NCBI GenBank assembly: GCA_964016885.1 | Contig: OZ024743.1 | Coordinates: 157,852,001-157,916,000 of the forward strand | Source: Eledone cirrhosa | Taxonomy: Eukaryota | Reading direction: 5' to 3' | Length of the DNA: 64,000 nucleotides | In this document: piece by piece, positions 1-64,000 of the stretch | Layout of the letters: each line of letters begins with the position of its first letter | Position numbering within the stretch: the first letter of the stretch is position 1 | Translations under genes and position numbers: made by a program | Notes under the pieces: model-generated | Told to the model about the DNA's origin: nothing | Database searches by the model: none | Seen by the model: only the letters and a program-made list of their open reading frames with translations

Positions 1-804
1 TATAAATTATAATTTAACTTCATAACACTTTCAGGTTTCTCAAATTGAACAGATAACACTGATATAAGAATGAAATAATGTTTCTATATCATTTTTCTAC
101 GACTACAAGCCTACATTGTTATATATTTACAGTTTTTTGGTAAGTACGGTGAAGTCTATGCTTCACTAGGAATGTTTCATAAGACCCAAATTTCTCTAGG
201 GTGATCTTTATAACTTGCCTAAACTAAAAATATATACATTGCATGACGAACATGATAACAGCAATAAAATACATAAAATACTGTAATCATCATATAACTA
301 TATATATATATGATATAGAATTATTTAACACATTTAAAAATTAAGAAGTTAATACCGTAAAAGATTAATTTCATTTACTTGTGGTAGATAAGCTTGGTGT
401 GGTGTAAGTGTGGTAGAAATAGAGGCGTTAACTTGTCATTGTGCGTTTGGAGCGCTATGACGCTCCTCTCTTTGATTCCCGCTCATTTATCTTGGAATTG
501 TTGAGAAGGGACTGAGTCAATTGCGTTTTGGTCATCAATATGGTCAACAGTCGAGTTTCCTTTGCTTGCCTGGCTATTTTGCCTACATATAATGAGTTCC
601 GATAAAACCATAAAAGTGTCTATAACATCGCAGAATATGTACAAATGTTGTTGCTTCATTAAAGTTGCAAATAAATCAAGAAATGAACCCTAAAAGTAAA
701 TATAAAAAGAACATAAATATACATTTATCTTTCTGAAAAGTATTGTTATCCTCCAAGAGTCGATAAAAACACAAGGTTCTAAAAACCTTCGCTAAATACA
801 AACA

Positions 805-1050
805 ACTACCTCCCTACGGATATCTGACGCTGTACACCAGGTCCGAACACGGAAGAGCCGAACTCCCACTGTCATCGCCTCCATCTCTCTCGCCCTGCCC
901 ATCTCTCTGTATTATGAGCAAATGGAGTCCCATGTGCTGGCCGCCCCACGGCCCCGGTGGACACAGAATGGAGAAGGCGTTTCCTCGGAGGATGGTAAGG
1001 GAGATGCGTTGGAAGAGCCATTCCATCTCGCGAGGCTCACACATGCGGTT
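805..1050 (-). mobile_element. 3' fragment of CRE-type RLE non-LTR retrotransposon
   Basis: Translates WLFQRISLTILRGNAFSIL, the QRxSxxxxRGNA C-terminal motif of CRE-clade restriction-like endonucleases; 3' region homologous to 49012-49100. Confidence 0.75.
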
Positions 1051-1098
1051 AGCCAGCTATGGTGGTAAATAGTCTGTGGTAAGTGTGGTAAGTAGGGA

Positions 1099-1684
1099 GG
1101 TATGTCAAATTAATACTATAGAACAACAACTGTATCATACACACCCTATATATTTCCAGGAGTACTTAGTACCTGTGGGGATATTGATCTCTTTTTATAT
1201 ATTCTCCGTTATGTAGAGAACAAATCCTTTGTTTTATTTAGCTGCTATTTTTAGTGGCGTGATAGTCAACACGTCTATGTTTACTTCCGCTTCTACTAGG
1301 GGCTGGTTCATGCACAGGTCAAGTCTACGGCCTCATTCGATCCCGTGCTAGCTGGCAGGTGGCAATATATGTTGCCGTTCCTGGGACTTTTGTCCTAGGT
1401 AGGGAAAATGCTTTCTGAAGATCTGAACATTTCCATTGGAAGTCCCTAGGATTTCCAATCTTTTGTGAAGTGAAACCGTCGGTAAAAGGAATAGGTGAAT
1501 ATTTAAATTATATTTTTTTATTTATTTTAAAAAATTGTTTGAATTTGCTTGCTCCGCTTATCTCAATTTTTATAGTTCTGGTATGTCAAATTAATACCAT
1601 AGAACAACCACTGTATCATAGACACCCTATATATTTCCAAGGGTACTTAGTACCTGTCGGGATATTGATCTCCTTTTATATATA
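1099..1684 (+). mobile_element. Terminally redundant non-coding HHR element (retrozyme-like), monomer ~481 nt
   Basis: ~100 bp direct repeat 1099-1200 vs 1580-1684 (ggtatgtcaaattaatac...gatattgatctc), one HHR between them, no credible ORF, ends in a TA run. Confidence 0.75.
1411..1488 (+). ncRNA. Type I hammerhead ribozyme motif, intact core
   Basis: CUUU-CUGAAGA(1415-1421)-U-[stem II with inner hairpin AUUGGAAGUCC/GGAUUUCCAAU]-U-GAAAC-CGUCG-GUA(1482-1484)-AAAG; stems I, II and III all pair. Confidence 0.85.
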
Positions 1685-1694
1685 GTCCAGAAAT

Positions 1695-1745
1695 AGCCGT
1701 CCGACGGCTTGAACTCTGCCGTCGGGGTCATACTTTTTCCTATTT
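1695..1745 (+). other. 5'-truncated 3' half of an HHR element (stem III plus GUC)
   Basis: ACGGC...GCCGUC-GGGG then ...cttttccta and (TA)n; same family as 4522-4582. Confidence 0.5.
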
Positions 1746-1879
1746 TTTTATATATATATATATATATATATCGGACAAACGGGACGCCGTATGGCGGACC
1801 GTTTTGCCGAGGAAGAATCTGTGTCTAGAGGAAACATGCTAGACATATTACCCATTTTTACATGAAGTATATCCGTAGC

Positions 1880-2200
1880 ATTCTACACATCTGAAGGCGG
1901 ATAACATTCCCTGACACTGTGATTCAGCAAGCCAAACTCCTACGCTCATGCAGAAGATTTTGTTAAGATGTCAATAGCGTATACCAAAGTGGCTTCTGTA
2001 TGGTGACCACTGTCCGGAAAAGCGCGCTATTTGGAGAGGAAAGAAGTGATTGAAGGACTTCCTAAAAGAATCTGTAAAGCACCTCAATATTGTGGTTGTC
2101 TCTTGATAGCTACTTGCCTAAACTGACATACTTGGTGCTGTAGATTAAGAATGGTTTCCAAATATCTGGCCAAAAATTAGTACTGAGAAGAAGCATTCGT
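1880..2200 (+). pseudogene. Degraded RTE-clade LINE 3' ORF fragment
   Basis: Broken frames give RIPKWLLYG and LKDFLKESVK, matching the RTE RIPKxLLYGEL...RFKD motif. Confidence 0.55.
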
Positions 2201-2985
2201 GCCATGAGGTTAAAGCTACCAATACCCGAACTTTTACCCATGTATATGTCTCCTATATGTAGGGTAGCAATTCTGGTCTATTCACAGACCAACATTGGAA
2301 AGGAGAAAGTTGGAATTCTAGTATTACATTCATTTCGTAGTTGTAGCAATCACCTTATACATAAGTATTATTACAAGCATTTGCATCGAGATCTTTTTAA
2401 TGATGTCTACTGAGGAAACTGAAAAAAGTTAACAATATGAAATTTCTTTAAATATTCAAAGATTTTATACAAATCACCAATGATTTTATCTATTAGAATG
2501 GGATTGATATCATTAGAGATGTTTGTCTTCTATATCAAACCAGTACATACTGACTGCCTTGCTGGGTAATATTGTTTCAATATATCATTACGCAATCTTA
2601 ATTTCATCTGTTTAAACCTTTTTTGGGTAATTTACTGTTATCCTGCTTACTCTAATGCAACTATTTTGTTTACAAAAGATTCAAATACGAATTACTGGTG
2701 CGAATTAGAAACAATAAGGTTTTAAGGGATATATCTATGCACTACTGGACCTGTAATCTTTTCCTTGTGTCTCAGAACTAAATTATAACAGCAATAAAAT
2801 GTTAAGTGTAGACATGTGTTTCATTTCAATCTTCAAATTATTTAATTCTTTGTCGTTCAAGACTGTTGGCGCTGCCTGGCCGAATGGTTAAAAGATTCGC
2901 TTTGCAATCATTAGGCCCTGGGTATGATAACACTGCGAGGCATCTTTGGCATGCATTATTTACCATAGCTTTATAGCCCTTGCCA

Positions 2986-3106
2986 TTCTGAGTTCAAATC
3001 CCGCCGAGGTTAACTTTGCCTTTCATCCTTACGGGGGTCGATAAAATAAAGTACCAGTAATCTACTGGGTAATTGCTGGCCTTGTGCCAAAAGTAGAAAC
3101 AATTAT
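2986..3106 (+). mobile_element. Young tRNA-SINE (5'-truncated) nested in an older tRNA-SINE (~2865-3200)
   Basis: B box gagttcaaatcc, core gcctttcatccttacggggtcgataaaataaagtaccag, tail aaagtagaaacaatt; attatttaccatagct occurs at both 2955 and 3102. Confidence 0.8.
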
Positions 3107-4154
3107 TTACCATAGCTCCGGGTCGACCCATACCATGTAAGTGAAACTGGGTAGATGGAAACTGTTTAGAAATCCGAACAACTTGAGCACTCATCGTCAA
3201 AACGACGGAGATCCATTCTTTGGTTTCAATACTAACATGGTAGAGGAAATACAAACCAATACTGTCACGTTGCTGTCATGTAACTGTTGCTGTACTTTTG
3301 TTCTTTTAGTTGTTGATTTTTGTTTGTTTGTTTCTTCCTTGCAGTTGCTGTTGTAAATGTTATTAATGTTTTTTGTATGCAACCATTATGATATCCGTGT
3401 GTTTACATCAAAACTAATATCTGTATTTTCTTAATACTCTTCAATCTTCATTATTGCCATTTCCTTTTTTAATCAGCAGCAGACTTGTCTTTAACAAGGA
3501 ACCCTATAGAGCTACAAGCACATAAAAATTACTTACTCAGCGTGTACCCATTATTAGGGTGCAGCATTATGTCGATCCTGCTTTCTCATTGGTGGTTTCC
3601 TGTTTCGTGTTTTAGACGCGTAGTAACGCAATTAAAAACAACTATTTTAGGACTAGTGACCTGGGGTGAAGGCCACATACCAATTTTTATTCCGTCGTAT
3701 TTTCAGTGCTTTTAAAATAATTTTTGTCAGGGATAAACACGCATTTGGGCATATGCACGTATGGACGTACATGTATGTATGTGTGTGTGTGTGTGTGTGT
3801 GTGTGGATGCAAGCACGTGTGTGATATGAATTTTAAACTTATGCGTATGTATGTATACATAAAATGATATATGCAAGTATACATATATAATGATTTCCAT
3901 ATGTATAGTTAAACAGATGCACTTCCAAAAAGGGAAGTCTGATCAAAGATTTATGGTGACTTATGTACTGAAATACCTTTTAAGTGCTGTAAATTTCAAT
4001 GCATTTACATATTATTTGTCAGTGAGGAAAAGGCTATTGCATAGTCTAATTAGCTTTTTTAGATACGCAGAGGATAGAATTAATGTTTTCCTTTCGTTTT
4101 GTCTTGTTTTAAGCTAGGAAAAAGGCAGCTTCAGATGGATTAGTGTTCAGAAGC

Positions 4155-4521
<367 letters not shown>

Positions 4522-4524
<3 letters not shown>

Positions 4525-4582
4525 AAAAGAGTGAGGACCCCGACGGCTGAGCTCCGGCCGTTTCGACAGCTAAATCTGAACT
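4522..4582 (-). other. 3' half of an HHR element between TA runs
   Basis: Minus strand GAAAC-GGC cggagcuca GCC-GUC-GGGG, then ucuuuuccua and (TA)n. Confidence 0.6.
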
Positions 4583-4641
4583 ATATATATATATATATAA
4601 TACAAGGAATAATTGTTACTCGCTTATTACGTTTATTAGTT

Positions 4642-4726
4642 GGTGACGCGCGTTTCGCTACTGATCAGCTCAAGGTTCGATCTGTATGGATTTAACCCGA
4701 CACTGGAATCAAAAGCTCGTCGGACC
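4642..4726 (-). ncRNA. Type I HHR motif (U4C variant) inside foldback insert 4598-4775
   Basis: Minus strand GGU-CCGACGA-GCU...AGC-GAAAC-GCGC-GUC-ACC; flanks 4600-4640 and 4731-4772 are imperfect inverted repeats. Confidence 0.75.
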
Positions 4727-4786
4727 TCTTTAGTAGTAAACGTAATGAAGGAGTAACCATTCGTCCTTGTATTATTATATTACCCT

Positions 4787-5172
4787 GGGGCGGTGGATTG
4801 GCAGTATCGGTAGAGAGTCGGACACCATGCTTTGAAGTATAGTGTCACGTCCCTTTATGATCTGAGTTCAAATCCCGCCGAGGTTGCCTTTCATCCTTAC
4901 GGGGTCGATAAAATAAAGTACCAGTAATGTACTGGGTAATTGCTGGCCTTGTGCCTAAAATAGAAACAATTATTATATTACCCTTGCGGTGGATTGGCAG
5001 TATCGGTAGAGGGTCGGACGCCATGCTTTGCAGCACAATTACGTCACTTTACGGACTGAGTTCAAATCTCGCCGAGGTTAACTTTGCCTTTCATCCTTAC
5101 GGGGTCGATAAAATAAAGTACCAGTAATGCACTGGGTAATTGCTGGCCTTGTGCCAAAAGTAGAAACAATTA
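4787..5172 (+). mobile_element. Two head-to-tail full-length tRNA-SINE copies (4787-4972, 4986-5172)
   Basis: A-box-like tggcagtatcgg, B box gagttcaaatcc/ctc, shared core and tail. Confidence 0.9.
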
Positions 5173-5290
5173 TTATATTACACTCTGTCTAGCTCTACAC
5201 CTCGATACTGACGTGAACCTAAACATCGAGTGCTCACCCGGGTGAACCTACAGTAACTTCGCGTTACACTCCCTGGATATACGTGTGTGT

Positions 5291-5344
<54 letters not shown>

Positions 5345-5345
<1 letters not shown>

Positions 5346-6485
5346 TCTTTTGCCTGTTCCAGCCATCCAGCTGAGACCATGCTGGGGCACCGCTCTTGTT
5401 GCTACACATTATGTATCCAGCATATGTTGGCTGGCCATTGGTGTAAAAGAGAGTTCGTTGCTGCTGCCCTTAGGTTACCTTCGTACCGTGCTGTAGACTC
5501 ATCCGGGATCCTGGATAGCAGAGTGTCAAGATACTTCTTGAAAATATCCACGTCCATACCATGCATATCTCTCAAATTTCTTGGCAGCATGTTGAAGAGT
5601 TGAGGGTCTTTGCACCCCAGGCTATTTCAACATCTACTCCTTATTCTAAATGTGTAAGACAGAACCTTTGGCACCACACAGTGACGTCCTGTTCGGGGGT
5701 TCGTCCAGCTCTCAATGCCAACGTTTGGTGCTAGTCCCTGTAGGATTTTCCAGATGTATATCACTGCGGATCTCTCCCTTCTTCGTTCCAAGAAGTAGAG
5801 TTTCAGCTTTTTTAGCCTCTCCCAGTAGCTCATCTCCTTCACCGTTACAGTCATCTTGGTGTAGCTTCGTTGGATTATCTCAAGCTCTGTGGTTAGTTTG
5901 ATACTATGGGGTTGCCACCGCTGGAATCAGTAGTCCAGTCGGCTTACGACAAATGTCCTCCATAGTATCAACGTGGTCTCTTGGTCTCTTGTCCGAAAAG
6001 TCCTCAAGATCCAGCCAACGAGTCTTCTGCACATTGTCGCCACTCTCATGATGTATGTCGAAACATATGCATCGTCACTCACGTCTATCCACAGGTCTCG
6101 TATCGATTTCGACACGGGGATTTCGAACCCTCCTGGTTGGTATTGTATGGCTTGAAATTTTCCAGCATTAAACTGCATGTTGTTGTCCTCAGCCTATTTG
6201 TATATGGCATCCAGATCTTGTTGTAAAAGGGAATCAGCGGGGTTTTTTATTGCCTGTGCTACCTTTGTGTCATCAGCATAGCTAGTGAGGAATATTGTAT
6301 GTACTACAGAGGGCATGTCTGAGAGAGCCACCAAAAACAGTAGTGGTCCCAAGAATGAACCCTGGGGCAGCCCACTTCTTATTGATGTTTCCTTTGAGAG
6401 GATCCCAGTGGCTGCAGCTGCCTGGCTTCTGTATTTGAAGAAATCATGCAGCTACTCACCTACCTACTTTTCCAGTTATGCATAA
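5345..6485 (-). mobile_element. CR1/L2-group LINE, 3' part of ORF2 (RT), degraded
   Basis: Minus frames give PQGSFLGPLLFL, YADDTK, MQFNAGK and YWERLKKLKLY.LERRRER. Confidence 0.85.
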
Positions 6486-6664
6486 CTGGATTTCTCGTGA
6501 TATTCCATTCGGAATACCGTTATTTTCCTAATGAAACTGCAGAAGGGACATTAAAGTAAGTAACGATTTTTTTCTTAACTTGTTTGCCTTTTCCATATTT
6601 GATATATATATATATATATATGTATACTGCCTAAGCCCCAATCTTAAAACTAGTGGATGGTGTC

Positions 6665-7270
6665 ATCGTTCACGCAACATAACTTGGTTTACGTCTCCCC
6701 CATTACGCTGACGTCACAACACCAATTGGGAAGATTTCCTTCAAACATTTCCCACCACACCATCGCTACCACAATATTTTTAACAAAAACACAGTCGTGG
6801 TTCATTACAGCACCGCACCTAACTTCGCACAAATAATCACGTCCTCTAACACTGCAAAACTCAAATCTAATAGATCCCTCTCAGACCTCGGTAAAGGAAA
6901 AACTAGGCCATGTAATTGCACGGAAAAAAATCAATGTCTGCCCATTAAACCACAAATGTTGGCAACGGAACCTCGTGTACATGTGCACTGTCACGACCGA
7001 ACATACAAACAGTCAACATCGAATTAACTGCCTGCGAATTGAAGACAAGATTCTACCAACATCAACATACCTTTAGAAACCCGGTCCGCGATAACATTAC
7101 CTAGGAACTGAATTAGAGTACCTTGACAAAGGCCAAACCTTATATAGAAGACGCCGCCCGAGTAATTTATGCTCCGAAGAAACCATCCAAATTTTGTTCG
7201 GCAAAGAACAACTAAAAGGATGAACTCGTAACTTCGTGTAAACACCTGATTTACAAAACGTACCTCAACT
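6665..7270 (+). pseudogene. Penelope-like element relic: RT thumb/linker plus C-terminal GIY-YIG endonuclease (Hydra-clade-like)
   Basis: RNITWFTSP..PIGK..KHFPPHHRYHNIFNKNTVVVHYST.PN, CNCTEKNQC (CxCx5C linker), NLVY, ELKTRFYQHQHTF; frameshifted; starts just after a TA run. Confidence 0.8.
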
Positions 7271-8520
7271 TCAGACCGTCTTACGAACTAGGAAGGTAAG
7301 ACTATTTTCCCAACATCTATTGTGCACATCCGCTCTGGCATATACACCCTTAGGTAAACACAGTACATTTGCACACACAATTTTGCCTCCACACAGATAC
7401 ACACCTACGTCCACACAATACAGGTACACACACGAGCATGACTCCACCTACATTTCACCTGCAGATCCCACAAGACCATATATGAAGCCAGCACCTAGAA
7501 TGACACCCAAATTTAGCGCTTACATAAACACCTGCGCTGACGGGGCCACATACAGAAGCAGCTCAATGTACACCAACCTGACCCACACATTCAACTCTTA
7601 AGCCATACAGGATTACTCCTAAATAGGTTCGCACCACAACACCAAACCAATAGTGGCGTTAAAACGACATCCCGACACACTTTATTTATATGAATATCTA
7701 ATTGCACGCGGGCAGTCGCCTCCCCAGTACAGACACTCAAGACAAACTTAGACCTCCTATACTGGATAATAAATAAATAATAATTATCCATACCAACACA
7801 CTTTTTCACAACAAATACAAAAATGTCATCATCAGTACCCTCAAACAACTGCTTACACACACACAAACCCACATACATACAAGTGTACTAAGTACTTTAT
7901 ATATACACACATACGCAAACACACCATCTACATACATACGCCTTTTGACTCCGTAGTACTAGGATTCATCTAAATTAAAACATTAACATTACTCCACCCG
8001 TAGATTAAGGTATTTTAAGTGTTCCGCAAAACAAACAGTAATAGTTACAACAATGACTCAAATTAAACACACTCTCTGGCATACATAGCCACCCACGACA
8101 ATCTTAGGCATACTATATGGCAGTACGAAAATATAATTATTTCAACACCACACACGCATACCTCTAGGACGCCAAAGCCCCACATACATACAAATATAAT
8201 AAGTGGCATATGCACACATATTCGCACCCACAACTCCACACTCCATAGTATTAGAACTCATCTAATTAAAATGTGTGTGTGTGTTCTTTTTAATGCATAC
8301 TTATATCCGTAATTTACGGTAAATTAAATTTTTGTTTAGCAAACAATAACAAATACAACAAAAAACTCGAATTTATACACCTACTAACTCGAAACTACCG
8401 ACTATATGATCTGTGATCTATTAAGATAACTAATAAATAGGTTCTTTCGTTGATAGATATATTCGATTTGATAGGGTGAAAGCAGCGATTCTTTGCTTAA
8501 ACTTTAATCTGTTATATATA

Positions 8521-9162
8521 TATATATATAAATATGTTATAAGGAGTCGTGGCCCGACGGCTGGGCTCTTGCCGTTTCAACAGGCAGACTGATTGCCAAA
8601 GGGCTCTCGGTTAACTGGCCGTATCACCAGGGGCGTGGCCAGTCCATATAAAGGTATAAGCTGTCCTTCCAAGTGTAAATTTTCCTTATAGGATGTTGCA
8701 GAAAAAGTTTTAGAATGAATTGATTGTATTTTATATATACAGATACACTTATACACATGTTTATATATTTTATATGTTTATGGAGTAGTTGTGTGTGTTG
8801 GTGTGTAGCTATGCAAGCGTGTATGTGTGTGTTTATGTGCGCATCTCTGTCTATATGTATGTTTCCTTAATTATGTGGGGATGGGTAAGATAGAAGCATT
8901 GTTAAGCAGATTTATGGGGTTGGGTGTAAATGTGTCTACTACTAGGCATATCGTTCACAATTTGCAGACACCAGAGCCAAGGAACTGACGCCTATAAGGA
9001 AAATTTACACTTGGAAGGACAGCTTATACCTTTATATGGACAGGCCACGCCCCTGGTGATACGGCCAGTTAACCGAGAGCCCTTTGGCAATCAGTCTTCC
9101 TGTTGAAACGGGAAGAGCCCAGCCGTCGGGCCACGACTCCTTATAACATATTTATATATATA
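8521..9162. mobile_element. Foldback insert in (TA)n: ~170 bp inverted arms (8521-8692 / 8991-9162) with ~300 bp spacer
   Basis: Arms differ at about 3 positions; both end at the same base next to (TA)n. Confidence 0.9.
9049..9131 (+). ncRNA. Type I HHR-like motif (A6G variant); mirror copy on minus at ~8551-8634
   Basis: GCCC-CUGGUGA-U-ACGG...CUGU-U-GAAAC-GG...CC-GUC-GGGC. Confidence 0.65.
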
Positions 9163-9477
9163 TTATGAAAATAAACCAAAGAAGCCTTCAATACATCAAA
9201 AGTCTTTATTAGCAACAATGTATGTACACTCCATATTCTTCTGTGTTTTTGGCTTGTATTGGCCGATAGTGCTTCTTATAGCTTTAATTGCCCTGATGAG
9301 TCCTTAATAGGACGAAACATTGTTGGCTAATAAAGACTTTTGATGTATTGAATGCTTCTTTGGTTTATTTTCATAATTCTTCGGCTCTGTTTAATTACAT
9401 TGAGCTATACCTTTACTGTCATTTCTATAATACGAAGAGGGTGTTTAACTCCAACACACTCTAGTATTTTAATTCGT
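9162..9477 (+). mobile_element. HHR element with a 5' inverted copy of its own post-ribozyme segment, in (TA)n
   Basis: 9162-9220 is the reverse complement of 9318-9377; ~100 bp tail follows; TA runs on both sides. Confidence 0.85.
9290..9327 (+). ncRNA. Canonical minimal type I hammerhead ribozyme
   Basis: GCC-CUGAUGA-GUCC UUAAUA GGAC-GAAAC-AUU-GUU-GGC; stem I extends further (cuuua/uaaag). Confidence 0.9.
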
Positions 9478-9494
9478 ATATATATATATATATA

Positions 9495-9690
9495 TAACAG
9501 ATTAAAGTTTAAGCAAAGAATCGCTGCTTTCACCCTTAACGGGATCTTCCGTTAAGGGTGAAAGCAGCGATTCTTTGCTTAAACTAATCTGTTATTTTAA
9601 TAAATATTTGCTCTAGGGTTCTTATATATTTGATATATATTTATCCTTATCGAGCCCTCTTTGGATTTTATTCTTCATATTTATTATTAT
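9495..9690. mobile_element. Foldback insert (~46 bp arms plus tail); family also at 8472-8514, 41780-41830 and 56725-57265
   Basis: Arm taacagattaaagtttaagcaaagaatcgctgctttcaccc and its reverse complement; tail shared with 56826-56920. Confidence 0.85.
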
Positions 9691-9705
9691 ATATGTGTAT
9701 GTATT

Positions 9706-9806
9706 GCCGAGGTTAACTTTGCCTTTCATCCTTACGGGGTCGATAAAATAAAGTACCAGTAACGTACTGGGTAATTGCTGGCCTTGTGCCAAATGTAGAA
9801 ACAATT
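9706..9806 (+). mobile_element. tRNA-SINE 3' half ending in (TA)n
   Basis: Core and tail match 4787-4972. Confidence 0.9.
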
Positions 9807-11829
9807 ATATATATATATACGTGTATTCTTGTGTCTATTCTTATAGTTTAGTTCAGCAAATATTGTTTGTTACCGAATTGGCAAAAACAACATAGAGCTA
9901 AGTGCGAACGAGTGCTTTGGGTGAAGTTGGAATTTATATAAGAAATTTTAAAGGTGAAAAAGACTACATATTGGACTCAGAGAGTCTTCATTTATATGTT
10001 GTTTACATCAATATAATAGCTCATTTTGCCAGTTTATTTGGAGATCAAGGGATAAAGAATGGACATGCGTGTGCATAATTAGATAAACTTGCAAAATCTG
10101 GTAAAGGATCGACATACTAAGAACGCCGTTTTTTCTGGATAAACTTCCAATGATTCGCCACCCAAAGTATCGATCCTGAAACATCTGGTTTCAAAGCAAA
10201 TCTCTTAACCTGACACAGTCATGATATTTTTGTGTTGTTTTTTTTTTCTTTCTTTCTTTCATATTGCTTAGAACCGTTTTCCTTCTGGACAAACACGATA
10301 TGTTGCGTCTAGACACATCAAAGATTCACAAACTTGCGTCATTGATATTGCTTCTCGCTCATAGAAAATAAAACCGACCCGTTTTTAATATTCAATGAAA
10401 ACTACATAAATTAAACTTGCTGAGTATAATTATACATGTGTATGTAGGTATGTATGTGTATAACTATAAATAAATAAATAAATAAAATAAATAAATAAAC
10501 GGGTGTGAACGTACTTGCAAAGATTCAAGCGCCGGGACATTGAACCCTAAACCATATGGTTACGAAGCAAACACCTTAACCACAAACCCACACCTTATGA
10601 TATAGTTGCGTCTACGAAACCACTGATGGTTCACAAATACAACATTGTGTTAATATATATGTGTGTGTGTTTCTGTGTCCATGTGTGTGTGTGTGTTTTA
10701 GTGCTTGTGATTGTTTGTGAGTGTGTGTATTTGTTACACAAGTGCTAGTGACACTCTTATCATCGTCACTATCTTTACGATCTACTCCACACATTCTTGT
10801 AACTACAACTGTTATCACTAGCAATGCTGCTACCATCATTACCACCCTGGCTTCAACCATCACTTGCACCAACACAAAGATTACCACGCTGCCATTTGTA
10901 GTCTCATTACTACTACCACTATGTCATATTAAAAACTATATGAATAGACAGGTTTCTTATATGGGCCACTACAGTTTCTGTAGCCTTCAACGATGCTATG
11001 ACAATTTAAAACAACATATCAAGCAGACAATTCTTGTTTCTCTCTACACTCCATAAATATTTTCACATCTGTTTGCCATCTTTGAAATACAACGGCCTCT
11101 GAGCAAACAGTTTTCTGTTATTTTGTATATGTTAAGTAAATGCATCTCCGTCAGTTTCAACGATGAATATTGTAGTTATCTAATCGAGTAAACACCCTAG
11201 ATAAATAAATTTACATATAGGTGACTAAGATACGGGTAACCTTAATGTAATTCTCGGGCAGAAACAGCGTAACGCTCGTTGGATTACAGGTGCAGTTTCC
11301 ATCTCCACAATTTCACTCTCAATATTTCTCTTAGCGTACAGTAATAGAAAAAGACACTTAATATGCCACATAGAGAGATCGTATCCTATATGTGATGACT
11401 GCGAAGCGATCATCACGTTTTTAGCTATATGTAAACACACACAAACGCACGCGCACACACCTACACAAGCACGCATACAAACAAACTTACAAAACTAACA
11501 ACGTTTCGCGAGATGAAGGGGGGTGTTTATAATATAATATATTGTATTGCATTTTATATATTTTTGCAAGTTGAGGAAGAGCAACAACCATGGTTCTTTT
11601 CAGGTTTACCTAGACTGGTGGAAAATCATACTCATCCTCAGATCGGAGACTGGTCTAAATGCTTGCAAGAGATGAGAATATGCTAATGACATTTGAATGT
11701 CAGGTGGTGTTATTACAATATACATTGTGTGTATAATATATAAGATATAAAGGCAGTGAATTAGCAGAATTTATCTTTCAAAGTGAAAAGGCTTGTGTTC
11801 TTCGCTTGCAGACATATATTAAGTTCCTT

Positions 11830-12650
11830 GTGTTTCTTAAATATGTCTGCGAAATAGCTGAATTTACCAATTTACGAAACCAATTCACGCCACGAAAGAT
11901 TTCTGCAAGATATGAGACCTTTTCTTATAAACAAACATTACTTCTTTTTTAAGTTAAATAGTCATCTAAAAATTCGCTGTTTTCACAACTGTCGCCCTTT
12001 GGTTTGCAGTAAAGGTTTAATCAATCAAAAAACCCATATCTTATAAATTATACTGATAGAATGCGTAACCTTTAATTCAAGAGAGGATTTTATCTGCATC
12101 TTATACTACTACAGTTAACTCTGAAGAAATAAATGTTAGTCACTCTCGATGAATCGTGTAAAGATTTGCTTTCATGTTTATCTGTAGCTTAAAATCTTCG
12201 TTTTTCATGTCATGGCTGCTGCGCCATCGGTACGCACACTATGCCAGATTTATTTCCTTTTTAAACTATAATCTATTTTGAGAAAACAAATCTTTACCTG
12301 TTGTTCGCGTATCTAAAAAAAAATACCAATAGTTGATCTCTATTTATTATACCAGTTGATTCATTCCACTGAATCTCAAATTTAAGACTTCCTTCAATGC
12401 TGTCAATAAAAACCACACATTGGTTATTTCTGAAATATTTTTACAAATCATATCATTTGACAATTAGCGTAATTTCTCTGATTCTATATGACTCTAACAA
12501 TACAAACGTTTTCTCAATCATATATGGCTTCTTAACTTTTGTAATTATTTATGAAGCATTACATGATTTTCGTAAGTGTTCTCTCGAACAATTGTACGTT
12601 TCCTTTTCAAAAACTTGCTTTTTGTACACTTTCAAAAATTGATACAGTCT
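11830..12650 (-). pseudogene. hAT (Charlie/Buster-type) transposase relic
   Basis: Minus frames give IQWNEST (LDEST-like), QLLVF.RY, VRTDGAAAM and IHRE; many stops. Confidence 0.7.
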
Positions 12651-12916
12651 TTAAAAAAATAAATATATGACTGCATGGGAAGCATATCTAGTATCAAGAT
12701 GTCTTTATACTTTAATAGGCTTCATAATTACTATCGCCAAATATTCATTACAACTTAAACTGACAGGGCGGTGCTCTTCAAGCATCATATGAAAAGTAAA
12801 TGCATATTGCAAATAACAATTCGTTGCACTTCCTCGCGGGATTATTCTACTTCTACCGATTCATTCACTTTCCGATTCGTGTTAATGCATCAAAGTTCTA
12901 CAGAAACTAATTCTTT

Positions 12917-13097
12917 TGGCAGTATCGGTAGAGGGTCGGACGCCATGCTTTCCAGCATAGTTACGTCCCTTTACGATCTAAGTTCAAATCCAGCCGAGGT
13001 TAACTTTGCCTTTCATCCTTACGGGGTCGATAAAATAAAAGTACCAGTAATGCACTGGGTAATTGCTGGCCTTGTGTCTAAAGTAGAAACAATTATT
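12917..13097 (+). mobile_element. tRNA-SINE
   Basis: Matches 4986-5172 over its length. Confidence 0.9.
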
Positions 13098-16000
13098 TCC
13101 TGCCATATTCTTCTTTGACAATATTAGACATTTATTTAATAGAGTGGTGTTATCAATTATATTCTAATAAAAACATATTTTGGAAATAGCTGAAAGAAAA
13201 TTAAAACTATTAGGGTTAATTTAGTCTGAAAGAATTTATAATTATTTAAAATGTATAAATAATTCAAAAATAAAATATTTCAAAACTTGTTTTTTTTAAT
13301 ATTTATTGAATTCACATTGTATAACATTAAGTTACACTATAAATGGAAACAATGCGTCATTACATAATTGTTACAATTTTAATTATTTCAACAAGCATCT
13401 ATCTACCGCGGCAACACAGTTCTCCGCTTACATATTATATAATTCCAGGTCCAGATTTCAAAATCATAGTTATAAATAAACATCGCCTAAACGCCTTTCA
13501 CAAAAGCAATTCCTTCTCTTAAACAACTAATACATGATACATAATAATCGTAAGGCACAGAGTTCCAAGTGTCGAGAAACACAATACCAAATGCGCTGCA
13601 AATTATAAAATCGACAGTTCATTCTAAATTACAAAAATTAGTATTAGTAATAAAATATATAAACATCGCTTTTACAATACATGGAAGCCATTGCATGCTG
13701 TTGCTCTGGATGTAAAGAGAGTATAGAAGGAAAACTAAACAAAACCAGAACAAGGCTAGTCTCTCTAACTGTTTTTCTGCTCTTCTTGAATTTTCGTTAC
13801 ATACTTGCACTTTGTATTTTATAGGTACATTTTCTTGTAAGTATTTTATTTTTTTAACGTAACATTTTTTTATAAAATCAGATAGAATTCTGTAATAAAC
13901 AATTCAAACAAATTTCAGTATCATTTACAACATTTTCTCGACTTCATATATTCTTTACACGATTCTAGAGGTACTGCAACCCATAGCAATTAGATTATTT
14001 GTCGCTAATATGGCTTAATACAGTTGATGTCTAATTTGAATTCTCTTGTTATTTTACTGGTTTCAGTTATTGGAATGAGGACATGCTGGAGCACCTCTAT
14101 CAAGTATGTTAGTTGGTTACAATGACTCCAGTTATTTGTCTGGAACTAATTTTATCGATCTTTTAAGTTAAAAGAGCGAAGTAAATCTAGGCATAAGGGA
14201 ATTTAGCCGAAACAAAACCAAATATCACAATGTGATTTGTCCAACGGACGGTTTCTATCATCCCATCATTTTTTTTCAATAACTATAAGCTGATACTTTT
14301 TCTGTGACCAGGAATGAATAACTGATCTGTGATGAGTCTGAAATGGAAGCTAAGTCTATTCAGATCTTTCTATCCAAAAAGAGAAAAACTCACGATCATG
14401 CACTGTATTTAACTTTTCCCAGTGACGTTAAATGCGGTGTATGTTTATTATCACTCTGACACACACCTAAATCTTTACCATAATATGTTTCTAGTTATTC
14501 AAATTAAACATTTCAATTTAGTTCTATCCAAGTATATGTATAAAATAAATAATATTTTCTCTGTGACCAGGAATTGGTAATCTCTTAGGATTGTTTAATA
14601 AACGTTCGAGCGTGAAACAAAATGACTGTCGGTATTTGTTCCGGCTTTCTGCATACTGCATTCAAATCTTTCTGATTTCATCTTTGCTTGTCATCCATTC
14701 TCAGTAGATAAAATTAACAATGAGGAATTGGTGGAATTGCTACAGGGTCGGACAAGATGTCTTGCGATATTAGCTTTGGATCTTTGCATTCTGACTTCAA
14801 ATCCCTCTGTGGTCTATCTGGGTGGTAGTCTTAATCCTTTTGGTTCATTTAGCAGAGTTTGTTACAAACATTCGGGCCTTGCCTCCGGTATAGGAATACC
14901 TTCCTTCCCACACCAGTCTCAAAGACTTCTCCCCCACCCCCACCCCCACATAACTAGGAAAACGACAACGATAAATCTGTGGTTTAACTGCGATATCTAA
15001 CTTTGTACAGCAACGCTAGATGTGTATCTTTCCTACAGTGTGCCTTATAATCTAGATATTCTTTGTAGGAAAGTAATGACAAAGAGACCTACAAATTTCT
15101 GGTAGGCTGTACAAATACTGAGAGCTGGATCAAATAAGCAGCTCTGAGATATGAAATGAATTTGAAAAGTGTCATCTTTGAATTCAGTGTTATCTGTTCA
15201 GTTGGCTATAGAGCTGTTTTAAATGTTTGTTTTTTGTTTGTTTGTTTTTTTTGTTTTTTTTTTTTTTATTGCACGTAGGATTACCGTTCACTATATTAAG
15301 TGTTCCGTTAAAACTTGCTTTCATATCGCAAACTGAGATTAGAAATTGCTAGCTGAGGAAATGAACCAAACTTCAATTCGTTCTTCGAGCTAGCAAGGAA
15401 TGTTTTACTTGGCTATTATAGTTCTACTTATATCAACCAAATCTCCCTCAAGTTCCACTCTAACGCATTAAGATAAAAATGTGTTGGATTATGTACTCGT
15501 ATACCAGAGAACAAGAAGGCTTGGTCAAGAATAGAGTACTTTGAACCATAATTCTGCTTGCTCGGGGTTGGACAACAAATTCAAGTGTTCGAATGATACC
15601 GACATTTATCGTTTGAAACAAATAATAACTCTGCAGTATCTGGTGGTGGCCACTAAGGTAATTATATAGTGGACATATATAAAAGATTCGACATCTGAAG
15701 CTAACTTTTCCAATATTACCGTTATTGACTTCTAAAACTTGATACGAGAAGTAATACAAAAGAGAGGCAAAATTTCAATTGGTGTGGAAATAAACTAGAT
15801 TGCTATTAGTGAATAAGTCAAACATATAGTTCAGATTCTAGACTACAATGTAGGAGGAATTAGTCGAAGCGGAACGTGATCTGGGTTGAACACAGCTCTG
15901 TCTTGTCAAAAAAAAACATTTTGTATAGTTTTTTTAAATTATGTTTATAGCTTTATGTTTTAGCTTTGTTTTATTTTTCTGTAGTCATTTTTTTTTTTCA

Positions 16001-16949
16001 TTATATTTTTATGTATTCTTTCTTCAAATCATTTATTACGTGATGGCATTTGAAGAAATTACTATTAATTTTATATGATCATTATTACAACGTACTTTCA
16101 CTGCATAGATGAACATAGTTACGAGTAACTAGCGCGCACGTGAGTATGGTGAGTATGTATATGTGGTGTGTGTGTGTGTGTTTGTGAATTTGTTGTTTTT
16201 GTTTTTTGCTACAATTCATTGGGCTCTTTTCGTGTGTTTTCGTTCTCATTGTATCGATAACATTGTACGAAACACTTGTATAAGTCCAAGTAAAAAGTAA
16301 TTTCCTGCTGTGTTTATGTCTTAAATGTGAGATCTTCGTTATATATTTATCAGTTACTGGTATTACTGTTCTTGTTTTGTTTTTTCTTTTTGTTTTCTCA
16401 CCACAAAGAAAAACTTGTGATTTCCATATTGAACTGTCCCACAAGCTCGACAAAGCTAAGCTAAACTAAGCTCATTAAAGCTAAGGAAAATTGCATTTCC
16501 AGGATTTCGGAAAGACTAAAATGAAGATATTACAAAAACGAACAACGACGTTTTAGGTTAAAACAACAAACCACAAGGTAATGCAAGAGCAGCAATACTT
16601 ACAACTAAATATCATCATCATCATCGTCCACGTCGTTGTCATTGTCATTAGAGCCTCAAATGCTACCACAAATAACAAGGGAACATTTACGTCACCGTGT
16701 GACTGGCTAGAAATAACTGCCAAATCTTGAAATTACATACTAACATCTTGAAAAAGGAGAATATATTTATGGAGACCGCTAAAAAAAGGGATTTTTTATA
16801 GAAGGCATTTGAATATACGTTAATAACACATAAAATATATTGCATTACTCATAAGGTTTTTTATGTATGTAGGAGAATAATATACAGATCACACACACAC
16901 GCATCTGTGTGTGTGATCTGTATATACCACTCACTTTACAAGAGTCAGT

Positions 16950-17285
16950 CCACTTCGTGGTGACATCCGACAGGATGGAGAAGACATTGCTCCGGAGGAT
17001 GGGGAGGAAGACGCGCTGAAACAGCCACTCTACCATGCGGAGCTCACACTTGTGTGTTGTGAGCTCATCCCCGATAGCAGTGTGTAGGGATGTGGTCCGG
17101 GAGCCAAAACCGTCGGAAGTCTCCACTGCTACAGGCTTTACCACAAACCTAGTGAAGCCTGGGCTGGTAGCTGAACGCACCAGTTTGCCACTAGAGGTGT
17201 CGTAACATGTGGCAACCCAGATGAGGGGCCTATCCTTTTAGAACGAGAAGATTGTCAAGCCGTCCTGCCTTTTGCCGCCCCCCAA
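16950..17285 (-). mobile_element. CRE-type element RLE fragment
   Basis: GKRQDGLT, LIWVATCYDT, PVAVETS.GFG, WLFQRVFLPILRSN. Confidence 0.75.
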
Positions 17286-18489
17286 TGATGGTTGACAACA
17301 ACAAACACCAGTACCAGCCTCAACACCAGCATCCATCCTAAAATCCCCTAGAACTACAAGGCACAAAACAATTTTTCTGTCTTAGCGTTTATCCAGTTTT
17401 GTGAAAGGTCTATTCGTGTTATTGATGCAAACTATATGTCGCTTAGAAGTCTCTCCTTGTAACCCAGATGCCAAGTAGTTGTTTACCGCCTTGAAGCGGT
17501 CAATAAGGTATGGCGGAATTTGAACTCAGAAAACAATGATTCAAAAGGGATGTCAAAACCGATGCTATAAGGCATCTCGTTCATCTCTCGCCCCTTTATT
17601 TATCGATCCCCAAAATCTGAAAAGTTGACTTCTGCAAAATTTGACCTCAGAACACAAAGAGCCGGTACTGCCGATTCGACGCCTACCCAACAACAATAAC
17701 GACAACAAATAGTATGGGTCTTCAATAAAGATAGACACACTGGATAATGTAGTCCTACATACACTATACGGTAAGTCCCCAATTTACAAATGAGTTACGA
17801 TCCAAGAGACCGTTTATTAGTTGATTTGTTCGTAAGATGATCGTCTAGTACGAACCTGTAAGCCCATATATGTTACATTGATACTGCATGTTTCCATATG
17901 AGTGATATATACAGTATATAGAGGTATGTATAATATATAATAATTAATTTAAATACTGTAAACCTAATGCCAATAAATTGCTAAAGAAAAAAGTAACTTT
18001 TCAATTCTGCGAAGGCAGAATGGTATCCCATACCGAAGGTACGATTTCGGCTTGTTTTTATGCTGTAAATCAAGTAACCCAGGGTCCTAAAGAGACCACA
18101 AAAACGCGAATTTCAAACTCAGACAATTTTTTTTTCTTCGTGAGACTGTTTGTATCAGCGGAAGTTCGTAAGTTTGATGTTCGATATGTGGGGGCGTACT
18201 GTACTTTAAGATAGATGAGCTTGACTGCCTACGACCACAGTGTGACCTGAGTATAGCAGCAACACTAATACAACTACCAACAACAAAAACAACAAAAACA
18301 AACAATACCCAAATCTTTATTACTACTATCCCTATTAACAAGAGAGCCTCTAAGAGGTTACTTTGAAGGTTAGAAATAGAAGTCGAATTCCCTTAACACA
18401 CATTCTCCACTCTTAGCAAAAAGTACACATTGGTTAATTCAGTCCTAATTATAGCCATGAATGTCTTTCGATATATATCTGTTCAATCA

Positions 18490-18890
18490 ACAACGGACAG
18501 TAAAACCATAACTTCTACCAATACCACTACGAACACCACCACCACCACTTGAAACAACCGACACCACCATTAAAAACATCATTAACATCACTTTCACTAC
18601 TAATAGCAAAACCACCACCAACACGAACACATGGCAAAACCACAACCAACACCGCAACCAACACCGCAACCAACACCACAACCACAACCACCACCAACAC
18701 CACAACCACCACCAACACAACAACCACCGGCATTACCATCATTTTCAGCAGCATCATTACTACCAGACCCCATCACCATTTTCCTGAACACTATTACCTC
18801 TTCCACCACAGACGCAAAGCTTCTAGCATTGCCAAGAACTACAAAAATAATAACAACAACAACAACAAACAAATAAACCACAACCAATAA
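18490..18890. repeat. (CCA/ACA)-rich low-complexity tract
   Basis: Degenerate triplet repeats; ORFs in several frames are artefacts. Confidence 0.85.
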
Positions 18891-19265
18891 GCCGAAAACG
18901 ACCTCCGCCATTGGGACTTTAATAAATCTTCGAATGAATCCCATTTTGCCATCATTAATACTTTTCATACGATTAATGACAAATCGATATTATTCTACTT
19001 CATCTTCTTGATACTGTTAGGAAACCCATTTGCATGCTACACCCGTAAATTTAGTATATTCCTGGATTCGGTATATAGCGTCGCTATGTCTGCACGATCA
19101 GGACATAAATTCTTGTTGAAATAAAACAGAAGACAGACACCTGTACTCATTACACGCACACACACACACTCACACACACACACACACAGACACACACAGA
19201 CACACAGACACGCACACGCGCGCACGTGCACACACACACACACACGTGCGCACACAGAGGCACGG

Positions 19266-19298
<33 letters not shown>

Positions 19299-19487
19299 TG
19301 TGTGTGTTGTGTGTGTAAGTATGTGAGGGTGTATGAATGTATGTGTATATGAAGCTACTTATCTTCAAATTAAATGATTGTGTAGAAGGAAGGGGTCTGT
19401 CTGTATGTCATAGTATATATGTGTGTATACGAAGCCAAAGTACAGATATCTAGATTACAAAGACGAAACTATATCTGTCTCTCTCTC

Positions 19488-19526
<39 letters not shown>

Positions 19527-19734
19527 ATAGATATATACCTATGTACATATATGCATATATACATATGCACTTGTGCACAGATAAATATGGACAAGTTCAT
19601 ACACATTGTGTATGTGAAAACGGAAATAGGAAAACATCTGAATTGTTCATATACTATGGGAAGACTATCTCTCATTCATTATATTGCCTTTTGTTCGGCT
19701 GGTTACAAATGCCTGTCATACACATCTTTCTAGT

Positions 19735-20268
19735 TTATACATACATACATGCATGCATGCACACACACATACATACATACACGCACGCACGCACGCATAC
19801 ACTATACATGTACGCACGCACGCGTACGTACGTACATTCATGCACGCACGCACACATACATACATACATGCATGCATGCATACACACATACATACATAAT
19901 ATACATACGTACAAACATACATACAAACATACATGCACACATGCACACATACAAGCATATTTACATACAGATAGACAGATATACAGATAAACAGACAGAA
20001 GTTCACAATATATACATATGCATACTTCCCTCCATATATTTTCAATATATGCTTAAGCTATCCAAGTCCAGCAGATATGAACAAAATGCCTAATGAACAA
20101 AAGAGACAGCGAAGCTCTTAAACCATCGAGATGCGACCGAAAATGTCGATTATGTTACATTTGTGTGGAATATATGACGCATGAAATGTCATTAATATAA
20201 TTGTTTCTACTTTTGGCACAAGGCACACACACCACACACACCACACACACCACACACACACACACACA

Positions 20269-20331
<63 letters not shown>

Positions 20332-20334
20332 ACA

Positions 20335-20382
<48 letters not shown>

Positions 20383-20433
20383 GCACGCACGCACGCACAC
20401 ACACGCACGCACGCACGCACGCACGCACGCATG

Positions 20434-20526
<93 letters not shown>

Positions 20527-20530
20527 GCAT
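19735..20530. repeat. Compound (CATA)n/(CA)n/(CGCA)n microsatellites
   Basis: Directly visible. Confidence 0.9.
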
Positions 20531-20705
20531 ATATTAGTAAAAAGGAAAATTTTTCCCAGTGAAAAATAGTTTAATCAGGAATAAGTATAAATTAGTAATA
20601 AGTATTGGTTAGTATTCAGTTTAAGTTTTAAGTTTTTACCGGTTGCACATTTCTAATGTTTTCAAAAATAATTTTGAGATAGAGCGCTCGTGATGTTTGC
20701 ACTAA

Positions 20706-20751
<46 letters not shown>

Positions 20752-20758
<7 letters not shown>

Positions 20759-21180
20759 CATTATGAAGAGAGAAGAAACATTAGATATAATTAATAATAA
20801 GATATATCATACCTAAACTCCTTCTTTACTCCTCGACTACGTAGTTTCGTGGAATATAATGCAAAATATCTCGCGTCCTACGGACGTGTTTTGAAACTCT
20901 TAATGAGGTATCCTCTTGATAAGTCGGCAGACCTCACAAAAATTCTATATCTCTGTGATGTAGTGTTTTTGCATAATATGCCACGAAACTACGTAGTCGA
21001 GGAGTAAAGAAGGAGTTTAGGTATGATATATCTTATTATTAATTATATCTAATGTTTCTTCTCTCTTCATAATGTATTATATAGCTCTGATACTGAATCA
21101 ATCTAATCCATTCGGATTATTTTGTCCCAGGTATTCATAGAGTAACATCGGTTGAGGTTGGCACCACTAATTCAAAGATA
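20752..21180 (+). mobile_element. Foldback HHR insert in (TA)n: arms 20752-20866 / 20966-21082 plus ~100 bp tail
   Basis: Near-perfect inverted arms, TA runs on both sides. Confidence 0.85.
20911..21003 (+). ncRNA. Type I HHR motif, core decayed by two transitions
   Basis: UCCUC-UUGAUAA-GUcGGCA...UGCCAC-GAAAC-UACGUA-GUC-GAGGA; palindromic stem III ACUACGUAGU. Confidence 0.75.
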
Positions 21181-21237
21181 TATATGGATATATTCATGAA
21201 TATATAGTTGTCCGCATGTATCTGTGTGTTTCTTTAT

Positions 21238-21278
<41 letters not shown>

Positions 21279-21279
21279 T

Positions 21280-21371
<92 letters not shown>

Positions 21372-21374
<3 letters not shown>

Positions 21375-22826
21375 GTGAAAAATAAAAGTTACGGGCGAAA
21401 GAGAGGAGTATCCGTCGTCAGTTGTCTACGAGGAATCATGGGTATTTCTTCGCGTTAGAGACAATATACCTCAGCCTATAGCGAAACAATAACTAAAATA
21501 AGTTATTGGGATAAAAGAAGGCGGGGGAGAGAGAAAAACTTGTAAACAGACACGAAGGGTGAAGCAAGGTATTAGGAAAAATATCAAGTCAACAACTCGT
21601 TTCGAACATAAGAACGGGCGAATTTTGACGAGAGAGAAAAAAGACACGTCTTAGCCGTAGCAGTGTTAGCGAGAAAAGAGGCTGCGTACAATGGTGGACG
21701 AGGGAGGAAGTGAGCTAGCGCGGAGAGAGGATGACTAATAGAGAGGGAGTGAGTGAAAGTTATACATACGATTATGTATTTCTTCTGCAAGCTTCTTCAT
21801 GTGAAATCGTGTGTTGAAACCGATATTGTTGTATTTGATGTTGATCGTGTTGCCAATATTGACAATAGAAACACACGCACCATATATTTTTCAATTCAGC
21901 TTTATCTTTATTATTCGTTATTCATTCGTTTGTCAAATTTCTTTCGTCACACATTCTGGGACCTCTTCTATGACTATCTGTTGTGTGCCTCCTCTTTTTT
22001 CTTGATCTTAATCTTGTCTTTGTTTTGTTGTGCGTTTTTTGTGTTTCGTATCTGCGCATCTTTTGTGCCTATGTCTTCGATTGTGTCAGTGTTTTTGTAT
22101 TTGCCATATCTATGTGTTTTATGTTTTTTTATCGTTTGCTGTTTTGCTGTTTGAGTCTTTTCTCTCTCTATTCTGTCTTCAGTCGTTAAGTGAGGATAGG
22201 ATCATTATTTCTAGGTTATCTATTGAGCCCTTATGTTTTAGTTTTGCATGTTTTTATAGCACTGATGAGCTTTTCTCCTCCTTAAGTTCTCGCCAACGTT
22301 CCTTTAATCTCTAAAATATAGTATAGGCTGTCTCCTATGTATGTAGTTTTCTTGTTACGGCATCATCCCTCTGTACATCTCCCATAGACTAGGTTTCTTG
22401 ATTTTCAGTTTATCTGTGGGCTTATCTTACAGACTACACAGTTTCTATCAGTACAGGGGGTTTTCCTAAAGGAGTATGCCCTACTGATCCGGGGTTTTAT
22501 GGTAGCTCCTGGTTTTTTTACTACTTTAATCCAAAGATTCATTTTGTCTAAAGCTCATCTAAAAGGATACGCTAGTTCGCCTCTAGAGTAGCTTCGACGA
22601 ATGTGGCAGTCTGGTATTTTTAGTTGTCATACAATAAGTTCGATTCCTCTATCTTTTTCTTAGTTTTTTTTCTATTCTATTCCATGATTTACGCCTGTAT
22701 AATGCACAAATCCCATTCGTATCATCTCCATAATAGTTTGGAATTTAGCCATGGCTCCGTATATATCCGTATGTGGTTCGCAGCTGAGAGAAAAGAGTAC
22801 TCATACCGGAGTAGGATTTTATTAAT
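21372..22826 (-). mobile_element. 5'-truncated Penelope-like element with C-terminal GIY-YIG endonuclease (coding relic ~22170-22800), flanked by (TA)n
   Basis: Minus frames give LYRRKSWNR, FVEAT..GELA, IKVVKKPG, PCTDRNCVVC, SRNLVY, TYIG, RLKE and KHAKLKH; stops and frameshifts present. Confidence 0.75.
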
Positions 22827-23117
22827 ATATATATATATATATGTAAACGGAAAAAATGAAACGACAATTCATTTCCCACTCTTAGTACGGCTGTTACTTA
22901 AATATAAGTATGTATCCGTACATACATATATGTATACAGACGTACAGTAGTATGTATATAAATATATATATATACATACATGCACACATATATATATGTA
23001 CATATGGATTGACCGAACATTTATTATAATGCTCGGTGTGTTTGTAAACAAACATCCCGTATTAAGCCGTAGTGTCTAGCAACCATCGTTGCTCGTTTGT
23101 TCAACACTGACAAAGGA

Positions 23118-23160
23118 ACGCTGTACTAGTTTCAAGCTTATTAGCTATCGTCAGCAACGT
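23118..23160 (-). ncRNA. Minimal type I HHR, intact core
   Basis: ACGUUG-CUGACGA-U-AGCU AAUA AGCU-U-GAAAC-UA-GUA-CAGCGU. Confidence 0.88.
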
Positions 23161-23468
23161 ATACCTTCCTGCCAGATGATTGTCGATATATATATGTACA
23201 TATATATATATGTGTACATGTATGTATATATATATACATACTACTGTACGTCTGTATACATATATGTATGTACGTATACATACTTATATTTAAGTAACAG
23301 CCGTACTAAGAGTGGGAAATGAAATTTCGTTTCATTTTTTCCGTTTATCGTTTTCGGTGCACCCGACCGATTAACCCACTCGATATACAAATTGGGCTAC
23401 TCAGCCGTTAATATGCATAAGGAAAGTATATACTTTCAGACGTTCAATCATCTAGCAGGAAGGTATAG

Positions 23469-23507
23469 GTTGCTGACGATAGCCAATAAGCTTGAAACTA
23501 GTACAGC
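23469..23507 (+). ncRNA. Minimal type I HHR, intact core
   Basis: GUUG-CUGACGA-U-AGC CAAUAA GCU-U-GAAAC-UA-GUA-CAGC; palindromic stem III ACUAGU. Confidence 0.88.
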
Positions 23508-23714
23508 GTTCCTTTGTCAGTGTTGAACAAACGAGCAACGATGGTTGCTAGACACTACGGTTTAATACGGGATGTTTGTTTACAAACACACCGAGCATTA
23601 TAATAAATGTTCGGTGAATCCATACGTACATATATATATATGTGTGTGCATGTATGTATATATACATACATACTACTGTACGTCTGTATACATATATGTA
23701 TGTACGTATACATA

Positions 23715-23761
<47 letters not shown>

Positions 23762-23764
<3 letters not shown>

Positions 23765-24204
23765 AAAGTTTTATATAAAATTGTTGGGTTACAACAAGTA
23801 AATATTTTATAACTGATATAAAGCACTCGACAAGTTTTGGAGTAGATATACGATATTAAACAAATGGAAACTATATTTATAAAACCATATTTATTTCATT
23901 ATAAATATTTCGGGGATACCATATTAAAAATATGGCATGCCTTCTTCAGATAAAATACAATATATAAACAGTTCTATAAATAATTTTGACGTACCATAAA
24001 TATTGACCAACCGTTATGTAAGAAGCTGGTTTTCTTACATAACGGTTGGTCAATATTTATGGTACGTCAAAATTATTTATAGAATTGTTTATATATTGTA
24101 TTTTATCTGAAGAAGGCATGCCATATTTTTAATATGGTATCCCCGAAATATGTATAATGAAATAAATATGGTTTTATAAATATAGTTTCCATTTGTTTAA
24201 TATC

Positions 24205-24209
<5 letters not shown>
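23762..24209. mobile_element. Foldback insert in (TA)n: ~178 bp arms (23847-24024 / 24032-24209), 7 nt loop, one-sided tail
   Basis: About 2 mismatches between arms. Confidence 0.9.
24101..24160 (+). ncRNA. Type I HHR motif (mirror copy on minus at ~23896-23955)
   Basis: CUGAAGA(24107-24113), stem II AUGCCAUAUU/AAUAUGGUAU, GAAAUAU-GUA; stem I is weak and AU-rich. Confidence 0.7.
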
Positions 24210-24239
<30 letters not shown>

Positions 24240-24241
<2 letters not shown>

Positions 24242-24660
24242 GAGAGAGAATAAGAAATTAGAAAGTTTAGATGATAAAGTCCTTTATTGATAAGGGCGTG
24301 ATACATATTTCAAGGACGACATTGGCTACGCAATTCAGCGTAGAAGCTATTGTCATGATCTCATCAGAGAACGTTACATAATAAAGTTACAATCAAGGAG
24401 GTAATCCAAAATTGAAGTGAAAAGGGAACGAACAAACAGTGATGATGGGAACGGGCATTCGATTAATGAACACTGCTGTTTGTCCGTTTCCTTGTAACTT
24501 CAATTTTGGATTACTTCCAATTGTGTAGCTAATGTCGTCCTCGAAATATGTATAACGTCCCTATCAATAAAGGACTTTATCATCTGACCTTTCTATTTCC
24601 TTATTCTGTAACTACTCCGCCACTCAGTTCTTGAATTGAATTACAGCAGTGTTTTACAAT
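24240..24660. mobile_element. Diverged foldback HHR insert between TA runs; right arm internally deleted
   Basis: 24248-24335 inverts to 24519-24608 and 24397-24440 inverts to 24476-24518. Confidence 0.8.
24296..24375 (-). ncRNA. Type I HHR motif with long stem II
   Basis: ACGUUcu-CUGAUGA(24367-24361)-GA..AUGACA..CUACGC/GCGUAG..UGUCGU..UU-GAAAUAU-GUA-U(C/A)ACG. Confidence 0.75.
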
Positions 24661-24933
24661 ATATATATGTGTGTGTATATGTGTGTGTGTATGTGTGTGT
24701 GCGTGTGTAGGTGTGTACATGAATTGGTTTGAGGCATTATTTAAAGACATTGTGATCAAAGTATATTTAGAAGTGATTTAAAAGCCGACCAATGTGAATG
24801 ATGAAATATATAAAACAGAGTGTTCACGATTTCAATAAATCAACATAAAAGATTTTTACGTTGGAGAATCAATGTGGCTCTTTAGCCAATATCTGAAGGC
24901 TGAATTGATCAGTAGAAGCCCAGACAGACAGAC

Positions 24934-25023
<90 letters not shown>

Positions 25024-25033
25024 CGTAGTAGTC

Positions 25034-25093
<60 letters not shown>

Positions 25094-25135
25094 ACGGTAG
25101 TGGTAGTAACGGTAGTGGTAGTGGTGGTGGTGGTA
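24934..25135. repeat. (GTA)n microsatellite
   Basis: Directly visible. Confidence 0.95.
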
Positions 25136-25675
25136 GGGGGGGGGGGGGGGGTATATGAGTACTAGCAACGTCTGGCGTTCTACTAACCCTTCTGCTTTAG
25201 ATATTTGATCGAAGCGCCACACTATTTGTCCGGCGCAAGAACCTATATTGATTTAATGGATATTTGACATTGGAAATTATCATTCTATATCAAGAAATCG
25301 GGGCTGTAATGCCTATGATCAGGGGGCTGCTAGATCGGGCAGGAATAGACTCGGGTCGAAACAACGACGATAACAGTAAAATCCCCGGCACCCGTGTATT
25401 ATGTATGAATCTGTAACTTGTGATGTAGTCCTAGGGACGCCGTAACGATGGCATACAACGTGTCTAAGACAATTTAAAATTGATGTAGCCCACCCCTCCC
25501 TAGGGCTGATCACAGTCGATTTCTTTCAGAGGGTGGGGGTAATACATAATGTATTATTAATGAGAAACAGATTTAACGAAGATCGACTCCAGCACTTTTT
25601 ACGTAATAAGATAGAAAAATGTTCATAAAACCGTGTCTTCCATGTTTTATTATACGCATTGTTCGGCCGCATGAG

Positions 25676-25765
<90 letters not shown>

Positions 25766-26287
25766 TGTGTGTGTGTGTGCGTGCAAGTATATAAATATGT
25801 GTATGTGTGAGCGTATGTGTGTGTCTATACTTTTCTGCAACTATTCCTTCTTCAGATTGTTTAAACGATCACCAGATTTTAATAGTCATAAATATGTTTA
25901 GCATTTTTACTGTATGGATTATGAAGCTGTCCCAATTCACTTGGTACATATGTTGCTCCGAGAATAATTGATATAGAGTAATGGAATATTTTTAGATACT
26001 GGATCTTTAAATTTCTGAACAATAGTCTGGACATATCTCCTTTACCTTTCATTTTTAACCATGTTAGTGTCATTTAATTACTCCAACAGAACAGAGTTAT
26101 ATTTTGTGATGTCAAATAACAATATCGCATACATTGCTCTTTAATTTGTTTGCTGTTCCTCAAATATTTTCCACTGGTCTTGATTTTTTCGTGTGTGTGT
26201 GTATATATATAGAGAGAGAGATACTTGACGGACATGATTTTTGACAGCGGTAAGAAATTTGTTTTCTTATATCAACGTTTAATGGGC

Positions 26288-26415
26288 TTCCACTGATGAT
26301 TTATAAGTGCCCACCTAAATATATTCTTACATGAGAATATATATTAGGCTTCTACATAAACTGGAAACATTCTCCCAAACCTGTAGAAAACTTATAATGA
26401 AACAATTGTTTGGAA
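26288..26415 (+). ncRNA. Type I HHR with ~100 nt stem II domain, inside repeat 26222-26600
   Basis: UUCCA-CUGAUGA-U-UUAUAAG...CUUAUAA-U-GAAAC-AAUU-GUU-UGGAA; homologous to 46578-46700. Confidence 0.88.
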
Positions 26416-27649
26416 AGATACTTTAACTTTAATTATATCTCATAAAATAATACAACTGGTTTTTCCACATTATACATATTGTTAGCACCCCAAACACTTA
26501 AATTGGGTTTATATTTTAATATAACCTAATGTTTGTTGAGTGAGATGGTTACCAGTCAGAGTTTAGCTTTAAACTATCTCTGTTATTGTATTAAATATAT
26601 ATATATATTTATATTGTCGAAGCGTTTTTTTCTGTATGTTTACTTTGTTACTTTTAATTCATTTCGTTTGTTATCCCACCAAGCCTCATACCTCATATGT
26701 ATTCTTTTGGTTTGCATATATATATCATATATGATTACATTCTGAAGAGGTGGTTTGCATTCTTTACATATTGTCAGGTGTTGTTTGTTGTCTTTTGTGA
26801 AAAATATATTTAATGGGGATTTATATTTCCTGGTCGCACGGTGGCAACCTTTAAGGTTCGATGTGACAAACTTGGTTGTATACAATACATGGCTTTTGCA
26901 TGGTTTGATTCTAAGTGTCTGGAGTTGTTGTTGGTTTGGAGAGGCGGGGAAATGTTTTGTTTTGTTTTTTCAGTTATCTATGCATGATCTTTTTGGTGAT
27001 CTTTTTCTTTGTTTTTTTCATTTTCGCATTGCGCTTGAGAGCATTTGCTAAAGTCCCTTGATTTGTGGTAATTTAATTGGACACCAATTCCGGATATATC
27101 ATTTCATATTAGAATGATAGAAGATTGTGTGATAGCCTTGATCAATTCATTTTTTATGCTTAATATTTAATTATTCGTTTTAATTACGTGAGCGTCGTTT
27201 TTTTTAAATTTAAACAGATTTCAGTTGTGATTATATTTAAGGTTGTTTACAGCTTGAACGATTTATATATATTTAATACTGTTTGGGTTTCACCAGTGCT
27301 TGGGCATACATAATGTATTATTAATGTACAAATACTCACTGATATTTTCTGGAATGTTGTTCGGTTCATTTGAATTCTGTTTACGTGTGTATGTGTGTAT
27401 GTATGTATGTATGTATGTGTGTGTGTATGAATGTATATATGTATTATGTTTGTATGTATGTATGTATTTATGTATTTATGTATTTATGCAATCATTTATG
27501 TAGGTATGTACGTACTTAAATATGTTTGTATGTCCGTACGTACATACGTATGAACGTATGTGTGTATGCATATATGTACGCATGTATGTACGCATGTATG
27601 TATGTATGTATGTATGTATGTATGTATGTATGTATGTATGTATGTATGT

Positions 27650-28205
27650 ACTCATGGTCGGGTCGTTGGCGACTAAACTGGCAACCCCACCGAGGTTTCT
27701 TGGTGAGGAGGGTGACTTTGGACATCCTGCAGGAATAAAAACAAAACCTGTCAAAGGGCAAAGGAGCTCTTAAGAGTCAATGGCCATCCAAAATCACCGG
27801 GAGAGATGACCCATTAGCCTTTGTCAAGGCAGATTTCTAGGAGAAGGAAAACTCCGATATAACACCTGCAACTCTGATGGTATCCAATGATACTTGTGCT
27901 TCTTTTTAGTAAATATCATCTTGGTTAAGAGAGTGGGACTGGCTTTGTGCAGTGCCTTTGCTCACTATAAAAGCTTCACGGCACAGGCATTGCTTTATAT
28001 CTGGAGATCTCTCTGCACTTGTCGTCACATGGTACCATGGGCCCAGCACTGTGTGTCAATAATTGTCACAAGTGTAGTGTTTGTACCAGAGTTTTCAAGT
28101 CGTTGGCTGGACTAAGAACTCACACTCATTCAGCGCATCGGTAGGGGTTCTCCTACATGGATATAAAGTAGTGGCCGTACTCGAAAACGAGTTGGCAGCC
28201 ACCAT
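27650..28205 (+). mobile_element. Non-autonomous bipartite RTE derivative with (ATGT)n tail; second copy at 57286-57866 (-)
   Basis: RTE-like 5' UTR motif ctaggagaaggaaaactc, a terminal C2H2-like CSVCTRVFKSLAGLRTH segment, and high similarity between the two copies. Confidence 0.7.
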
Positions 28206-28244
28206 GTATGTATGTATGTATGTATACATGTATATATGTATGTA

Positions 28245-28792
28245 TTGAGAGCATTGAGAGTATCATCCACCAACGACGTTTGCGATGGACCGGACACCTC
28301 TGCAGAATGGAGGATGATCGAATCCCAAAACAACTCTTGTATGGCGAGCTTTGTGAGGGTAAGAGACCACTTCACAAGCCAAGGCTCCGATTCAAGGATT
28401 GTGTAAATGACTCATTGAAAAAACTGGTTTGATGGTGGCTGACTGGGAGATAAAAGCTCTTGAAAGAGAAACTTGGCGTGGAATGGTGAATGATGGGGTC
28501 CATAATTTTGAGGACAGACGCATAGAGCACGAGAAGATCAAAAGGGATGTGTGTAAGCAATGTCCTAGTGTATCTCGCAAATCTGGTCACAGTCGCAGCC
28601 ATGTTCAAAGAGAACTTATGAACTATAATCTCCACGATATTGTGAACGTTCACAAGCAAACCGATGCAAGACCAGAGGCCAGGGATATCCATAGCTGTCG
28701 TCAATGTGCGGAGTCTAGCAGGCTTGAAAAACTATATCCGAGCGTCATACATCTGAATCTGACAAGCGATTAGTAGAGTTTGCATCCATCAT
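28245..28792 (+). mobile_element. RTE LINE 3' fragment with (ATGT)n tail
   Basis: RLRWTGHLCRMEDDRIPKQLLYGEL..GKR...RFKD; ends ccatc(atgt)n. Confidence 0.85.
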
Positions 28793-28921
28793 GTATGTAT
28801 GTATGTATGTATGTATGTATGTATGTATGTATGTATGTATGTGTCTCTTTCTCTTAATTTCGAGTATATTTTTTTGACCGGCCACCTTCCTGGTGGCAAG
28901 GTTGTAAAAGAAAAGAAATTG

Positions 28922-29680
28922 TCATCCCTTGAATCGCAAGAATGTTTTGCAAATTTTGAAGGTGCCAGCTATCGCAGCCATTTGTAGGCTATGAATTAGG
29001 GAGCTGCACTTTTTGTCCGCAAATCCAAGTTCAGTCATACTTTGGTCTAAGCGGGTTGGTATATAACCCGTAGCTCCAATAATGATGGGTATGAAGCTAA
29101 AGGTGTATCTTGGATACTGGATTTGTAAACTCCTCATCAATGGTCCGTAGATGTCCTCCTTCTCCTGTATTTTTCTGACAACGTTTACATCAAGTGGGCA
29201 GCTGATCTCTACAACAGAACACGTTTTCAATGTGTGGTCCCAAACAACAATATCAGGCCGGTTGTGCTTTAATTTGGTGGCAGTTTTTATTTTCAGGTTC
29301 CACCAGTATTCCTTAGTGCCATCTGTCTCAATATATTCCTCCTCGTTTGTTGTTAATTTTGTTTTCCGAAGTGCGTTCCAGATGGTTCTAGCTATCCCAT
29401 CATGTCTCATGGGGAGGTAGTAGCGAGATGACATTCTTTCGCAGCTGGCAACAATGTGGCTTACATCCTCGATCTTTGTTTTACATAGCCTACATTGATT
29501 GTCAGCTGCTGGCCCTCCTCTTTTGTGCAGCAGATATTTGGTAGGGAGTTCTTGTTCCTGTATTGCATAGAGATATCCCTCAAGGTGTGATGTCATAAAC
29601 TTGTCGGAACTCCATGCCGGGCTTTTTGAGTGGTTTATCCCCTCTATGGTCTGTGTTGTACGCCTCAAGTATCCATGCAC
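28922..29680 (-). pseudogene. R4-type ORF, C-terminal part: CCHC knuckle plus restriction-like endonuclease
   Basis: AIQEQ, CRLC..EDVSHIVASC, RHD, RPDIVVWD, EISCP, K..Y; separated from the RT by a frameshift or stop near 29714. Confidence 0.9.
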
Positions 29681-29713
29681 AACTTTTTCTGTAAATTGGT
29701 CAATTTTTTTATC

Positions 29714-31166
29714 TTATTTGAACATTGAATAGGATCTTCCGATTTCTCTGGGTGAGAGATTTATATCAGGCTTTATTCCATATCTCTCCTCCAGATCAGT
29801 CGCTATTCTAATGATATTTTTTTGTTCATGCTCATAAACCTGGGCAAGATGGTTGCCAACCTTTTTCCTCTGTTGAAGGTGTTGCTTCAGTGTTACTATC
29901 CGGGTCTCATATGTTGTTAATATTGATTTTAGACCCCGGCCACCTTCCTTGCGTGAGAAGTATAGCCTATCCACATCACCATTGATGTTAAAGTTCCCAG
30001 TAACACTAAGAAGTTTTCGAGTTCTAACATCCATCTCACTTAGTTCTTGCAATGACCAGTTCAGCAGGCCAAATGTTGGCGTTAGAATTGGCACAGCATA
30101 GGTATTGTGGGCAATGTATTTGTTGTATGCTGACAGTTCTGATGACCATATTTTCTTTACTCTTCTGAGGTATTCAGTTCTGGTTCTCTCCTTATTTATG
30201 GCTCCATCATATCTGACATTCTCATCCTGTCCAAGATATCTGTAGTTGTCACTTGATTGCAGAGGTTGTATTGTCAGGCCCTTCATATCTAGATTTCTAG
30301 AGGAGGGAACAGCTCTTCCACGTTTTACTGCCAAATATGCACACTTGGACTCACCAAATTTCATTTTGATGTTAGTTGAAAATTGTGTAATGAGGTCCAA
30401 TTGTTTCTTGATGTCATTGATATTTGGCCCATACAACTTCAGGTCATCAACAAAGAAAAGATGGGAGATACTTCTGGGCCCACTTCTTTGTCCACCTTGT
30501 TTCCTGAGTAGGTAAGATAGTGGATTCCGTGAGAGAACGAAGAGTAGCACTGACAAGCTATTACCCTGAAAGATGCCCTTCTGGTAATGTATCTTATCAG
30601 TCTTAACTTGCTCCTTCTCACCTCTAAGGATCAAATTGGTGTACCAGTTCTTGTTCAGGCGTTCAACAGCAGCTACCAATGGTTGTGGGACTTTAGCTAA
30701 CTGTAAAGCCTTAATAATCCACCCATGAGGTACACTATCGAATGCTTTTTGATAGTCCAGCCACACCACAGTCATGTTTCTGCGATTCTTTGTTGTTTTT
30801 TCCTGAATCATTTTGTTGGTTAGTAGGTGATCTATGCAACCCCACACCTCCCTCTTTCCACCAGCTTGCTCAGGTGTTATGATGTTGTTGGTAGCACAGT
30901 GATCCTGTAAGAACAGGTTAAGGCACCCAGTATATAATTTATACATGATGTTTTGGCAGGCTATTGGGCGGTAATTTTTTAGCAAGGGTGGTTTGGCTAT
31001 TTTTGGGAATGAGGAGAGTAGTGGCAGTTGATAACCATCTGGGCAGTTCTTGTGTGCCTTTAATGGTTTCTGTAAACAGCCGTATGAGATCTTCCCGATA
31101 GAAAGTGAAATTCTTCAACCAGTATCCTATAATGAGGTCTGGGCCTGGCGATTTCCTATTCGACAT
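29714..31166 (-). pseudogene. R4-type ORF, reverse transcriptase
   Basis: KSPGPD, NYRPIAC, EQAG, WLDYQKAFDSVPH, GIFQGNSLS, HLFFVDDLKLY, YRYLG; frameshift near 30985. Confidence 0.92.
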
Positions 31167-31322
31167 TTTCTGTAGAGCTGTTTCCAGTATTGACCCATCT
31201 ATGTCATATTGTTTTATCTGAACATGTTGGCAGTAGTCCTGTTCCAGTTCTTTTAGCCAATTAGCTTGTCTGTTGAATCCGTCATCCGTTTCCCATACAG
31301 ATCTCCAGTAGCTCTCAACCTG

Positions 31323-32414
31323 TTATTTTGAAGGGGTGTCGTTTACAGGGATTGAGCTTTTGCCACCGAAGCTGCGATAAACTGATTTAGGATCTCTGGC
31401 AAACAATCTATTTAGCACTTGTCGTTTATGTGCTGTTAACTTATATTTTAGTCTTTCTGTTGTAGCTGTGAGTTGTTGTTTCAACTGGTGTAATTTTGAG
31501 TTCAAAGTTTTAAATTTTGTATCTCCAAATCGTCTCTCTAACTTTTTCTTTAGGTCTTCCTGGTGTCGTGTGAAGTTGCTCTCTATGTTGCATTTCATAA
31601 CGACTGCGATGTGTAAGATACTTCGTCTCAGGGACAAAATTTTGGTTTTTAAATTTCGCATCCACGCTGGTTCAGGCTTTCTGTTTGTATCTTGATTGCG
31701 TGGTTTTAGATGTGTGTTATATGATAGCAATGTGACAGCTGAAACATATAACAAAACATTAAGCGTTTCAAATGTCGTTTCTACACCTTTAGATCGTATA
31801 GCCTTCAGATAATTGCCAGCTATTTCGTTCACCGCTTCCAATTCCAATTTAGTGGGTTCTTTACTGATTCTGGTGTTGTATGGTCTGTCACTCACATTAA
31901 GGCTGTGTATCTCTTGAAACATATCGTTCCATATCACTTGTAGGGTGTCCACAAGTGTTTGGTGCTCTGTTTGTTCAGCCTCGTTGTTGATGTGGTGACA
32001 ATTACTACTAGAGTTAGCTGACCTTTCTCGCTGTTCTTCAGTGGAAGTGGGATGGATTTCAGCAGAATTGTTGGTGAGCTGTTCACTGTTAGATTTAGCT
32101 GGCCATTCTCTTTGTCTGTTAGTGGAGGTGGGGTGGTTGTCTACAAGGGCTGTATTTGTAGTATCACTCAATTCCGTTAGATGTATCAATTTACATCTAA
32201 TGATACGTTTTGCCTGTTTATTTAAATGCTTTGGAGAAAAGTCTAATTCTGGGTGTTTGGAGTTCCATAAAGTGTTTAGCCTTTGCATAAAACCGAACTT
32301 TTGGGCTTCAGATTGTTTGTATGCTTCATATAATAGTTTGTTAAGCTCGTAGCTCCATTGTATACAACGGTTGTAGTTGCGATTTGGTCGAAGGAGACTT
32401 GTACTTTTTGCCAT
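31323..32414 (-). pseudogene. R4-type ORF, N-terminal region
   Basis: 363 aa from ATG, colinear with the RT; contains PAWMRNL and NRLF..DPK segments typical upstream of R4 RT; premature stop at 31323. Confidence 0.75.
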
Positions 32415-33074
32415 GATGAGTTCGTCTATTCACTAATATTTCGTATTTATTTTTCAAAATAGTCGATGATCTTCTTTAAAAGTTTCGACAAAGTTCTGTC
32501 AGAATCAAATTTAAAGTTATTCACAGCCTGGGTAATATTTCTTTTCAGTTAGTTTTTAATTCTACAACTGTGTTTTAAACGTTGTTCTTGAATCGTTTGA
32601 ATCGAGAACAAAAAGAACCGTTACTTAGTATATTCCTTTATGAATGTAATATAGTATAACAACGCTGTATTTATATGTTAAAGTTTATGTATCATTCACA
32701 TAAATAGGTGTTCTACAACTTATTCACAACATATTCACAGTTCAAACACTTATGTTTTTTGTTTCTGAATCGAAAACGTTACTTGTATATTTCTTTATAA
32801 ATGTAATATAACAACGTTGCATTTATATGTTAAAGTATATGTATCGTTCATATATCATAAGTGTATGTATCGTTCATATAAATAGGTGTTTTACAACACA
32901 CTTACAGTTCAAACACTTATGTAGAATTATTGTATGTAATCTTACCGTGTAATGTAGCTCAACTTTTTCCAATATATGGTATGTTGCCTTCATGTAAGCT
33001 GTAATTACACACGTCCGATTATCGGGCACTGACCACAACGGCCGCCATTATATGTATGTATGTATGTATGTATG

Positions 33075-33507
33075 TTTTCTCTTTCTCTTAATTTTGAGTA
33101 TATTTTTTGACCGGCCACCTTCCTGGTGGCAAGGTTGTAAAAGAAAAGAAATTGTCATCCCTTGAATCGCAAGAATGTTTTGCAAATTTTGAAGGTGCCA
33201 GCTATCGCAGCCATTTGTAGACTATGAATTAGGGAGCTGCGCTTTTTGTCCGCAAATCCAAGTTCAGTCATACTTTGGTCCAAGCGGGTTGGTATATAAC
33301 CCGTAGCACCAATAATGATGGGTATGAAGCTAAAGGTGTATCTTGGATACTGGATTTGTAAACTCCTCATCAATGGTCCGTAGATGTCCTCCTTCTCCTG
33401 TATTTTTCTGACAACGTTTACATCAAGTGGGCAGCTGATCTCCACAACAGAACACGTTTTCAATGTGTGGTCCCAAACTACAATATCAGGCCGGTTGTGC
33501 TTTAATT
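33075..33507 (-). mobile_element. 5'-truncated second copy of the same R4-type element, in (CATA)n
   Basis: About 7 substitutions by eye versus 28843-29275; (TATG)n on both sides. Confidence 0.93.
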
Positions 33508-33789
33508 GTATGTATGTATGTATGTATGTATGTATGCATGTATGTATGTATGTGCATATTCAGATGTGTGTGGTTGTTCTCATTGATTGTGCTGTTATGG
33601 TATACCTTCTTTCTGGCTTATGTATAAATATAGAAATGTTAAGCTATTTCTATATGTAATGTCACTTTAACCTAGTTTAATCTTTCTTTCTATGTACATA
33701 CTAAGAAATATCTATTTTATGTATGTGTGTATATGTGTGACGTCTGAATGAGCATCCTTCACCTCAAACTAACTTACCCACCATCTCTT

Positions 33790-34130
33790 GGTTCTGGCTT
33801 ACAGGATGGAGAATACATGGTCCTTCAGGGTGGTGAGGGAGACGCACTGGAACAGCCACCCCATTTCCTGGGGTCCGCACATGCGGGCCGCCAACTACGC
33901 TGCGATAGCTGTAAGTAGGGGTGTGATCCGGGGTCCAAGAACGCCAGAAGTTGCCGTAGCTACAGGTTCTACCACAAACTTATCAGAGAACGGCTTATAT
34001 TTGGACAGTTTGCCCTCTTAGATAGCAGAGCCTGGACTGGTAGCCGCACACACTAGGTTGCAACTAGAGAAGGTGTCACAGCATGTAGCATCCCAAATGA
34101 GGAACCTACCTCCGTTGAACAGTAAGATGG
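33790..34130 (-). mobile_element. CRE-type RLE fragment (old)
   Basis: Minus frames give WDATCCDT, VEPVATATSGVLGP and WLFQCVSL. Confidence 0.65.
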
Positions 34131-34515
34131 TTGTGCCAAGAGTGTATTATTAGATTTAAATATAAATTACGACCAGATTATATCACGATATTGCAGGAAC
34201 AGAATTATTCAAAGAGAATTTACTATCTTCTGTTGGTGAGGTGTGTTCGCCAGCATACCAAGAATATATACTCTTGTTATGTATGTATGTTCTTCTGGTT
34301 TTATAATTTCACAAATGTTTGCCAATAGAGAGAGAGTCGGTTTCTAAAATAGACACAAGACTCTCTCATTGGAATTTACACAACATCAACTAGGTAGCTA
34401 TGTATGCATGTCTGCATGCATGTGTAGATATTGATGTTATTGTATGTGTGGATGTTTTGAGTTGTATGTGTACATGTATATATGCTTTGTATCTGTACAT
34501 GTGTATATGCAGTTA

Positions 34516-35640
34516 TTAGATGCAAAATATTTGGAATCTTTTACATATTTTTACTGTTCCATTAATTGATTGTACCTGTAATTTCCTAACTAGTTGTGTT
34601 CTTTCTGTTCCTGTGAACCCCAGCTTCTCAAGATTTGTATTGAGGCAGTTACTAACATCCCCCAGTGTCCCAATAATCACAGGCATAAATCTGATGGTGT
34701 AATCAGGGTGGAGTATCTGCAGATTTCTCATCAGTTCTGCATAAATATTCTCCTTTTCGCTAATCTTTGATATTATATTGGTATCTGCTGGACAGCTAAC
34801 TTCCACTGCTGTGCATGCCTTCTTTTCCCTGTCCCTTATCATAATATCTGGTCTGTTGTGCCTACATTTTATTAGGGTTTTTTCTGGAACATCGCACCAG
34901 TACACTTTCATATTATGTATATGTATGTCTTCCACATTGCTGGAGCTTTTAATGTGTTTATTATCGGGGCTATCTTTTCTACGGATTGTATTGTACAGTG
35001 TCTTGCTACTACATCATGCCTCATAGGTAGATAGTACCGCGATGACATCTTTGGACAGCTGCTTATGACATGAGTGACATCTTCGATGTTAATTCTGCAG
35101 AGTCTGCACTTGTTATCGCATCCAGGTGTTTTGCCTGCTTCCTTATCTCTTTTGTGAATCAGGTATTTCGTGTTCTTTTCCTGTTCCTGGATTGCAAAAG
35201 CGTATCTTTCAAAGTGGGAGCCTATATAGCGGTTGTTGGTCCAAGATAGACTACTTTTTTATCTATATTACTCTCACTCTGGAGCTTCCTGGCAACATAT
35301 CCATGCATGATTTTTTTTACTGATAAGCATGCAGTTTTTCATCCATGGATTCATTGCGGTACTGCTGAGCAACTTCCCTGGGTGTGAGTTTTTGATTATC
35401 ACACAGGAATACTTCCCGAGTAGTTCCTTCCCAACTCTCATGACCATATCTGTTTCATGCAGATAGACTTGCTCGAGAGACGGGCTCCTATGCTTCGAGG
35501 TTCGTAGAGGTTTATCGGAGGGATATGATGTGACATTCAAATGTTGTCTGGACGGATGTTAGGCCTCTGCCTCCCTGCTTACATTTCAAGTAAAGGCGTT
35601 CTATGTCACTGTTGATTTCGTTCTATGTCACTGTTGATTT
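34516..35640 (-). mobile_element. Older R4-type element 3' fragment
   Basis: CRLC..EDVTHVISSC, HNRPDIMI, EVSCPAD, KENIY. Confidence 0.85.
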
Positions 35641-35741
35641 CGTTCACATCATCCATATGACTTAAGCGGATGTTGTTTGATAGCCATACACGATCACATG
35701 GTGGCTACCATCATGTATGAACATGTGTATGTATGGTTTGT

Positions 35742-35773
<32 letters not shown>

Positions 35774-35844
35774 TAAACAGTTTCCATGACAATCATAAGA
35801 TTCCGAATTTGAATTGTTCTCACAAATGTATGTATATATGTATG

Positions 35845-36362
35845 TATGGAATATCATCTGACGAATTTGAGGAAATGGCTGAGGAGCGTGTGAAGTGGAG
35901 ACGTTTGATCAAGTCAGGAAGTAAATACTTTGAAACTCGTCGAAGAGAACACCTAACTCTGAAAAGGAAGGTAAGGAAAAGGAGCTGTTCTGAACGGCCT
36001 GATGTTGAGCAACATCTGGTTTGCCAGCACTATGGTTGAGTCTGTCTGAGCAAAGCTGGTTTGATTAGACATGAACGAAGTCATATCAGTAGGCCTCATG
36101 TAGATTATGAACAGCGTGATCTGAAAAGGTGTAGGGAATGTGGCAACGAATGTGCAAGCATGGGAGATCTTAAAAGACATATGAAAACGCACAGTCAGAA
36201 CCAAGCAGTGGAAAGTCCCAGAGGTGCCTACAGTTGTCATGTGTGTGCCAGAGGATGGGGTGCAAGTATTTTGCTGATTTAAAGATCCACATTCGTGCCT
36301 CACATTTTTGAGCATTTTATCAGGTGATGGCAATGCTCGAACACGAGTTTGCGGCCATCATG
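35845..36362 (+). mobile_element. RTE LINE 3' fragment with C2H2 fingers and (ATGT)n tail
   Basis: ERVKWRRLIK.G..FE, CRECGNECASMGDLKRHMKTH; ends gccatc(atgt)n. Confidence 0.7.
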
Positions 36363-36644
36363 TATGTATGTATGTATATATGTGTGTATGTATGTATTTA
36401 TGTATGTATGCATGTAGGCGTATATATATATATATATATATATATATGTGAGCATGCATGCAGGCGTGTATGTATGTATGCAGGCTTTTGTATATGTATG
36501 TATGTAAGTATCTATGTATGTATGTATCTATGCATGTAAGTATGTATATATGTGTTCATGTATGTATCTATGCATGTATGTATGTATCTATGCATGTATG
36601 TATGTATGTATGTATGTATCTATGGATGTATGTATGTAGGCATC

Positions 36645-36935
36645 ATGAATAAAGTCTCCTGTCGATTACCAAATTGCCATAGCTGGAAATGCAACGCAAA
36701 CAAGCTGTACCTGAAGCAACGAATACAGGTCAGCTGGTTACATAAAAAGTCACATTAAAATGCATAAGAAGCCTCTAGACGCCAATAATACTATGTCGAG
36801 AGCATGGCATCTTTGTATAAAGAACTGTAAGTCACTTGCAGATCTAAAATGCCATATTCGTTCACATCATCCACAGGACTTAAGCGGATGTTGTTTGATA
36901 GCCATACACGATCATAGGGTGGCTTCCATCATGTA
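36645..36935 (+). mobile_element. RTE-like 3' terminal fragment
   Basis: Degenerate C2H2-like coding (CKSLADLKCHIRSH) and a ccatcatgta terminus; its end plus flank is duplicated at 35638-35826. Confidence 0.5.
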
Positions 36936-36954
36936 GGAACATGTGTATGTATGG

Positions 36955-37024
<70 letters not shown>

Positions 37025-38129
37025 AACAGTTTTCATGACAATCATAAGATTCTGAATTCGAATTGTTCTCACAAACCAAGCCTTGTGAGTACAATTTATT
37101 AGACAGAAAATTGCTTGCAGCCGGTCGGATGGACTGTAAATGTAATTCAAAGGGCCAGCCATGATTTGCACTGTATCCTGCTAAGTTTTACCCTAAGAAT
37201 TCTGTTAAGATGTATTAGTGGAATGCTCAACAATTTGCACGTTGGTTTCATGAATAGGCACTCTGTTGATCAAACAACTGAATATTCGTCGTAGAAACAG
37301 ACGGTGGTCCATTTACTTTACTTATTTTATATGTATGTATTCGTGTATGTGTTTATATACGTATGTATGTATGTGCGTGTATGTACGCATGTATGTAGGT
37401 CTGTATGTATGTGTGTGTTCTAAACGATACGTGATATGCAGATGTTTTCCTAGAAACATTCGTTTTGTGCTTTACACTTTCATTTCCTTCTCTTTTTGTA
37501 CTTGTCTTACAGCAACAAAAATATTTTGTTAATTGAAAAGCGAAGTCACGTATTTATCCGGAAATTTGTCTCCATGTTAGTAACGAAAGTTCTACAATAA
37601 TGAAAATCGTGATCCGTGACAACTTTGATATCAATGACAGACACTTAAAACTGCTTTAATTATGAAAATGTAGTTCATTTGTTAAATAAATACAGAACGC
37701 GGTTTTTTGCTTAATCGTCTTTATATTCTTTCAACTATTTATTTTCTGTCAATACAAGAACACCGTACAAGAAGCGAACAATTTGTTTTCGTTACCATTG
37801 CACTATCGTCTAAAAACACTGATTTCTCACCTCTCGCGGCAAGAGAGTGCCTGTCTCTACGTGAGACAACGACAGAGCTTCTACGTGATTGCTCGATATT
37901 ATTGCTACGTGATTGCTCGATATTATCCAATTCCTTTCAGTCATGCATGGTGCCGTAACTCCTGAGGGAAAGGTACGGGCGCCGTATTGACATACGGCGT
38001 TTCTAGGGCATCTTTTTAAAGCCTGGCGGGGCCCATCTCTTCTCCAGGTCTGAATACAGCAGATTTCTTCCAGAGAAGGATAGAAAGTGAGAGAGAGGAA
38101 GTAAGAAAGAGATGTAGAGGAAGAATTAA

Positions 38130-39502
38130 CCCCAATACTAGACTGGTACTTTTTTTCGATCTCGAGTGGATGAAAGTCAAAATTGACCTGCGCGGGATTT
38201 GAACAGAGAGGGAAGAAACCTAGAACGACTACCGTAAAGCAGTCTATCCGACATCCTAACGACTCTGCCAATTTGCAGCCTATCCTGTCAGTCATACCCT
38301 ATCTTTATAATAGCACATGGACCTATGTAGTTATAGATATGCAAAATGACGGAATAATCATGACTAGGAGACCTTTAGTCATATGGCTACTCTGTCAGGC
38401 CTGACATAGAGCTAAATAATTGTTTCTACTTTAGGCACAAGGCCAGCAATTACCCAGTGCATTACTGGTACTTTATTTTATCGACCCCGTAAGGATTAAA
38501 GGTAAAGTCAACCTCAGCGGGATTTGAACTCAGATCGTAAAGGGACGTAACTATGCTGGAAAGCATGGCGTCCGACCCTCTACCGATACTGCCAATCCAC
38601 AAATAATGACTTCTAATTTAAGCCCAAAGCTAAGATATTAGGTTGGGTTGGGAGAGGATATCAATTGCACCAACCCTGGACTGGTATTTTTTCTACTAGA
38701 ATGATGAAAAGCAAAGTTGACCTCGGTGGGATTTGAACTCAGAGCGTAAAGGGCTGTAACTAAATGCCACTTAACATTTTATCCAACGCGTTCTAAAGAT
38801 TATTTTAATACACCGTTCTCTAGGAGCTAAATTATTCTAACATTGGCACTAGGCCAGCAAACTTAGTGGAGGGGAAAGTTGATTATATCAACCCTAGTAC
38901 TTAACTGATACTTTATGTTATAAAACCCGGAAGAATGAAAAGTAAAGTTGATCTTAGCAGGATTCGAACTCAAAACGTAATGAGTCCGTCAATCTACCCT
39001 ATTCTTGGAGATAAATAAACAACAATTCTGCTGTTACTAAGCGAATTTTAAGAATCGTTAGAGTGCCTTGCGATATTAATTCCAGCTCTTTGTGCTCTGA
39101 GTTCAAATTCTGATACGGTTAAATTTGCTTCACATCCTTTCGGAGTACTAGTCTATGGCAGTAGAGTGGCAAAATTGTCAGAGTTCTTCACGGGAAGCTT
39201 TGTGGTATTTGTTCTGGCTCTTTGTATCATGAATTCATATTAATTGTGATATCCACTATCTATATAGACTAAGTATGAATGGCATTAGAGTGAACCACGA
39301 TATCCAGCCTTGAGAGCAGATGACACCTGATAATTGTTTCCACTTTTGGCACAAGGCCAGCAATTATCCCAGTGTATGACTGGTGCTTTATTTTATCAAC
39401 CCCGTAAGGATGAAAGGCAAAGTTAACCTCGGCGGGATTTGAACTCAAACCATAAAGGGCCGTAACTCTTTGCTGCAAAGCATGGCGTCAGACCCTCTCT
39501 GA
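38130..39502. mobile_element. Cluster of young and old tRNA-SINE copies (young: 38417-38600 -, 39329-39502 -)
   Basis: Repeated ggatttgaactc B box (reverse) and gatgaaaggcaaagtt core. Confidence 0.85.
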
Positions 39503-40597
39503 TAATGATCACCATCATCAGTCAACGCTTATATTAATGTTATGAGTTCTGGTGGAGCCGACGTTGATCGGGGGGAAGGGCGGGGTCACATTCACCTATG
39601 AACCAAACTACAAGATATTGTGTGAGAAGAGTAATCTTTAAAACTGTAACTTAAACTGCTAACAATAGTAGTCATACCATAACCTACCGTCATAAGTAAA
39701 GACATGGCACATTATTCGTGAAAATAAAAAGGCTGAATGATCAACGCTTGAGTGCCTTTAACCATAGACCTGCTCGATGAAATCCTATTAGACCTTAACT
39801 TTGGGGACAAATCGTTTTAGCGGGGTGGTTTTAAATCACTTTCTAACTTTAATATTACGCCAAATTATAAAAAGTGCCCTGGGCTTTTTTCTTTCTTTTT
39901 TTTTTCTTTTGAGCAACATAAATTCAGAATTGTAAATTATTTTTTAATTTAAATATATATTTTTGTTAAGCAGGAATTTATTAGAGAAAGGGATTTACAT
40001 TTTGTATATAGATATATTTCGTTTGCATTTGAAGTGTATAAGTATATTTTGTTAACATGTGTAATTATAATTTCATCAGTAATAGAAACTGAAACAACAG
40101 CATTTCAAATTTCAAATCCTGAAAAAACTACTGCCTCTCCAAATATAAACAAAAAGAAAATATTACAGCTGTATATCCCCTAGCCATAATTAATTTCCCA
40201 TTTTCAAATAATTAAATTAAATGTTTTCTTTTTTAATTAAAGAAATAATGTAAAGTTTCTGAATTTCTGATATTCAAAATTTTGAAAGCATAAATTTAGG
40301 TGTCTTAATCTACGCAGGGGGTTTTAGGCATTGCTATACAAAAACATGAAATATACACAACTGGAACGCTTTTGATCATACAATTTCAATACCAAGGCTA
40401 ATCAGACAACTAATTGAATTTTAAGTCTACGTGATGAATAACATTCACAGCCAACAAAATAACCTAAGAGTTACATTAAGTTTATACTTATATGTGGATA
40501 CTTAGTTACTTGAAGGTTAATTTCAGAAGTAGGCATACATTTGATCGAATAACGGAATGCTCAATGTCGAAACCAACGGAAAATCCAGCATCTCTAA

Positions 40598-41712
40598 TCT
40601 ATATATATAAAACTGAGGTTGTCTGTCTGTTTGTCTACTAAAACGGTCGGCACACATCTCCTCCTAAACCGTACATTCAAATTTCGGTGAAATTGCTACA
40701 CTTATAGATGAAGGTCCAGCGGAGACATCGGTCAAAATAATTTTCAAATCGACCCACGCCAAGTGCAAAAATTGAATTTGTAATGTATTGATTTTTCAGT
40801 TCAAATGTATAAATAGAGATGAGAAACGAGTTATTTCCCTTTTATGGCGTCATTCCGTTTATCTATTTACGTTACGAACAAACTACGCGTGCAAAAGTAC
40901 AAAAATACGCGAACAGTTTTCGGGCCAGCAAAATTTTAACCTGCAAAATTCATGAGTTCGAAGTTTCAACAGTAAGCTTCCATTTTGCTTCATTTCAATT
41001 AAAAAGTCTTTTAAAACAATATTTCAGCGCATCAGCCTCGCCATCACCCGAGGCAACGCTGTGAGTGTGCTGGCTTGCCTCAAAAATCATTAGAGAGGTT
41101 GCCCAGTATTCGCGACGTTGCTGTCTTTTGCTCTGGTGTTGGCTCCGTTGTTCACCCCTTCCTTTACATTTTCTTTAATATTGTAGCATTGAAGGAATAT
41201 ATCTTTCATTGTATCATCCTTACCGAGGCATTTGTCATGTTATTTATGTATATATTTAAAACATATTTGTTATGTTTTTCTACTGTAAATTTATTTTTAT
41301 GCTCTGTTTATATTTTCATTCTGAAAGAATTGCAAACGATTTGTAATGATGTTTGTGCAACTATGAATAAAATATTTTTACTTGAAAACAAGCTTATTTG
41401 AATACACTACTACCCTCAAAAATCTATGAAACTACATACATGTTGCAACTCTCTCTCTCTATATCACACACACACATATACATCTTAAGAGAGAAAGGGG
41501 GATGTAGAGAGAGAGAGTGAGATAGGTGGTTATACAGAGAGAGGTACAAGATAATCAGATAGAGAGACAGCGAGAGAGAGAATGGCGACGAATGCTGGTT
41601 CACACACATACACACAAACACATATATATATAAAGACAGAGAGAGAAAGATCTGCGCGTTCTTTATTGTTCTCCATTCTGTAGAGGAAGAGAGAGAGAGA
41701 GGGGTATAAGTG

Positions 41713-41743
<31 letters not shown>

Positions 41744-42359
41744 AGAGGGTATGAGAAAAAAGGGAGAGGGTTGAGAAAGAAAGTTTAAGTAAAGAATCGC
41801 TGCTTTCAACATTAACAGGATCTTCTGAAACTAAAAAATTCAATCTGTGAACGGAGAATTAAATATTTCGAGAAACGTTGCAACTGAAGGAAAACGGGAA
41901 GACGATATTTTGGTTCGTGAAGACGTTCCCTGGTAATGAACGAAAAAAAAGCGAGGATAATACGTTGTTATGTGGACTAAGAAGAACAATTTCATGCAAA
42001 GACGAGACCAAGTTTATGGTGTAAATGGAGTCGTTAGACTAATATTCTATTTAAAATAACCGAATGATTTCCAGACCCGGAGTTTAAGAATGATGTAAAT
42101 AAAATTGTAAACGAAAATGACAGAGGTTATTAAAATAGTTGTTTCTACTTTTGGCACAAGCCAAGCAATTAGCCAGTACATTACTGGTACTTTATTTTAT
42201 CGACCACGTAAGGATGAAAGGCAAAGTTAACCTAGACGGGATTTTAACTTTGCCTTAAAATAGTAAAAGTAAATAGTGAAGATTTAGGCCAGTACATACG
42301 TATGCGCCGACTGACATACACATACATATACATACGCACACTCAAATACACACACAAAT

Positions 42360-42405
<46 letters not shown>

Positions 42406-42859
42406 CACGCGCGCGCGCGCGTATGTGTAAACCTTATGCATTTCTACAGTATTTTCACCAAACTTAAGACATAAGTTACTTATGTACTCCGGATGGTCAT
42501 GAGCACTTCCATTTTTCCAGATATTGATTATAGGGCCTCCCGGCAGATAACCCCCTTTGACCACTTCCTTGGAGTCGACTGAAGCACTGCAGTGCAATGC
42601 AACAAAACGTCATAACTTCTGGAGTTCGCAACCGATTTTCACAAAACTTGACACATGGGCTACGTTTGTTCTACAGATGAAGGTCAACTCTCAGAATTGG
42701 CATATATTGAGTAGGGGACCACTGGGGGCAGGAACCCCCTTTTGGAAAAAGCCGATGATTTTGTAAAAGTATAGTTTACGAAGCAGCACTGAAGTATTGA
42801 CATAAATGGTATACATAACTGCTATTTAATACTCGAGAAACGCTGGGTATCTCTGCTAG
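40598..42859 (+). mobile_element. Non-autonomous Helitron with nested SINE (42135-42245) and microsatellites
   Basis: 5' A|TCtatatatataaaa, subterminal imperfect hairpin ctcgagaaacgctggg, 3' CTAG|T; no TSD. Confidence 0.7.
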
Positions 42860-43105
42860 TAATCTATATACTGACGTTATTTTTTGTATCCTATTTATCA
42901 ACTTACATTCCAAAGTCATTATTTCAAATGGTATGCATTTTTTTACTAGTTTCAGATACTGGACAGTAGCTACACCCGTTGACTTCAAACGTCTTAGTCT
43001 TTCGTATTAACATCAGTACTGAGTTTTTATTAGGCGTAGAGGCGCAACTCGACATATTGATTTACACCGGTAAACATAAGCACAGACATGGAATGACCAA
43101 ACGCA

Positions 43106-43163
<58 letters not shown>

Positions 43164-45811
43164 TTAAATTACAAGCTACCACTTCACTCGCAAGGTTCAG
43201 ATCAATCCGAGGTTACAGTAGAAAACACATGAGCATGGTACAGCACAGTCAGAGTCTAACTTGGAAGCATAAGGTTGCGAAGCGAACTTCATACCCACAT
43301 GACTGAGCCTATCAACATCATCAAGCATTCTGTTCGTTTATCTTCATGGTATAACTCTGCTAAAAGTGTTCAGTAATCTTTCGTCCTGTTGATAACAACT
43401 ATATCTTGTCGTGTTCTTCTTATCGTGTCCACAAAAGTGTCGGCTACAAAGCTTGGCCAGATGTGGTTCTGCCACACAGAACACATTGCTGTCCTTTCTC
43501 ATTAAACTCTGCCAAGTCCAATGCTGTGCAGGGGTATTCCAGCAGGGGGCATATCAGCAGGTGTTGCGTAGTCTGTGATTCGACACTACAGTCACACACA
43601 ATGTTCCCATCCTTTAAATATCCCCTTTTGTCTTAAAAAAAACATTCTATCTAAGGCTGCCTATAACTGAAATGATGGTCATAATAGTTTGTTGGGATTT
43701 TTTCTATCCATGCTTCCATAGATAGCAGTTTACTGTTCATCGTGAAGAGAGATGCCCCTGATCACTTGGTCTGTGCTACATTACGTACACAAAAATAGGT
43801 TCTGTAGCATTTGTTTTCACCGAACTTCAATCAAAAGGAATATCAGCATTGTGGCATAAAAAGAGGCATATGGGATCATTACATTTTCCAGTTAAATATT
43901 TGACCCTAATAACTGACCAGAAATTTGTTGTTTCTCACTAAATAGCAATTTAAAGCGAAAAACATTTAGTGATAGAAAGTGGAATTAGTGACTTATTCAG
44001 ATAGTATTCAACCTCAGCCTGGTAGACTTAATGCTACATTGACGCTTTACCTCCCACCCTCTCTCCACTCTCAAGAATAACACGCATCAGTACATATTTT
44101 TCTAAACCGTACAAATTGCATAAATTGCTGTCATTCAAATATAACTACATTTTATACGAAGAAGAATTTGTAACTTGCAGCAAATTAAAACATCAGGTTA
44201 ATCGACCATCTAATGCAAAATGTATCCAATCAATTCCATCGTTCAATCGATTAAACACATTTGAAGGAGCCACTGCAATGTCCGCCTTCTAATGGTCGAT
44301 GTCCGCTGTAGTGGTTGATGTAAATATAGTAGATTTCCTTTAGCATATCCATGTAACGATATAACGTCTGCTAATGTTTTTTTATTCTGTCTCACTGATT
44401 TATTTTCTCCATTTGCTTGACAGGTTACGCTGGTACAACTTATTTCCAAGTCTTTAAAAGTTAAATATTTCATGAAAAACTATGGAATTACTTCCATTTA
44501 CTCTATACAAAGTCAGTCTACAGTAACAATGAACAAGAGAGCTTCTGTGTGTTCTTACAATCCACTAGAAATAGCAGTCAAGTTATCTTGGAATCACATC
44601 CTACCGTCATGGGAAAGGAAAAGACATATCGAAACACATTCAATGATGAAGTACTTCTAATAAGACGGGATAGTTATTGCTTCAGTTTCATTGGTCATAG
44701 GTAAGCAGGGTACATCTGGGGCCAAACAACAACAGCCGATAATAACCAGTGTCAGTATTCTGATGTCTTACTACATAATCTCGTGGTGTGCCTACAGCTG
44801 CTTGGAACGACTTTTCGTCGAATAGATATGTTTTATTCACACGACCTTTCCCGAAAGACATATTATCGAAGCGATCTTTCGTCGAATAACTACGATTAAA
44901 GTTCCATCCATTAGAATGTTTTGTCGAAACAACTTTGATTTTAGTTATAAAATAATTTTATAAATATATTATTTTGTAGAATAATTTTTTGTTAACAGTG
45001 ATAGGATTTGTGATTTATCGTCCTTAGTTAAACAAGAAAAATGCATTACGCTGTAATGAACAAACGATTACACAAGATAGTAATTAGTTATTAAAGTGTA
45101 AATGATCAATTGATATATTACCTACTATCTGTAGCACTTATCAATCGGCCAAAATGTAAACAAACAATCTATTTTTAGAAACGATCGATAAAGCTTAAAT
45201 TACTGGAAAAATTCGTCAGCCTCGCTTTGTTGAAGGTGGTAAGCACAGCCCTCCGATATATAACAAACGAGAGTTTGAGTTCCACGGGCAACGCTATTCA
45301 ATTTTTTTCCGTTTCCATGGACATATATGTCCAATTTGTTAGACTATTTGTCATAGTCAAAAGCGTGAGTTGAAAGTAAATTAACACGATTTCAAAATAC
45401 CAGCTCAATAGTTCGAAATATAGTTTGAGTACATTCTGGACGATTGAAAGGCTGAAAATAATGGAAAGATTTGTCAGCCTCGCTTTGCTGTAACCGGCAA
45501 GCACAGCCCTCGGGCATACGGCAAACATGTTCGACGCGCACGGGGACACTGTCCCCATGTTCAATCTCCAGCGGCATAATTAAAAGCGTGCGTTGAAGCT
45601 TTTAACTTTGTTAACATAAATGTTTAAAATTCTCATCTTATACTTTAACTCTCTTTCTCTCTTTCTCTCCCACTCTCCGTTCGATTTGCTGTCATATCTT
45701 AACCCCCGCAAAAATGTTCACGGCTACCTTTTGCGCTGAGAATAGTCCAATTTTACGAATATTCATATACACTCATCGCTTCAAACCTTTTCAGTTAATA
45801 TTATATATATA

Positions 45812-46132
45812 TATAATTGTTTCTACTTTAGGCACAAGGCCAGCAATTACCCAGTGCATTACTGGTACTTTATTTTATCGACCCCCGTAAGGATGAAAGG
45901 CAAAGTATATAATATTAACTGAAAAGGTTTGCAGCGATGTGTGTATATGAATATACACAGTATCGGTAGAGGGTCGGACACCATGCTTTCCAGCATAGTT
46001 ACGTCCCTTTACGATCTGAGTTCAAATCCCACCGAGGTTGACTTTGCCTTTCATCCTTACGGGGTCGATAAAATAAAGTACCAGTAATGCACTGGATAAT
46101 TGCTGGCCTTGTGCCTAAAGTAGAAACAATTA
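45812..46132. mobile_element. Inverted tRNA-SINE pair (45812-45905 -, 45958-46132 +) enclosing an inverted copy of flank DNA
   Basis: Both SINE tails face outward into TA runs; 45906-45953 is the reverse complement of 45759-45806. Confidence 0.88.
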
Positions 46133-46146
46133 TATATATATATATA

Positions 46147-46873
46147 GTGAGTTGGAAATTGGTCGGAGTATCACTAATAGCTTTCTCCGTTTATGTAATT
46201 ATGTATTATACTCTTGGTGCAACAGACATGAACTATCTCGATATAAGGTATGACTCTCTTTGTTTATTTTTTTATATGAATATTGATTGTTTTGTTCCTG
46301 TATCTCATGTCTCTTATTTTGCCTGAGAAAATATCTCTATGTGTCCTTAAACAGTACACACATATATTTATTTTTTCATATCCAATTGAGTTCTTCGCAC
46401 GAGGCTTGAATTCTTGTCAGAGTTCAATGACCTGCGTGTATATTATTTTTTGGCGGTAGCCTTCTCCTCCCATTTTTCAGGACAGTGTGAGATTTTCTTT
46501 CAAACTGCTGGACTTACAGCTTAACAATCGCTAAATATTGATATTGATTTAGTTATTAATATAAATATTATTGGGCACCCACTGAAGATTTATAAGAGTC
46601 CACTGGCATAAGAATCCATTGATCTTACACAAACTTCTACATAACTTGGTATAATTTCACCCACCATGTAGAAATCTTACAATGAAACGATTCGTTTGGG
46701 AAATGAGTTATTTAATATATCTCATATAAAATAATACAGCCAATTATCCACACAATACAATATAGTTAGCACCCCAAACGTTTAATTGGGAATATACTCC
46801 GGTATTTCCTAATGTTTGTTGAGTGAGTTGGAAATTGGTCGGAGTATTGCTAATAGCTTTCTCCGTTTATGTA
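46147..46873 (+). mobile_element. Terminally redundant HHR element (retrozyme-like), monomer ~676 nt, in (TA)n
   Basis: gtgagttggaaattggtcggagtat...ctccgtttatgtaa at 46147 and 46823; one HHR; no credible ORF. Confidence 0.8.
46578..46700 (+). ncRNA. Type I HHR with long stem II domain
   Basis: CCCA-CUGAAGA-U-UUAUAAGA...UCUUACAA-U-GAAAC-GAUUC-GUU-UGGG; covaries with 26288-26415. Confidence 0.88.
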
Positions 46874-47639
46874 AGTATGTATATATATATATATATAAAA
46901 GCATATTACCCGACTGCTTGTTTTGGTACGTCCACCAATAATTCACTGAATCACCTTCACTATATATATATATTTGAAATAGGCAAATTTGAATATATGT
47001 GAATAGGCAAATGGATCACGTGGTATATGGTTTAAGCTATATTCTGATCTAAGCTATGGCTGTGTCTATTTTTGAAGTGGTATGAATTTGGTTATGAGTC
47101 GTCTGTCTATATTATCCTCTGGATCAAAAGACAAGACTTGTCAATCTTGCTTTATGACCCTCGGAACACATGATCGAAGCTTCAGAATAACAAGACTGAC
47201 TCAGCCTTAATAAAAAAAAAAATACTAATGTCTTCTATGGTATTGAGTACTCATGCTCGTAACCGTCAATTGTTCAATAATATGGATTATTTCCTTCACA
47301 TAAACGGGTGTTACATACAATCATATATCAAAATGTACTGTAGTTTACTTGCACCTTTTATATGTGCAAATATTTTTTTCTTTATCTTTTTAACGTTTAT
47401 TTTTACCGACAATTTGTTTGGTTCTAGGGCTGTAAAGAAAGGGTATTCAAACAGAAATTTCTTTTGTTATTCTAGTTAACCTTTTTCACAACCAATCACC
47501 TTTCGAATTTCAAGAATGTCTTCATATTTTTATAGTTAACCATATGGTGATCATCTGCATTATATGTATTGTCGAGCTGCATTCTTTCCTTACGAATGCA
47601 GCTCGTTATTATTGCATGTGTGAATCTACGTTTTGACTC

Positions 47640-47654
47640 ATGTATATATATATA

Positions 47655-47721
<67 letters not shown>

Positions 47722-47830
47722 TTGTTACATATATATATGTATATATATAATATATATATATATATGTATATATATATGTATATATATAATATATATATAT
47801 ATGTATATATATATATATGTATATATATAT

Positions 47831-47890
<60 letters not shown>
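47640..47890. repeat. Compound (GA)n/(TA)n/(TG)n microsatellite
   Basis: Directly visible. Confidence 0.95.
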
Positions 47891-47892
<2 letters not shown>

Positions 47893-49004
47893 ATGATTAT
47901 GTATTGTATGTGAACATACTACACGCTAAACTTCTAGAATGTTCTCCACATTTTCAGATTTCGATTAATTGTAGATTCCTAATTATCTGTGCCCTTTTGG
48001 TTTTGTGAAGACCAGCTTCTCAAAACTGGTAATGGGGCAATTAGTAAGAAAACCAACTGCCTCACTAACTCCTGTATAATTTTATAATCCATGTATCTGC
48101 ACATTTCTATTTAGATCACCAGAGGTGTTTTCATCTTTGTTTTTAACATTATGTTAACGTGCTGAACAACTAATTTCTACAACAGTGCACATTTTCTTTT
48201 CTCTGTTATAAATCTTATTTTTGTGTCGGGTAAAGTTTGTCAATATCCCTATCTAAACTATGATCAAGTAAGGAGTGCAGGACTGCGTACGGTTTATTTA
48301 TTTATTTTAATCCAGTTTGTAAAATAAGTTGGATTACTTTGAATAAATAATGAATGAATATTACATAATTTATGTACTAAATTAAATTTAATATGAATAA
48401 TGTTATTGCTTATTTAAAATTGACTTCTTTTCAAAGTTTCAAATTTCTACACTTCCGGTTATCGCCGCCACCGCCTCCACTTCAACTACCATATATATAT
48501 AGAAATAGAGAGTGCGTGCTGAGAGAGATACAGATAGACTGATTATGATTTTCTACACGCTGACGCGTATCTATGTGTATGTGCACATACATACATCTGT
48601 ATGTATGAGTATATAACTATCATGAGTATATAACTATAATCAGGCAAACACAATCTTATAAAACTACACACTCACGGACATACATTCACACAAATACACA
48701 TACTTTCACACATATACTTTCACACTAACATACATTCACACATATACATTTACACAAACACACACACATACAGTCATACAGTCAGGATAGCAGCGTTCGG
48801 TGAATTGGAAATAGGAGGGTAAAACAAGTATAGCGTTTTATTTATTTATTAACTCTTTATTTATTTATTAACTCTTTTTTTTAACTCATTTAATATAAAG
48901 GTTTGATGGTTCCATGAACACATATTCCTTCTATATGTTGAAATGCATCGAGTATATATTCATAAATAACGATTCGCTTTATAATAATATGAACTTTGCC
49001 TATT

Positions 49005-51900
49005 AATCCGTATGGTGAGCAAATGGGGTCCCACGTGGTGTCCTCCCCATAGCCCCGGCAGACAGGATGGAGAAGGTTTTTCCCTGGGGGATGGTAAGGT
49101 CATACCGTCTGACCTTTTGCCATCCCCTCGGACCAGCTCCTCTGGCTCGAGCTGGGAGGGGAAGCCTGCAGCGTCCAAGGCTTGCTTAATGACCTCGTTG
49201 AGGGCAGCATGACGTGGAAGGCGGCCGGCACTGGGAAAGCGGGTGGAGTCCGAATGAGTCCACGGTGGATCCACAGCGACATTTATGTGGCTCGCAGATC
49301 CGGAGTCCAAGCCTCAAAAAACGCCGATGCGCAGGCTATCGATATCCAGCTGCGTGCCAGTGGAGAAGGAGGGCAAGGCATGGAACCAGGCATCCCTATG
49401 GGGTTTGGAGGCCACGCAGTGACAGGCAAGGCGGTGCTGGTCGAGCTGGCGCGTGAGTCTGTCTGAGGCCACGCTGCACTGGATGGCATTCCATATGCTT
49501 TGGGGGGACTTGAGGTCAGCAGGGGGAGAAGGAGGAGGAACGTCTACCGGGTTAAGTCCCAGCCTGTCCAACGTCTCACAGGCGACCTCACGTTCCCTGA
49601 ACACAGAGGGTTCTATTGTGTTTTGGAGAAACCTGCTAACGAGGACGCGGCATGAGGTTACCGATGAAAGAAACGCCGGGAAGGCCAGCGAGATCGGGGA
49701 TCGGAGGCCAAGGCCGCCAAATCTGACAGGTAAAGTGGCCTGTTGCCATACAATGTCGGCAAACCTGACGTTGCATATCTCTTCAACTGCCACTCGGATA
49801 CAAGTATCGTGGTCAGCGAGGAGAGATGCGTGGCTGTAGCACGGAGTGCTGCGAAGGGTGTAGAGGAGCTTCGGCATGGCGAAGCAGTTCCTCAACAGGA
49901 AGAGAGCTGGGTGACCGTCGATCAAGCCCAGTCGGCTCGTGAGGGTCTAGAGTTGTTGGAGCCTAGACCTGATGGTGGAGCGGATGCTCGGCAAATGGAT
50001 CGGTGACCCGAGGATGAGGATATCCTCTTTGGAGGTCATCTGTACCTCGTGGAGAATGGACCACACGTCCAAGACGGAGGCCGCAAAGCTCTCAGCATCA
50101 TAGCTGACATTCACCACCTCCGACTTGGACGAGTTGACCTGGAGGCCGATTCCCGCCAGGGCAGGAACCACCGATTGAAGGTCATGGCAGACAGTCTCCA
50201 CATGCCCGCCCAGCGTAGCATCATCCAGGTACTAAACGTTGAGAGGAGCCGTGATACTCCGGGAAATGTGGTTTATACCAAGGGCAAACAGGAGGGGACC
50301 CAGAGGGTCGCCATGTTGGACCCCAGTGGCCGAAGGTATGACCGTATCAGCAGCAAGGAGCATGCTCGGGGCTCCATATGACAAGTAAGCCAGTGGGTAG
50401 GCGGATGGGGCTCGGGTGAGGCATTAAGCAGATGGTCCCGACGTATGCAGTTAAAAGCATTCCTCATGTCAAGCTTGACAATGAGGTGCATGGAGTCTCT
50501 GGTTTCCTGTTCCGATGGGCAGCTATTGAAGAACTGCCTGGTTGCATGTGCGGCCCCCTCACAGCCACCGGACATGTCGACAACCAGTTTCACTGGACTG
50601 AACTCCTCACCCAGTTCAGGTGTTATGGACCTGCAGACCACCTTAGCAGCCAGCCTCCGGAAGACATTGCCCACAGCGTTGGGGCGTATCCCGCCCTCTT
50701 TCTTCCTGAGAGCGGTCAGGCTAGCCGAAAAAAATAGGCCTCGGGCGTAAGGATCCAGGGCACCATGGATAAGCCTATTGGTAAGTCCCACAATTGCACT
50801 CAGAAGGTTGCGCCCGGCCTCAGCGGAGAGGGGGGATAGCAACTCCATGAGGTGGCCTGGTTGGAGACCATCAGCACCTCCGCTGCTACTAGCTGGGAAG
50901 GACTTGACGGCAGACATGATGTCTGCGTCGGAAGCCACAAGGAGCAGGTGGGGGTATGGGTTGGAGGTCAGCGGGTGGCTCAGGGTGCTTGAGTCACAGG
51001 GCAGCCAGAACATCCTCGGTGTGTTGGAGGACAGTGTCCTCTGAGGCAACCACTCTGACTGTGGCCTTGACATCACCCATGATGATTTTGGCGCTTACAC
51101 GGTCACGCAACCGCTTGGAGCTGGCCTAAGGGGTGGAGGATTGGAGACACCCAAGAGCAGGGCTTGTGGCGTCTTTCAGCACGCTTGGAATGGGCGTTTA
51201 CCCATTGGCCTTGATAAAAGCTGCTTTCGACCGGCCGCCTAGGTCAGTGCCACAGCTGGGGAGGCCGAGGGTGAGTGGGGCGAAATAGAAGAGGCGCTCT
51301 CAGTCGCTGGCTCGATTGGAGTCCAGAGCACTCTCGATCGAGGAAGTGAGGGCATCGGCTACCGGCACCCGGGCAGCTCTCGGGATCCTGAACGTAATCT
51401 TCCGGAGCCCCCTGGGCTGAGTGATGTTGACCGGCGAGGCTTGGGTATCAGGCAAGCTCGCTGTCTCATCTGGTGGAGTGCCAGATGGCCTTGACTGGGC
51501 AGACGATGGGAAGAGACAGTTTCTGCATCTCCACGCTGCGAGGGCACTGGAAACTCGACGCGTCAAGCCAACACAGGTGAGGTGGTGGAAGCAGCCGCAC
51601 CCCGAACAATTACGGCCCCTCTTCCGTCTGTTCGTGGTGCTGCAAGTGCTGCAGATACCGACTGGTGGGGATGGAGGATGGGGCGTGGAGCCGGGGACTG
51701 GAGCACCAAGTGGCATCAGGGGTGAGTGGCTGGTTGTCACCAGTGTAGGTGCTAGGCACAACTGCACGTGGGTGGAAGAGAAAGTGTTGGTATGGGTGAG
51801 GCCTCATAGCTCACCTACATCGGATATGGAGGCGACAGAAGACAAGATAAAAGAGAAGGGGGTTGCATGGAGGGGGACACACATGAAAGTAGAAAGTTAG
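49005..51900 (-). mobile_element. Degraded near full-length CRE-type non-LTR retrotransposon (PHD finger, RT, truncated RLE)
   Basis: SGGADGL.P.HL, KKEGGIRP.AVG..RRL, KLDMRNAFN, GVQHGDPLGP, YLDD, LPVRFGGLGL, RH, GKRSDG; GC-rich relative to host; many frameshifts. Confidence 0.88.
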
Positions 51901-52079
51901 AAAATAAATGGATGAATGTACAAAAAGAAAATAGGGGATTGTTCCCAGCGGAATGACCCAAAGGTTGTTATTGTCACTGATGCTGGAGTTGGCTTCCTCT
52001 TGTTAATGGTGGTGGTAGTGATTGCTGGTAAGATATTGATGTATACACGGAGCCATGTTCATGAGTGATGGAATGCAGG

Positions 52080-52640
52080 AGGCTGAATTGAGTGGAACAA
52101 TTGAAAAGGCTGATGCAGTAATGCGCCAGCCTCAGCAATCAGAATAAGGGGGTTAGGTGTAAAAGCCAAACTCGCTGTCTTCCTGGTATTCCTGTCAACT
52201 CTTACCGAGGATCATGAATCTTGGGTAATGACCAAATGAATACAATTGCAAATAAAAGTGGCAGAAATGGGATTCCTCCGAAGGGTCTTTGGAGTAACGT
52301 TACTCGATAAAGTGCATAACTCGGAGACCAGAGAGTCACTCCTGGTAGGGCCGCTACTTCTCCGAATTGAGAGATCACAACTCCGATATTATGAGCACGT
52401 GGTTAGGATGTCTCAGTAAAGAATCGCTAGACACATTTTACTGGCAAAACCAACTGGCAAGAGACCCAGAGGTGGACCCTGAGCAAAATATTTGGATAAC
52501 ATCCATGAGCTTGGCTGGTCACGCTTTGGGATCCAGCTGGATCAGTCAGAGATGTTTGCTACTGACAGACTCGCTGGAAGGAGTGTTTGAGGACTCTGCC
52601 CCCACGACCCTCTCAGAAATAAGTGGGTGAAGAAGAAGAT
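52080..52640 (+). mobile_element. RTE-clade LINE 3' fragment with (GAA)n tail
   Basis: LLLRIERSQLRYYEHVVRM..GKRPRG. Confidence 0.75.
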
Positions 52641-53753
52641 ATTGTTGTCAATTTACATATATCTATATGCATATATATTTGCATATAATACCAATATGTA
52701 CACTACATATGCTAGCAGAAAACCGCCCGAGGGCGGTTTTTCTGCTAGTTAATGTAAACATGTTTGTTAGTAGCTCATAGTTTTCAGGTTTTAACATAAA
52801 TGATCCTAGTCTCAACTTTTTTATATGAGTACTAGAACAGAAACCACATTGTTGGCCTTTGTTTTGTTTTTTTGTTTTTTTTTTTTGTTCTTTTTTAGTG
52901 TGGGGGGAATTGTATGCAAAGAGCCCTGAGAACCCTATATATTTCATTGGAATATAATATTCCCTGGTTACATGTCTCCTGTTACAAGTCTCATCATAGG
53001 ATATATTCTATTTTCGTCTATCTCTAGGTACTCGTAACATTTCTCACCAGAAAACCAGAGAAATAGTCAAACCACTGATACTGATGTTATTAGACTAACT
53101 TGCAGTTTTCTGCGTTTTACACTCATGCAGGAACGTTTATCTTGGTAAAACTCCATCTCTATAGACAATGATTTAGCCAGGTAAAACAATGAATATAATG
53201 TTTTGTATAGAACTTCTGCAGCGCAGATAGGAGAATAAATGTTAACGTATATTATTAGGACAATAGGATTGATGAGTTAATATCTGTATACAACAAATAC
53301 AACGGTACGCGATGGGGCCCATATGTTGGAATTAGGTCATATCTCTTCACTACATCCTTATGTTGGTGATTCTATATTTATGAGCCTATCACATATCCAT
53401 CGGATATTTGCAACAACATTATAATGGATTTACTGAAACTATAGACAGAATCATAAATTGACTGTTTTCTTAAAATATGACCCTGCAATATTCTATCCTA
53501 CTTCCTTCCTTTAAATTCAGAGTGGTGGCCCAGAACAAACATGTTGTTTATGGCCCTGATATAAGTCATAAGGATATTAACACGACGATTGGCTTCTAGT
53601 ATTCACGGAGTTGTTTAGGATTTTTCGGGTTTAAACATCAATAGCTCAGATTTCGTCTATCGTCCAATCGAGTATTCCAAACGTTGGTGTTAGGACAGGG
53701 ACGACAAACACATTATGAGCCACTGTTTTATTGTGCACAGAAATTTTGGGTTT

Positions 53754-53820
<67 letters not shown>

Positions 53821-55464
53821 GCGTGTGCGTGCGTGTGTGAATCATTTTGTTTTTAAATTCTTCAAAATGTTCATATAAAATAAAATTTCGTATCAAACAA
53901 AGAAGGAAAGTTCTACAGCTGAAGTTTAGTTAGTAGCAACCTATATATTGGAACGAGTAGGATTGAGCCACCTAGTTTACACGACACGTTAGGAGGAAAT
54001 CAATATATATCAACATATGTATAAGGATTAGATTGGCAGTATCGGTAGAGCATCGGACTAAACGGTTTGCGGTATTTAATTACGACTTTCTATGTTTTCA
54101 GTTCAAATCCCGCCGAGGTCAACTTTGCTAGCGGGTCGATAAAATAAGGTGTCAGTTAAATGCTGGAATCGATATAATCGACCCCCTTCAACAATTGCTG
54201 GTCCTGTGCCAATGCTAGAAAGATTTGTGTTGATGTAAAGACAAGAGTACGTGTCTCGGTGCATTACTGTTTTGAGTTCGTTATCTAATGTTCAATTAGA
54301 TTACAGAAATGAGTGCCGTTGATCCACCGTAATCAATCATCCAAGTATTTAACCATTTTGATATTCGTTTTATTCTAACACACATTTCTTTTGTACTCTT
54401 ATCTCATTTCAGTCAATACAGTGTAATTTCCATTGATTTTCTTATCTCATATAGGTTCCAAAATTAATTAGATATTACGTCTTGAGTGGTTCGTGCAGTG
54501 GTCAAATTAATTATTGATTTGTAGCACATTTTCGATTTTATTTTAAATCAATGAGAAGTGTATCAGTGCAGGATTCAATATATGTCTACAACCTATCAGA
54601 TAGGTCATACGATAAAGTCAAGACAAAAGGTATTAAACTACGGGGAGAATGTTAATGAATGCAATAAAATGAAAAGAAAAGAAGTTATAATAACAACTGA
54701 CGACTGATAAGAATCACAAAGCTTTATCTTATGTGTTTGTCAGAAGAAGTGAGACAGAATATATTAATATTTTACTGCCTTCTGTTGACGAGCAAAGTTC
54801 AAGTCTTACTATTTTATTTGAATATTTCTATGTTAATAAATACTTAACAAGAGAAAAGAACACGTTGTTGTTCCAGAATGACAATTTTGTGGAGCAAGGA
54901 ATAAAGCAAAGATCTTTTAATACAAATTCAAGAAAAAGCGAAAGCCATGTCAAGAGTGTGTGTTATTTTTATTTATCTACAAATCATCCCTGAACAAATA
55001 ACCATATTTTCTTTTTTCTAAACTATATTATTCAAAATACCTTTCCGTTTTTAAGATGGTAAAGCCATTTGAAGGTTATTTGGATGCTATTTCTTGCAAG
55101 ACATTCAATTATATAGTTATTTATCTTCAGATTGGCTTTGGAAAATGCTTCCCAATGTAGTCATCCTGTCTTTTTTTTCTTTACTGCATTGTCTAATGTA
55201 TCCTTTCCTTCTTAACAATATGGAATGTGATTTGAAGTAGATTTAGCTGCTGTATCACAAAGGTTTCCTGAACCGGTTGGCACCATTGAGTATGGAGAAG
55301 GTTTAGAGGTCGAAAGATATCATTTTTGAGAGGCAGAGACTGGATATGGTATATTCTCAATGGCTGCAGAATCTCAGAAACACAATATCTCTCTACTAAG
55401 AGTACAGTTTGATTGTTTTTTTTTTTTGTTTTTGTTTTTTTTTAATTCTTGTTCTAAGTGATCC

Positions 55465-55830
55465 ACAATTACAGATCCGTCAGCATATAAAACATCGCGG
55501 ACTATAGCTATGAACGTCTTTGTTTTAGTTTCAAAACGCCATGCATTCTGAATTCCTGTAATGCATGGATAATTGCAACTGAGAAGTATATCGGGAACAA
55601 AGCTGGCTCAAGTATATACCCCTGATTATCACCAATCTCCAGAGCAATCCTTTTCGACAGAACAGCATTAGAACTGGATGAAACCTTCAAATCAGTGTCT
55701 AACTGGACAACTTGGTAGGGCACCCTAACCTTTCCAGAATTTTTTATGCAGTGCATTTCGATTCATCGTGTTAAAAGCTTTCGTTAGGTCAACAAATACT
55801 TTTCTTGCAGCTATCTGACACCGAAGGAAT
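55465..55830 (-). pseudogene. RTE-clade RT fragment
   Basis: VFVDLTKAFNT, QGYILEPALF, VLYADG. Confidence 0.75.
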
Positions 55831-55858
55831 ATATGAACTGCTTCTATCTATAAATACG

Positions 55859-55947
<89 letters not shown>

Positions 55948-56017
55948 CGTTTATATTATATATATATATAATAGAAAAAACGAGGAAGTTTCGTTTACAT
56001 TTGAAAAATATTTATTG

Positions 56018-56120
56018 CGTATCGACCTGTTACGCACGTTGCGCAGAGGATTGGCTCAAGGTGACCCATGGGATCTATGGACCCGACTCCGTATCGATCT
56101 GCTCCTCAGAATGGTGATGC
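56018..56120 (-). ncRNA. Degenerate type I HHR-like motif in a short insert (55970-56162) between TA runs
   Basis: CUGAGGA-GCAGA...UCUGC-GCAAC(for GAAAC)-GUGC-GUA; stem I only partly paired. Confidence 0.5.
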
Positions 56121-56306
56121 GACAAAAGATATATTTTTGTTGTGGTATGTGGGCCGAGAAGATATATATATAGGCATCAGCCCTTTTGTGTGTGTGTGTA
56201 GGGGGCGTGTATGTGCATTTTGGTGTACATAGTGGTGCGGCGATGCAGGTGTGTATTCACCCATATTCATGTGCGTGTTTACGTGAACGCGCGAGCAATT
56301 AGGGAT

Positions 56307-56349
<43 letters not shown>

Positions 56350-56724
56350 GACGCGTTTTGGAATGTGCATTGGTCAGTCAAAGACTTGTTTTGGTGTAAA
56401 CAGGAAGCAGCGGTTTATGGGGTGTGTCTGCATGGACGACCCGATACTAGTTTATAGTGACGGTAAAGACATTTCATGTTTTTGTCAAAGAATTTAAAAA
56501 AAGGTTGTGGATAGTATTTGTAAGATGTAGAAATTCAACAACATAGACAGACAAACGTAGACGTACAGTCGCGCACAGACATGTATACATATCCATACGC
56601 CCAAACTCAGGAGCCCGCGCACGCATATAAGTGTTTACATCCACACACGTCCATAGATCACACATATATACACACACCCACTCTCATATATATATATATA
56701 CACATATATATATATTTATTAACA

Positions 56725-57265
56725 TAACAGATTAAAGTTTAAGCAAAGAATCGCTGCTTTCACCCTTAACGGGGTCTTCTGAAAGGGTGAAAGCAGCGAT
56801 TCTTTGCTTAAACTAATCTGTTATTTTAATAAATATTTGCTCTATGGTTCTTATATATTTGATATATATTTTTCCTTATCTAGCCCACTTTGGATTTTAG
56901 TCTTCAAATTTATTATTATTACTACTGGGTAACCTGGAATTTGGTATTTCTCTTCACAAATAATATTGCGAAACGGTTATATCAAAGACCGTCTGGGTGA
57001 TGGTAGTTACCACAATATTGGTTTGTATTTATTTTTCTTAATTTGTTCTTAAATTGAGTCCAGCAAACCCTATTGTCTGTAGTTAGTATTTTTTTCACCT
57101 TAGCGATTTTGGTCCATTACGATTTGAACACACACATATATATATGTCTGAGTTCGTTTTTTCCTTTTTTGTTCAGTTATATACGGCTCGGAAAAGCCTT
57201 TTTTCTAGAACTAATTTACTGTAATGAGACTATTTTGAGTTTCTAACTCAATACAAGCTTTTGAG
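56725..57265. mobile_element. Foldback insert in (TA)n, same family as 9495-9690, with longer tail
   Basis: Same arms and tail start; tail contains GAAAC-GGU...ACC-GUC (56970-56993). Confidence 0.8.
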
Positions 57266-57285
57266 ATATATATATATATATTTAT

Positions 57286-57866
57286 ACATGGTGGCTGCCA
57301 ACTCGTTTTCGAGTACGGCCACTACTTTATATCCATGTAGGAGAACCCCTACCGATGCGCTGAACGAATGTGACTTTTAGTCCAGCCAGCGACTTGAAAA
57401 CTCTGGTACAAACACTATACTTGTGACAATTATTGACACAGTTCAGGGCCCATGGTACCATGTGACCACAAGTGTAGAGAGGTCTCCAGATACAAAGCAA
57501 TTCCTGTGCCGTGAAGCTTTTATAGTGAGCAAAGGCAATGCACAAAGCCAGTCCCACTCTCTTAACCAAGATGATATTTACCAAAAAGAAGAATGAGTCA
57601 ACATCATTGGATACCATCAGGGTTGCAGAATTCTGCGTTGACAAATGCTAAGGGGTCTTCTCTCCCGGTAATTTTGGATGGCCCTTGACTCATAAGAGCT
57701 CCTTTGCCCTTTGACAGGGTTTTTTTTTAATCCTGCAGGATGTCCAAAGTCACCTTCCTCACCAAGAAACCTTGGTGGGGTTGCCAGTTTAGTCGCCAAC
57801 GACCCGACCATGAGACAGGTTGTACTGGGATACATGTTACCAGTAGCACCAACTGGTGACCTGACA
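57286..57866 (-). mobile_element. Non-autonomous bipartite RTE derivative
   Basis: Reverse-complement homologue of 27650-28205, with extra 5' sequence and a ~29 bp deletion. Confidence 0.75.
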
Positions 57867-57932
57867 TATATATACATACATACATACATACATACATACA
57901 TACATACATACATACATACATACATACATACA

Positions 57933-57965
<33 letters not shown>

Positions 57966-57977
57966 GTAAACACACGC

Positions 57978-58016
<39 letters not shown>

Positions 58017-58062
58017 CATATATATACGTGCACATACATGCATGCATACACACATACATATG

Positions 58063-58094
<32 letters not shown>

Positions 58095-60334
58095 TACACA
58101 CACACACACACACATATGGCACAAGGCCAGCAGTTTTGGGTGTGGGGAAAATTGATTCAATTGACACCATTACTTCACGGCTTCAAAAGAATGAAAGGTT
58201 AAGTGGATAAAGGCGAGATTTGAACTCAAAATATAAAAGGTTGTAATTAAATAATGATTTCTGCGTTAGGCAGAAGCCCAGTAATTTGGCGGGAGGGAAA
58301 TGTCGATTAAATAGAACCCCCCATTACTTCATTGGTACTTTATTTTATCGCCTCTGGAAAGATGAAAAGCAAAGTTGACCGTGGCGGGATTTCAGCTGAA
58401 AAGGTAAAGATCTGTAAAACTACTGCTACGCATTTATCCGACGTTCTAAATAATACTGTTTACGAAAATCATTTACCTATTTTGATGAGGATGAGGGCGG
58501 GGGGCGATCTTTTCTTCTTTCTTTTTTCTTTTTTTTTTTTTTTGCTATTATTATTTTGGCTGATATTCTTTTTACAAATAAAGAAATAGTTATTGAAAAA
58601 GCTTTTCAAAACCAGTTCTTTCATTTTCTTTTCAAATTAGTTTTCTCATACTTGTTAATGCTAATTTCTTTTTATATTTCGTGATCTTTCTTCACATTAT
58701 CTAATTTCTGTAGCTTCGGATACTCTTTTATGCTTTAGCTCCTTCTTTTTGTGTATGTTTACTTATTTCATGTATTGTTTTCATGTTTATTCTAATACCA
58801 TATTTTCAGTCCTCCAAGCCAACAAATTACACGTGGCATTTTTTCAACCAATGAAGGCTGACTTGACAAAACATTTTGCCTCAATATTTGATTATTTTGC
58901 GATTTATTTTGTTTTACATTTTCTTTTTGTTTTGAAATCCAACTTTATTGGTTGTTTCCTTCTTTCCCTATTGTGATTATATTATATTATATCGTATTAT
59001 ATATCATATATTACATTATATCATATCATATCATATTATATGATATTATTAAAAGAACACACAAAACACAATCGATCTCGATTCCAAGTGACGATCTTTG
59101 TTCATTCGTTAAGAATTTGAAATTCCAATTTTTTGAAAAGGAACAAATTGTGGATAGCAGTATCATAAAAAAAATCGATTTTTAACAAATTGAATTTTTC
59201 CACTAAAAATATAAAATCCCAGATTAATACGATCGTTCATGAAAAAGCTTTTAAACGTTTATTGATTTAGATTTAGTCTTTGGGAAAACATCGTGGATTT
59301 CTTTTCGACTAAGTGTGTAAAAAAACTATTCTTTTTGTAGTGGGCGATGATGGTGATGGAAGTGGTTGTGAGGAGGCGGAGGCAATGGCAGTAACATTTC
59401 TTTTTTTACCATTTAAGTAAGGAGGGAAGTACAGCGCCCTTGATTCTTTATTGTTTACAGAGCCTCTATGACTGATGGGAGGAATGAGAAAGTTATCCTC
59501 AAACATGAGACCTTCCCCAAATGCTTGCAACACAATGAACTCCGCTACAACCCAAGAAGTCAAAGCACAATGTGTTCTAGCAATTACGCCAACCTACCTA
59601 TCCTAGACTGGTATTAATATGCAATATATCTACATATAATAAACATACCTTTAGTCTCGCTGTGAGTAATTAAGCTGTGAATATGTTCCAACCAGGGTAA
59701 GAGCGGCGAATATATTTCGATGTTGTTACAGATCTTCAACCCTTATTTACTTTTACCAGGAAGCTGAGGTATGGAAGGTTATATCTTATTATTTCCCAAT
59801 TTAAATCCTGGTGATAATCTATCTTTTTGTTGTTTTCTTTCATCCTGATATCGAATGAGCAAACAACATCTATTATCTTACAGCTGGGAAGATGACTCGG
59901 GGTTTGGTTTGGTCCCAACTCCGAGGTAATAAGCAGACTAGTCAGTCTAGTCTCACCCTGAAATAAGATGAGTGGAAGCTATCCCTGAAAGGTAAGGCAG
60001 GGGTGGCGAACGCGTTCATCACTTCCTGTAGTGTTCTTGGCGACCAGGATGAATTCGGATCTGTAGTGTTCCGAAACCCCCCCCCCCCCCCGAGTGATGC
60101 ACCCCGTTATTGGGGAATTCTGTTATTAATTTGTCTTGTTACTTTGTTACCTGTGTTTTTGTTGTTTTTTTAATCAATTTGTTTAAATGCTCAATGTCCC
60201 TGCTCATTTGTACTGTTTTTATGTGTCAGCCCTAATGAGCAGCAAACAATTATTGTTATTGTTGCTGTTGTTTTTATTTTTATTGTTGTTGTTGTAATTA
60301 TTATCATCTTTTTTTTACTTGATGTTATTCAACC

Positions 60335-61222
60335 AGAATAATAACCCTAATGAATATCAAGCTGCTACCTGCAGCCTCAGATATTCAGGACGTTCCACCT
60401 TCATCTCATGACAGTTCCAAATTATTTTCATTTCCCACGTCAGGTCCTTGTATCGGTTATTTTTTCCCTCTTCTTTTCTTGTGCTCTTGTACCGAGGGGC
60501 CAAGCTAGATCTATAATCAAGTACGATCTTTTTTATTTGCCGAAAACTACCAAGTCAGGCCTATTGTGTTCTAATTCTTTAACAGTTTGTATTCTGAAAT
60601 CCCACAACACCGTCACCCGGTCGTTTTCCATCACCGATTCTGGCTTATATTCATACCACCTCTCAGCGTGGGGTAAATCGTTCAATTTGCACAAATGCCA
60701 AAGGATCACTTTCCTATAATATCATGCCTCTGTCCTTTATAATGAGTCTGGGCTAGGAGTTTACACTCGGATACGATGTGGGTCGCAGTCTCCTCACTCT
60801 CCGCATATCCTACAACGCGAGCTAACTTCCTCCTTGTCAATATGATGTTTCATCATCCAATTCGTTCTAAGGCTTGCTCCTGTGCAATCAGCAGCATTCA
60901 CTCAGTAGCTTTCTTGAGGTCCCCATTTTTTAACCAGTCCCATGTCTGCGGATCTCTGAATTGTTTTCTGAAAGAAGACACCCACCCTATGTTAGCTGTC
61001 TCCCAGTTCTTCATACTATTATTTAATAGCAGTCTGATGTTGTCAACCACCTTGAATATATCTAGACACTTGGTTATCTAAGAATGAGGAACCATGTCGA
61101 ATGCCATGTTGTAGTCTATTCTTCCCATAGCAATGCCAGTGTGTCTCCTCTTGCAGTTCCTTATTATCATCATCTTATCTATAAGTAACTGGTCATTTGT
61201 GCCACCGAACTTCTTTCGGCAT
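60335..61222 (-). mobile_element. Old R4-type element, internally deleted
   Basis: IDYNMAFDMVPHS, AQEQALRTN, THIVSEC, LWDFRIQT, RPDLVVF. Confidence 0.75.
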
Positions 61223-62309
61223 ACATTATTATTCCTGCGGATTTTGGTGTGTTAAGCCATGTCCGTCTCCTATCCATAAGTGTTATAACTACTATTGAAG
61301 TTTACCATTTTAGTGACTCATTATTGTTAATTTTTATTTAATCCTTTTGTTGTTAAACTGACCAGGATCCTAAAACACTGGACGGTTTCCTTTGGTTCTT
61401 GCCCCACGGGGCAAACATTTTTGAAGCAATTTATAGGATTTTGTTTTTTACTTAATTAATGTTAAAAGGTGGCATCATCTTCTACCTTCCCTTTCGTAAA
61501 AAGGGGTTTTCCCTCTCTAACAATCACCAACGGCAACATTACTGTTACCACTGTTGCAGACAGCCGTAACAGCAACATGGCAAATACAAGCGGAAGGACT
61601 GTCACAGCACGAGCAACCCCAATCATAACTACTACCACGGGTAGTAGTAACAATAAAAACAATAACAAAGAAGACTATGACGAAAGAAATTATGAGGAAA
61701 GAGAAGAAAAGCAACAACACCAAGAATGAGAGCAAGAAGAAAATGAACAAGAGAAACATCCTCAGTGACATATCTCCCGCTATCTACGCACCATCACAAT
61801 AAGCGGGATTGATAATAACAGCAACGTAGGCAACAGCGACAACCAAGAAAACATAACGAAAGAAACAAAAGCAACATCAATAGTGGGAGAAAAGGGGAGA
61901 ACAGTAGCAACAAAAAGAACGTTTAGTAGCTACCAATAACTTCATCACCAACACACGAACACTTTGAGGAAGGAGGCTCTTAAGCCAAGCGTCTATGCCA
62001 AAGCAGTTAAAATGAGCAAATGCATATTTTTCCCAAACACATTCATATTGACGTGGATTATACATGAGCCCCCAAACAGGGAGGAACTCCAAATACAACA
62101 CAGAATTTGTATTACAGTGCCAAATATGCTCACGCTCCCTGAAAGGGATATGGACTGAAAACAAATGTTCCTCATAACAATAAATATTTTAATAAAAAAC
62201 GAAAAAGGATTGATGATTTGTGAAAGGTTTTCAAGGAGCAGCTGTCTATTGTAAAGACTGGGATGTCTGTCTTTCCTCTTTTCCTACTAATATAACCATA
62301 TTATGAGTA

Positions 62310-63395
62310 GGAAGTATAAATGCACATGGCCATGGATCATATTTGAAGCAAAGTCGCTTGCTTTATGACCTGAGATCATTAGATATAATGTGGTTGCCAT
62401 CAGCAAGATCAGAATTTCCTAGCCACAAGCATTCATACACATCTTCGAGTGCTACAATTTCCTCGCTTCGTCTTTGATCTCGAAGAACGTCCATTTCATC
62501 TGGCCTCAGGAAGTAAGTCGGTGGTCATAGATATAGCAACGGCAAAGACATTGCCTTCGTACTAGTAACCGTCTATTGCCATTATTCAGATTAGTGGTCG
62601 AACATTGTGTGTCGGTTTGTCAAGTAGCTGCAAAATGTTCCTGGAGATAAAATAATGTCTTCAAGTGCTCACAGCCCTCTGCCAATCGGGCAGTACGGTG
62701 GTTGGAAACTCCGCCTTTGCGTTCTATAGAGGGTCAGTGAAGGGTAAAAGCGACGGCGTTCTTGGGAATATTCTGTGCGTCGACGGAAATAAATTAGCTA
62801 CGCTTTTCGGGAGGACTAATCTGGCTACCAACTGAGGCCATCATGAAGATCGTGCAGCCGTCCTCCTTCAGCTGGGAAGAACAAGCAGTTTTATCTGCCT
62901 GTTTGGCCATGGTAAAAGAGGTCGTATGATGGACTCATTTGAAAGCCTTGAAAGCAAGCACCTTCCTCTTCAGTGAAGCCCTAATTAAATTTGTCAGGTT
63001 TCACTTGAAAATGAAAATCAGAGTGAAGAGAAACCTGCAACCTTCCAACCTGTTTATCGGAACATAGGCGAGAGTGGCAAGCATGGCCCGAAGGAATGGG
63101 TCTGCTCTAAGTTTATAGCTATAGACATGAGAAGAAGATCTGGCCAATCGGTCAGGGTGACGATGGCTTTTTGTGAGCTTTCTCCACAATTGACCTATGG
63201 AGATCTCCCCCAAGTGGGGCTTTTGTTTTGTTTGATTTTTTAAATGTTTATTTTTTCAAAATTATTTATATTTTTAGTTTTGTTATAACATGTTTACACA
63301 CAAAAAAAAACATATTGTGTCCTTTCCCTTCTTTATTGTTTTCTTTATGTGAGCCCTGTGTGGATAATAAAGAAGCCATTATTATTATTATTTTT
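62310..63395 (+). mobile_element. Probable degraded, internally deleted L1/Tx1-like LINE
   Basis: APE-like start (NAHG..LLYDL..VVAIS), AATAAA and an (ATT)n tail at 63366-63392; motifs are weak. Confidence 0.35.
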
Positions 63396-63534
63396 CATTC
63401 ATCTTGCTTTATGTTCATACGAGTTATCACCAAGTCATAACCAATGACCTCAAGAGAGAAAAAGGTCCGCATGTTCAAGAAAGGACACATACACCAACAA
63501 ATGTATCTTTAGGTGTTGAGACTTGTGATATACT

Positions 63535-64000
63535 TATATTGACAGAATCTTCCTTAGTATATGGGCAGTTCCCATTAGTGCTATCTTTTGTATTTCTTCT
63601 ATACGCGGGTTTCCTGGGATTTGGGATAAGTAATCATTAGACCCCTTAGGTATCATTCCTAGAGCACCTACAACCACTGGTATTGTTTTTGTTCTCAACT
63701 TCCACATTTTTCCAATCCCTATCTCCAGATCCTTATACTTGCTCAATTTTTCAAATGTTTTTAGAGATACATTCTTGTCTATAGGAACGGACATGTCAAT
63801 TAGCAGGCATACCCTCTTTTAAAGTCCTTCAGTATTATATCAGATCTATTTGCATCTATTTTTCAGTCTGTTTGGATGCTAAAGTTCCACAAAATTGAGA
63901 TGTGATCTTTTTCAAGTATGGGAGGTGGTTGATGCTCCCACCAATTCTTTTGATGGAGCAGGTCAAAATGTTTACACAATACCCAATGTATGTATTGTGC
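63535..64000 (-). mobile_element. R4-type element RLE 3' fragment (runs off window)
   Basis: ILWNF.IQT, IDMSVP.D, EKLSKYKDL, IPVVVGALG, IQKIALMGTAHILRK. Confidence 0.85.

Follow-up and report, generated by a model that had tools for sequence, protein, structure and literature searches.

The window analysed here is a 64,000-nt stretch of the Eledone cirrhosa genome (GenBank assembly GCA_964016885.1, contig OZ024743.1, positions 157,852,001 to 157,916,000 of the forward strand), which is AT-rich, microsatellite-rich and full of retroelement remnants, and positions are counted from its first letter. On the plus strand, positions 1099-1683 hold a 585-nt element in which a 481-nt unit follows a 104-nt, 5'-truncated copy of its own 3' end, forming a partial tandem with a pseudo-LTR. 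The 5' repeat (1099-1202) and the 3' repeat (1580-1683) are identical at 97 of 104 positions (93.3%; E 1.6e-39; period 481), differing by seven substitutions and no indel (JC distance 0.07), which bears out the preliminary description of the locus as about 1.2 units (585/481) of a terminally redundant monomer. Between the repeats lies a single-copy body (1203-1579) with many short hairpins and a hammerhead ribozyme (HHR) motif at 1411-1488, and the redundancy is situated away from the ribozyme, as had been proposed. The unit, whose GC content is 37%, also proved to be non-coding as first described, with no Pfam match at E < 0.05 in the seven frames overlapping it and none in its longest open frame of 88 codons; the reverse transcriptase (RT) and GIY-YIG reading frame that would mark an autonomous Penelope-like element (PLE) is absent from 1099-1683. 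Neither a further copy of the body nor a dimer or array of the unit was found in the 64-kb window, and a pattern spanning the HHR of the element returned no matches in GTDB genomes.

The motif at 1411-1488 (plus strand) lies near the 3' end of the 481-nt unit (199 nt) and has the three helices of a hammerhead in the type I order, with a 4-bp helix I (1411-1414/1485-1488), core segments CUGAAGA (1415-1421) and GAAA (1472-1475) that fit CUGANGA and GAAA, and U1483 and A1484 at the UH position, cleavage being predicted after A1484. Helix II occupies 50 nt (1422-1471) and is composed of a U·U closing pair, 2 bp, two G·A mismatches, 3 bp, an internal loop and, at 1435-1459, the 11-bp inner hairpin that had been noted from the start (1435-1445/1449-1459, with one G·U pair and a 3-nt loop). 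Helix III is a 9-nt palindrome (1475-1483) that is stable only when two copies pair, its free energy being 0 kcal/mol as a hairpin vs. -11.3 kcal/mol as a dimer duplex. The claim that the core is fully intact holds for all of the conserved core nucleotides; it does not extend to the helices, as U·U (1422/1471) closes helix II where a G10.1-C11.1 pair is expected and helix III lacks a stable monomer hairpin. For HHR positions beyond those of the published PLE consensus, the numbering is what we presume it to be. The palindromic helix III and short helix I are those of PLE-type HHRs, and a palindromic helix III is a published hallmark of dimer-dependent animal and PLE HHRs (PMC4209133); the unpaired H after position 9 followed by G-C in the consensus given there has no counterpart at 1411-1488, where G-C occurs in neither register, and helix II is far longer than those of the PLE HHRs in the alignment rows published in the same source.

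A bare HHR motif is weak evidence given that a loose HHR descriptor found 0.27 hits per shuffled 64 kb, with 25 of 100 shuffled windows hit. This rate, together with the single-copy status of the unit in the window and the presence of 17 local direct-repeat pairs per 64 kb, would suit an origin by local DNA duplication, in which 104 nt were copied in surroundings full of repeats and the HHR next to them is a solitary relic or arose by chance. When a palindromic helix III was added to the descriptor, a mark that is published but was applied only after the site at 1411-1488 had been seen, the window contained five hits with a helix I of at least 4 bp and six with at least 3 bp, vs. 0.01 and 0.03 hits per shuffled window, and none of 5000 shuffles of 1099-1683 was hit, which argues against a chance motif and contributes to our judgment that a local duplication is improbable. 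No Rfam HHR model matched at gathering score in the 64-kb window or at E ≤ 10 in positions 600-2400, and in a MAFFT alignment of eight HHRs the helix II lengths were too different to align. The U·U closure of helix II recurs in five of the six HHRs of the window, across three families; decay was considered as its cause and rejected, since recurrence in three families points to a trait. As Rfam misses HHRs with a long, U·U-closed helix II, such ribozymes are probably undercounted in this host.

The HHR region by itself is not unusually stable (z -0.61), and the fold of the whole unit exceeds its shuffles both as a linear molecule (z -3.3, 0/100) and as a circle (z -4.0, 0/60), with a minus-strand value of -2.0 and a range of -2.8 to +1.7 among 16 control stretches (12 shuffles each). 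The fold energies of the linear and circular forms are -130.6 and -126.0, and as the two score alike the unit folds without preference for a circle. Adopting the active HHR fold is predicted to cost +5.8 kcal/mol in the local fold and, within the circle, +12 to +14, and the active dimer is predicted at -42.9 vs. -39.4 for two monomers and -50.9 for the best dimer fold. In these models the HHR at 1411-1488 would be a dimer-dependent and probably slow variant, sequestered by the fold when only one copy is present. The axolotl HHR_Amex2, whose helix II likewise has U·U at its base, behaves similarly, its cleavage being weak in the monomer and good in the dimer (PMC7229834), as predicted here for both forms; unlike the ribozyme at 1411-1488, HHR_Amex2 is canonical in size and resides in long tandem arrays. 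The metazoan retrozymes differ as well, in that the HHR of 1099-1683 lacks the small loop-loop contact, has a helix II of 50 nt and is predicted to be locked. The proposal that cleavage at GUA (1484) would free a 481-nt unit did not survive the analysis, since a locus with one HHR permits one cut and yields no monomer.

To the left of the element (895-1098, minus strand) is a 3' fragment of a non-LTR retrotransposon, which we take to be CRE-like. Its homology to other copies ends at 1098, exactly where the repeat begins, which also argues against a local duplication, and GT at 1100-1101 matches those copies too; a 9-nt tandem duplication lies within this fragment just 5' of the junction (1076-1093). 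To the right, after a 3' end (TATATAT) that the element has in common with the flank, a repeat of about 62 nt (1684-1745, plus strand) stands between TA runs and looks by eye like the 3' half, in degenerate form, of a different HHR family. It was considered as a part of the element and rejected, because the same repeat stands alone at 4520-4582. The two copies (1684-1745, plus, and 4582-4520, minus; 78% identical) have the same two ends, are both GT-initial, and each lie directly 3' of a different HHR element and TA run. Four comparisons did not find the left-flank retrotransposon continuing in the right flank, and the flanks do not rejoin as one pre-insertion site. No target-site duplication (TSD) was found among lengths of at least 5 nt, and the TA-run setting agrees with the AT-rich or (TA)n targets, with TSDs absent or obscured, of PLE derivatives. 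Past the right-hand repeat, at 1767-1814 (plus strand), 16 codons encode a GIY-YIG-like peptide, YIGQTGRRMADRFAEE, a possible scrap of a PLE endonuclease whose Tyr-Ile codons run into a TA tract and look as if they had been hit by a TA-targeting insertion. The scrap is a motif match whose Atlas cluster (score 0.89; GIY-YIG in 17% of members) is a lead only; it had no Pfam match, the one candidate submitted was not scored (0/1), and a search of 1.84 billion representatives was empty. Six-frame matching to PLE protein motifs returned largely noise, and no PLE reading frame was found in the 64-kb window.

A short non-coding interior framed by direct terminal repeats could also be that of a miniature LTR element, either a TRIM or a plant-type LTR retrozyme with 104-nt LTRs. 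This reading is largely excluded, and we consider it very improbable: the repeats have no TG...CA ends, neither a primer-binding site nor a polypurine tract adjoins them, the TSD search at lengths of at least 5 nt was negative, and the HHR is of type I and outside of the repeats, in contrast to the type III HHRs within the LTRs of plant retrozymes (preprint 10.64898/2026.07.22.740005).

A sister element of the same layout lies between two TA runs at 46146-46887 (plus strand), which again speaks against a local duplication at 1099-1683. It has a 66-nt repeat (94%) with a period of 676 and a single HHR at 46582, with a 95-nt helix II, U·U closure and a palindromic helix III. A 5'-truncated relative of the sister, 69% identical, is found at 26257-26600 (plus strand), with an HHR at 26293 whose 99-nt helix II is multibranched; the HHRs at 26293 and 46582 differ by compensatory changes in helices I and III, and a search for an upstream partial repeat of the copy at 26257 scored 25, the noise level. 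A donor-like GTAAGA sits at 26250, 7 nt 5' of where the homology of this relative begins. Homology of 1099-1683 to the family of 26257 and 46146 was rejected (scores 31 and 35 vs. shuffle means of 37 and 34). The element and this family have a weak common word near their 3' ends (reached by 21 of 3000 random stretches), and in a check, covering these two elements only, for the 30-40-nt tail extension of PLE derivatives, a word just past the repeat of 1099-1683 falls just inside the end of 46146-46887.

Further HHR-bearing inverted repeats adjoin TA runs in the 64-kb window, an arrangement described for PLEs (PMC8557442, PMC3846280), and PLE-like HHR remnants are abundant in it. A canonical short type I HHR with a G-C-closed, 5-bp helix II and a palindromic helix III lies at 9293-9324 (plus strand) in a self-inverted stretch (9162-9377) and has no Rfam match at gathering score. 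Nested inverted repeats at 22844-23724 have TA-run ends and carry two HHRs, both U·U-closed, at 23154 (minus) and 23473 (plus), and a near-perfect inverted repeat at 23843-24213 has, by eye, a minimal HHR-like motif per arm (24096, plus). The latter has two weak words in common with 1099-1683, one of them at a level reached by 23 of 3000 random stretches. An inverted pair of 98% identity (8520-8692/8991-9163) contains, also by eye, an HHR-like motif with the core CTGGTGA and a long helix III; its own 3' half is like the short repeats at 1684-1745 and 4520-4582. A rod-like, self-complementary 190-nt stretch at 4591-4780 (minus strand) has an HHR with one core change (4723) whose helix II is G-C-closed and 60 nt long and whose helix III is palindromic. 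The word CCGTT(T)ATGTA matches five times in the window (1206, 24011, 24045, 46187 and 46863), in each case within an HHR element, and may be a cis signal near the 3' end, a suggestion made post hoc from the sequence. Other inhabitants of the window are two long, broken non-LTR retrotransposons with RVT_1 and zf-RVT matches (28922-32429 and 49314-51803, both minus strand) and a coding remnant at 1978-2085 (plus strand), 44% identical to 28319-28426, which is presumably RTE-like. For one retrotransposon protein of the window, the best relatives with a name were proteins of Octopus sinensis, at 44% identity, in line with an octopus as the host.

These features together indicate that 1099-1683 is very probably a non-autonomous, retrozyme-like derivative of a PLE that was inserted once as a partial tandem. 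That the insert was reverse transcribed is supported by its reading through the cleavage site (1484/1485), its distinct junctions in unrelated flanks, its stable fold, and the layout of the sister; of the earlier proposal that it was copied from a circular or concatemeric RNA, the reverse transcription of an HHR element and an RNA intact across the cleavage site can be upheld, the circularity of the template not being established. The partial-tandem layout with an HHR near the 3' end is found in both 1099-1683 and 46146-46887, and its recurrence, with TA targets and inverted copies, matches the insertions of PLEs, in which a full unit follows a 5'-truncated copy, TA targets are used and inverted copies occur (PMC8557442, preprint 10.1101/2021.04.23.441226); PLEs normally insert as partial tandems (the same sources and PMC3846280). 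Compared with the PLE partial tandems of PMC4209133, PMC8557442, PMC3846280 and PMC11167929, the element has the same 5'-truncated copy before a full unit, an HHR near the 3' end with a palindromic helix III and a short helix I, a TA-run target, a microhomology 5' junction, and a splice donor inside the pseudo-LTR. One rotifer PLE partial tandem lies within a non-LTR element, without a TSD and with a microhomology 5' junction (PMC3846280), and 1099-1683 resembles it in its non-LTR element host site, in having no TSD seen, and in its 5' junction. It differs from PLEs in having no RT/GIY-YIG reading frame and in the replacement of the conserved G10.1-C11.1 by U·U, and its 5' end is at the donor, whereas that of PLEs is upstream of it. 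Counted against a PLE derivative are the lack of a second copy of the 481-nt unit in the window and of homology shown to an autonomous PLE, together with the negative searches for the endonuclease scrap, the missing Rfam match, the predicted cost of the active HHR fold, the failure of most assayed Xenopus retrozyme dimers to cleave, and flanks that do not rejoin.

The element is also close to the metazoan non-LTR retrozymes (PMC7229834; Li et al. 2026), with which it has in common a non-coding unit of a few hundred nucleotides with a GC content below 50%, a type I HHR, a self-paired fold, no LTR, primer-binding site or polypurine tract, and PLEs in the same genome; in the genome of Octopus vulgaris, PLEs make up 6.83%. 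Animal retrozymes derive from PLE pseudo-LTRs, measure 51-972 bp and are often monomers, and an active retrozyme is defined by two HHR units (Li et al. 2026, preprint 10.64898/2026.07.22.740005). That definition leaves out 1099-1683, which has 1.2 units and one HHR in place of two or more consecutive units with a complete HHR each, and we therefore class it among the retrozyme-like non-autonomous PLE derivatives rather than the active retrozymes. Of nine predicted Xenopus retrozyme dimers assayed in vitro, eight did not cleave and one did (same preprint).

For a PLE derivative, the most likely course of insertion would begin with a PLE reverse transcriptase/endonuclease supplied in trans that nicks a TA run. 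Reverse transcription would initiate within the RNA, at the TA-rich word whose last position is 1683, copy through the uncleaved HHR and stop 585 nt on, at 1099/1100, whereupon the cDNA would join the flank via 2-3 nt of microhomology, leaving no target duplication. The mobility of 1099-1683 is proposed from sequence. A lizard PLE studied in vitro started internally, preferred AT-rich targets and used unprocessed RNA, and its insertion was independent of its own HHR cleavage (PMC11167929). Granting a PLE derivative, the template may well have been a linear tandem transcript that had not been processed and that began or was truncated in the ordinary way, to which we give somewhat less than an even chance; an RNA given its 5' end by splicing at the donor is a lesser possibility, and an HHR-cut, ligated circle or concatemer is doubtful.

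The last of these would make 1099-1683 a retrozyme copied 1.2 times, from a random start, around a ligated 481-nt circle, a special case of the PLE-derivative explanation that we regard on the whole as unlikely. Retrozyme circles of 170-400 nt are proven in coral, mussel and axolotl, the insert reads through the cleavage site, and the unit folds stably as a circle; at 481 nt, the unit at 1099-1683 is longer than the proven circles and is known here from DNA alone, it folds as well in linear form, and in most circles of animal retrozymes the HHR can fold freely (PMC7229834), in contrast to the locked state predicted here. Each of the two partial-tandem elements has one HHR per locus, the window has no dimer or array, and PLE partial tandems arise from uncleaved RNA with no circle required. 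The 5' ends of both elements, moreover, lie on the only donor hexamer of their units, which for a circle copied from a random start is a non-random position (n = 2).

This hexamer, GTATGT, which fits what we take to be the consensus of 5' splice donors, forms the left end of the element at 1100-1105 (plus strand), recurs in the 3' repeat at 1581-1586, and is the only GT[AG]AGT or GTATGT in the unit; the branch consensus used below is likewise assumed. The sister starts at the donor GTGAGT, and its 3' copy contains a further GTAAGT near 46871, so that the count is one donor hexamer in 481 nt for 1099-1683 and one in 676 nt for the sister, or two with its 3' copy. Both elements (2/2) start within 1 nt of the sole donor of the unit, and as the donor words of 1099-1683 were counted before the sister was located, the sister is an independent, out-of-sample check, with a probability by chance of about 0.4-0.9%. 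Among the 17 local direct-repeat pairs of the window, three start at a donor hexamer, namely these two and a microsatellite pair, the last being the one such case among the remaining 15. Five of the 17 pairs span an HHR-like motif, and the three besides 1099-1683 and the sister are two pairs of dispersed copies that we presume to be SINE-like and one inverted rearrangement, none of which starts at a donor. Starts at the only donor of each unit suggest that the 5' ends of these HHR elements may be fixed by splicing rather than circularly permuted, with n = 2; fixed ends are the outcome that the preliminary description had itself named as counting against it.

A splicing-defined template would be an RNA that starts at intron G1 (a debranched lariat, lariat intermediate or intron circle) and whose cDNA ends at the donor, another special case of the PLE-derivative explanation, and one that we hold tentatively, as a reading with a modest chance of being right. 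Beyond the coincidence of starts and donors, it is favored by the longest exact run between the relative at 26257 and 46547, a 20-nt stretch in sequences 69% identical overall that consists of a branch-like word, a U tract and the donor, and by the introns of PLEs, which begin within the pseudo-LTR and whose retention is unexplained (PMC8557442); in Penelope and Chlamys-3 the pseudo-LTR is known to contain a donor. It is weakened by the sample of two, by the GT at 1100-1101 that matches the flank too, such that microhomology could have set part of the junction, by the inverted-repeat HHR elements of the window, which by eye have no donor start, and by Drosophila Penelope, whose transcript begins 46 nt before the intron. 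Signals of a 3' site are weak and unlike each other: in 1099-1683 a 3'-splice-site-like stretch of a loose branch word, pyrimidines and TAG (1557-1575, plus strand) ends 5 nt before the internal donor and is one of six acceptor-like stretches in the 481-nt unit, whereas in the sister the signal overlaps the donor. A junction made by reading through the branch (yUnA|GT) fits the sister directly and 1099-1683 only with a skipped base. In the joining of intron-3'-like sequence to a 5' splice site the element resembles spliceosomal intron circles (Ares et al. 2024, PMC11146597), the junctions of which are full-length or trimmed; those circles are rare RNAs of host introns, whereas 1099-1683 has five extra nucleotides after AG and is seen in DNA only. 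No report of PLE 5' ends at splice donors or of cephalopod HHRs was found in the literature searched, which excluded most subscription papers.

The element at 1099-1683 is a real feature that belongs to a known kind and carries a variant HHR, and retrozyme-like PLE derivatives as such are ordinary and widespread in animals. Its variant traits are a helix II of 50-100 nt and a U·U closing pair, which occur across several families and are undetected by Rfam. The donor start is the part that could matter, since the origin of PLE partial tandems and the retention of PLE introns are both stated to be open in the literature consulted. It is conceivable, at the modest likelihood given to a splicing-defined template, that these HHR elements act like mobile introns, with the template RNA's 5' end made by the spliceosome and not by the hammerhead or a promoter; the unit would then, with the same reserve, have a 5' splice donor at one end and a 3'-splice-site-like sequence at the other, the two being joined head to tail. 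If true, such a mechanism would fix the 5' end at the donor, a 1.2-mer with one ribozyme could regenerate from read-through transcription, and a mechanism would be offered for both the intron retention and the partial tandems of PLEs.

Follow-up and report, generated by a model that had tools for sequence, protein, structure and literature searches.

The window analysed here (the whole 64,000-nt stretch of Eledone cirrhosa DNA) contains, between two (TA)n tracts, what is very probably (about 0.9) an insertion of a non-LTR retrozyme mobilised by a Penelope-like element (PLE). At sequence level, the element has the properties by which metazoan non-LTR retrozymes are defined in the available parts of the literature, and it bears PLE insertion marks as well. 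We further favour, with reasonable confidence, the view that a PLE enzyme wrote this high-copy hammerhead ribozyme (HHR) repeat into DNA by copying a circular RNA of 422-432 nt. That two strand-displacing RTs of a dimeric PLE roll round the same ribozyme-made circle, priming at two fixed sites that flank a hairpin, is a tentative extension, to which we give somewhat less than even weight.

The window locus

Self-BLAST and alignment to a doubled unit gave a unit length of 432 nt at this locus, bearing out an earlier sequence-only reading that an HHR monomer of about this size is present in two copies (Table 1). Positions 23192-23292 recur at 23622-23724 with 94% identity, and the sense arm, 535 nt long, amounts to 1.24 units, that is, more than one, as had been claimed. 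The alignment of the inverted arm starts at 23445 and proceeds uninterrupted beyond the end of the sense arm (23720-24) into 23290-23347, which is the course that had been described for it; the start of the arm, placed by that reading ~30 nt before the HHR, lies 28 nt ahead of the CUGA core. Its two aligned parts are 94% and 91% identical to the sense arm, and the E values of the arm alignments (6e-124 and 1e-64) exclude chance. Both arms span the cleavage site, and unit positions are counted from 23504, the first base past the predicted cut. In run X1, one of four contig sets that carry no information on expression, strand or circles, 55 contigs have loose ends running into (TA)n behind 23348. 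The two arms have 0 minor alleles in common over 213 sites and show 6 differences. Taken alone, the window locus is weak evidence and adds no haplotype support for a circle; it is an ordinary, aged member of its family.

Table 1. Features of the two-armed insertion (window positions; unit positions where stated)
Feature	Position	Strand	Basis
(TA)n target, left flank	22826..22842	.	sequence
Inverted arm, 0.78 unit, unit 374 to 276, long 'A' end	22844..23182	-	alignment
PLE-type tail, unit 219-276, only on outer end of inverted arm	22844..22901	-	
Type I hammerhead, family-majority sequence, stem pairs all intact; predicted cut between 23124/23123	23114..23170	-	
Head-to-head junction, few filler bases	23183..23189	.	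sequence
Sense arm, 1.24 units, unit 119 to 218 of next pass, short 'B' end	23190..23721	+	
TA/CATA-rich block, pass one; B site = 3' edge, 23289	23190..23289	+	
Internal copy of 59-nt tail; hairpin ~23315-23342; A site 23348	23290..23348	+	
Type I hammerhead: core 23473-23479, GAAA 23494-23497, GTA 23501-23503, palindromic minimal stem III; two stem pairs broken	23457..23513	+	
TA/CATA-rich block, pass two, stops at B site	23611..23721	+	
(TA)n target, right flank	23722..23761	.	sequence

CTGACGA cores were found at 23473(+) and 23154(-), with GAAA, C-TA-G and GTA all present and cleavage predicted after 23503. Both cores are intact, as had been noted, with the qualification that the sense copy has lost a stem I pair at G23468 and a stem II pair at C23484; neither defect occurs in the inverted copy. 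An Rfam gathering scan of the whole window gave 0 matches, and the basis of the HHR call is therefore motif and pairing. The minimal, palindromic stem III lets two copies pair over 6 bp (-6.8 kcal/mol), and such a stem is the dimeric HHR design in the part of PMC4209133 available to us. The core is intact in 43 of 51 family copies. At the base of stem II the family has a U.U followed by a 4-bp stem, and the G10.1-C11.1 pair, which the same source portion describes as highly conserved in PLE HHRs, is absent; judging from this non-canonical base, the family HHR may cut poorly. The pair bears on activity and is not included in the retrozyme definition, as far as the available text of the sources goes. 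Minimum free energy folds of the isolated HHRs contained no hammerhead fold and were no better than shuffles. The circular unit fold had a z of -7.9, inflated by the TA block, and a z of -2.9 with the TA block removed.

The region 20750-24650 of the window comprises five PLE-type insertions in series, each bounded by (TA)n: a palindrome at 20756-~21177, an old PLE remnant, the HHR element itself, and palindromes at 23762-24205 and 24240-24650. In all of these palindromes one arm extends ~45-95 nt beyond the other, and two of them have HHR-like cores, at 24107(+)/23949(-) and at 24367(-). A further compact HHR-like motif with a canonical stem II is located at 9293 (+). The interval 4771-5181 holds 2.1 copies of a 200-nt unit, which we take to resemble a tRNA-derived SINE.

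Family copies, end sites and pairing

The 25-mer just past the cut site has 8,498 exact matches in the genome, against 0 for a reversed control pattern. The unit (422-432 nt across the family, 39% GC, which is low) is dispersed, has a high copy number and shows no protein coding capacity. A DNA search with the unit returned 1,394 candidates, the best 40 of which were scored and gave 30 loci at 95-100%. Because these loci had been selected for crossing the unit junction, two position-ordered samples were taken. Sample 1 consists of 59 loci lying in the leading 50 Mb of contig C1 (95 arms, 4 of them dropped as edge-cut or local duplicates), and sample 2 of 57 loci, mostly from 50-125 Mb, picked by a variant 34-mer (110 arms, 9 dropped as edge-cut or belonging to the satellite L217-218; some segmental duplicates, such as L192-194, were retained). 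All 192 arms used (91 and 101) were thus selected for carrying the first bases of the unit. In sample 1, 52 of 91 arms are longer than one unit and 14 longer than two. The 60-nt tail was an uninformative DNA query that returned no candidates. Contigs of runs X4 and X6, labelled organisms B and C, contain near-identical pieces of the unit.

Two fixed positions separated by 59 nt account for the 3' ends of 155 of the 192 arms: 77 arms end at site A (unit position 277; 39 and 38 in samples 1 and 2) and 78 at site B (218, with BLAST over-runs to 221; 36 and 42). The remaining 37 end elsewhere (16 and 21). A strict TA-flank test was passed by 37/39 A ends and 25/36 B ends of sample 1. The sites show TAT microhomology of 3-5 nt, and one of them is situated 59 nt outside the TA/CATA block. 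Arms are arranged head-to-head in 62 pairs, against 4 tail-to-tail neighbours, in the two samples combined. Among these 62 pairs, 39 are A+B (19 and 20), none is A+A or B+B, and 23 have an untyped end (9 and 14); hence every pair with both ends typed, 39/39, has one A and one B (binomial p 2e-6 in sample 1).

The window locus is such an A+B pair, and the overrun of its inverted arm is therefore the PLE tail: these 59 nt are a fixed feature of the family, lying between two RT start sites. In the available part of PMC11167929, the RT of a PLE initiates at either boundary of the tail, elongates both strands and is predicted to act as a dimer, and a tail on one end of inverted pLTRs is described in portions of PMC3846280 and PMC8557442. 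The sequence-only reading had taken the arms for different circular permutations of one monomer. They are indeed out of phase, but the phase is mostly not a permutation, given that the tail is fixed family-wide. Its suggestion that the TA/CATA repeats anneal to the target does not hold as the main rule, since arms end at two exact sites and few of the other ends lie inside the block. The (TA)n flanks make any target-site duplication illegible. The strict one-of-each pairing and the private-haplotype test described below are absent from the portions of the related papers at hand.

Coding PLEs and related elements

An adjacent element at ~21376-22758 (-) is a degenerate, 5'-truncated PLE with RT thumb, Cys motif, GIY-YIG and an HHR-like core at 22182; it had 2,494 first-look candidates with best relatives at ~80%, and none of its 6 frames matched Pfam. 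By eye, it is an older relative of the young coding family described below. It was rejected as part of the element, its relatives being 67-86% identical and containing 0 unit matches in 11 loci. Also rejected was the idea of an autonomous PLE with an RT + GIY-YIG ORF between pLTRs: units join unit to unit, and the adjacent remnant is a separate, older family. The sequence-only reading would have been refuted by copies continuing into a PLE ORF. None was seen to do so among the longest frames listed in 89 loci from outside sample 2. These long frames belong to neighbours or simple repeats, as judged from the two viewed, and the two PLE ORFs viewed, from loci other than L118, are separate insertions beyond (TA)n.

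The young coding PLE family, to which one of these two ORFs belongs, had 41,054 first-look candidates, and the best 146 were scored at 96-100% aa. Open frames reach 1,261 aa, with RT, Cys-rich and GIY-YIG motifs recognised by eye and a canonical HHR of its own. Its copies terminate in (TA)n at either of two positions separated by 58-60 nt and located at the ORF start (27 A, 21 B, 3 run-on and 2 other ends in 38 loci), and by eye 10 of 12 opposite-strand pairs are A+B. TAT|CG is the reading at 3 of the 4 end sites of the retrozyme unit and this PLE together. The family is a candidate partner enzyme for the unit, not a proven one, because the tails lack sequence similarity: neither tail nor HHR of the young PLE resembled the unit in 30 loci, and 11 loci of its older relatives gave no unit match. 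On two neighbouring ORFs, Pfam gave a weak RVT_1 in 1/2 and a PDB search nothing useful, so the label 'PLE, Neptune-like' is a provisional one based on motifs read by eye. Open PLE frames of ~1,240 aa, arranged as pLTR-ORF-pLTR with an inverted arm, were observed at L163 (2452-6171) and L164 (2853-6566) and belong to this young family of very high copy number. At L122 (2-1777), a second, distinct PLE-like ORF family (592 aa open) has inserted into a (TA)n that also holds a unit pair.

In the available parts of Frangieh 2024 (PMC11167929), Craig 2021 (PMC8557442) and Arkhipova 2013 (PMC3846280), EN+ PLEs resemble the Eledone unit in 5' truncation, partial tandems, an adjacent inverted copy, a tail at one end only, an HHR upstream of the RT start sites and AT-rich or (TA)n targets. 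In contrast to them, the unit is devoid of an ORF and has a tail of 59 rather than 30-40 nt, and one-of-each pairing, counted here, is represented there by a tail called optional or often at one end. Chlamys MRC1 (PMC8557442, same portion) is likewise an ORF-less PLE derivative with multicopy head-to-tail insertions, but elements of this type resemble their autonomous family at the 3' end, whereas the Eledone unit has no match to the one coding family compared. Metazoan non-LTR retrozymes, in the accessible text of Cervera and de la Pena 2020 (PMC7229834) and of Li, Clavereau and Pollet (2026), share with the unit non-coding tandem units of 150-450 nt, low GC, one type I HHR per unit with a minimal palindromic stem III, thousands of copies and PLEs in the same genome. 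Unlike them, the Eledone family shows head-to-head two-armed insertions, two fixed ends and (TA)n targeting, and its stem II lacks G10.1-C11.1. The word 'inverted' has 0 occurrences in PMC7229834, as have 'ribozyme' and 'retrozyme' in PMC13282606, and no description of two-armed insertions was found in the available part of Li et al. 2026 (10.64898/2026.07.22.740005). Literature searches, with most subscription journals outside their coverage, turned up no publication dealing with two-armed insertion of retrozymes or with retrozymes of cephalopods.

A repeat of purely DNA-level origin, such as a satellite, a MITE or a fold-back duplication that never passed through RNA, would account for the palindromic look, and local duplication and near-perfect palindromes (L115, L116) do occur. 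Such an origin is nevertheless highly improbable in view of the fixed, asymmetric 3' ends, the random 5' ends and the differently phased starts of the arms, together with the retained HHR cores, the dispersal over many contigs in (TA)n and the same geometry as in the coding PLE. DNA-level duplication is thus disfavoured as the origin and true as a secondary process.

The template of the insertions

Matches to the unit continue exactly across the cleavage site, with 10 more upstream bases, in 7,234 of the 8,498 cases, so that the junction crossing on which the sequence-only reading relied is common to the family, contrary to that reading's other refuting condition, copies that never cross; the loss would be close to what mutation gives. 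The cleavage site is crossed by 83/91 arms in sample 1 and 83/101 in sample 2. The 5' ends are distributed all round the unit (Rayleigh p 0.34 in sample 1, 0.036 in sample 2); 6 of 192 lie within 6 nt of the cleavage site (1/91 and 5/101), where 5.3 were expected. A 5'-end pile-up at unit 398-406 in sample 1 (10/91) was not replicated in sample 2 (3/101). A cleaved monomer copied once, which could yield at most 277 nt, is excluded by this run-through and by the lack of 5' ends piling up at the site. Junction crossing, put forward as the strongest local evidence for a circular or concatemeric template, does show a template longer than one cleaved monomer. It is no proof of a circle, because run-through of its own HHR is seen in the coding PLE as well.

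R2-type RTs are known to make end-to-end jumps. If the RT, on reaching the 5' end of a cleaved linear monomer, repeatedly jumped to the 3' end of that monomer or of a sister, a circle would be mimicked and a monomer bottleneck explained with no ligation. We regard this as quite improbable: jumps should leave stops and extra bases, whereas so few 5' ends stop at the cut site and the junctions are base-exact in 85% of the 8,498, roughly what mutation alone would leave.

Six-site haplotypes agree in 111/117 tandem comparisons and 84/95 between inverted arms, against 4,234/7,692 between loci (permutation p 0.0002). Both arms are fixed for a rare allele at 6 of 7,771 sites, compared with 3 of 260,108 in the cross-locus set (34 pairs, leaving out duplicates and composite loci). 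Derived alleles were private in 319 cases, common to all passes of a locus in 117 and common to only some passes in 72. The 72 count against a circle; many of them sit in L077, L115 and the composite L080. Shared alleles include 9 A>G and 2 T>C, a check for scars of A-to-I editing.

The best case for a circle is L226, a very young insertion with arms of 3.7 and 5.0 units. Six of its seven full units are identical, and a two-allele pattern of this locus has 8 matches in the genome, all 8 inside L226 and on both arms. This implies that both arms arose by repeated reading of a single monomer as their immediate source; alternatively, the assembly may lack a homogeneous source array. Against a circle stand the HHR without G10.1-C11.1, the absence of tail or HHR sequence common to the unit and the candidate PLE, and the arrays L077 and L115. 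In these long arrays two haplotypes alternate and the end units are recombinant, and the pattern of L077 is matched only twice in the genome, each time within L077. They are products of duplication after insertion, that is, local growth; array length is for this reason not evidence of rolling, and we rejected it as such for both loci.

The same two-site priming by a PLE could also have used an uncleaved linear multimer from a tandem source locus, with the HHR weak or idle and local expansion renewing the arrays. This we judge on balance unlikely, while recognising what speaks for it: the local expansion just described, an old satellite-like array (L217-L218) of more than 20 heterogeneous units of the family, the non-canonical stem II base, and 5' ends without a pile-up at the cut site. 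Moreover, the in vitro work in the available part of PMC11167929 found that HHR cleavage could be dispensed with and that the main substrate was RNA left unprocessed. A multimer would, however, require for L226 a source of at least five identical units with its haplotype, and none exists in the assembly. Rare alleles fixed across both arms also argue against it, as does the contrast between source arrays, mostly 2-6% heterogeneous, and the young insertions L099 and L106, with 0-1 differences. Concerning the circle itself, the accessible portions of the literature report, against it, cleavage in 1/9 Xenopus dimers (Li et al. 2026, 10.64898/2026.07.22.740005) and, in its favour, circles formed by related retrozymes in coral, mussel and axolotl (PMC7229834).

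Under the circular-template reading that we favour, multi-unit loci would be transcribed, the HHRs would cut as dimers through the palindromic stem III, and a host ligase would close the monomer into a circle. A PLE protein dimer would then nick (TA)n on either strand, and the resulting 3' ends would pair over 3-5 nt of UAU and prime at site A and site B. Each RT would travel a variable distance round the template, and the two cDNAs would join at the centre of the insertion. Some arrays would later enlarge by unequal exchange. Since arrays grow after insertion, their length alone misleads.

Circular templates for retrozymes and PLEs have been proposed (PMC4209133, PMC7229834), including the step from circle to genome, of which no demonstration was found in the available portions of these papers, and two-site initiation has been shown in vitro for one PLE (PMC11167929, available part). 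The papers, to the extent accessible, do not join the two ideas. A template of 422 nt, two exactly defined start sites, (TA)n as the target and an intact, young candidate enzyme come together in this one genome, which makes the proposal directly testable. If it is true, an animal circular RNA has left a record of its rolling-circle retrotransposition in the genome, and rolling on one circle would explain the PLE tail and the inverted pLTRs as a single reaction.

Follow-up and report, generated by a model that had tools for sequence, protein, structure and literature searches.

Type I hammerhead motifs with an oversized, branched stem II in a Penelope-like repeat of Eledone cirrhosa

The window, the whole stretch of 64,000 nucleotides of Eledone cirrhosa DNA that was analysed, contains two motifs that can be assigned with considerable confidence to the type I hammerheads and that are predicted from their sequence to cleave. 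Their stem II arm greatly exceeds in size that of the published examples found, and the branched fold of the insert is conserved across the subfamilies of the host repeat through paired changes; selection on this insert for RNA structure is very likely. Judged by its anatomy, the repeat is a non-coding, non-autonomous Penelope-like element, i.e. a non-LTR retrozyme. The overall reading that we favour, and consider likely, is that the hammerheads cut the RNA of the repeat as dimers and that the branched insert docks or times the catalytic core. A preliminary description of the window had located both motifs correctly, and every pairing quoted in it is present in the sequence; the high-copy non-autonomous Penelope-like host repeat, the hairpin IIa, the GGGC/GCCC complementarity and the self-complementary stem III had been overlooked.

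Table 1. Positions in the window of the two repeat copies and of the predicted hammerhead features within them.
Feature	Position	Strand	Basis or remark
Subfamily A copy, 5'-truncated, ~0.4 unit	26212-26601	+	3' end runs into (TA)n
Hammerhead motif A, type I	26288-26415	+	Sequence, coordinates, fold; predicted cut after 26410 (GUU)
Motif A stem I	26288-26292/26411-26415	+	UUCCA/UGGAA
Motif A core	CUGAUGA 26293-26299; GAAA 26399-26402; GUU 26408-26410	+	Sequence
Motif A stem III palindrome ACAAUUGU	26402-26409	+	Stem III ACA/UGU
Motif A stem II domain, 99 nt	26300-26398	+	Fold
Motif A stem II, closing three-way junction	26300-26308/26390-26398	+	Fold
Motif A inner hairpin IIa	26314-26348	+	Fold; both-side change in 7/10 pairs
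Motif A inner hairpin IIb	26350-26388	+	7 bp, internal loop, apical hairpin of 3 bp
GGGC (26284-26287) and GCCC (26309-26312)	26284-26312	+	Candidate pseudoknot or competing helix
Subfamily B copy, ~1.1 units	46146-46887	+	(TA)n at both ends
Hammerhead motif B, type I, damaged copy	46578-46700	+	Predicted cut after 46696
Motif B stem I	46578-46581/46697-46700	+	CCCA/UGGG
Motif B core	CUGAAGA 46582-46588; GUU 46694-46696	+	Stem III ACG/CGU
Motif B stem II domain, 95 nt	46589-46683	+	Sequence

Motif A is arranged as UUCCA-CUGAUGA-(99 nt)-GAAA-CAAUU-GUU-UGGAA and motif B as CCCA-CUGAAGA-(95 nt)-GAAA-CGAUUC-GUU-UGGG, in agreement with the stem II domain of about 100 nt proposed initially. Both were recovered in the window by the repeat scan, and both have the CUGANGA and GAAA core and an NUH triad. 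Stems I to III are paired, with both ends of the motif in stem I, and covary across the family, stem I alone being non-significant on the tree. The damage to copy B consists of an A-C mismatch in stem II, GUCC instead of GCCC and a broken first hairpin; the folding z-score of the insert is -6.62 for copy A, -1.43 for copy B and -3.7 for a sister of copy B. It had been anticipated that so large an insertion would be missed by standard descriptors, and this was borne out, as neither window copy matched the Rfam covariance models (including RF00163) at E<=1 and the core spacer limit given in the available part of PMC8557442 is 7-17 nt.

The claim of a selected fold had been based on covariation between the two window copies. 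These provide two compensatory pairs, a non-significant number, and two copies are too few to show selection, so further copies were sampled across the genome, and it is the resulting family alignment that upholds the claim. A core-plus-spacer pattern gave 2,344 genome matches and 1 in the reversed control, i.e. at least 2,344 motifs. A second pattern, requiring GGC and GCC, gave 48 matches against 0 in its control and revealed more subfamilies, and DNA searches seeded on the new subfamilies added 30 copies of subfamily G and about 21 distinct copies of subfamily H. The alignment (A2) comprises 26 copies from about ten subfamilies, picked by hand with intact copies favoured from 188 distinct filtered motifs and the H copies. 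The core shows little or no variation in these 26 copies, the subfamilies have no triads other than GUU, GUA and GUC, and the insert measures 93-99 nt; two shortened inserts exist as single copies (L100 and L101).

When no structure was supplied, RNAalifold recovered stems I to III as well as the hairpin IIa from the 26 copies, with 17 of 26 predicted pairs compensated. Under the named structure 86.8% of the cells of A2 are paired, compared with 75.5% after shuffling, and the covariation score is 0.386 versus 0.203 shuffled (0/500), with slid controls at or below 0.112. Changes on both sides were seen in 3/4 pairs of stem I, 6/8 of stem II, 7/10 of IIa, 1/7 of IIb and 1/3 of stem III, and the plain count of such pairs (19/36) is not above shuffles (44/500). 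As many changes fall on one deep branch, events were counted on the tree and compared with columns matched for number of changes, by a parsimony procedure that is rough and has arbitrary ties. Five events were counted in stem II (0.30 expected) and four in IIa (0.41 expected; p about 0.001), one in stem III (0.03 expected; p 0.03) and one in stem I (0.16 expected; p 0.15, non-significant). A larger family alignment had been named at the outset as the check on this fold, and in it stem II and IIa covary beyond the tree-aware null. One pair of stem II, followed through the 30 best copies of subfamily B, is A-U in 15, A-C in 7, G-C in 3 and G-U in 2, with 3 unread, so pairing is not clean everywhere.

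Folded alone, the insert forms a three-way junction in 20 of the 26 copies, and z is -3 or lower in 19. The segment 26314-26348, previously counted among diverging loops, is in fact a second hairpin, IIa, which covaries strongly. The inner UUCUACA/UGUAGAA helix is conserved, as had been described, but its letters are identical in copies A and B, which is evidence of conservation and not of covariation. For IIb covariation is weak in A2, where G and H are out of register; by eye, F shows a single change from U-A to C-G, and H one from A-U to G-C.

Stem III remains self-complementary despite changes of its letters (CAAUUG, CGAUCG, CGGCCG and GACGUC), and its self-duplex is predicted at -6.4 to -14.7 kcal/mol. 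A self-complementary stem III marks hammerheads that cut as dimers (review PMC6765202), and the dimer-cutting Penelope hammerheads likewise have one, according to the available text of PMC4209133. The GUU-containing palindrome of 12 nt can also trap the GAAA core in an inactive duplex. The sequence GGGC, immediately 5' of stem I, is complementary to GCCC in the junction, and each was found in 46 of 54 motifs returned by a pattern demanding neither. In subfamily G, GGG is present in 26/30 copies and CCC in 21/30; in the old subfamily H they are poorly kept (10/21 and 13/21). The GGGC/GCCC pairing is formed in 74% of cases in A2 with no real compensatory change (one cell of 104), and patterns barring the known letters, used to seek covariants, returned only unrelated families and no variants. 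In the nested folding of copy A the GGGC/GCCC helix has a probability of 0.83 versus 0.16 for stem II, and the active monomer fold of this copy is not the predicted ground state. Because the folding program cannot form pseudoknots, the pairing fits an off state or a docking contact; docking contacts by Watson-Crick pairing between the stem I and stem II sides are described in the part of PMC3088659 available.

The window regions A and B align at about 74% over 270 bp past the first part of the insert, and this extent indicates homology of a repeat and not of isolated RNA. Compared over 630 bp, the monomers of A and B show about 65% similarity. In the 3.0-Gb genome there were 1,562 first-look candidates for subfamily A and 3,750 for subfamily B, and the 40 scored for each had 96-98% and 94-96% identity, respectively; the window copy of A shares about 97% identity with the 39 next-best of its 40. 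Copies have a fixed 3' end in (TA)n and variable 5' ends, and the start of a copy is often an incomplete duplicate of its 3' end; the subfamily B copy of the window is such a partial tandem, with 46146-46210 repeated at 46822-46887. Tandems account for 17 of 83 subfamily A insertions, and an inverted pair of copies was found at one locus (L283). In tandem copies 701-1009 bp separate one hammerhead from the next, which gives a monomer of about 700-1010 bp. An element-borne ORF was sought in the repeat copies and none was found. The (TA)n target, fixed 3' end, 5' truncation and partial tandem and inverted copies are those of Penelope-like elements of the Hydra clade, and the non-coding unit with one type I hammerhead and head-to-tail copies is that of a non-LTR retrozyme. 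The same anatomy is described, in the parts of these sources available, for EN+ Penelope-like elements (PMC8557442) and for non-LTR retrozymes (PMC7229834; bioRxiv 10.64898/2026.07.22.740005).

No autonomous element sharing sequence with the repeat was found among 319 loci, mostly with 1.5-kb flanks and drawn from a genome that was sampled, not exhausted, so the Hydra machinery is proposed from the target and the anatomy. In the A-F monomers the 0-190 nt after the cut are predicted to form a structured 3' region that closes with a short hairpin immediately ahead of the fixed 3' end and is possibly the start signal for reverse transcription. A metagenome scan of 120 stretches returned none with BLASTN similarity to the repeat. 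One recurring metagenome set (34 loci) was rejected as chance, since it runs antisense within a gene that we take, from its motif, to be a putative fungal esterase. A Naiad origin of the repeat was also rejected: the order in the Naiad 3' end printed in the PMC8557442 supplement is GAAAC, then CUGAUGA, and none of four 10-letter words taken from the repeat was found in the available text of that supplement, in which line breaks could hide one. Naiad_Ovul is listed there with a half core, and the 3' ends of the octopus Naiad consensus entries have GAAAC ahead of CUGAUGA with complementary arms, i.e. a re-ordered hammerhead; Naiad elements are reported to be without a hammerhead.

As an indirect test of cutting, 5' ends were mapped for 83 subfamily A insertions, taken in genome order from the first contig, with tandems placed by their upstream end, modulo one unit. 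Removal of six (one duplicate, two censored and three joined to another copy) left 77. Twenty of these 77 end in the 76 nt past the cut versus 4/57 in the 76 nt before it (p 0.006; post hoc), and 10/70 end at an ATATA 11 nt past the cut versus 11/333 for ten further TA sites of short length (p 0.001; this comparison omits one 13-nt TA run, where 3/14 end). The cluster past the cut coincides with the ATATA microhomology and is confounded with it, two other 76-nt bins lose equally or more (11/30 and 4/11), and only 1 of the 83 copies ends exactly at the cut; the clustering is suggestive only as a sign of cleavage. As 57 of the 77 copies extend past the first cut site, most templates would have been circular or uncut. 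In the subfamily A monomer (L019), 5'-end clusters 2 and 3, at about 380-460 and 690-760 nt upstream of the cut, coincide with the two copies of an internal duplication and are possibly transcription starts.

Patterns with spacers of 40-70, 80-105 and 112-142 nt gave 4,038, 7,831 and 6,850 matches in the genome, and 77, 27 and 154 in the controls. These patterns demanded a palindromic stem III and counted inverted and tandem copies separately, and the 80-105 nt pattern barred most of the family of the window repeat itself. The total is more than 18,000 matches versus 258, all beyond the published spacer limit, and because unrelated families have spacers of 40-142 nt, a long stem II is general in this genome. 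Family K is a full-length Hydra-type element with a 90-nt-spacer hammerhead in both terminal repeats. The RT-GIY-YIG frame between them, broken once in the copy read, stops 417 bp ahead of the hammerhead in 6/6 loci and, at locus L331, contains RWK-like, DKT, CxCx5C, CxxC and CxH motifs, with RT followed by GIY-YIG. Families J, K and M carry Hydra-clade motifs, K being placed by motifs read against the description in the available part of PMC8557442; comparison of the Penelope ORFs with Pfam gave no match above the cut-off. The hammerhead of family J (spacer 103-116 nt) lies on the same strand as, and downstream of, open frames of 630-765 aa in 3/9 loci. The inserts of J and K are long irregular rods without a three-way junction, those of other families differ again, and RNAalifold recovered an inner helix alone from ten M-family copies. 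A short tandem duplication lengthened one J subfamily, which multiplied to thousands of copies. Many J copies stand back to back in pairs (e.g. 26896612-26896887 of G000:C1), their orientation changing no more than a few bases upstream of the core of the hammerhead.

Other features were observed in the window. A short type I hammerhead at 9287-9331 scored 29.1 bits against RF00163, below the cut-off of 34; it sits in an inverted repeat (9162-9377), and the palindrome that comes next (9482-9607) has further occurrences at 56705-56919 and 8473-8682. At 23154 (-) and 23473 (+) stand two short hammerhead-like motifs, almost identical and inverted to one another, which are probably the inverted ends of a Penelope element. 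Broken frames with reverse-transcriptase and restriction-like endonuclease motifs, all on the minus strand (28922-32429, 34516-35013 and 49314-51803), belong to non-LTR retrotransposons, and two tandem 200-bp units with tRNA-like boxes (4771-5181) are probably a SINE.

In the literature covered, from which Lunse et al. 2017 and Song and Miller 2004 (either of which may describe long or pseudoknotted stem II variants) and the supplements of the 2026 preprint are missing, no natural hammerhead with a branched stem II of about 95 nt was found; the scope also took in the available parts of PMC10085705, PMC6155905 and PMC3185516. The term 'long helix II' is used of 6-8 bp in viral type I hammerheads (PMC13725137). 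The repeat is like the non-LTR retrozymes of animals, as the available parts of PMC7229834 and bioRxiv 10.64898/2026.07.22.740005 describe them, in being non-coding and low-GC with one type I hammerhead per unit and head-to-tail copies, and such retrozymes have been proposed to be non-autonomous Penelope-like derivatives (PMC7229834; Li, Clavereau and Pollet 2026). Its monomer of 700-1010 bp compares with 170-400 nt (Cervera and de la Pena 2020, PMC7229834) and 51-972 bp (bioRxiv 10.64898/2026.07.22.740005), and unlike the known non-LTR retrozymes it consists mostly of dispersed partial copies and has a branched stem II of 93-99 nt instead of a 4-bp stem and loop. Cleavage, and expression as linear and circular monomer RNA, belong to the functional definition of the known systems, whereas the class is recognised here from DNA anatomy.

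Likeness to the Hydra-clade hammerheads (Craig et al. 2021, PMC8557442, as far as available) extends to the (TA)n targets, the partial tandems, a type I motif near the 3' end and a short palindromic stem III, often accompanied by a bulged base before stem II. In contrast to the window repeat, all Hydra and Repbase rows in the available File S2 of that paper have a stem II of 3-7 bp and a loop 2 of 3-10 nt, the longest loop 2 there being one of 35 nt in a spike-moss element marked as deviating; unlike the elements described, the window repeat lacks an ORF, and no autonomous element linked to it in sequence was found among the 319 loci. The minimal Penelope hammerheads (Cervera and de la Pena 2014, PMC4209133, available text) are similar in having a helix II of 7-8 bp, a helix I of 4-5 bp, an unpaired base 5' of stem II and a palindromic helix III, and are reported to cleave as dimers at low rate. 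Their helix II ends in a loop, whereas here it opens into a three-way junction, and unlike in them G10.1-C11.1 is often U-U or A-U. By analogy, the motif of the repeat resembles a dimeric Penelope-type hammerhead within a retrozyme. Complementarity between the stem I and stem II sides is shared with pseudoknotted hammerheads (Perreault et al. 2011, PMC3088659), in which it was predicted in about 40% of examples; the pseudoknots in the available part of that work are backed by compensatory mutants, whereas the pairing here is conserved only and one strand lies in a multibranch junction. The discontinuous Clec2 hammerhead (PMC2950038) is likewise natural and hidden from pattern searches by a large insertion, but the search described in its available text allowed insertions in loop 1 or loop 3 and not in stem II, and it lies in mammalian mRNA and not in a mobile repeat.

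In the mechanism that we propose, where transcription, cleavage and circularisation are all inferred, along with the helper protein and what the insert does, a transcript would run through a partial-tandem copy, and two hammerheads 700-1000 nt apart would swap strands of stem III, which is self-complementary, and cleave after GUH to give a monomer. A host ligase would circularise the monomer, or the uncut multimer would be used, and an RT/GIY-YIG protein, supplied by an autonomous Penelope-like element that most likely belongs to the Hydra clade, would copy the RNA into (TA)n, with its start at a constant position some 190 nt past the cut. Within the insert, IIa and IIb would fold first and keep stem II closed, and the unpaired GCCC would pair with GGGC, as an early inactive hairpin and later as a pseudoknot aligning stems I and II; that this is the job of the insert is put forward tentatively, as a possibility a little short of probable. 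A wider proposal, and a rather doubtful one, is that Hydra-clade elements and their retrozyme parasites carry hidden oversized hammerheads (stem II up to about 116 nt, more than 18,000 missed by standard models), and that here the junction and pseudoknot form a switch, which would stay off until the dimer or the protein of the element is present.

It is somewhat unlikely, although a serious alternative, that the insert is a tolerated expansion, folded only to close stem II and to spare the core from mispairing. The abundance of all three spacer classes, the differing shapes and lengths of the J and K rods and of the inserts of other families, the tandem duplication that spread within J and the single-copy shortened inserts agree with such an expansion, and inserts of other shapes in unrelated families allow it. 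Aptamer domains engineered into stem II leave hammerheads active, which is also in its favour. Nevertheless, a length of 93-99 nt, the junction geometry and the unpaired CCC are kept despite changed helix letters, which exceeds what closure of stem II needs. We consider it unlikely that the insert is a binding or packaging platform for a borrowed Penelope RT/EN protein, coupling cleavage to particle assembly: a non-autonomous element must attract such a protein, a long stem II is present in autonomous Hydra-type elements here, and an Anolis Penelope hammerhead cuts only when the protein of its element is added (PMC11167929, available part), but the junction shares no sequence or shape with the J, K and M inserts, the start of copying is about 190 nt distant and the partner protein is putative.

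Less probable still is that the motif cuts barely or not at all and that the fold serves reverse transcription or RNA stability, with the core kept for another reason. The predicted active fold is sparsely populated, most copies extend past the cut site, and catalytic mutants of the Anolis Penelope left insertion in vitro unaffected (PMC11167929, available part); against this, the core is near-invariant in 26 copies, and the triad and the stem III palindrome vary only as cutting permits. That the insert is a spliceosomal intron, the removal of which would leave an ordinary hammerhead, is very improbable. Penelope elements keep introns, one of which overlaps the hammerhead in Drosophila virilis (PMC4209133, available text), a GU..AG occurs within the insert of copy A, and most of the insert of family J lies between GUAUGU and YAG (e.g. 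L495:5877-6010), so that splicing would give a short-stem hammerhead in some J subfamilies. However, most copies of B, E, F, G and H lack this GU, the insert shows the covariation of a structured RNA, and splicing would delete G12 in one J subfamily. No joint skipping the insert was found for subfamily A or family J in the contigs of four runs of unrecorded kind; a tandem joint in these contigs is also present in the genome, and contigs cannot show ends.

The role of Penelope hammerheads, which their low rates and protein dependence make a live question, is directly testable in a motif of 130 nt whose covarying domain can be removed and which occurs naturally in about ten subfamily versions. 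Hammerhead surveys limit the length of stem II, so counts of Penelope elements and retrozymes in such genomes are underestimated. Engineered stem II aptazymes would have an equivalent in nature if the pseudoknot switch is true.

Follow-up and report, generated by a model that had tools for sequence, protein, structure and literature searches.

The window, by which we mean the whole 64-kb stretch of DNA that was analysed, is AT-rich, full of microsatellites and interspersed with ORFs of broken non-LTR retrotransposons, and so has the look of animal DNA. At 46147 begins an insertion of ~730 bases, the focal element, which is bracketed by (TA)n runs. Its features, together with a relative elsewhere in the window, are as follows.

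46131-46146 (no strand): left (TA)n target, where a dispersed repeat of ~180 nt and very high copy number (45958-46133, family D20) ends
46147-46203 (+): 5′ copy of the terminal repeat (tail), starting with GTGAGT, the splice-donor consensus
46204-46523 (+): non-coding, T-rich interior, present in multiple copies in organisms A and B at a depth far below that of the 3′ end
46519-46546 (+): probable deletion junction or hypervariable patch, placed by a depth dip, contig ends and the start of homology to the relative at 46547
46578-46700 (+): predicted type I hammerhead, with the predicted cut after 46696
46589-46683 (+): predicted branched helix II of 95 nt, with a basal stem, a decayed arm IIa and a conserved arm IIb
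46768-46775 (+): AGCACCCC block, kept in the relative and weakly resembling the GCAC(T/C)(C/T) motif found 3′ of the hammerhead in Hydra PLEs
46808-46827 (+): 20-nt block, identical in the focal copy and the relative, containing an ATG and running into the GTGAG of the tail start
46823-46879 (+): 3′ copy of the terminal repeat (tail), with a fixed 3′ end 183 nt past the predicted cut site
46880-46897 (no strand): right (TA)n target, a TA run
26222-26590 (+): 5′-truncated relative, with a hammerhead core at 26293, a 99-nt branched helix II that folds cleanly and a tail at the 3′ end only

The two tails form a direct repeat (46147-46206 and 46823-46882) with a period of 676 nt and 57 of 60 positions identical; the mismatches are at 46172/46848, 46173/46849 and 46199/46875. 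The final few bases blend into the TA run, and the repeat length is therefore given as 57-60 nt. The longest exact repeated run was 25 nt, and in all 20 shuffles it was 8-13 nt. The 676-nt unit has a GC content of 33% and is non-coding, its longest stop-free stretch being 59 aa and the longest from an ATG 50 aa. These results agree with a preliminary description of the locus as one full unit plus an overlap between TA runs with no ORF; the start it gave, 46147, held, and the end, 46873, fell 6-9 nt short. The adjacent mismatches at 46172-46173 set CA against TG, and reads favour G at 46173 (168/169 in run X9), which would fit a single CpG that decayed separately in each tail copy after insertion. 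No tandem array was found within the window, and the focal locus carries a single hammerhead. The ~180-nt repeat adjoining the element on the left presumably resembles octopus SINEs, and an inverted partial copy of it (45818-45905 vs 46042-46128) lies directly left of the element. Near-perfect local inverted repeats also stand beside TA runs at 8520-9163, 22844-23716, 23843-24213 and 45759-46128.

The hammerhead motif named in the preliminary description has all of the invariant core bases: CUGAAGA at 46582-46588, GAAA at 46684-46687 and a GUU cleavage triplet ending at 46696. Helix I pairs 46578-46581 with 46697-46700, and helix III (46687-46695) is short and near-palindromic. Helix II starts from a U.U base, continues as a basal stem of eight positions that contains an A.C mismatch (46592/46680) in the focal copy, and then branches into arm IIa, decayed in this copy, and the conserved arm IIb (46634-46673). 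An Rfam scan up to E 1 returned 112 matches, none of them a hammerhead at the focal element. In the relative, the 99-nt helix II folded unaided into a basal stem opening onto two hairpins (z −5.86, matched by 0/200 shuffles), and the whole motif gave a z of −4.85. The helix II of the focal copy reached a z of −1.51, with 13/200 shuffles as good, and its whole motif folded no better than shuffles (z −0.69, 40/200).

Between the two copies, four pairs (in helix I, the top of the basal stem, helix III and the inner part of arm IIb) change on both sides yet stay paired by a hand count on these two copies, and two pairs are broken in the focal copy relative to its relative. RNAalifold, given the same two copies, recovered only arm IIb and a spurious three-pair stem, with 0/12 pairs compensatory. 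The A.C mismatch of the focal copy corresponds to an A-U pair in organism A (T at 46680 in 129/144 X9 reads and in 2,861/3,726 of X1 depth) and to a G-C pair in organism B (G at 46592 in 3,980/4,250 of X4 depth, with C kept at 46680), the variants at the two positions being unphased on single molecules. When the focal helix II insert was given the majority base at 46680, it folded like that of the relative. From these comparisons we take the long, branched helix II to be real at the level of the family and decayed in the focal copy.

The length of this helix, 95-99 nt, exceeds the 11-31 nt found in 25/25 comparison motifs, which were hammerheads from 16 fetched Hydra-type loci, obtained with a search that allowed 110 nt. 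It also lies far outside the motif spacers given by Craig et al. 2021 (PMC8557442), 7-17 nt, or 35-50 nt for half cores, and outside the hammerhead table of that paper, in which Hydra helices II are ~11-25 nt and any row reaches at most ~50-55 nt. Cervera and de la Pena 2014 (PMC4209133) described PLE hammerheads as having a short helix I and a long helix II of 7-8 bp, acting as dimers and being weakly active. Because helix III is short and near-palindromic, the focal hammerhead would most likely cut slowly and as a dimer or with the help of a protein. Our literature search, mostly outside the subscription journals, found no natural hammerhead of type I whose helix II is branched and of comparable size. 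Rfam missed a type I motif in which the conserved, branched helix II is ~97 nt long, and PLE families scored as hammerhead-less may hold motifs of this kind. The predicted ribozyme is the unusual part of the element; the rest of its layout is ordinary for PLEs.

Other hammerheads and mobile elements occur in the window. Compact hammerhead motifs were found at 9293 (+), 4415 (+), 23154 (−) and 23473 (+), on short TA-flanked or inverted-repeat units, and the only Rfam hammerhead match in the window (9287-9331, 29.1 bits) was below the gathering score of 34. At 1099-1683 (+) lies a second ORF-less element with the same layout, unrelated in sequence to the focal one. It has a direct repeat of 97-104 nt (93%) with a period of 481 that starts at G-GTATGT, and a single hammerhead at 1415, whose 50-nt helix II (z −3.2) has a U.U base; its 3′ end lies in a TA run and its left flank is not TA. 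Two broken non-LTR retrotransposons were found at 28922-32429 (−; Pfam RVT_1, E 1.7e-24) and 49314-51094 (−; E 0.06).

The diverged relative that the preliminary description had placed at 26222-26600 was recovered at 26222-26590. Its positions 26257-26590 match 46547-46873 of the focal copy at 240/339 nucleotides (71%, E 3e-43). It begins 71 nt before the hammerhead core with a microsatellite on its left, carries a homologue of the tail only at its 3′ end, and terminates in a TA run at the same element position as the focal copy. Contigs and reads from two organisms (A and B) cover the entire focal element at strongly uneven depth. At 46800 and over 46218-46238, just past the 5′ tail, depth was 111,170 and 464-3,118 in run X1, 36,160 and 291-991 in X4, and 734 and 13-14 raw reads in X9, so that the interior stood at 0.4-3% of the depth at 46800; read depth does not equal copy number, and if the 3′ part is better conserved, some of this gradient could come from that. 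With mates summed, the raw depth in X9 was 529-697 over 46730-46837, 13-86 over 46190-46513 and <1 over 47000-47250. The 3′-heavy shape was common to these three runs, with run X5, which had 118 records only, left out. The read mapping took in the neighbouring high-copy repeat, and all 15 listed joints (a further 1,414 were unlisted) fell there and are uninformative on tandem copies. These results show a fixed 3′ boundary with frequent 5′ truncation, a PLE trait, and the depth profile is that expected when copying starts at a fixed 3′ end and often stops early, and not that of permuted circles or of satellite arrays.

One X4 contig (record 11) spans 46153-46413, from the tail into the interior, indicating that the tail-interior joint is not private to the focal locus. 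Among the matches listed (24 of ~281,000), ten contig pieces lay inside the element and none crossed 46519-46527: two ended at 46523 (26-28 unlike letters left), one ended at 46518, and one began at 46527, preceded by 193 unlike letters. Between 46502 and 46519 the depth in X1 dropped from 4,537 to 131, and the drop in X4 was milder (3,221 to 1,415). The depth dip, these four listed contig ends and the start of homology to the relative at 46547 suggest that 46519-46546 is probably a deletion junction; a variable patch would look alike. The interior upstream of it, 46204-46523, is probably the 5′ leader or an intron of the parent PLE.

Hydra-type PLEs were available for comparison by way of another insertion in the window. 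A 5′-truncated, frameshifted remnant follows a TA run at 6620-8250 (+), with a long AC-rich 3′ region and no intact hammerhead, and its ORF remnant at 6698-7101 matches Hydra-type proteins (tblastn E 8e-18; profile 52.6 bits). An assignment of this remnant to Neptune was rejected because RWK/RWR and DKT-type motifs, which Craig et al. 2021 list for Hydra, are present in its relatives. The criteria applied for the Hydra clade were RWK and DKT motifs, a CxCX5C linker without CCHH, insertion into (TA)n and a canonical compact hammerhead. The remnant led to Hydra-type proteins, and these to 16 loci of such elements (L002-L017). Their PLE ORFs, hammerheads and TA runs sit in contigs of several bacterial MAG records, and the contigs are most likely animal host DNA binned by mistake. 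Pfam named 0/8 relatives of the ORF remnant, a protein word-index search with the remnant and P0044 gave nothing new, and locus scans with P0143 alone or in viral contigs gave none.

One of these loci, L011, is a complete Hydra-clade PLE, in which a (TA)n run (2276-2319), a 66-nt repeat, the ORF, a hammerhead at 4730, the 66-nt repeat again and a second (TA)n run follow one another. The two repeats (2317-2382 and 4814-4879) are 98.5% identical and span about +43 to +105 nt past the cut site. Two Hydra families among the loci each end at two fixed sites 63-68 nt apart, at +48/+53 or +116 nt past the cut site in one and at +50 or +117/+118 nt in the other, and the L011 repeat covers the corresponding interval. 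The focal tail lies further out (+127 to +183 nt), and an interval bounded by two fixed 3′ ends was seen in those families; in the focal family, the second, tail-less end would fall at 46822. In L004 and L008 the upstream repeat is longer (391 and 151 nt, respectively) and takes in the ribozyme, showing that terminal redundancy of other lengths also occurs. A Hydra tail of ~63-68 nt, bounded by two fixed 3′ ends, can accordingly flank a full element on both sides, and with this geometry the internal-initiation model could be tested on genomic sequence in a simple way beyond the Poseidon clade. The CUGANGA-U ... U-GAAAC form of the core occurred in 9/25 motifs of the fetched loci and, by our own count, in 14/26 Hydra rows of File S2 of Craig et al. 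2021. L004, L010 and L011 carry the motif G(A/T)GCACT(C/T)T twice, in the tail and 10-25 nt before the start codon, a duplication for which we found no description in the accessible text of Craig et al. 2021.

The focal element shared no sequence with the fetched loci. No significant match to it was found among 150 Hydra-type proteins, with two profiles made from 120 full-length proteins of this type, or in Pfam. Six motifs of the focal family were absent from the accessible supplement of Craig et al. 2021, bar one chance 9-mer, and gave 0 matches in viral, prokaryote-genome and metagenome contigs. A looser ribozyme pattern matched once, in a ligase- and protease-coding contig, by chance. A likeness of the interior to a Hydra N-terminus, seen by eye, failed against the profiles, and a likeness of the element to the leader at the Hydra ORF start was not above background (7, 36, 110 and 272 of 332 tiles scored as well).

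We consider it likely that the focal element is an old, decayed, ORF-less insertion derived from an endonuclease-bearing, (TA)n-targeting PLE, with the tail at both ends. The parent is probably most like the Hydra clade, to which the ribozyme form, the target and one short motif point; among the PLE clades, the U.U form was compared within Hydra. Given the redundancy of L011 and the two fixed 3′ ends seen in other Hydra families, a PLE tail standing at both ends is the best reading of the repeat. The preliminary description had named a fixed terminal repeat as a competing case, and of this the 3′ boundary was observed directly and the 5′ boundary follows by analogy only. Published PLEs offer parallels: 5′ truncation, partial tandems and a 30-40 bp tail at either end (Craig et al. 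2021), and a solo Penelope ORF between two direct 34-bp repeats (Schostak et al. 2008, PMC2377424, Fig. 1A). Reverse transcription was found to start at two internal sites bounding the tail, with uncut RNA as the main template (Frangieh et al. 2024, PMC11167929).

Such an insertion could have arisen as follows. An autonomous PLE would supply in trans an RT/GIY-YIG protein that binds a transcript exceeding one unit in length, made from a tandem or partially tandem master copy or from a circle; Arkhipova et al. 2013 (PMC3846280) describe the in-trans mobilisation of unrelated DNA by pLTRs. If the in vitro work on Poseidon is a guide, the (TA)n target would then be nicked and reverse transcription would begin at a fixed internal site of the RNA, the far end of the tail. 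The sequence of the focal copy shows that copying then passed the uncut hammerhead, traversed the entire unit and ended where the upstream tail begins, so that a tail was left at both ends. As the depth profile and the relative show, most insertions of the family abort early and keep the 3′ end only. The ORF would have been lost near 46520-46546, in the master or earlier, and the unit would be short because of this loss. The focal copy has since decayed, as seen in its tails, which differ at 3/60 positions, in the A.C mismatch of helix II and in the weak arm IIa. Both copies in the window run through the cleavage site, which implies that the template was uncut or re-ligated; it may have been circular, and circles have been proposed as templates of PLEs (Cervera and de la Pena 2014).

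Alternatively, the element could be a true non-LTR retrozyme with a unit of ~676 nt, whose tandem transcripts are cut and circularised and then reverse transcribed in a rolling fashion, one lap plus 57 nt giving the focal copy. One unit with an overlap, the lack of an ORF and the intact core would all be expected, as would the extension of both window copies past the cut site. The interior occurs in multiple copies in two organisms, and X4 record 11 shows a further copy in which it adjoins the tail; when folded as a circle, the monomer did somewhat better than 40 shuffles (z −2.8). We nevertheless consider this unlikely. The 3′ end is fixed and depth is strongly biased towards it, the window holds no tandem array, the same redundancy is found on the autonomous PLE L011, the depth dip and contig ends near 46520 suggest a non-uniform unit, and the hammerhead is of PLE type and not canonical. 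Hence the proposal in the preliminary description of a permuted copy of a 676-nt circle found no support in the shared 3′ end of the relative, the 3′-heavy depth or the redundancy of L011.

The size argument in that description, that 676 nt lies beyond animal retrozymes (170-400 nt), is dated. Cervera and de la Pena 2020 (PMC7229834) described retrozymes as tandem repeats expressed as circles of ~170-400 nt; Li et al. 2026 (10.64898/2026.07.22.740005) give 51-972 bp for animal retrozymes, with a mean of 650 bp in ray-finned fish. The latter authors required two consecutive ribozyme units and also found solo monomers, and 1/9 of the dimers that they tested cleaved; at the focal locus, a hammerhead in at least two consecutive units was not found. 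Since they derive the class from PLE terminal repeats and regard retrozymes as non-autonomous PLE derivatives, the two readings overlap, and the focal element sits on the same continuum as retrozymes. Its layout is ordinary for PLEs and is therefore no evidence for a new size class of retrozyme circles.

A distinctly unlikely possibility is that the family is a living, ORF-free mobile RNA of ~0.7 kb, in which the branched helix II of ~97 nt would be a working domain and full-length copies would start at a splice donor by way of an excised intron spanning two tandem units. The domain may in that case serve as a tertiary partner for helix I or as a docking site for a helper RT. If true, this would amount to a natural hammerhead architecture that is new and that current models do not see, and splicing would be a means by which the 5′ end of Penelope-type insertions is fixed.

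An excised intron as the template, without these further claims, would be spliced from the GTGAGT donor to the acceptor of the next unit, and cDNA made on the lariat or debranched RNA would stop at the donor. The 5′ end of the insertion is at a GTGAGT, a word with a frequency of 0.5 per kb on the + strand of the window, GTGAG is conserved in the relative, and the T-rich interior contains a pyrimidine tract and AG at 46461-46480. PLE leaders carry introns, and one in the leader of the parent is plausible. The repeat of the second ORF-less element (1099-1683) starts at G-GTATGT, a weak case as GTRWGT is common here (7.3 per kb). At 16100-16600 (+), two GTGAGT donors, one of them directly after an ATG, are followed by ~250 nt of T-rich sequence and a decayed ORF start. 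This stretch is a probable 5′ end of another Hydra element, although its profile match to a Hydra-type ORF was weak (10.8 bits, E 0.043, best of 1,584 frames). However, the donor was spotted post hoc in one or two copies, the L011 repeat does not begin at GT, and the acceptor A at 46479 is G in 1,081/1,108 X1 depth units (organism A), so that we regard an excised intron as a very unlikely template.

An origin of the repeat at the insertion site itself, as a TSD, a local duplication or two nested insertions, is extremely improbable even though retrozyme TSDs are said to exceed 4 bp (PMC7229834), since both flanks are TA and the repeated sequence belongs to the family, with its homologue at the 3′ end only of the relative and high depth in two organisms; this bears out the view of the preliminary description that the overlap is not a TSD.

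Read as a PLE derivative with a tail at both ends, the focal element can be compared with several known systems. Like animal non-LTR retrozymes, it is non-coding, has a low GC content (33%) and a type I hammerhead, falls within 51-972 bp and has a probable PLE origin and a probable PLE helper; it differs from them in being a single dispersed copy with one non-canonical ribozyme, from a strongly 3′-biased family. With the Hydra clade (PMC8557442) it shares (TA)n targets and a fixed 3′ end, although (TA)n insertion is common to Hydra, Naiad and Neptune and is not diagnostic. Further likenesses are a type I hammerhead on the sense strand close to the 3′ end, with U.U at the base of helix II and a short AC...GU helix III, a tail of ~60-70 nt that may stand at both ends (L011) and, weakly, the GCAC motif after the ribozyme. 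In contrast to Hydra, it has no RT/GIY-YIG ORF, its helix II is branched and not compact (95-99 nt vs 11-31 nt), the stretch from ribozyme to tail is longer, and a sequence link to any Hydra family compared is lacking.

Autonomous EN+ PLEs likewise carry, towards their 3′ terminus, a type I hammerhead whose helix III is short or palindromic; their ORF with a telomerase-like RT and GIY-YIG is absent from the focal element, which can thus only be a non-autonomous derivative. Copies of Penelope with 34-bp repeats (PMC2377424, PMC11167929) share the arrangement of one unit with a tail at both ends and, in the model of Frangieh et al. 2024, reverse transcription from a fixed internal site on RNA that the hammerhead has left uncut. 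Their tail is 30-40 nt, whereas that of the focal element is ~57 nt and flanks no ORF, and the Penelope repeat lies at the ORF start, downstream of an intron, whereas the focal repeat begins at a donor-like site. The Clec2 discontinuous hammerhead (PMC6155905) is another natural hammerhead in which one helix holds a large insertion; it is of type III, with a helix I of 150-1500 nt in a mammalian 3′ UTR, whereas the focal motif is of type I, with a predicted branched helix II, in a mobile element.
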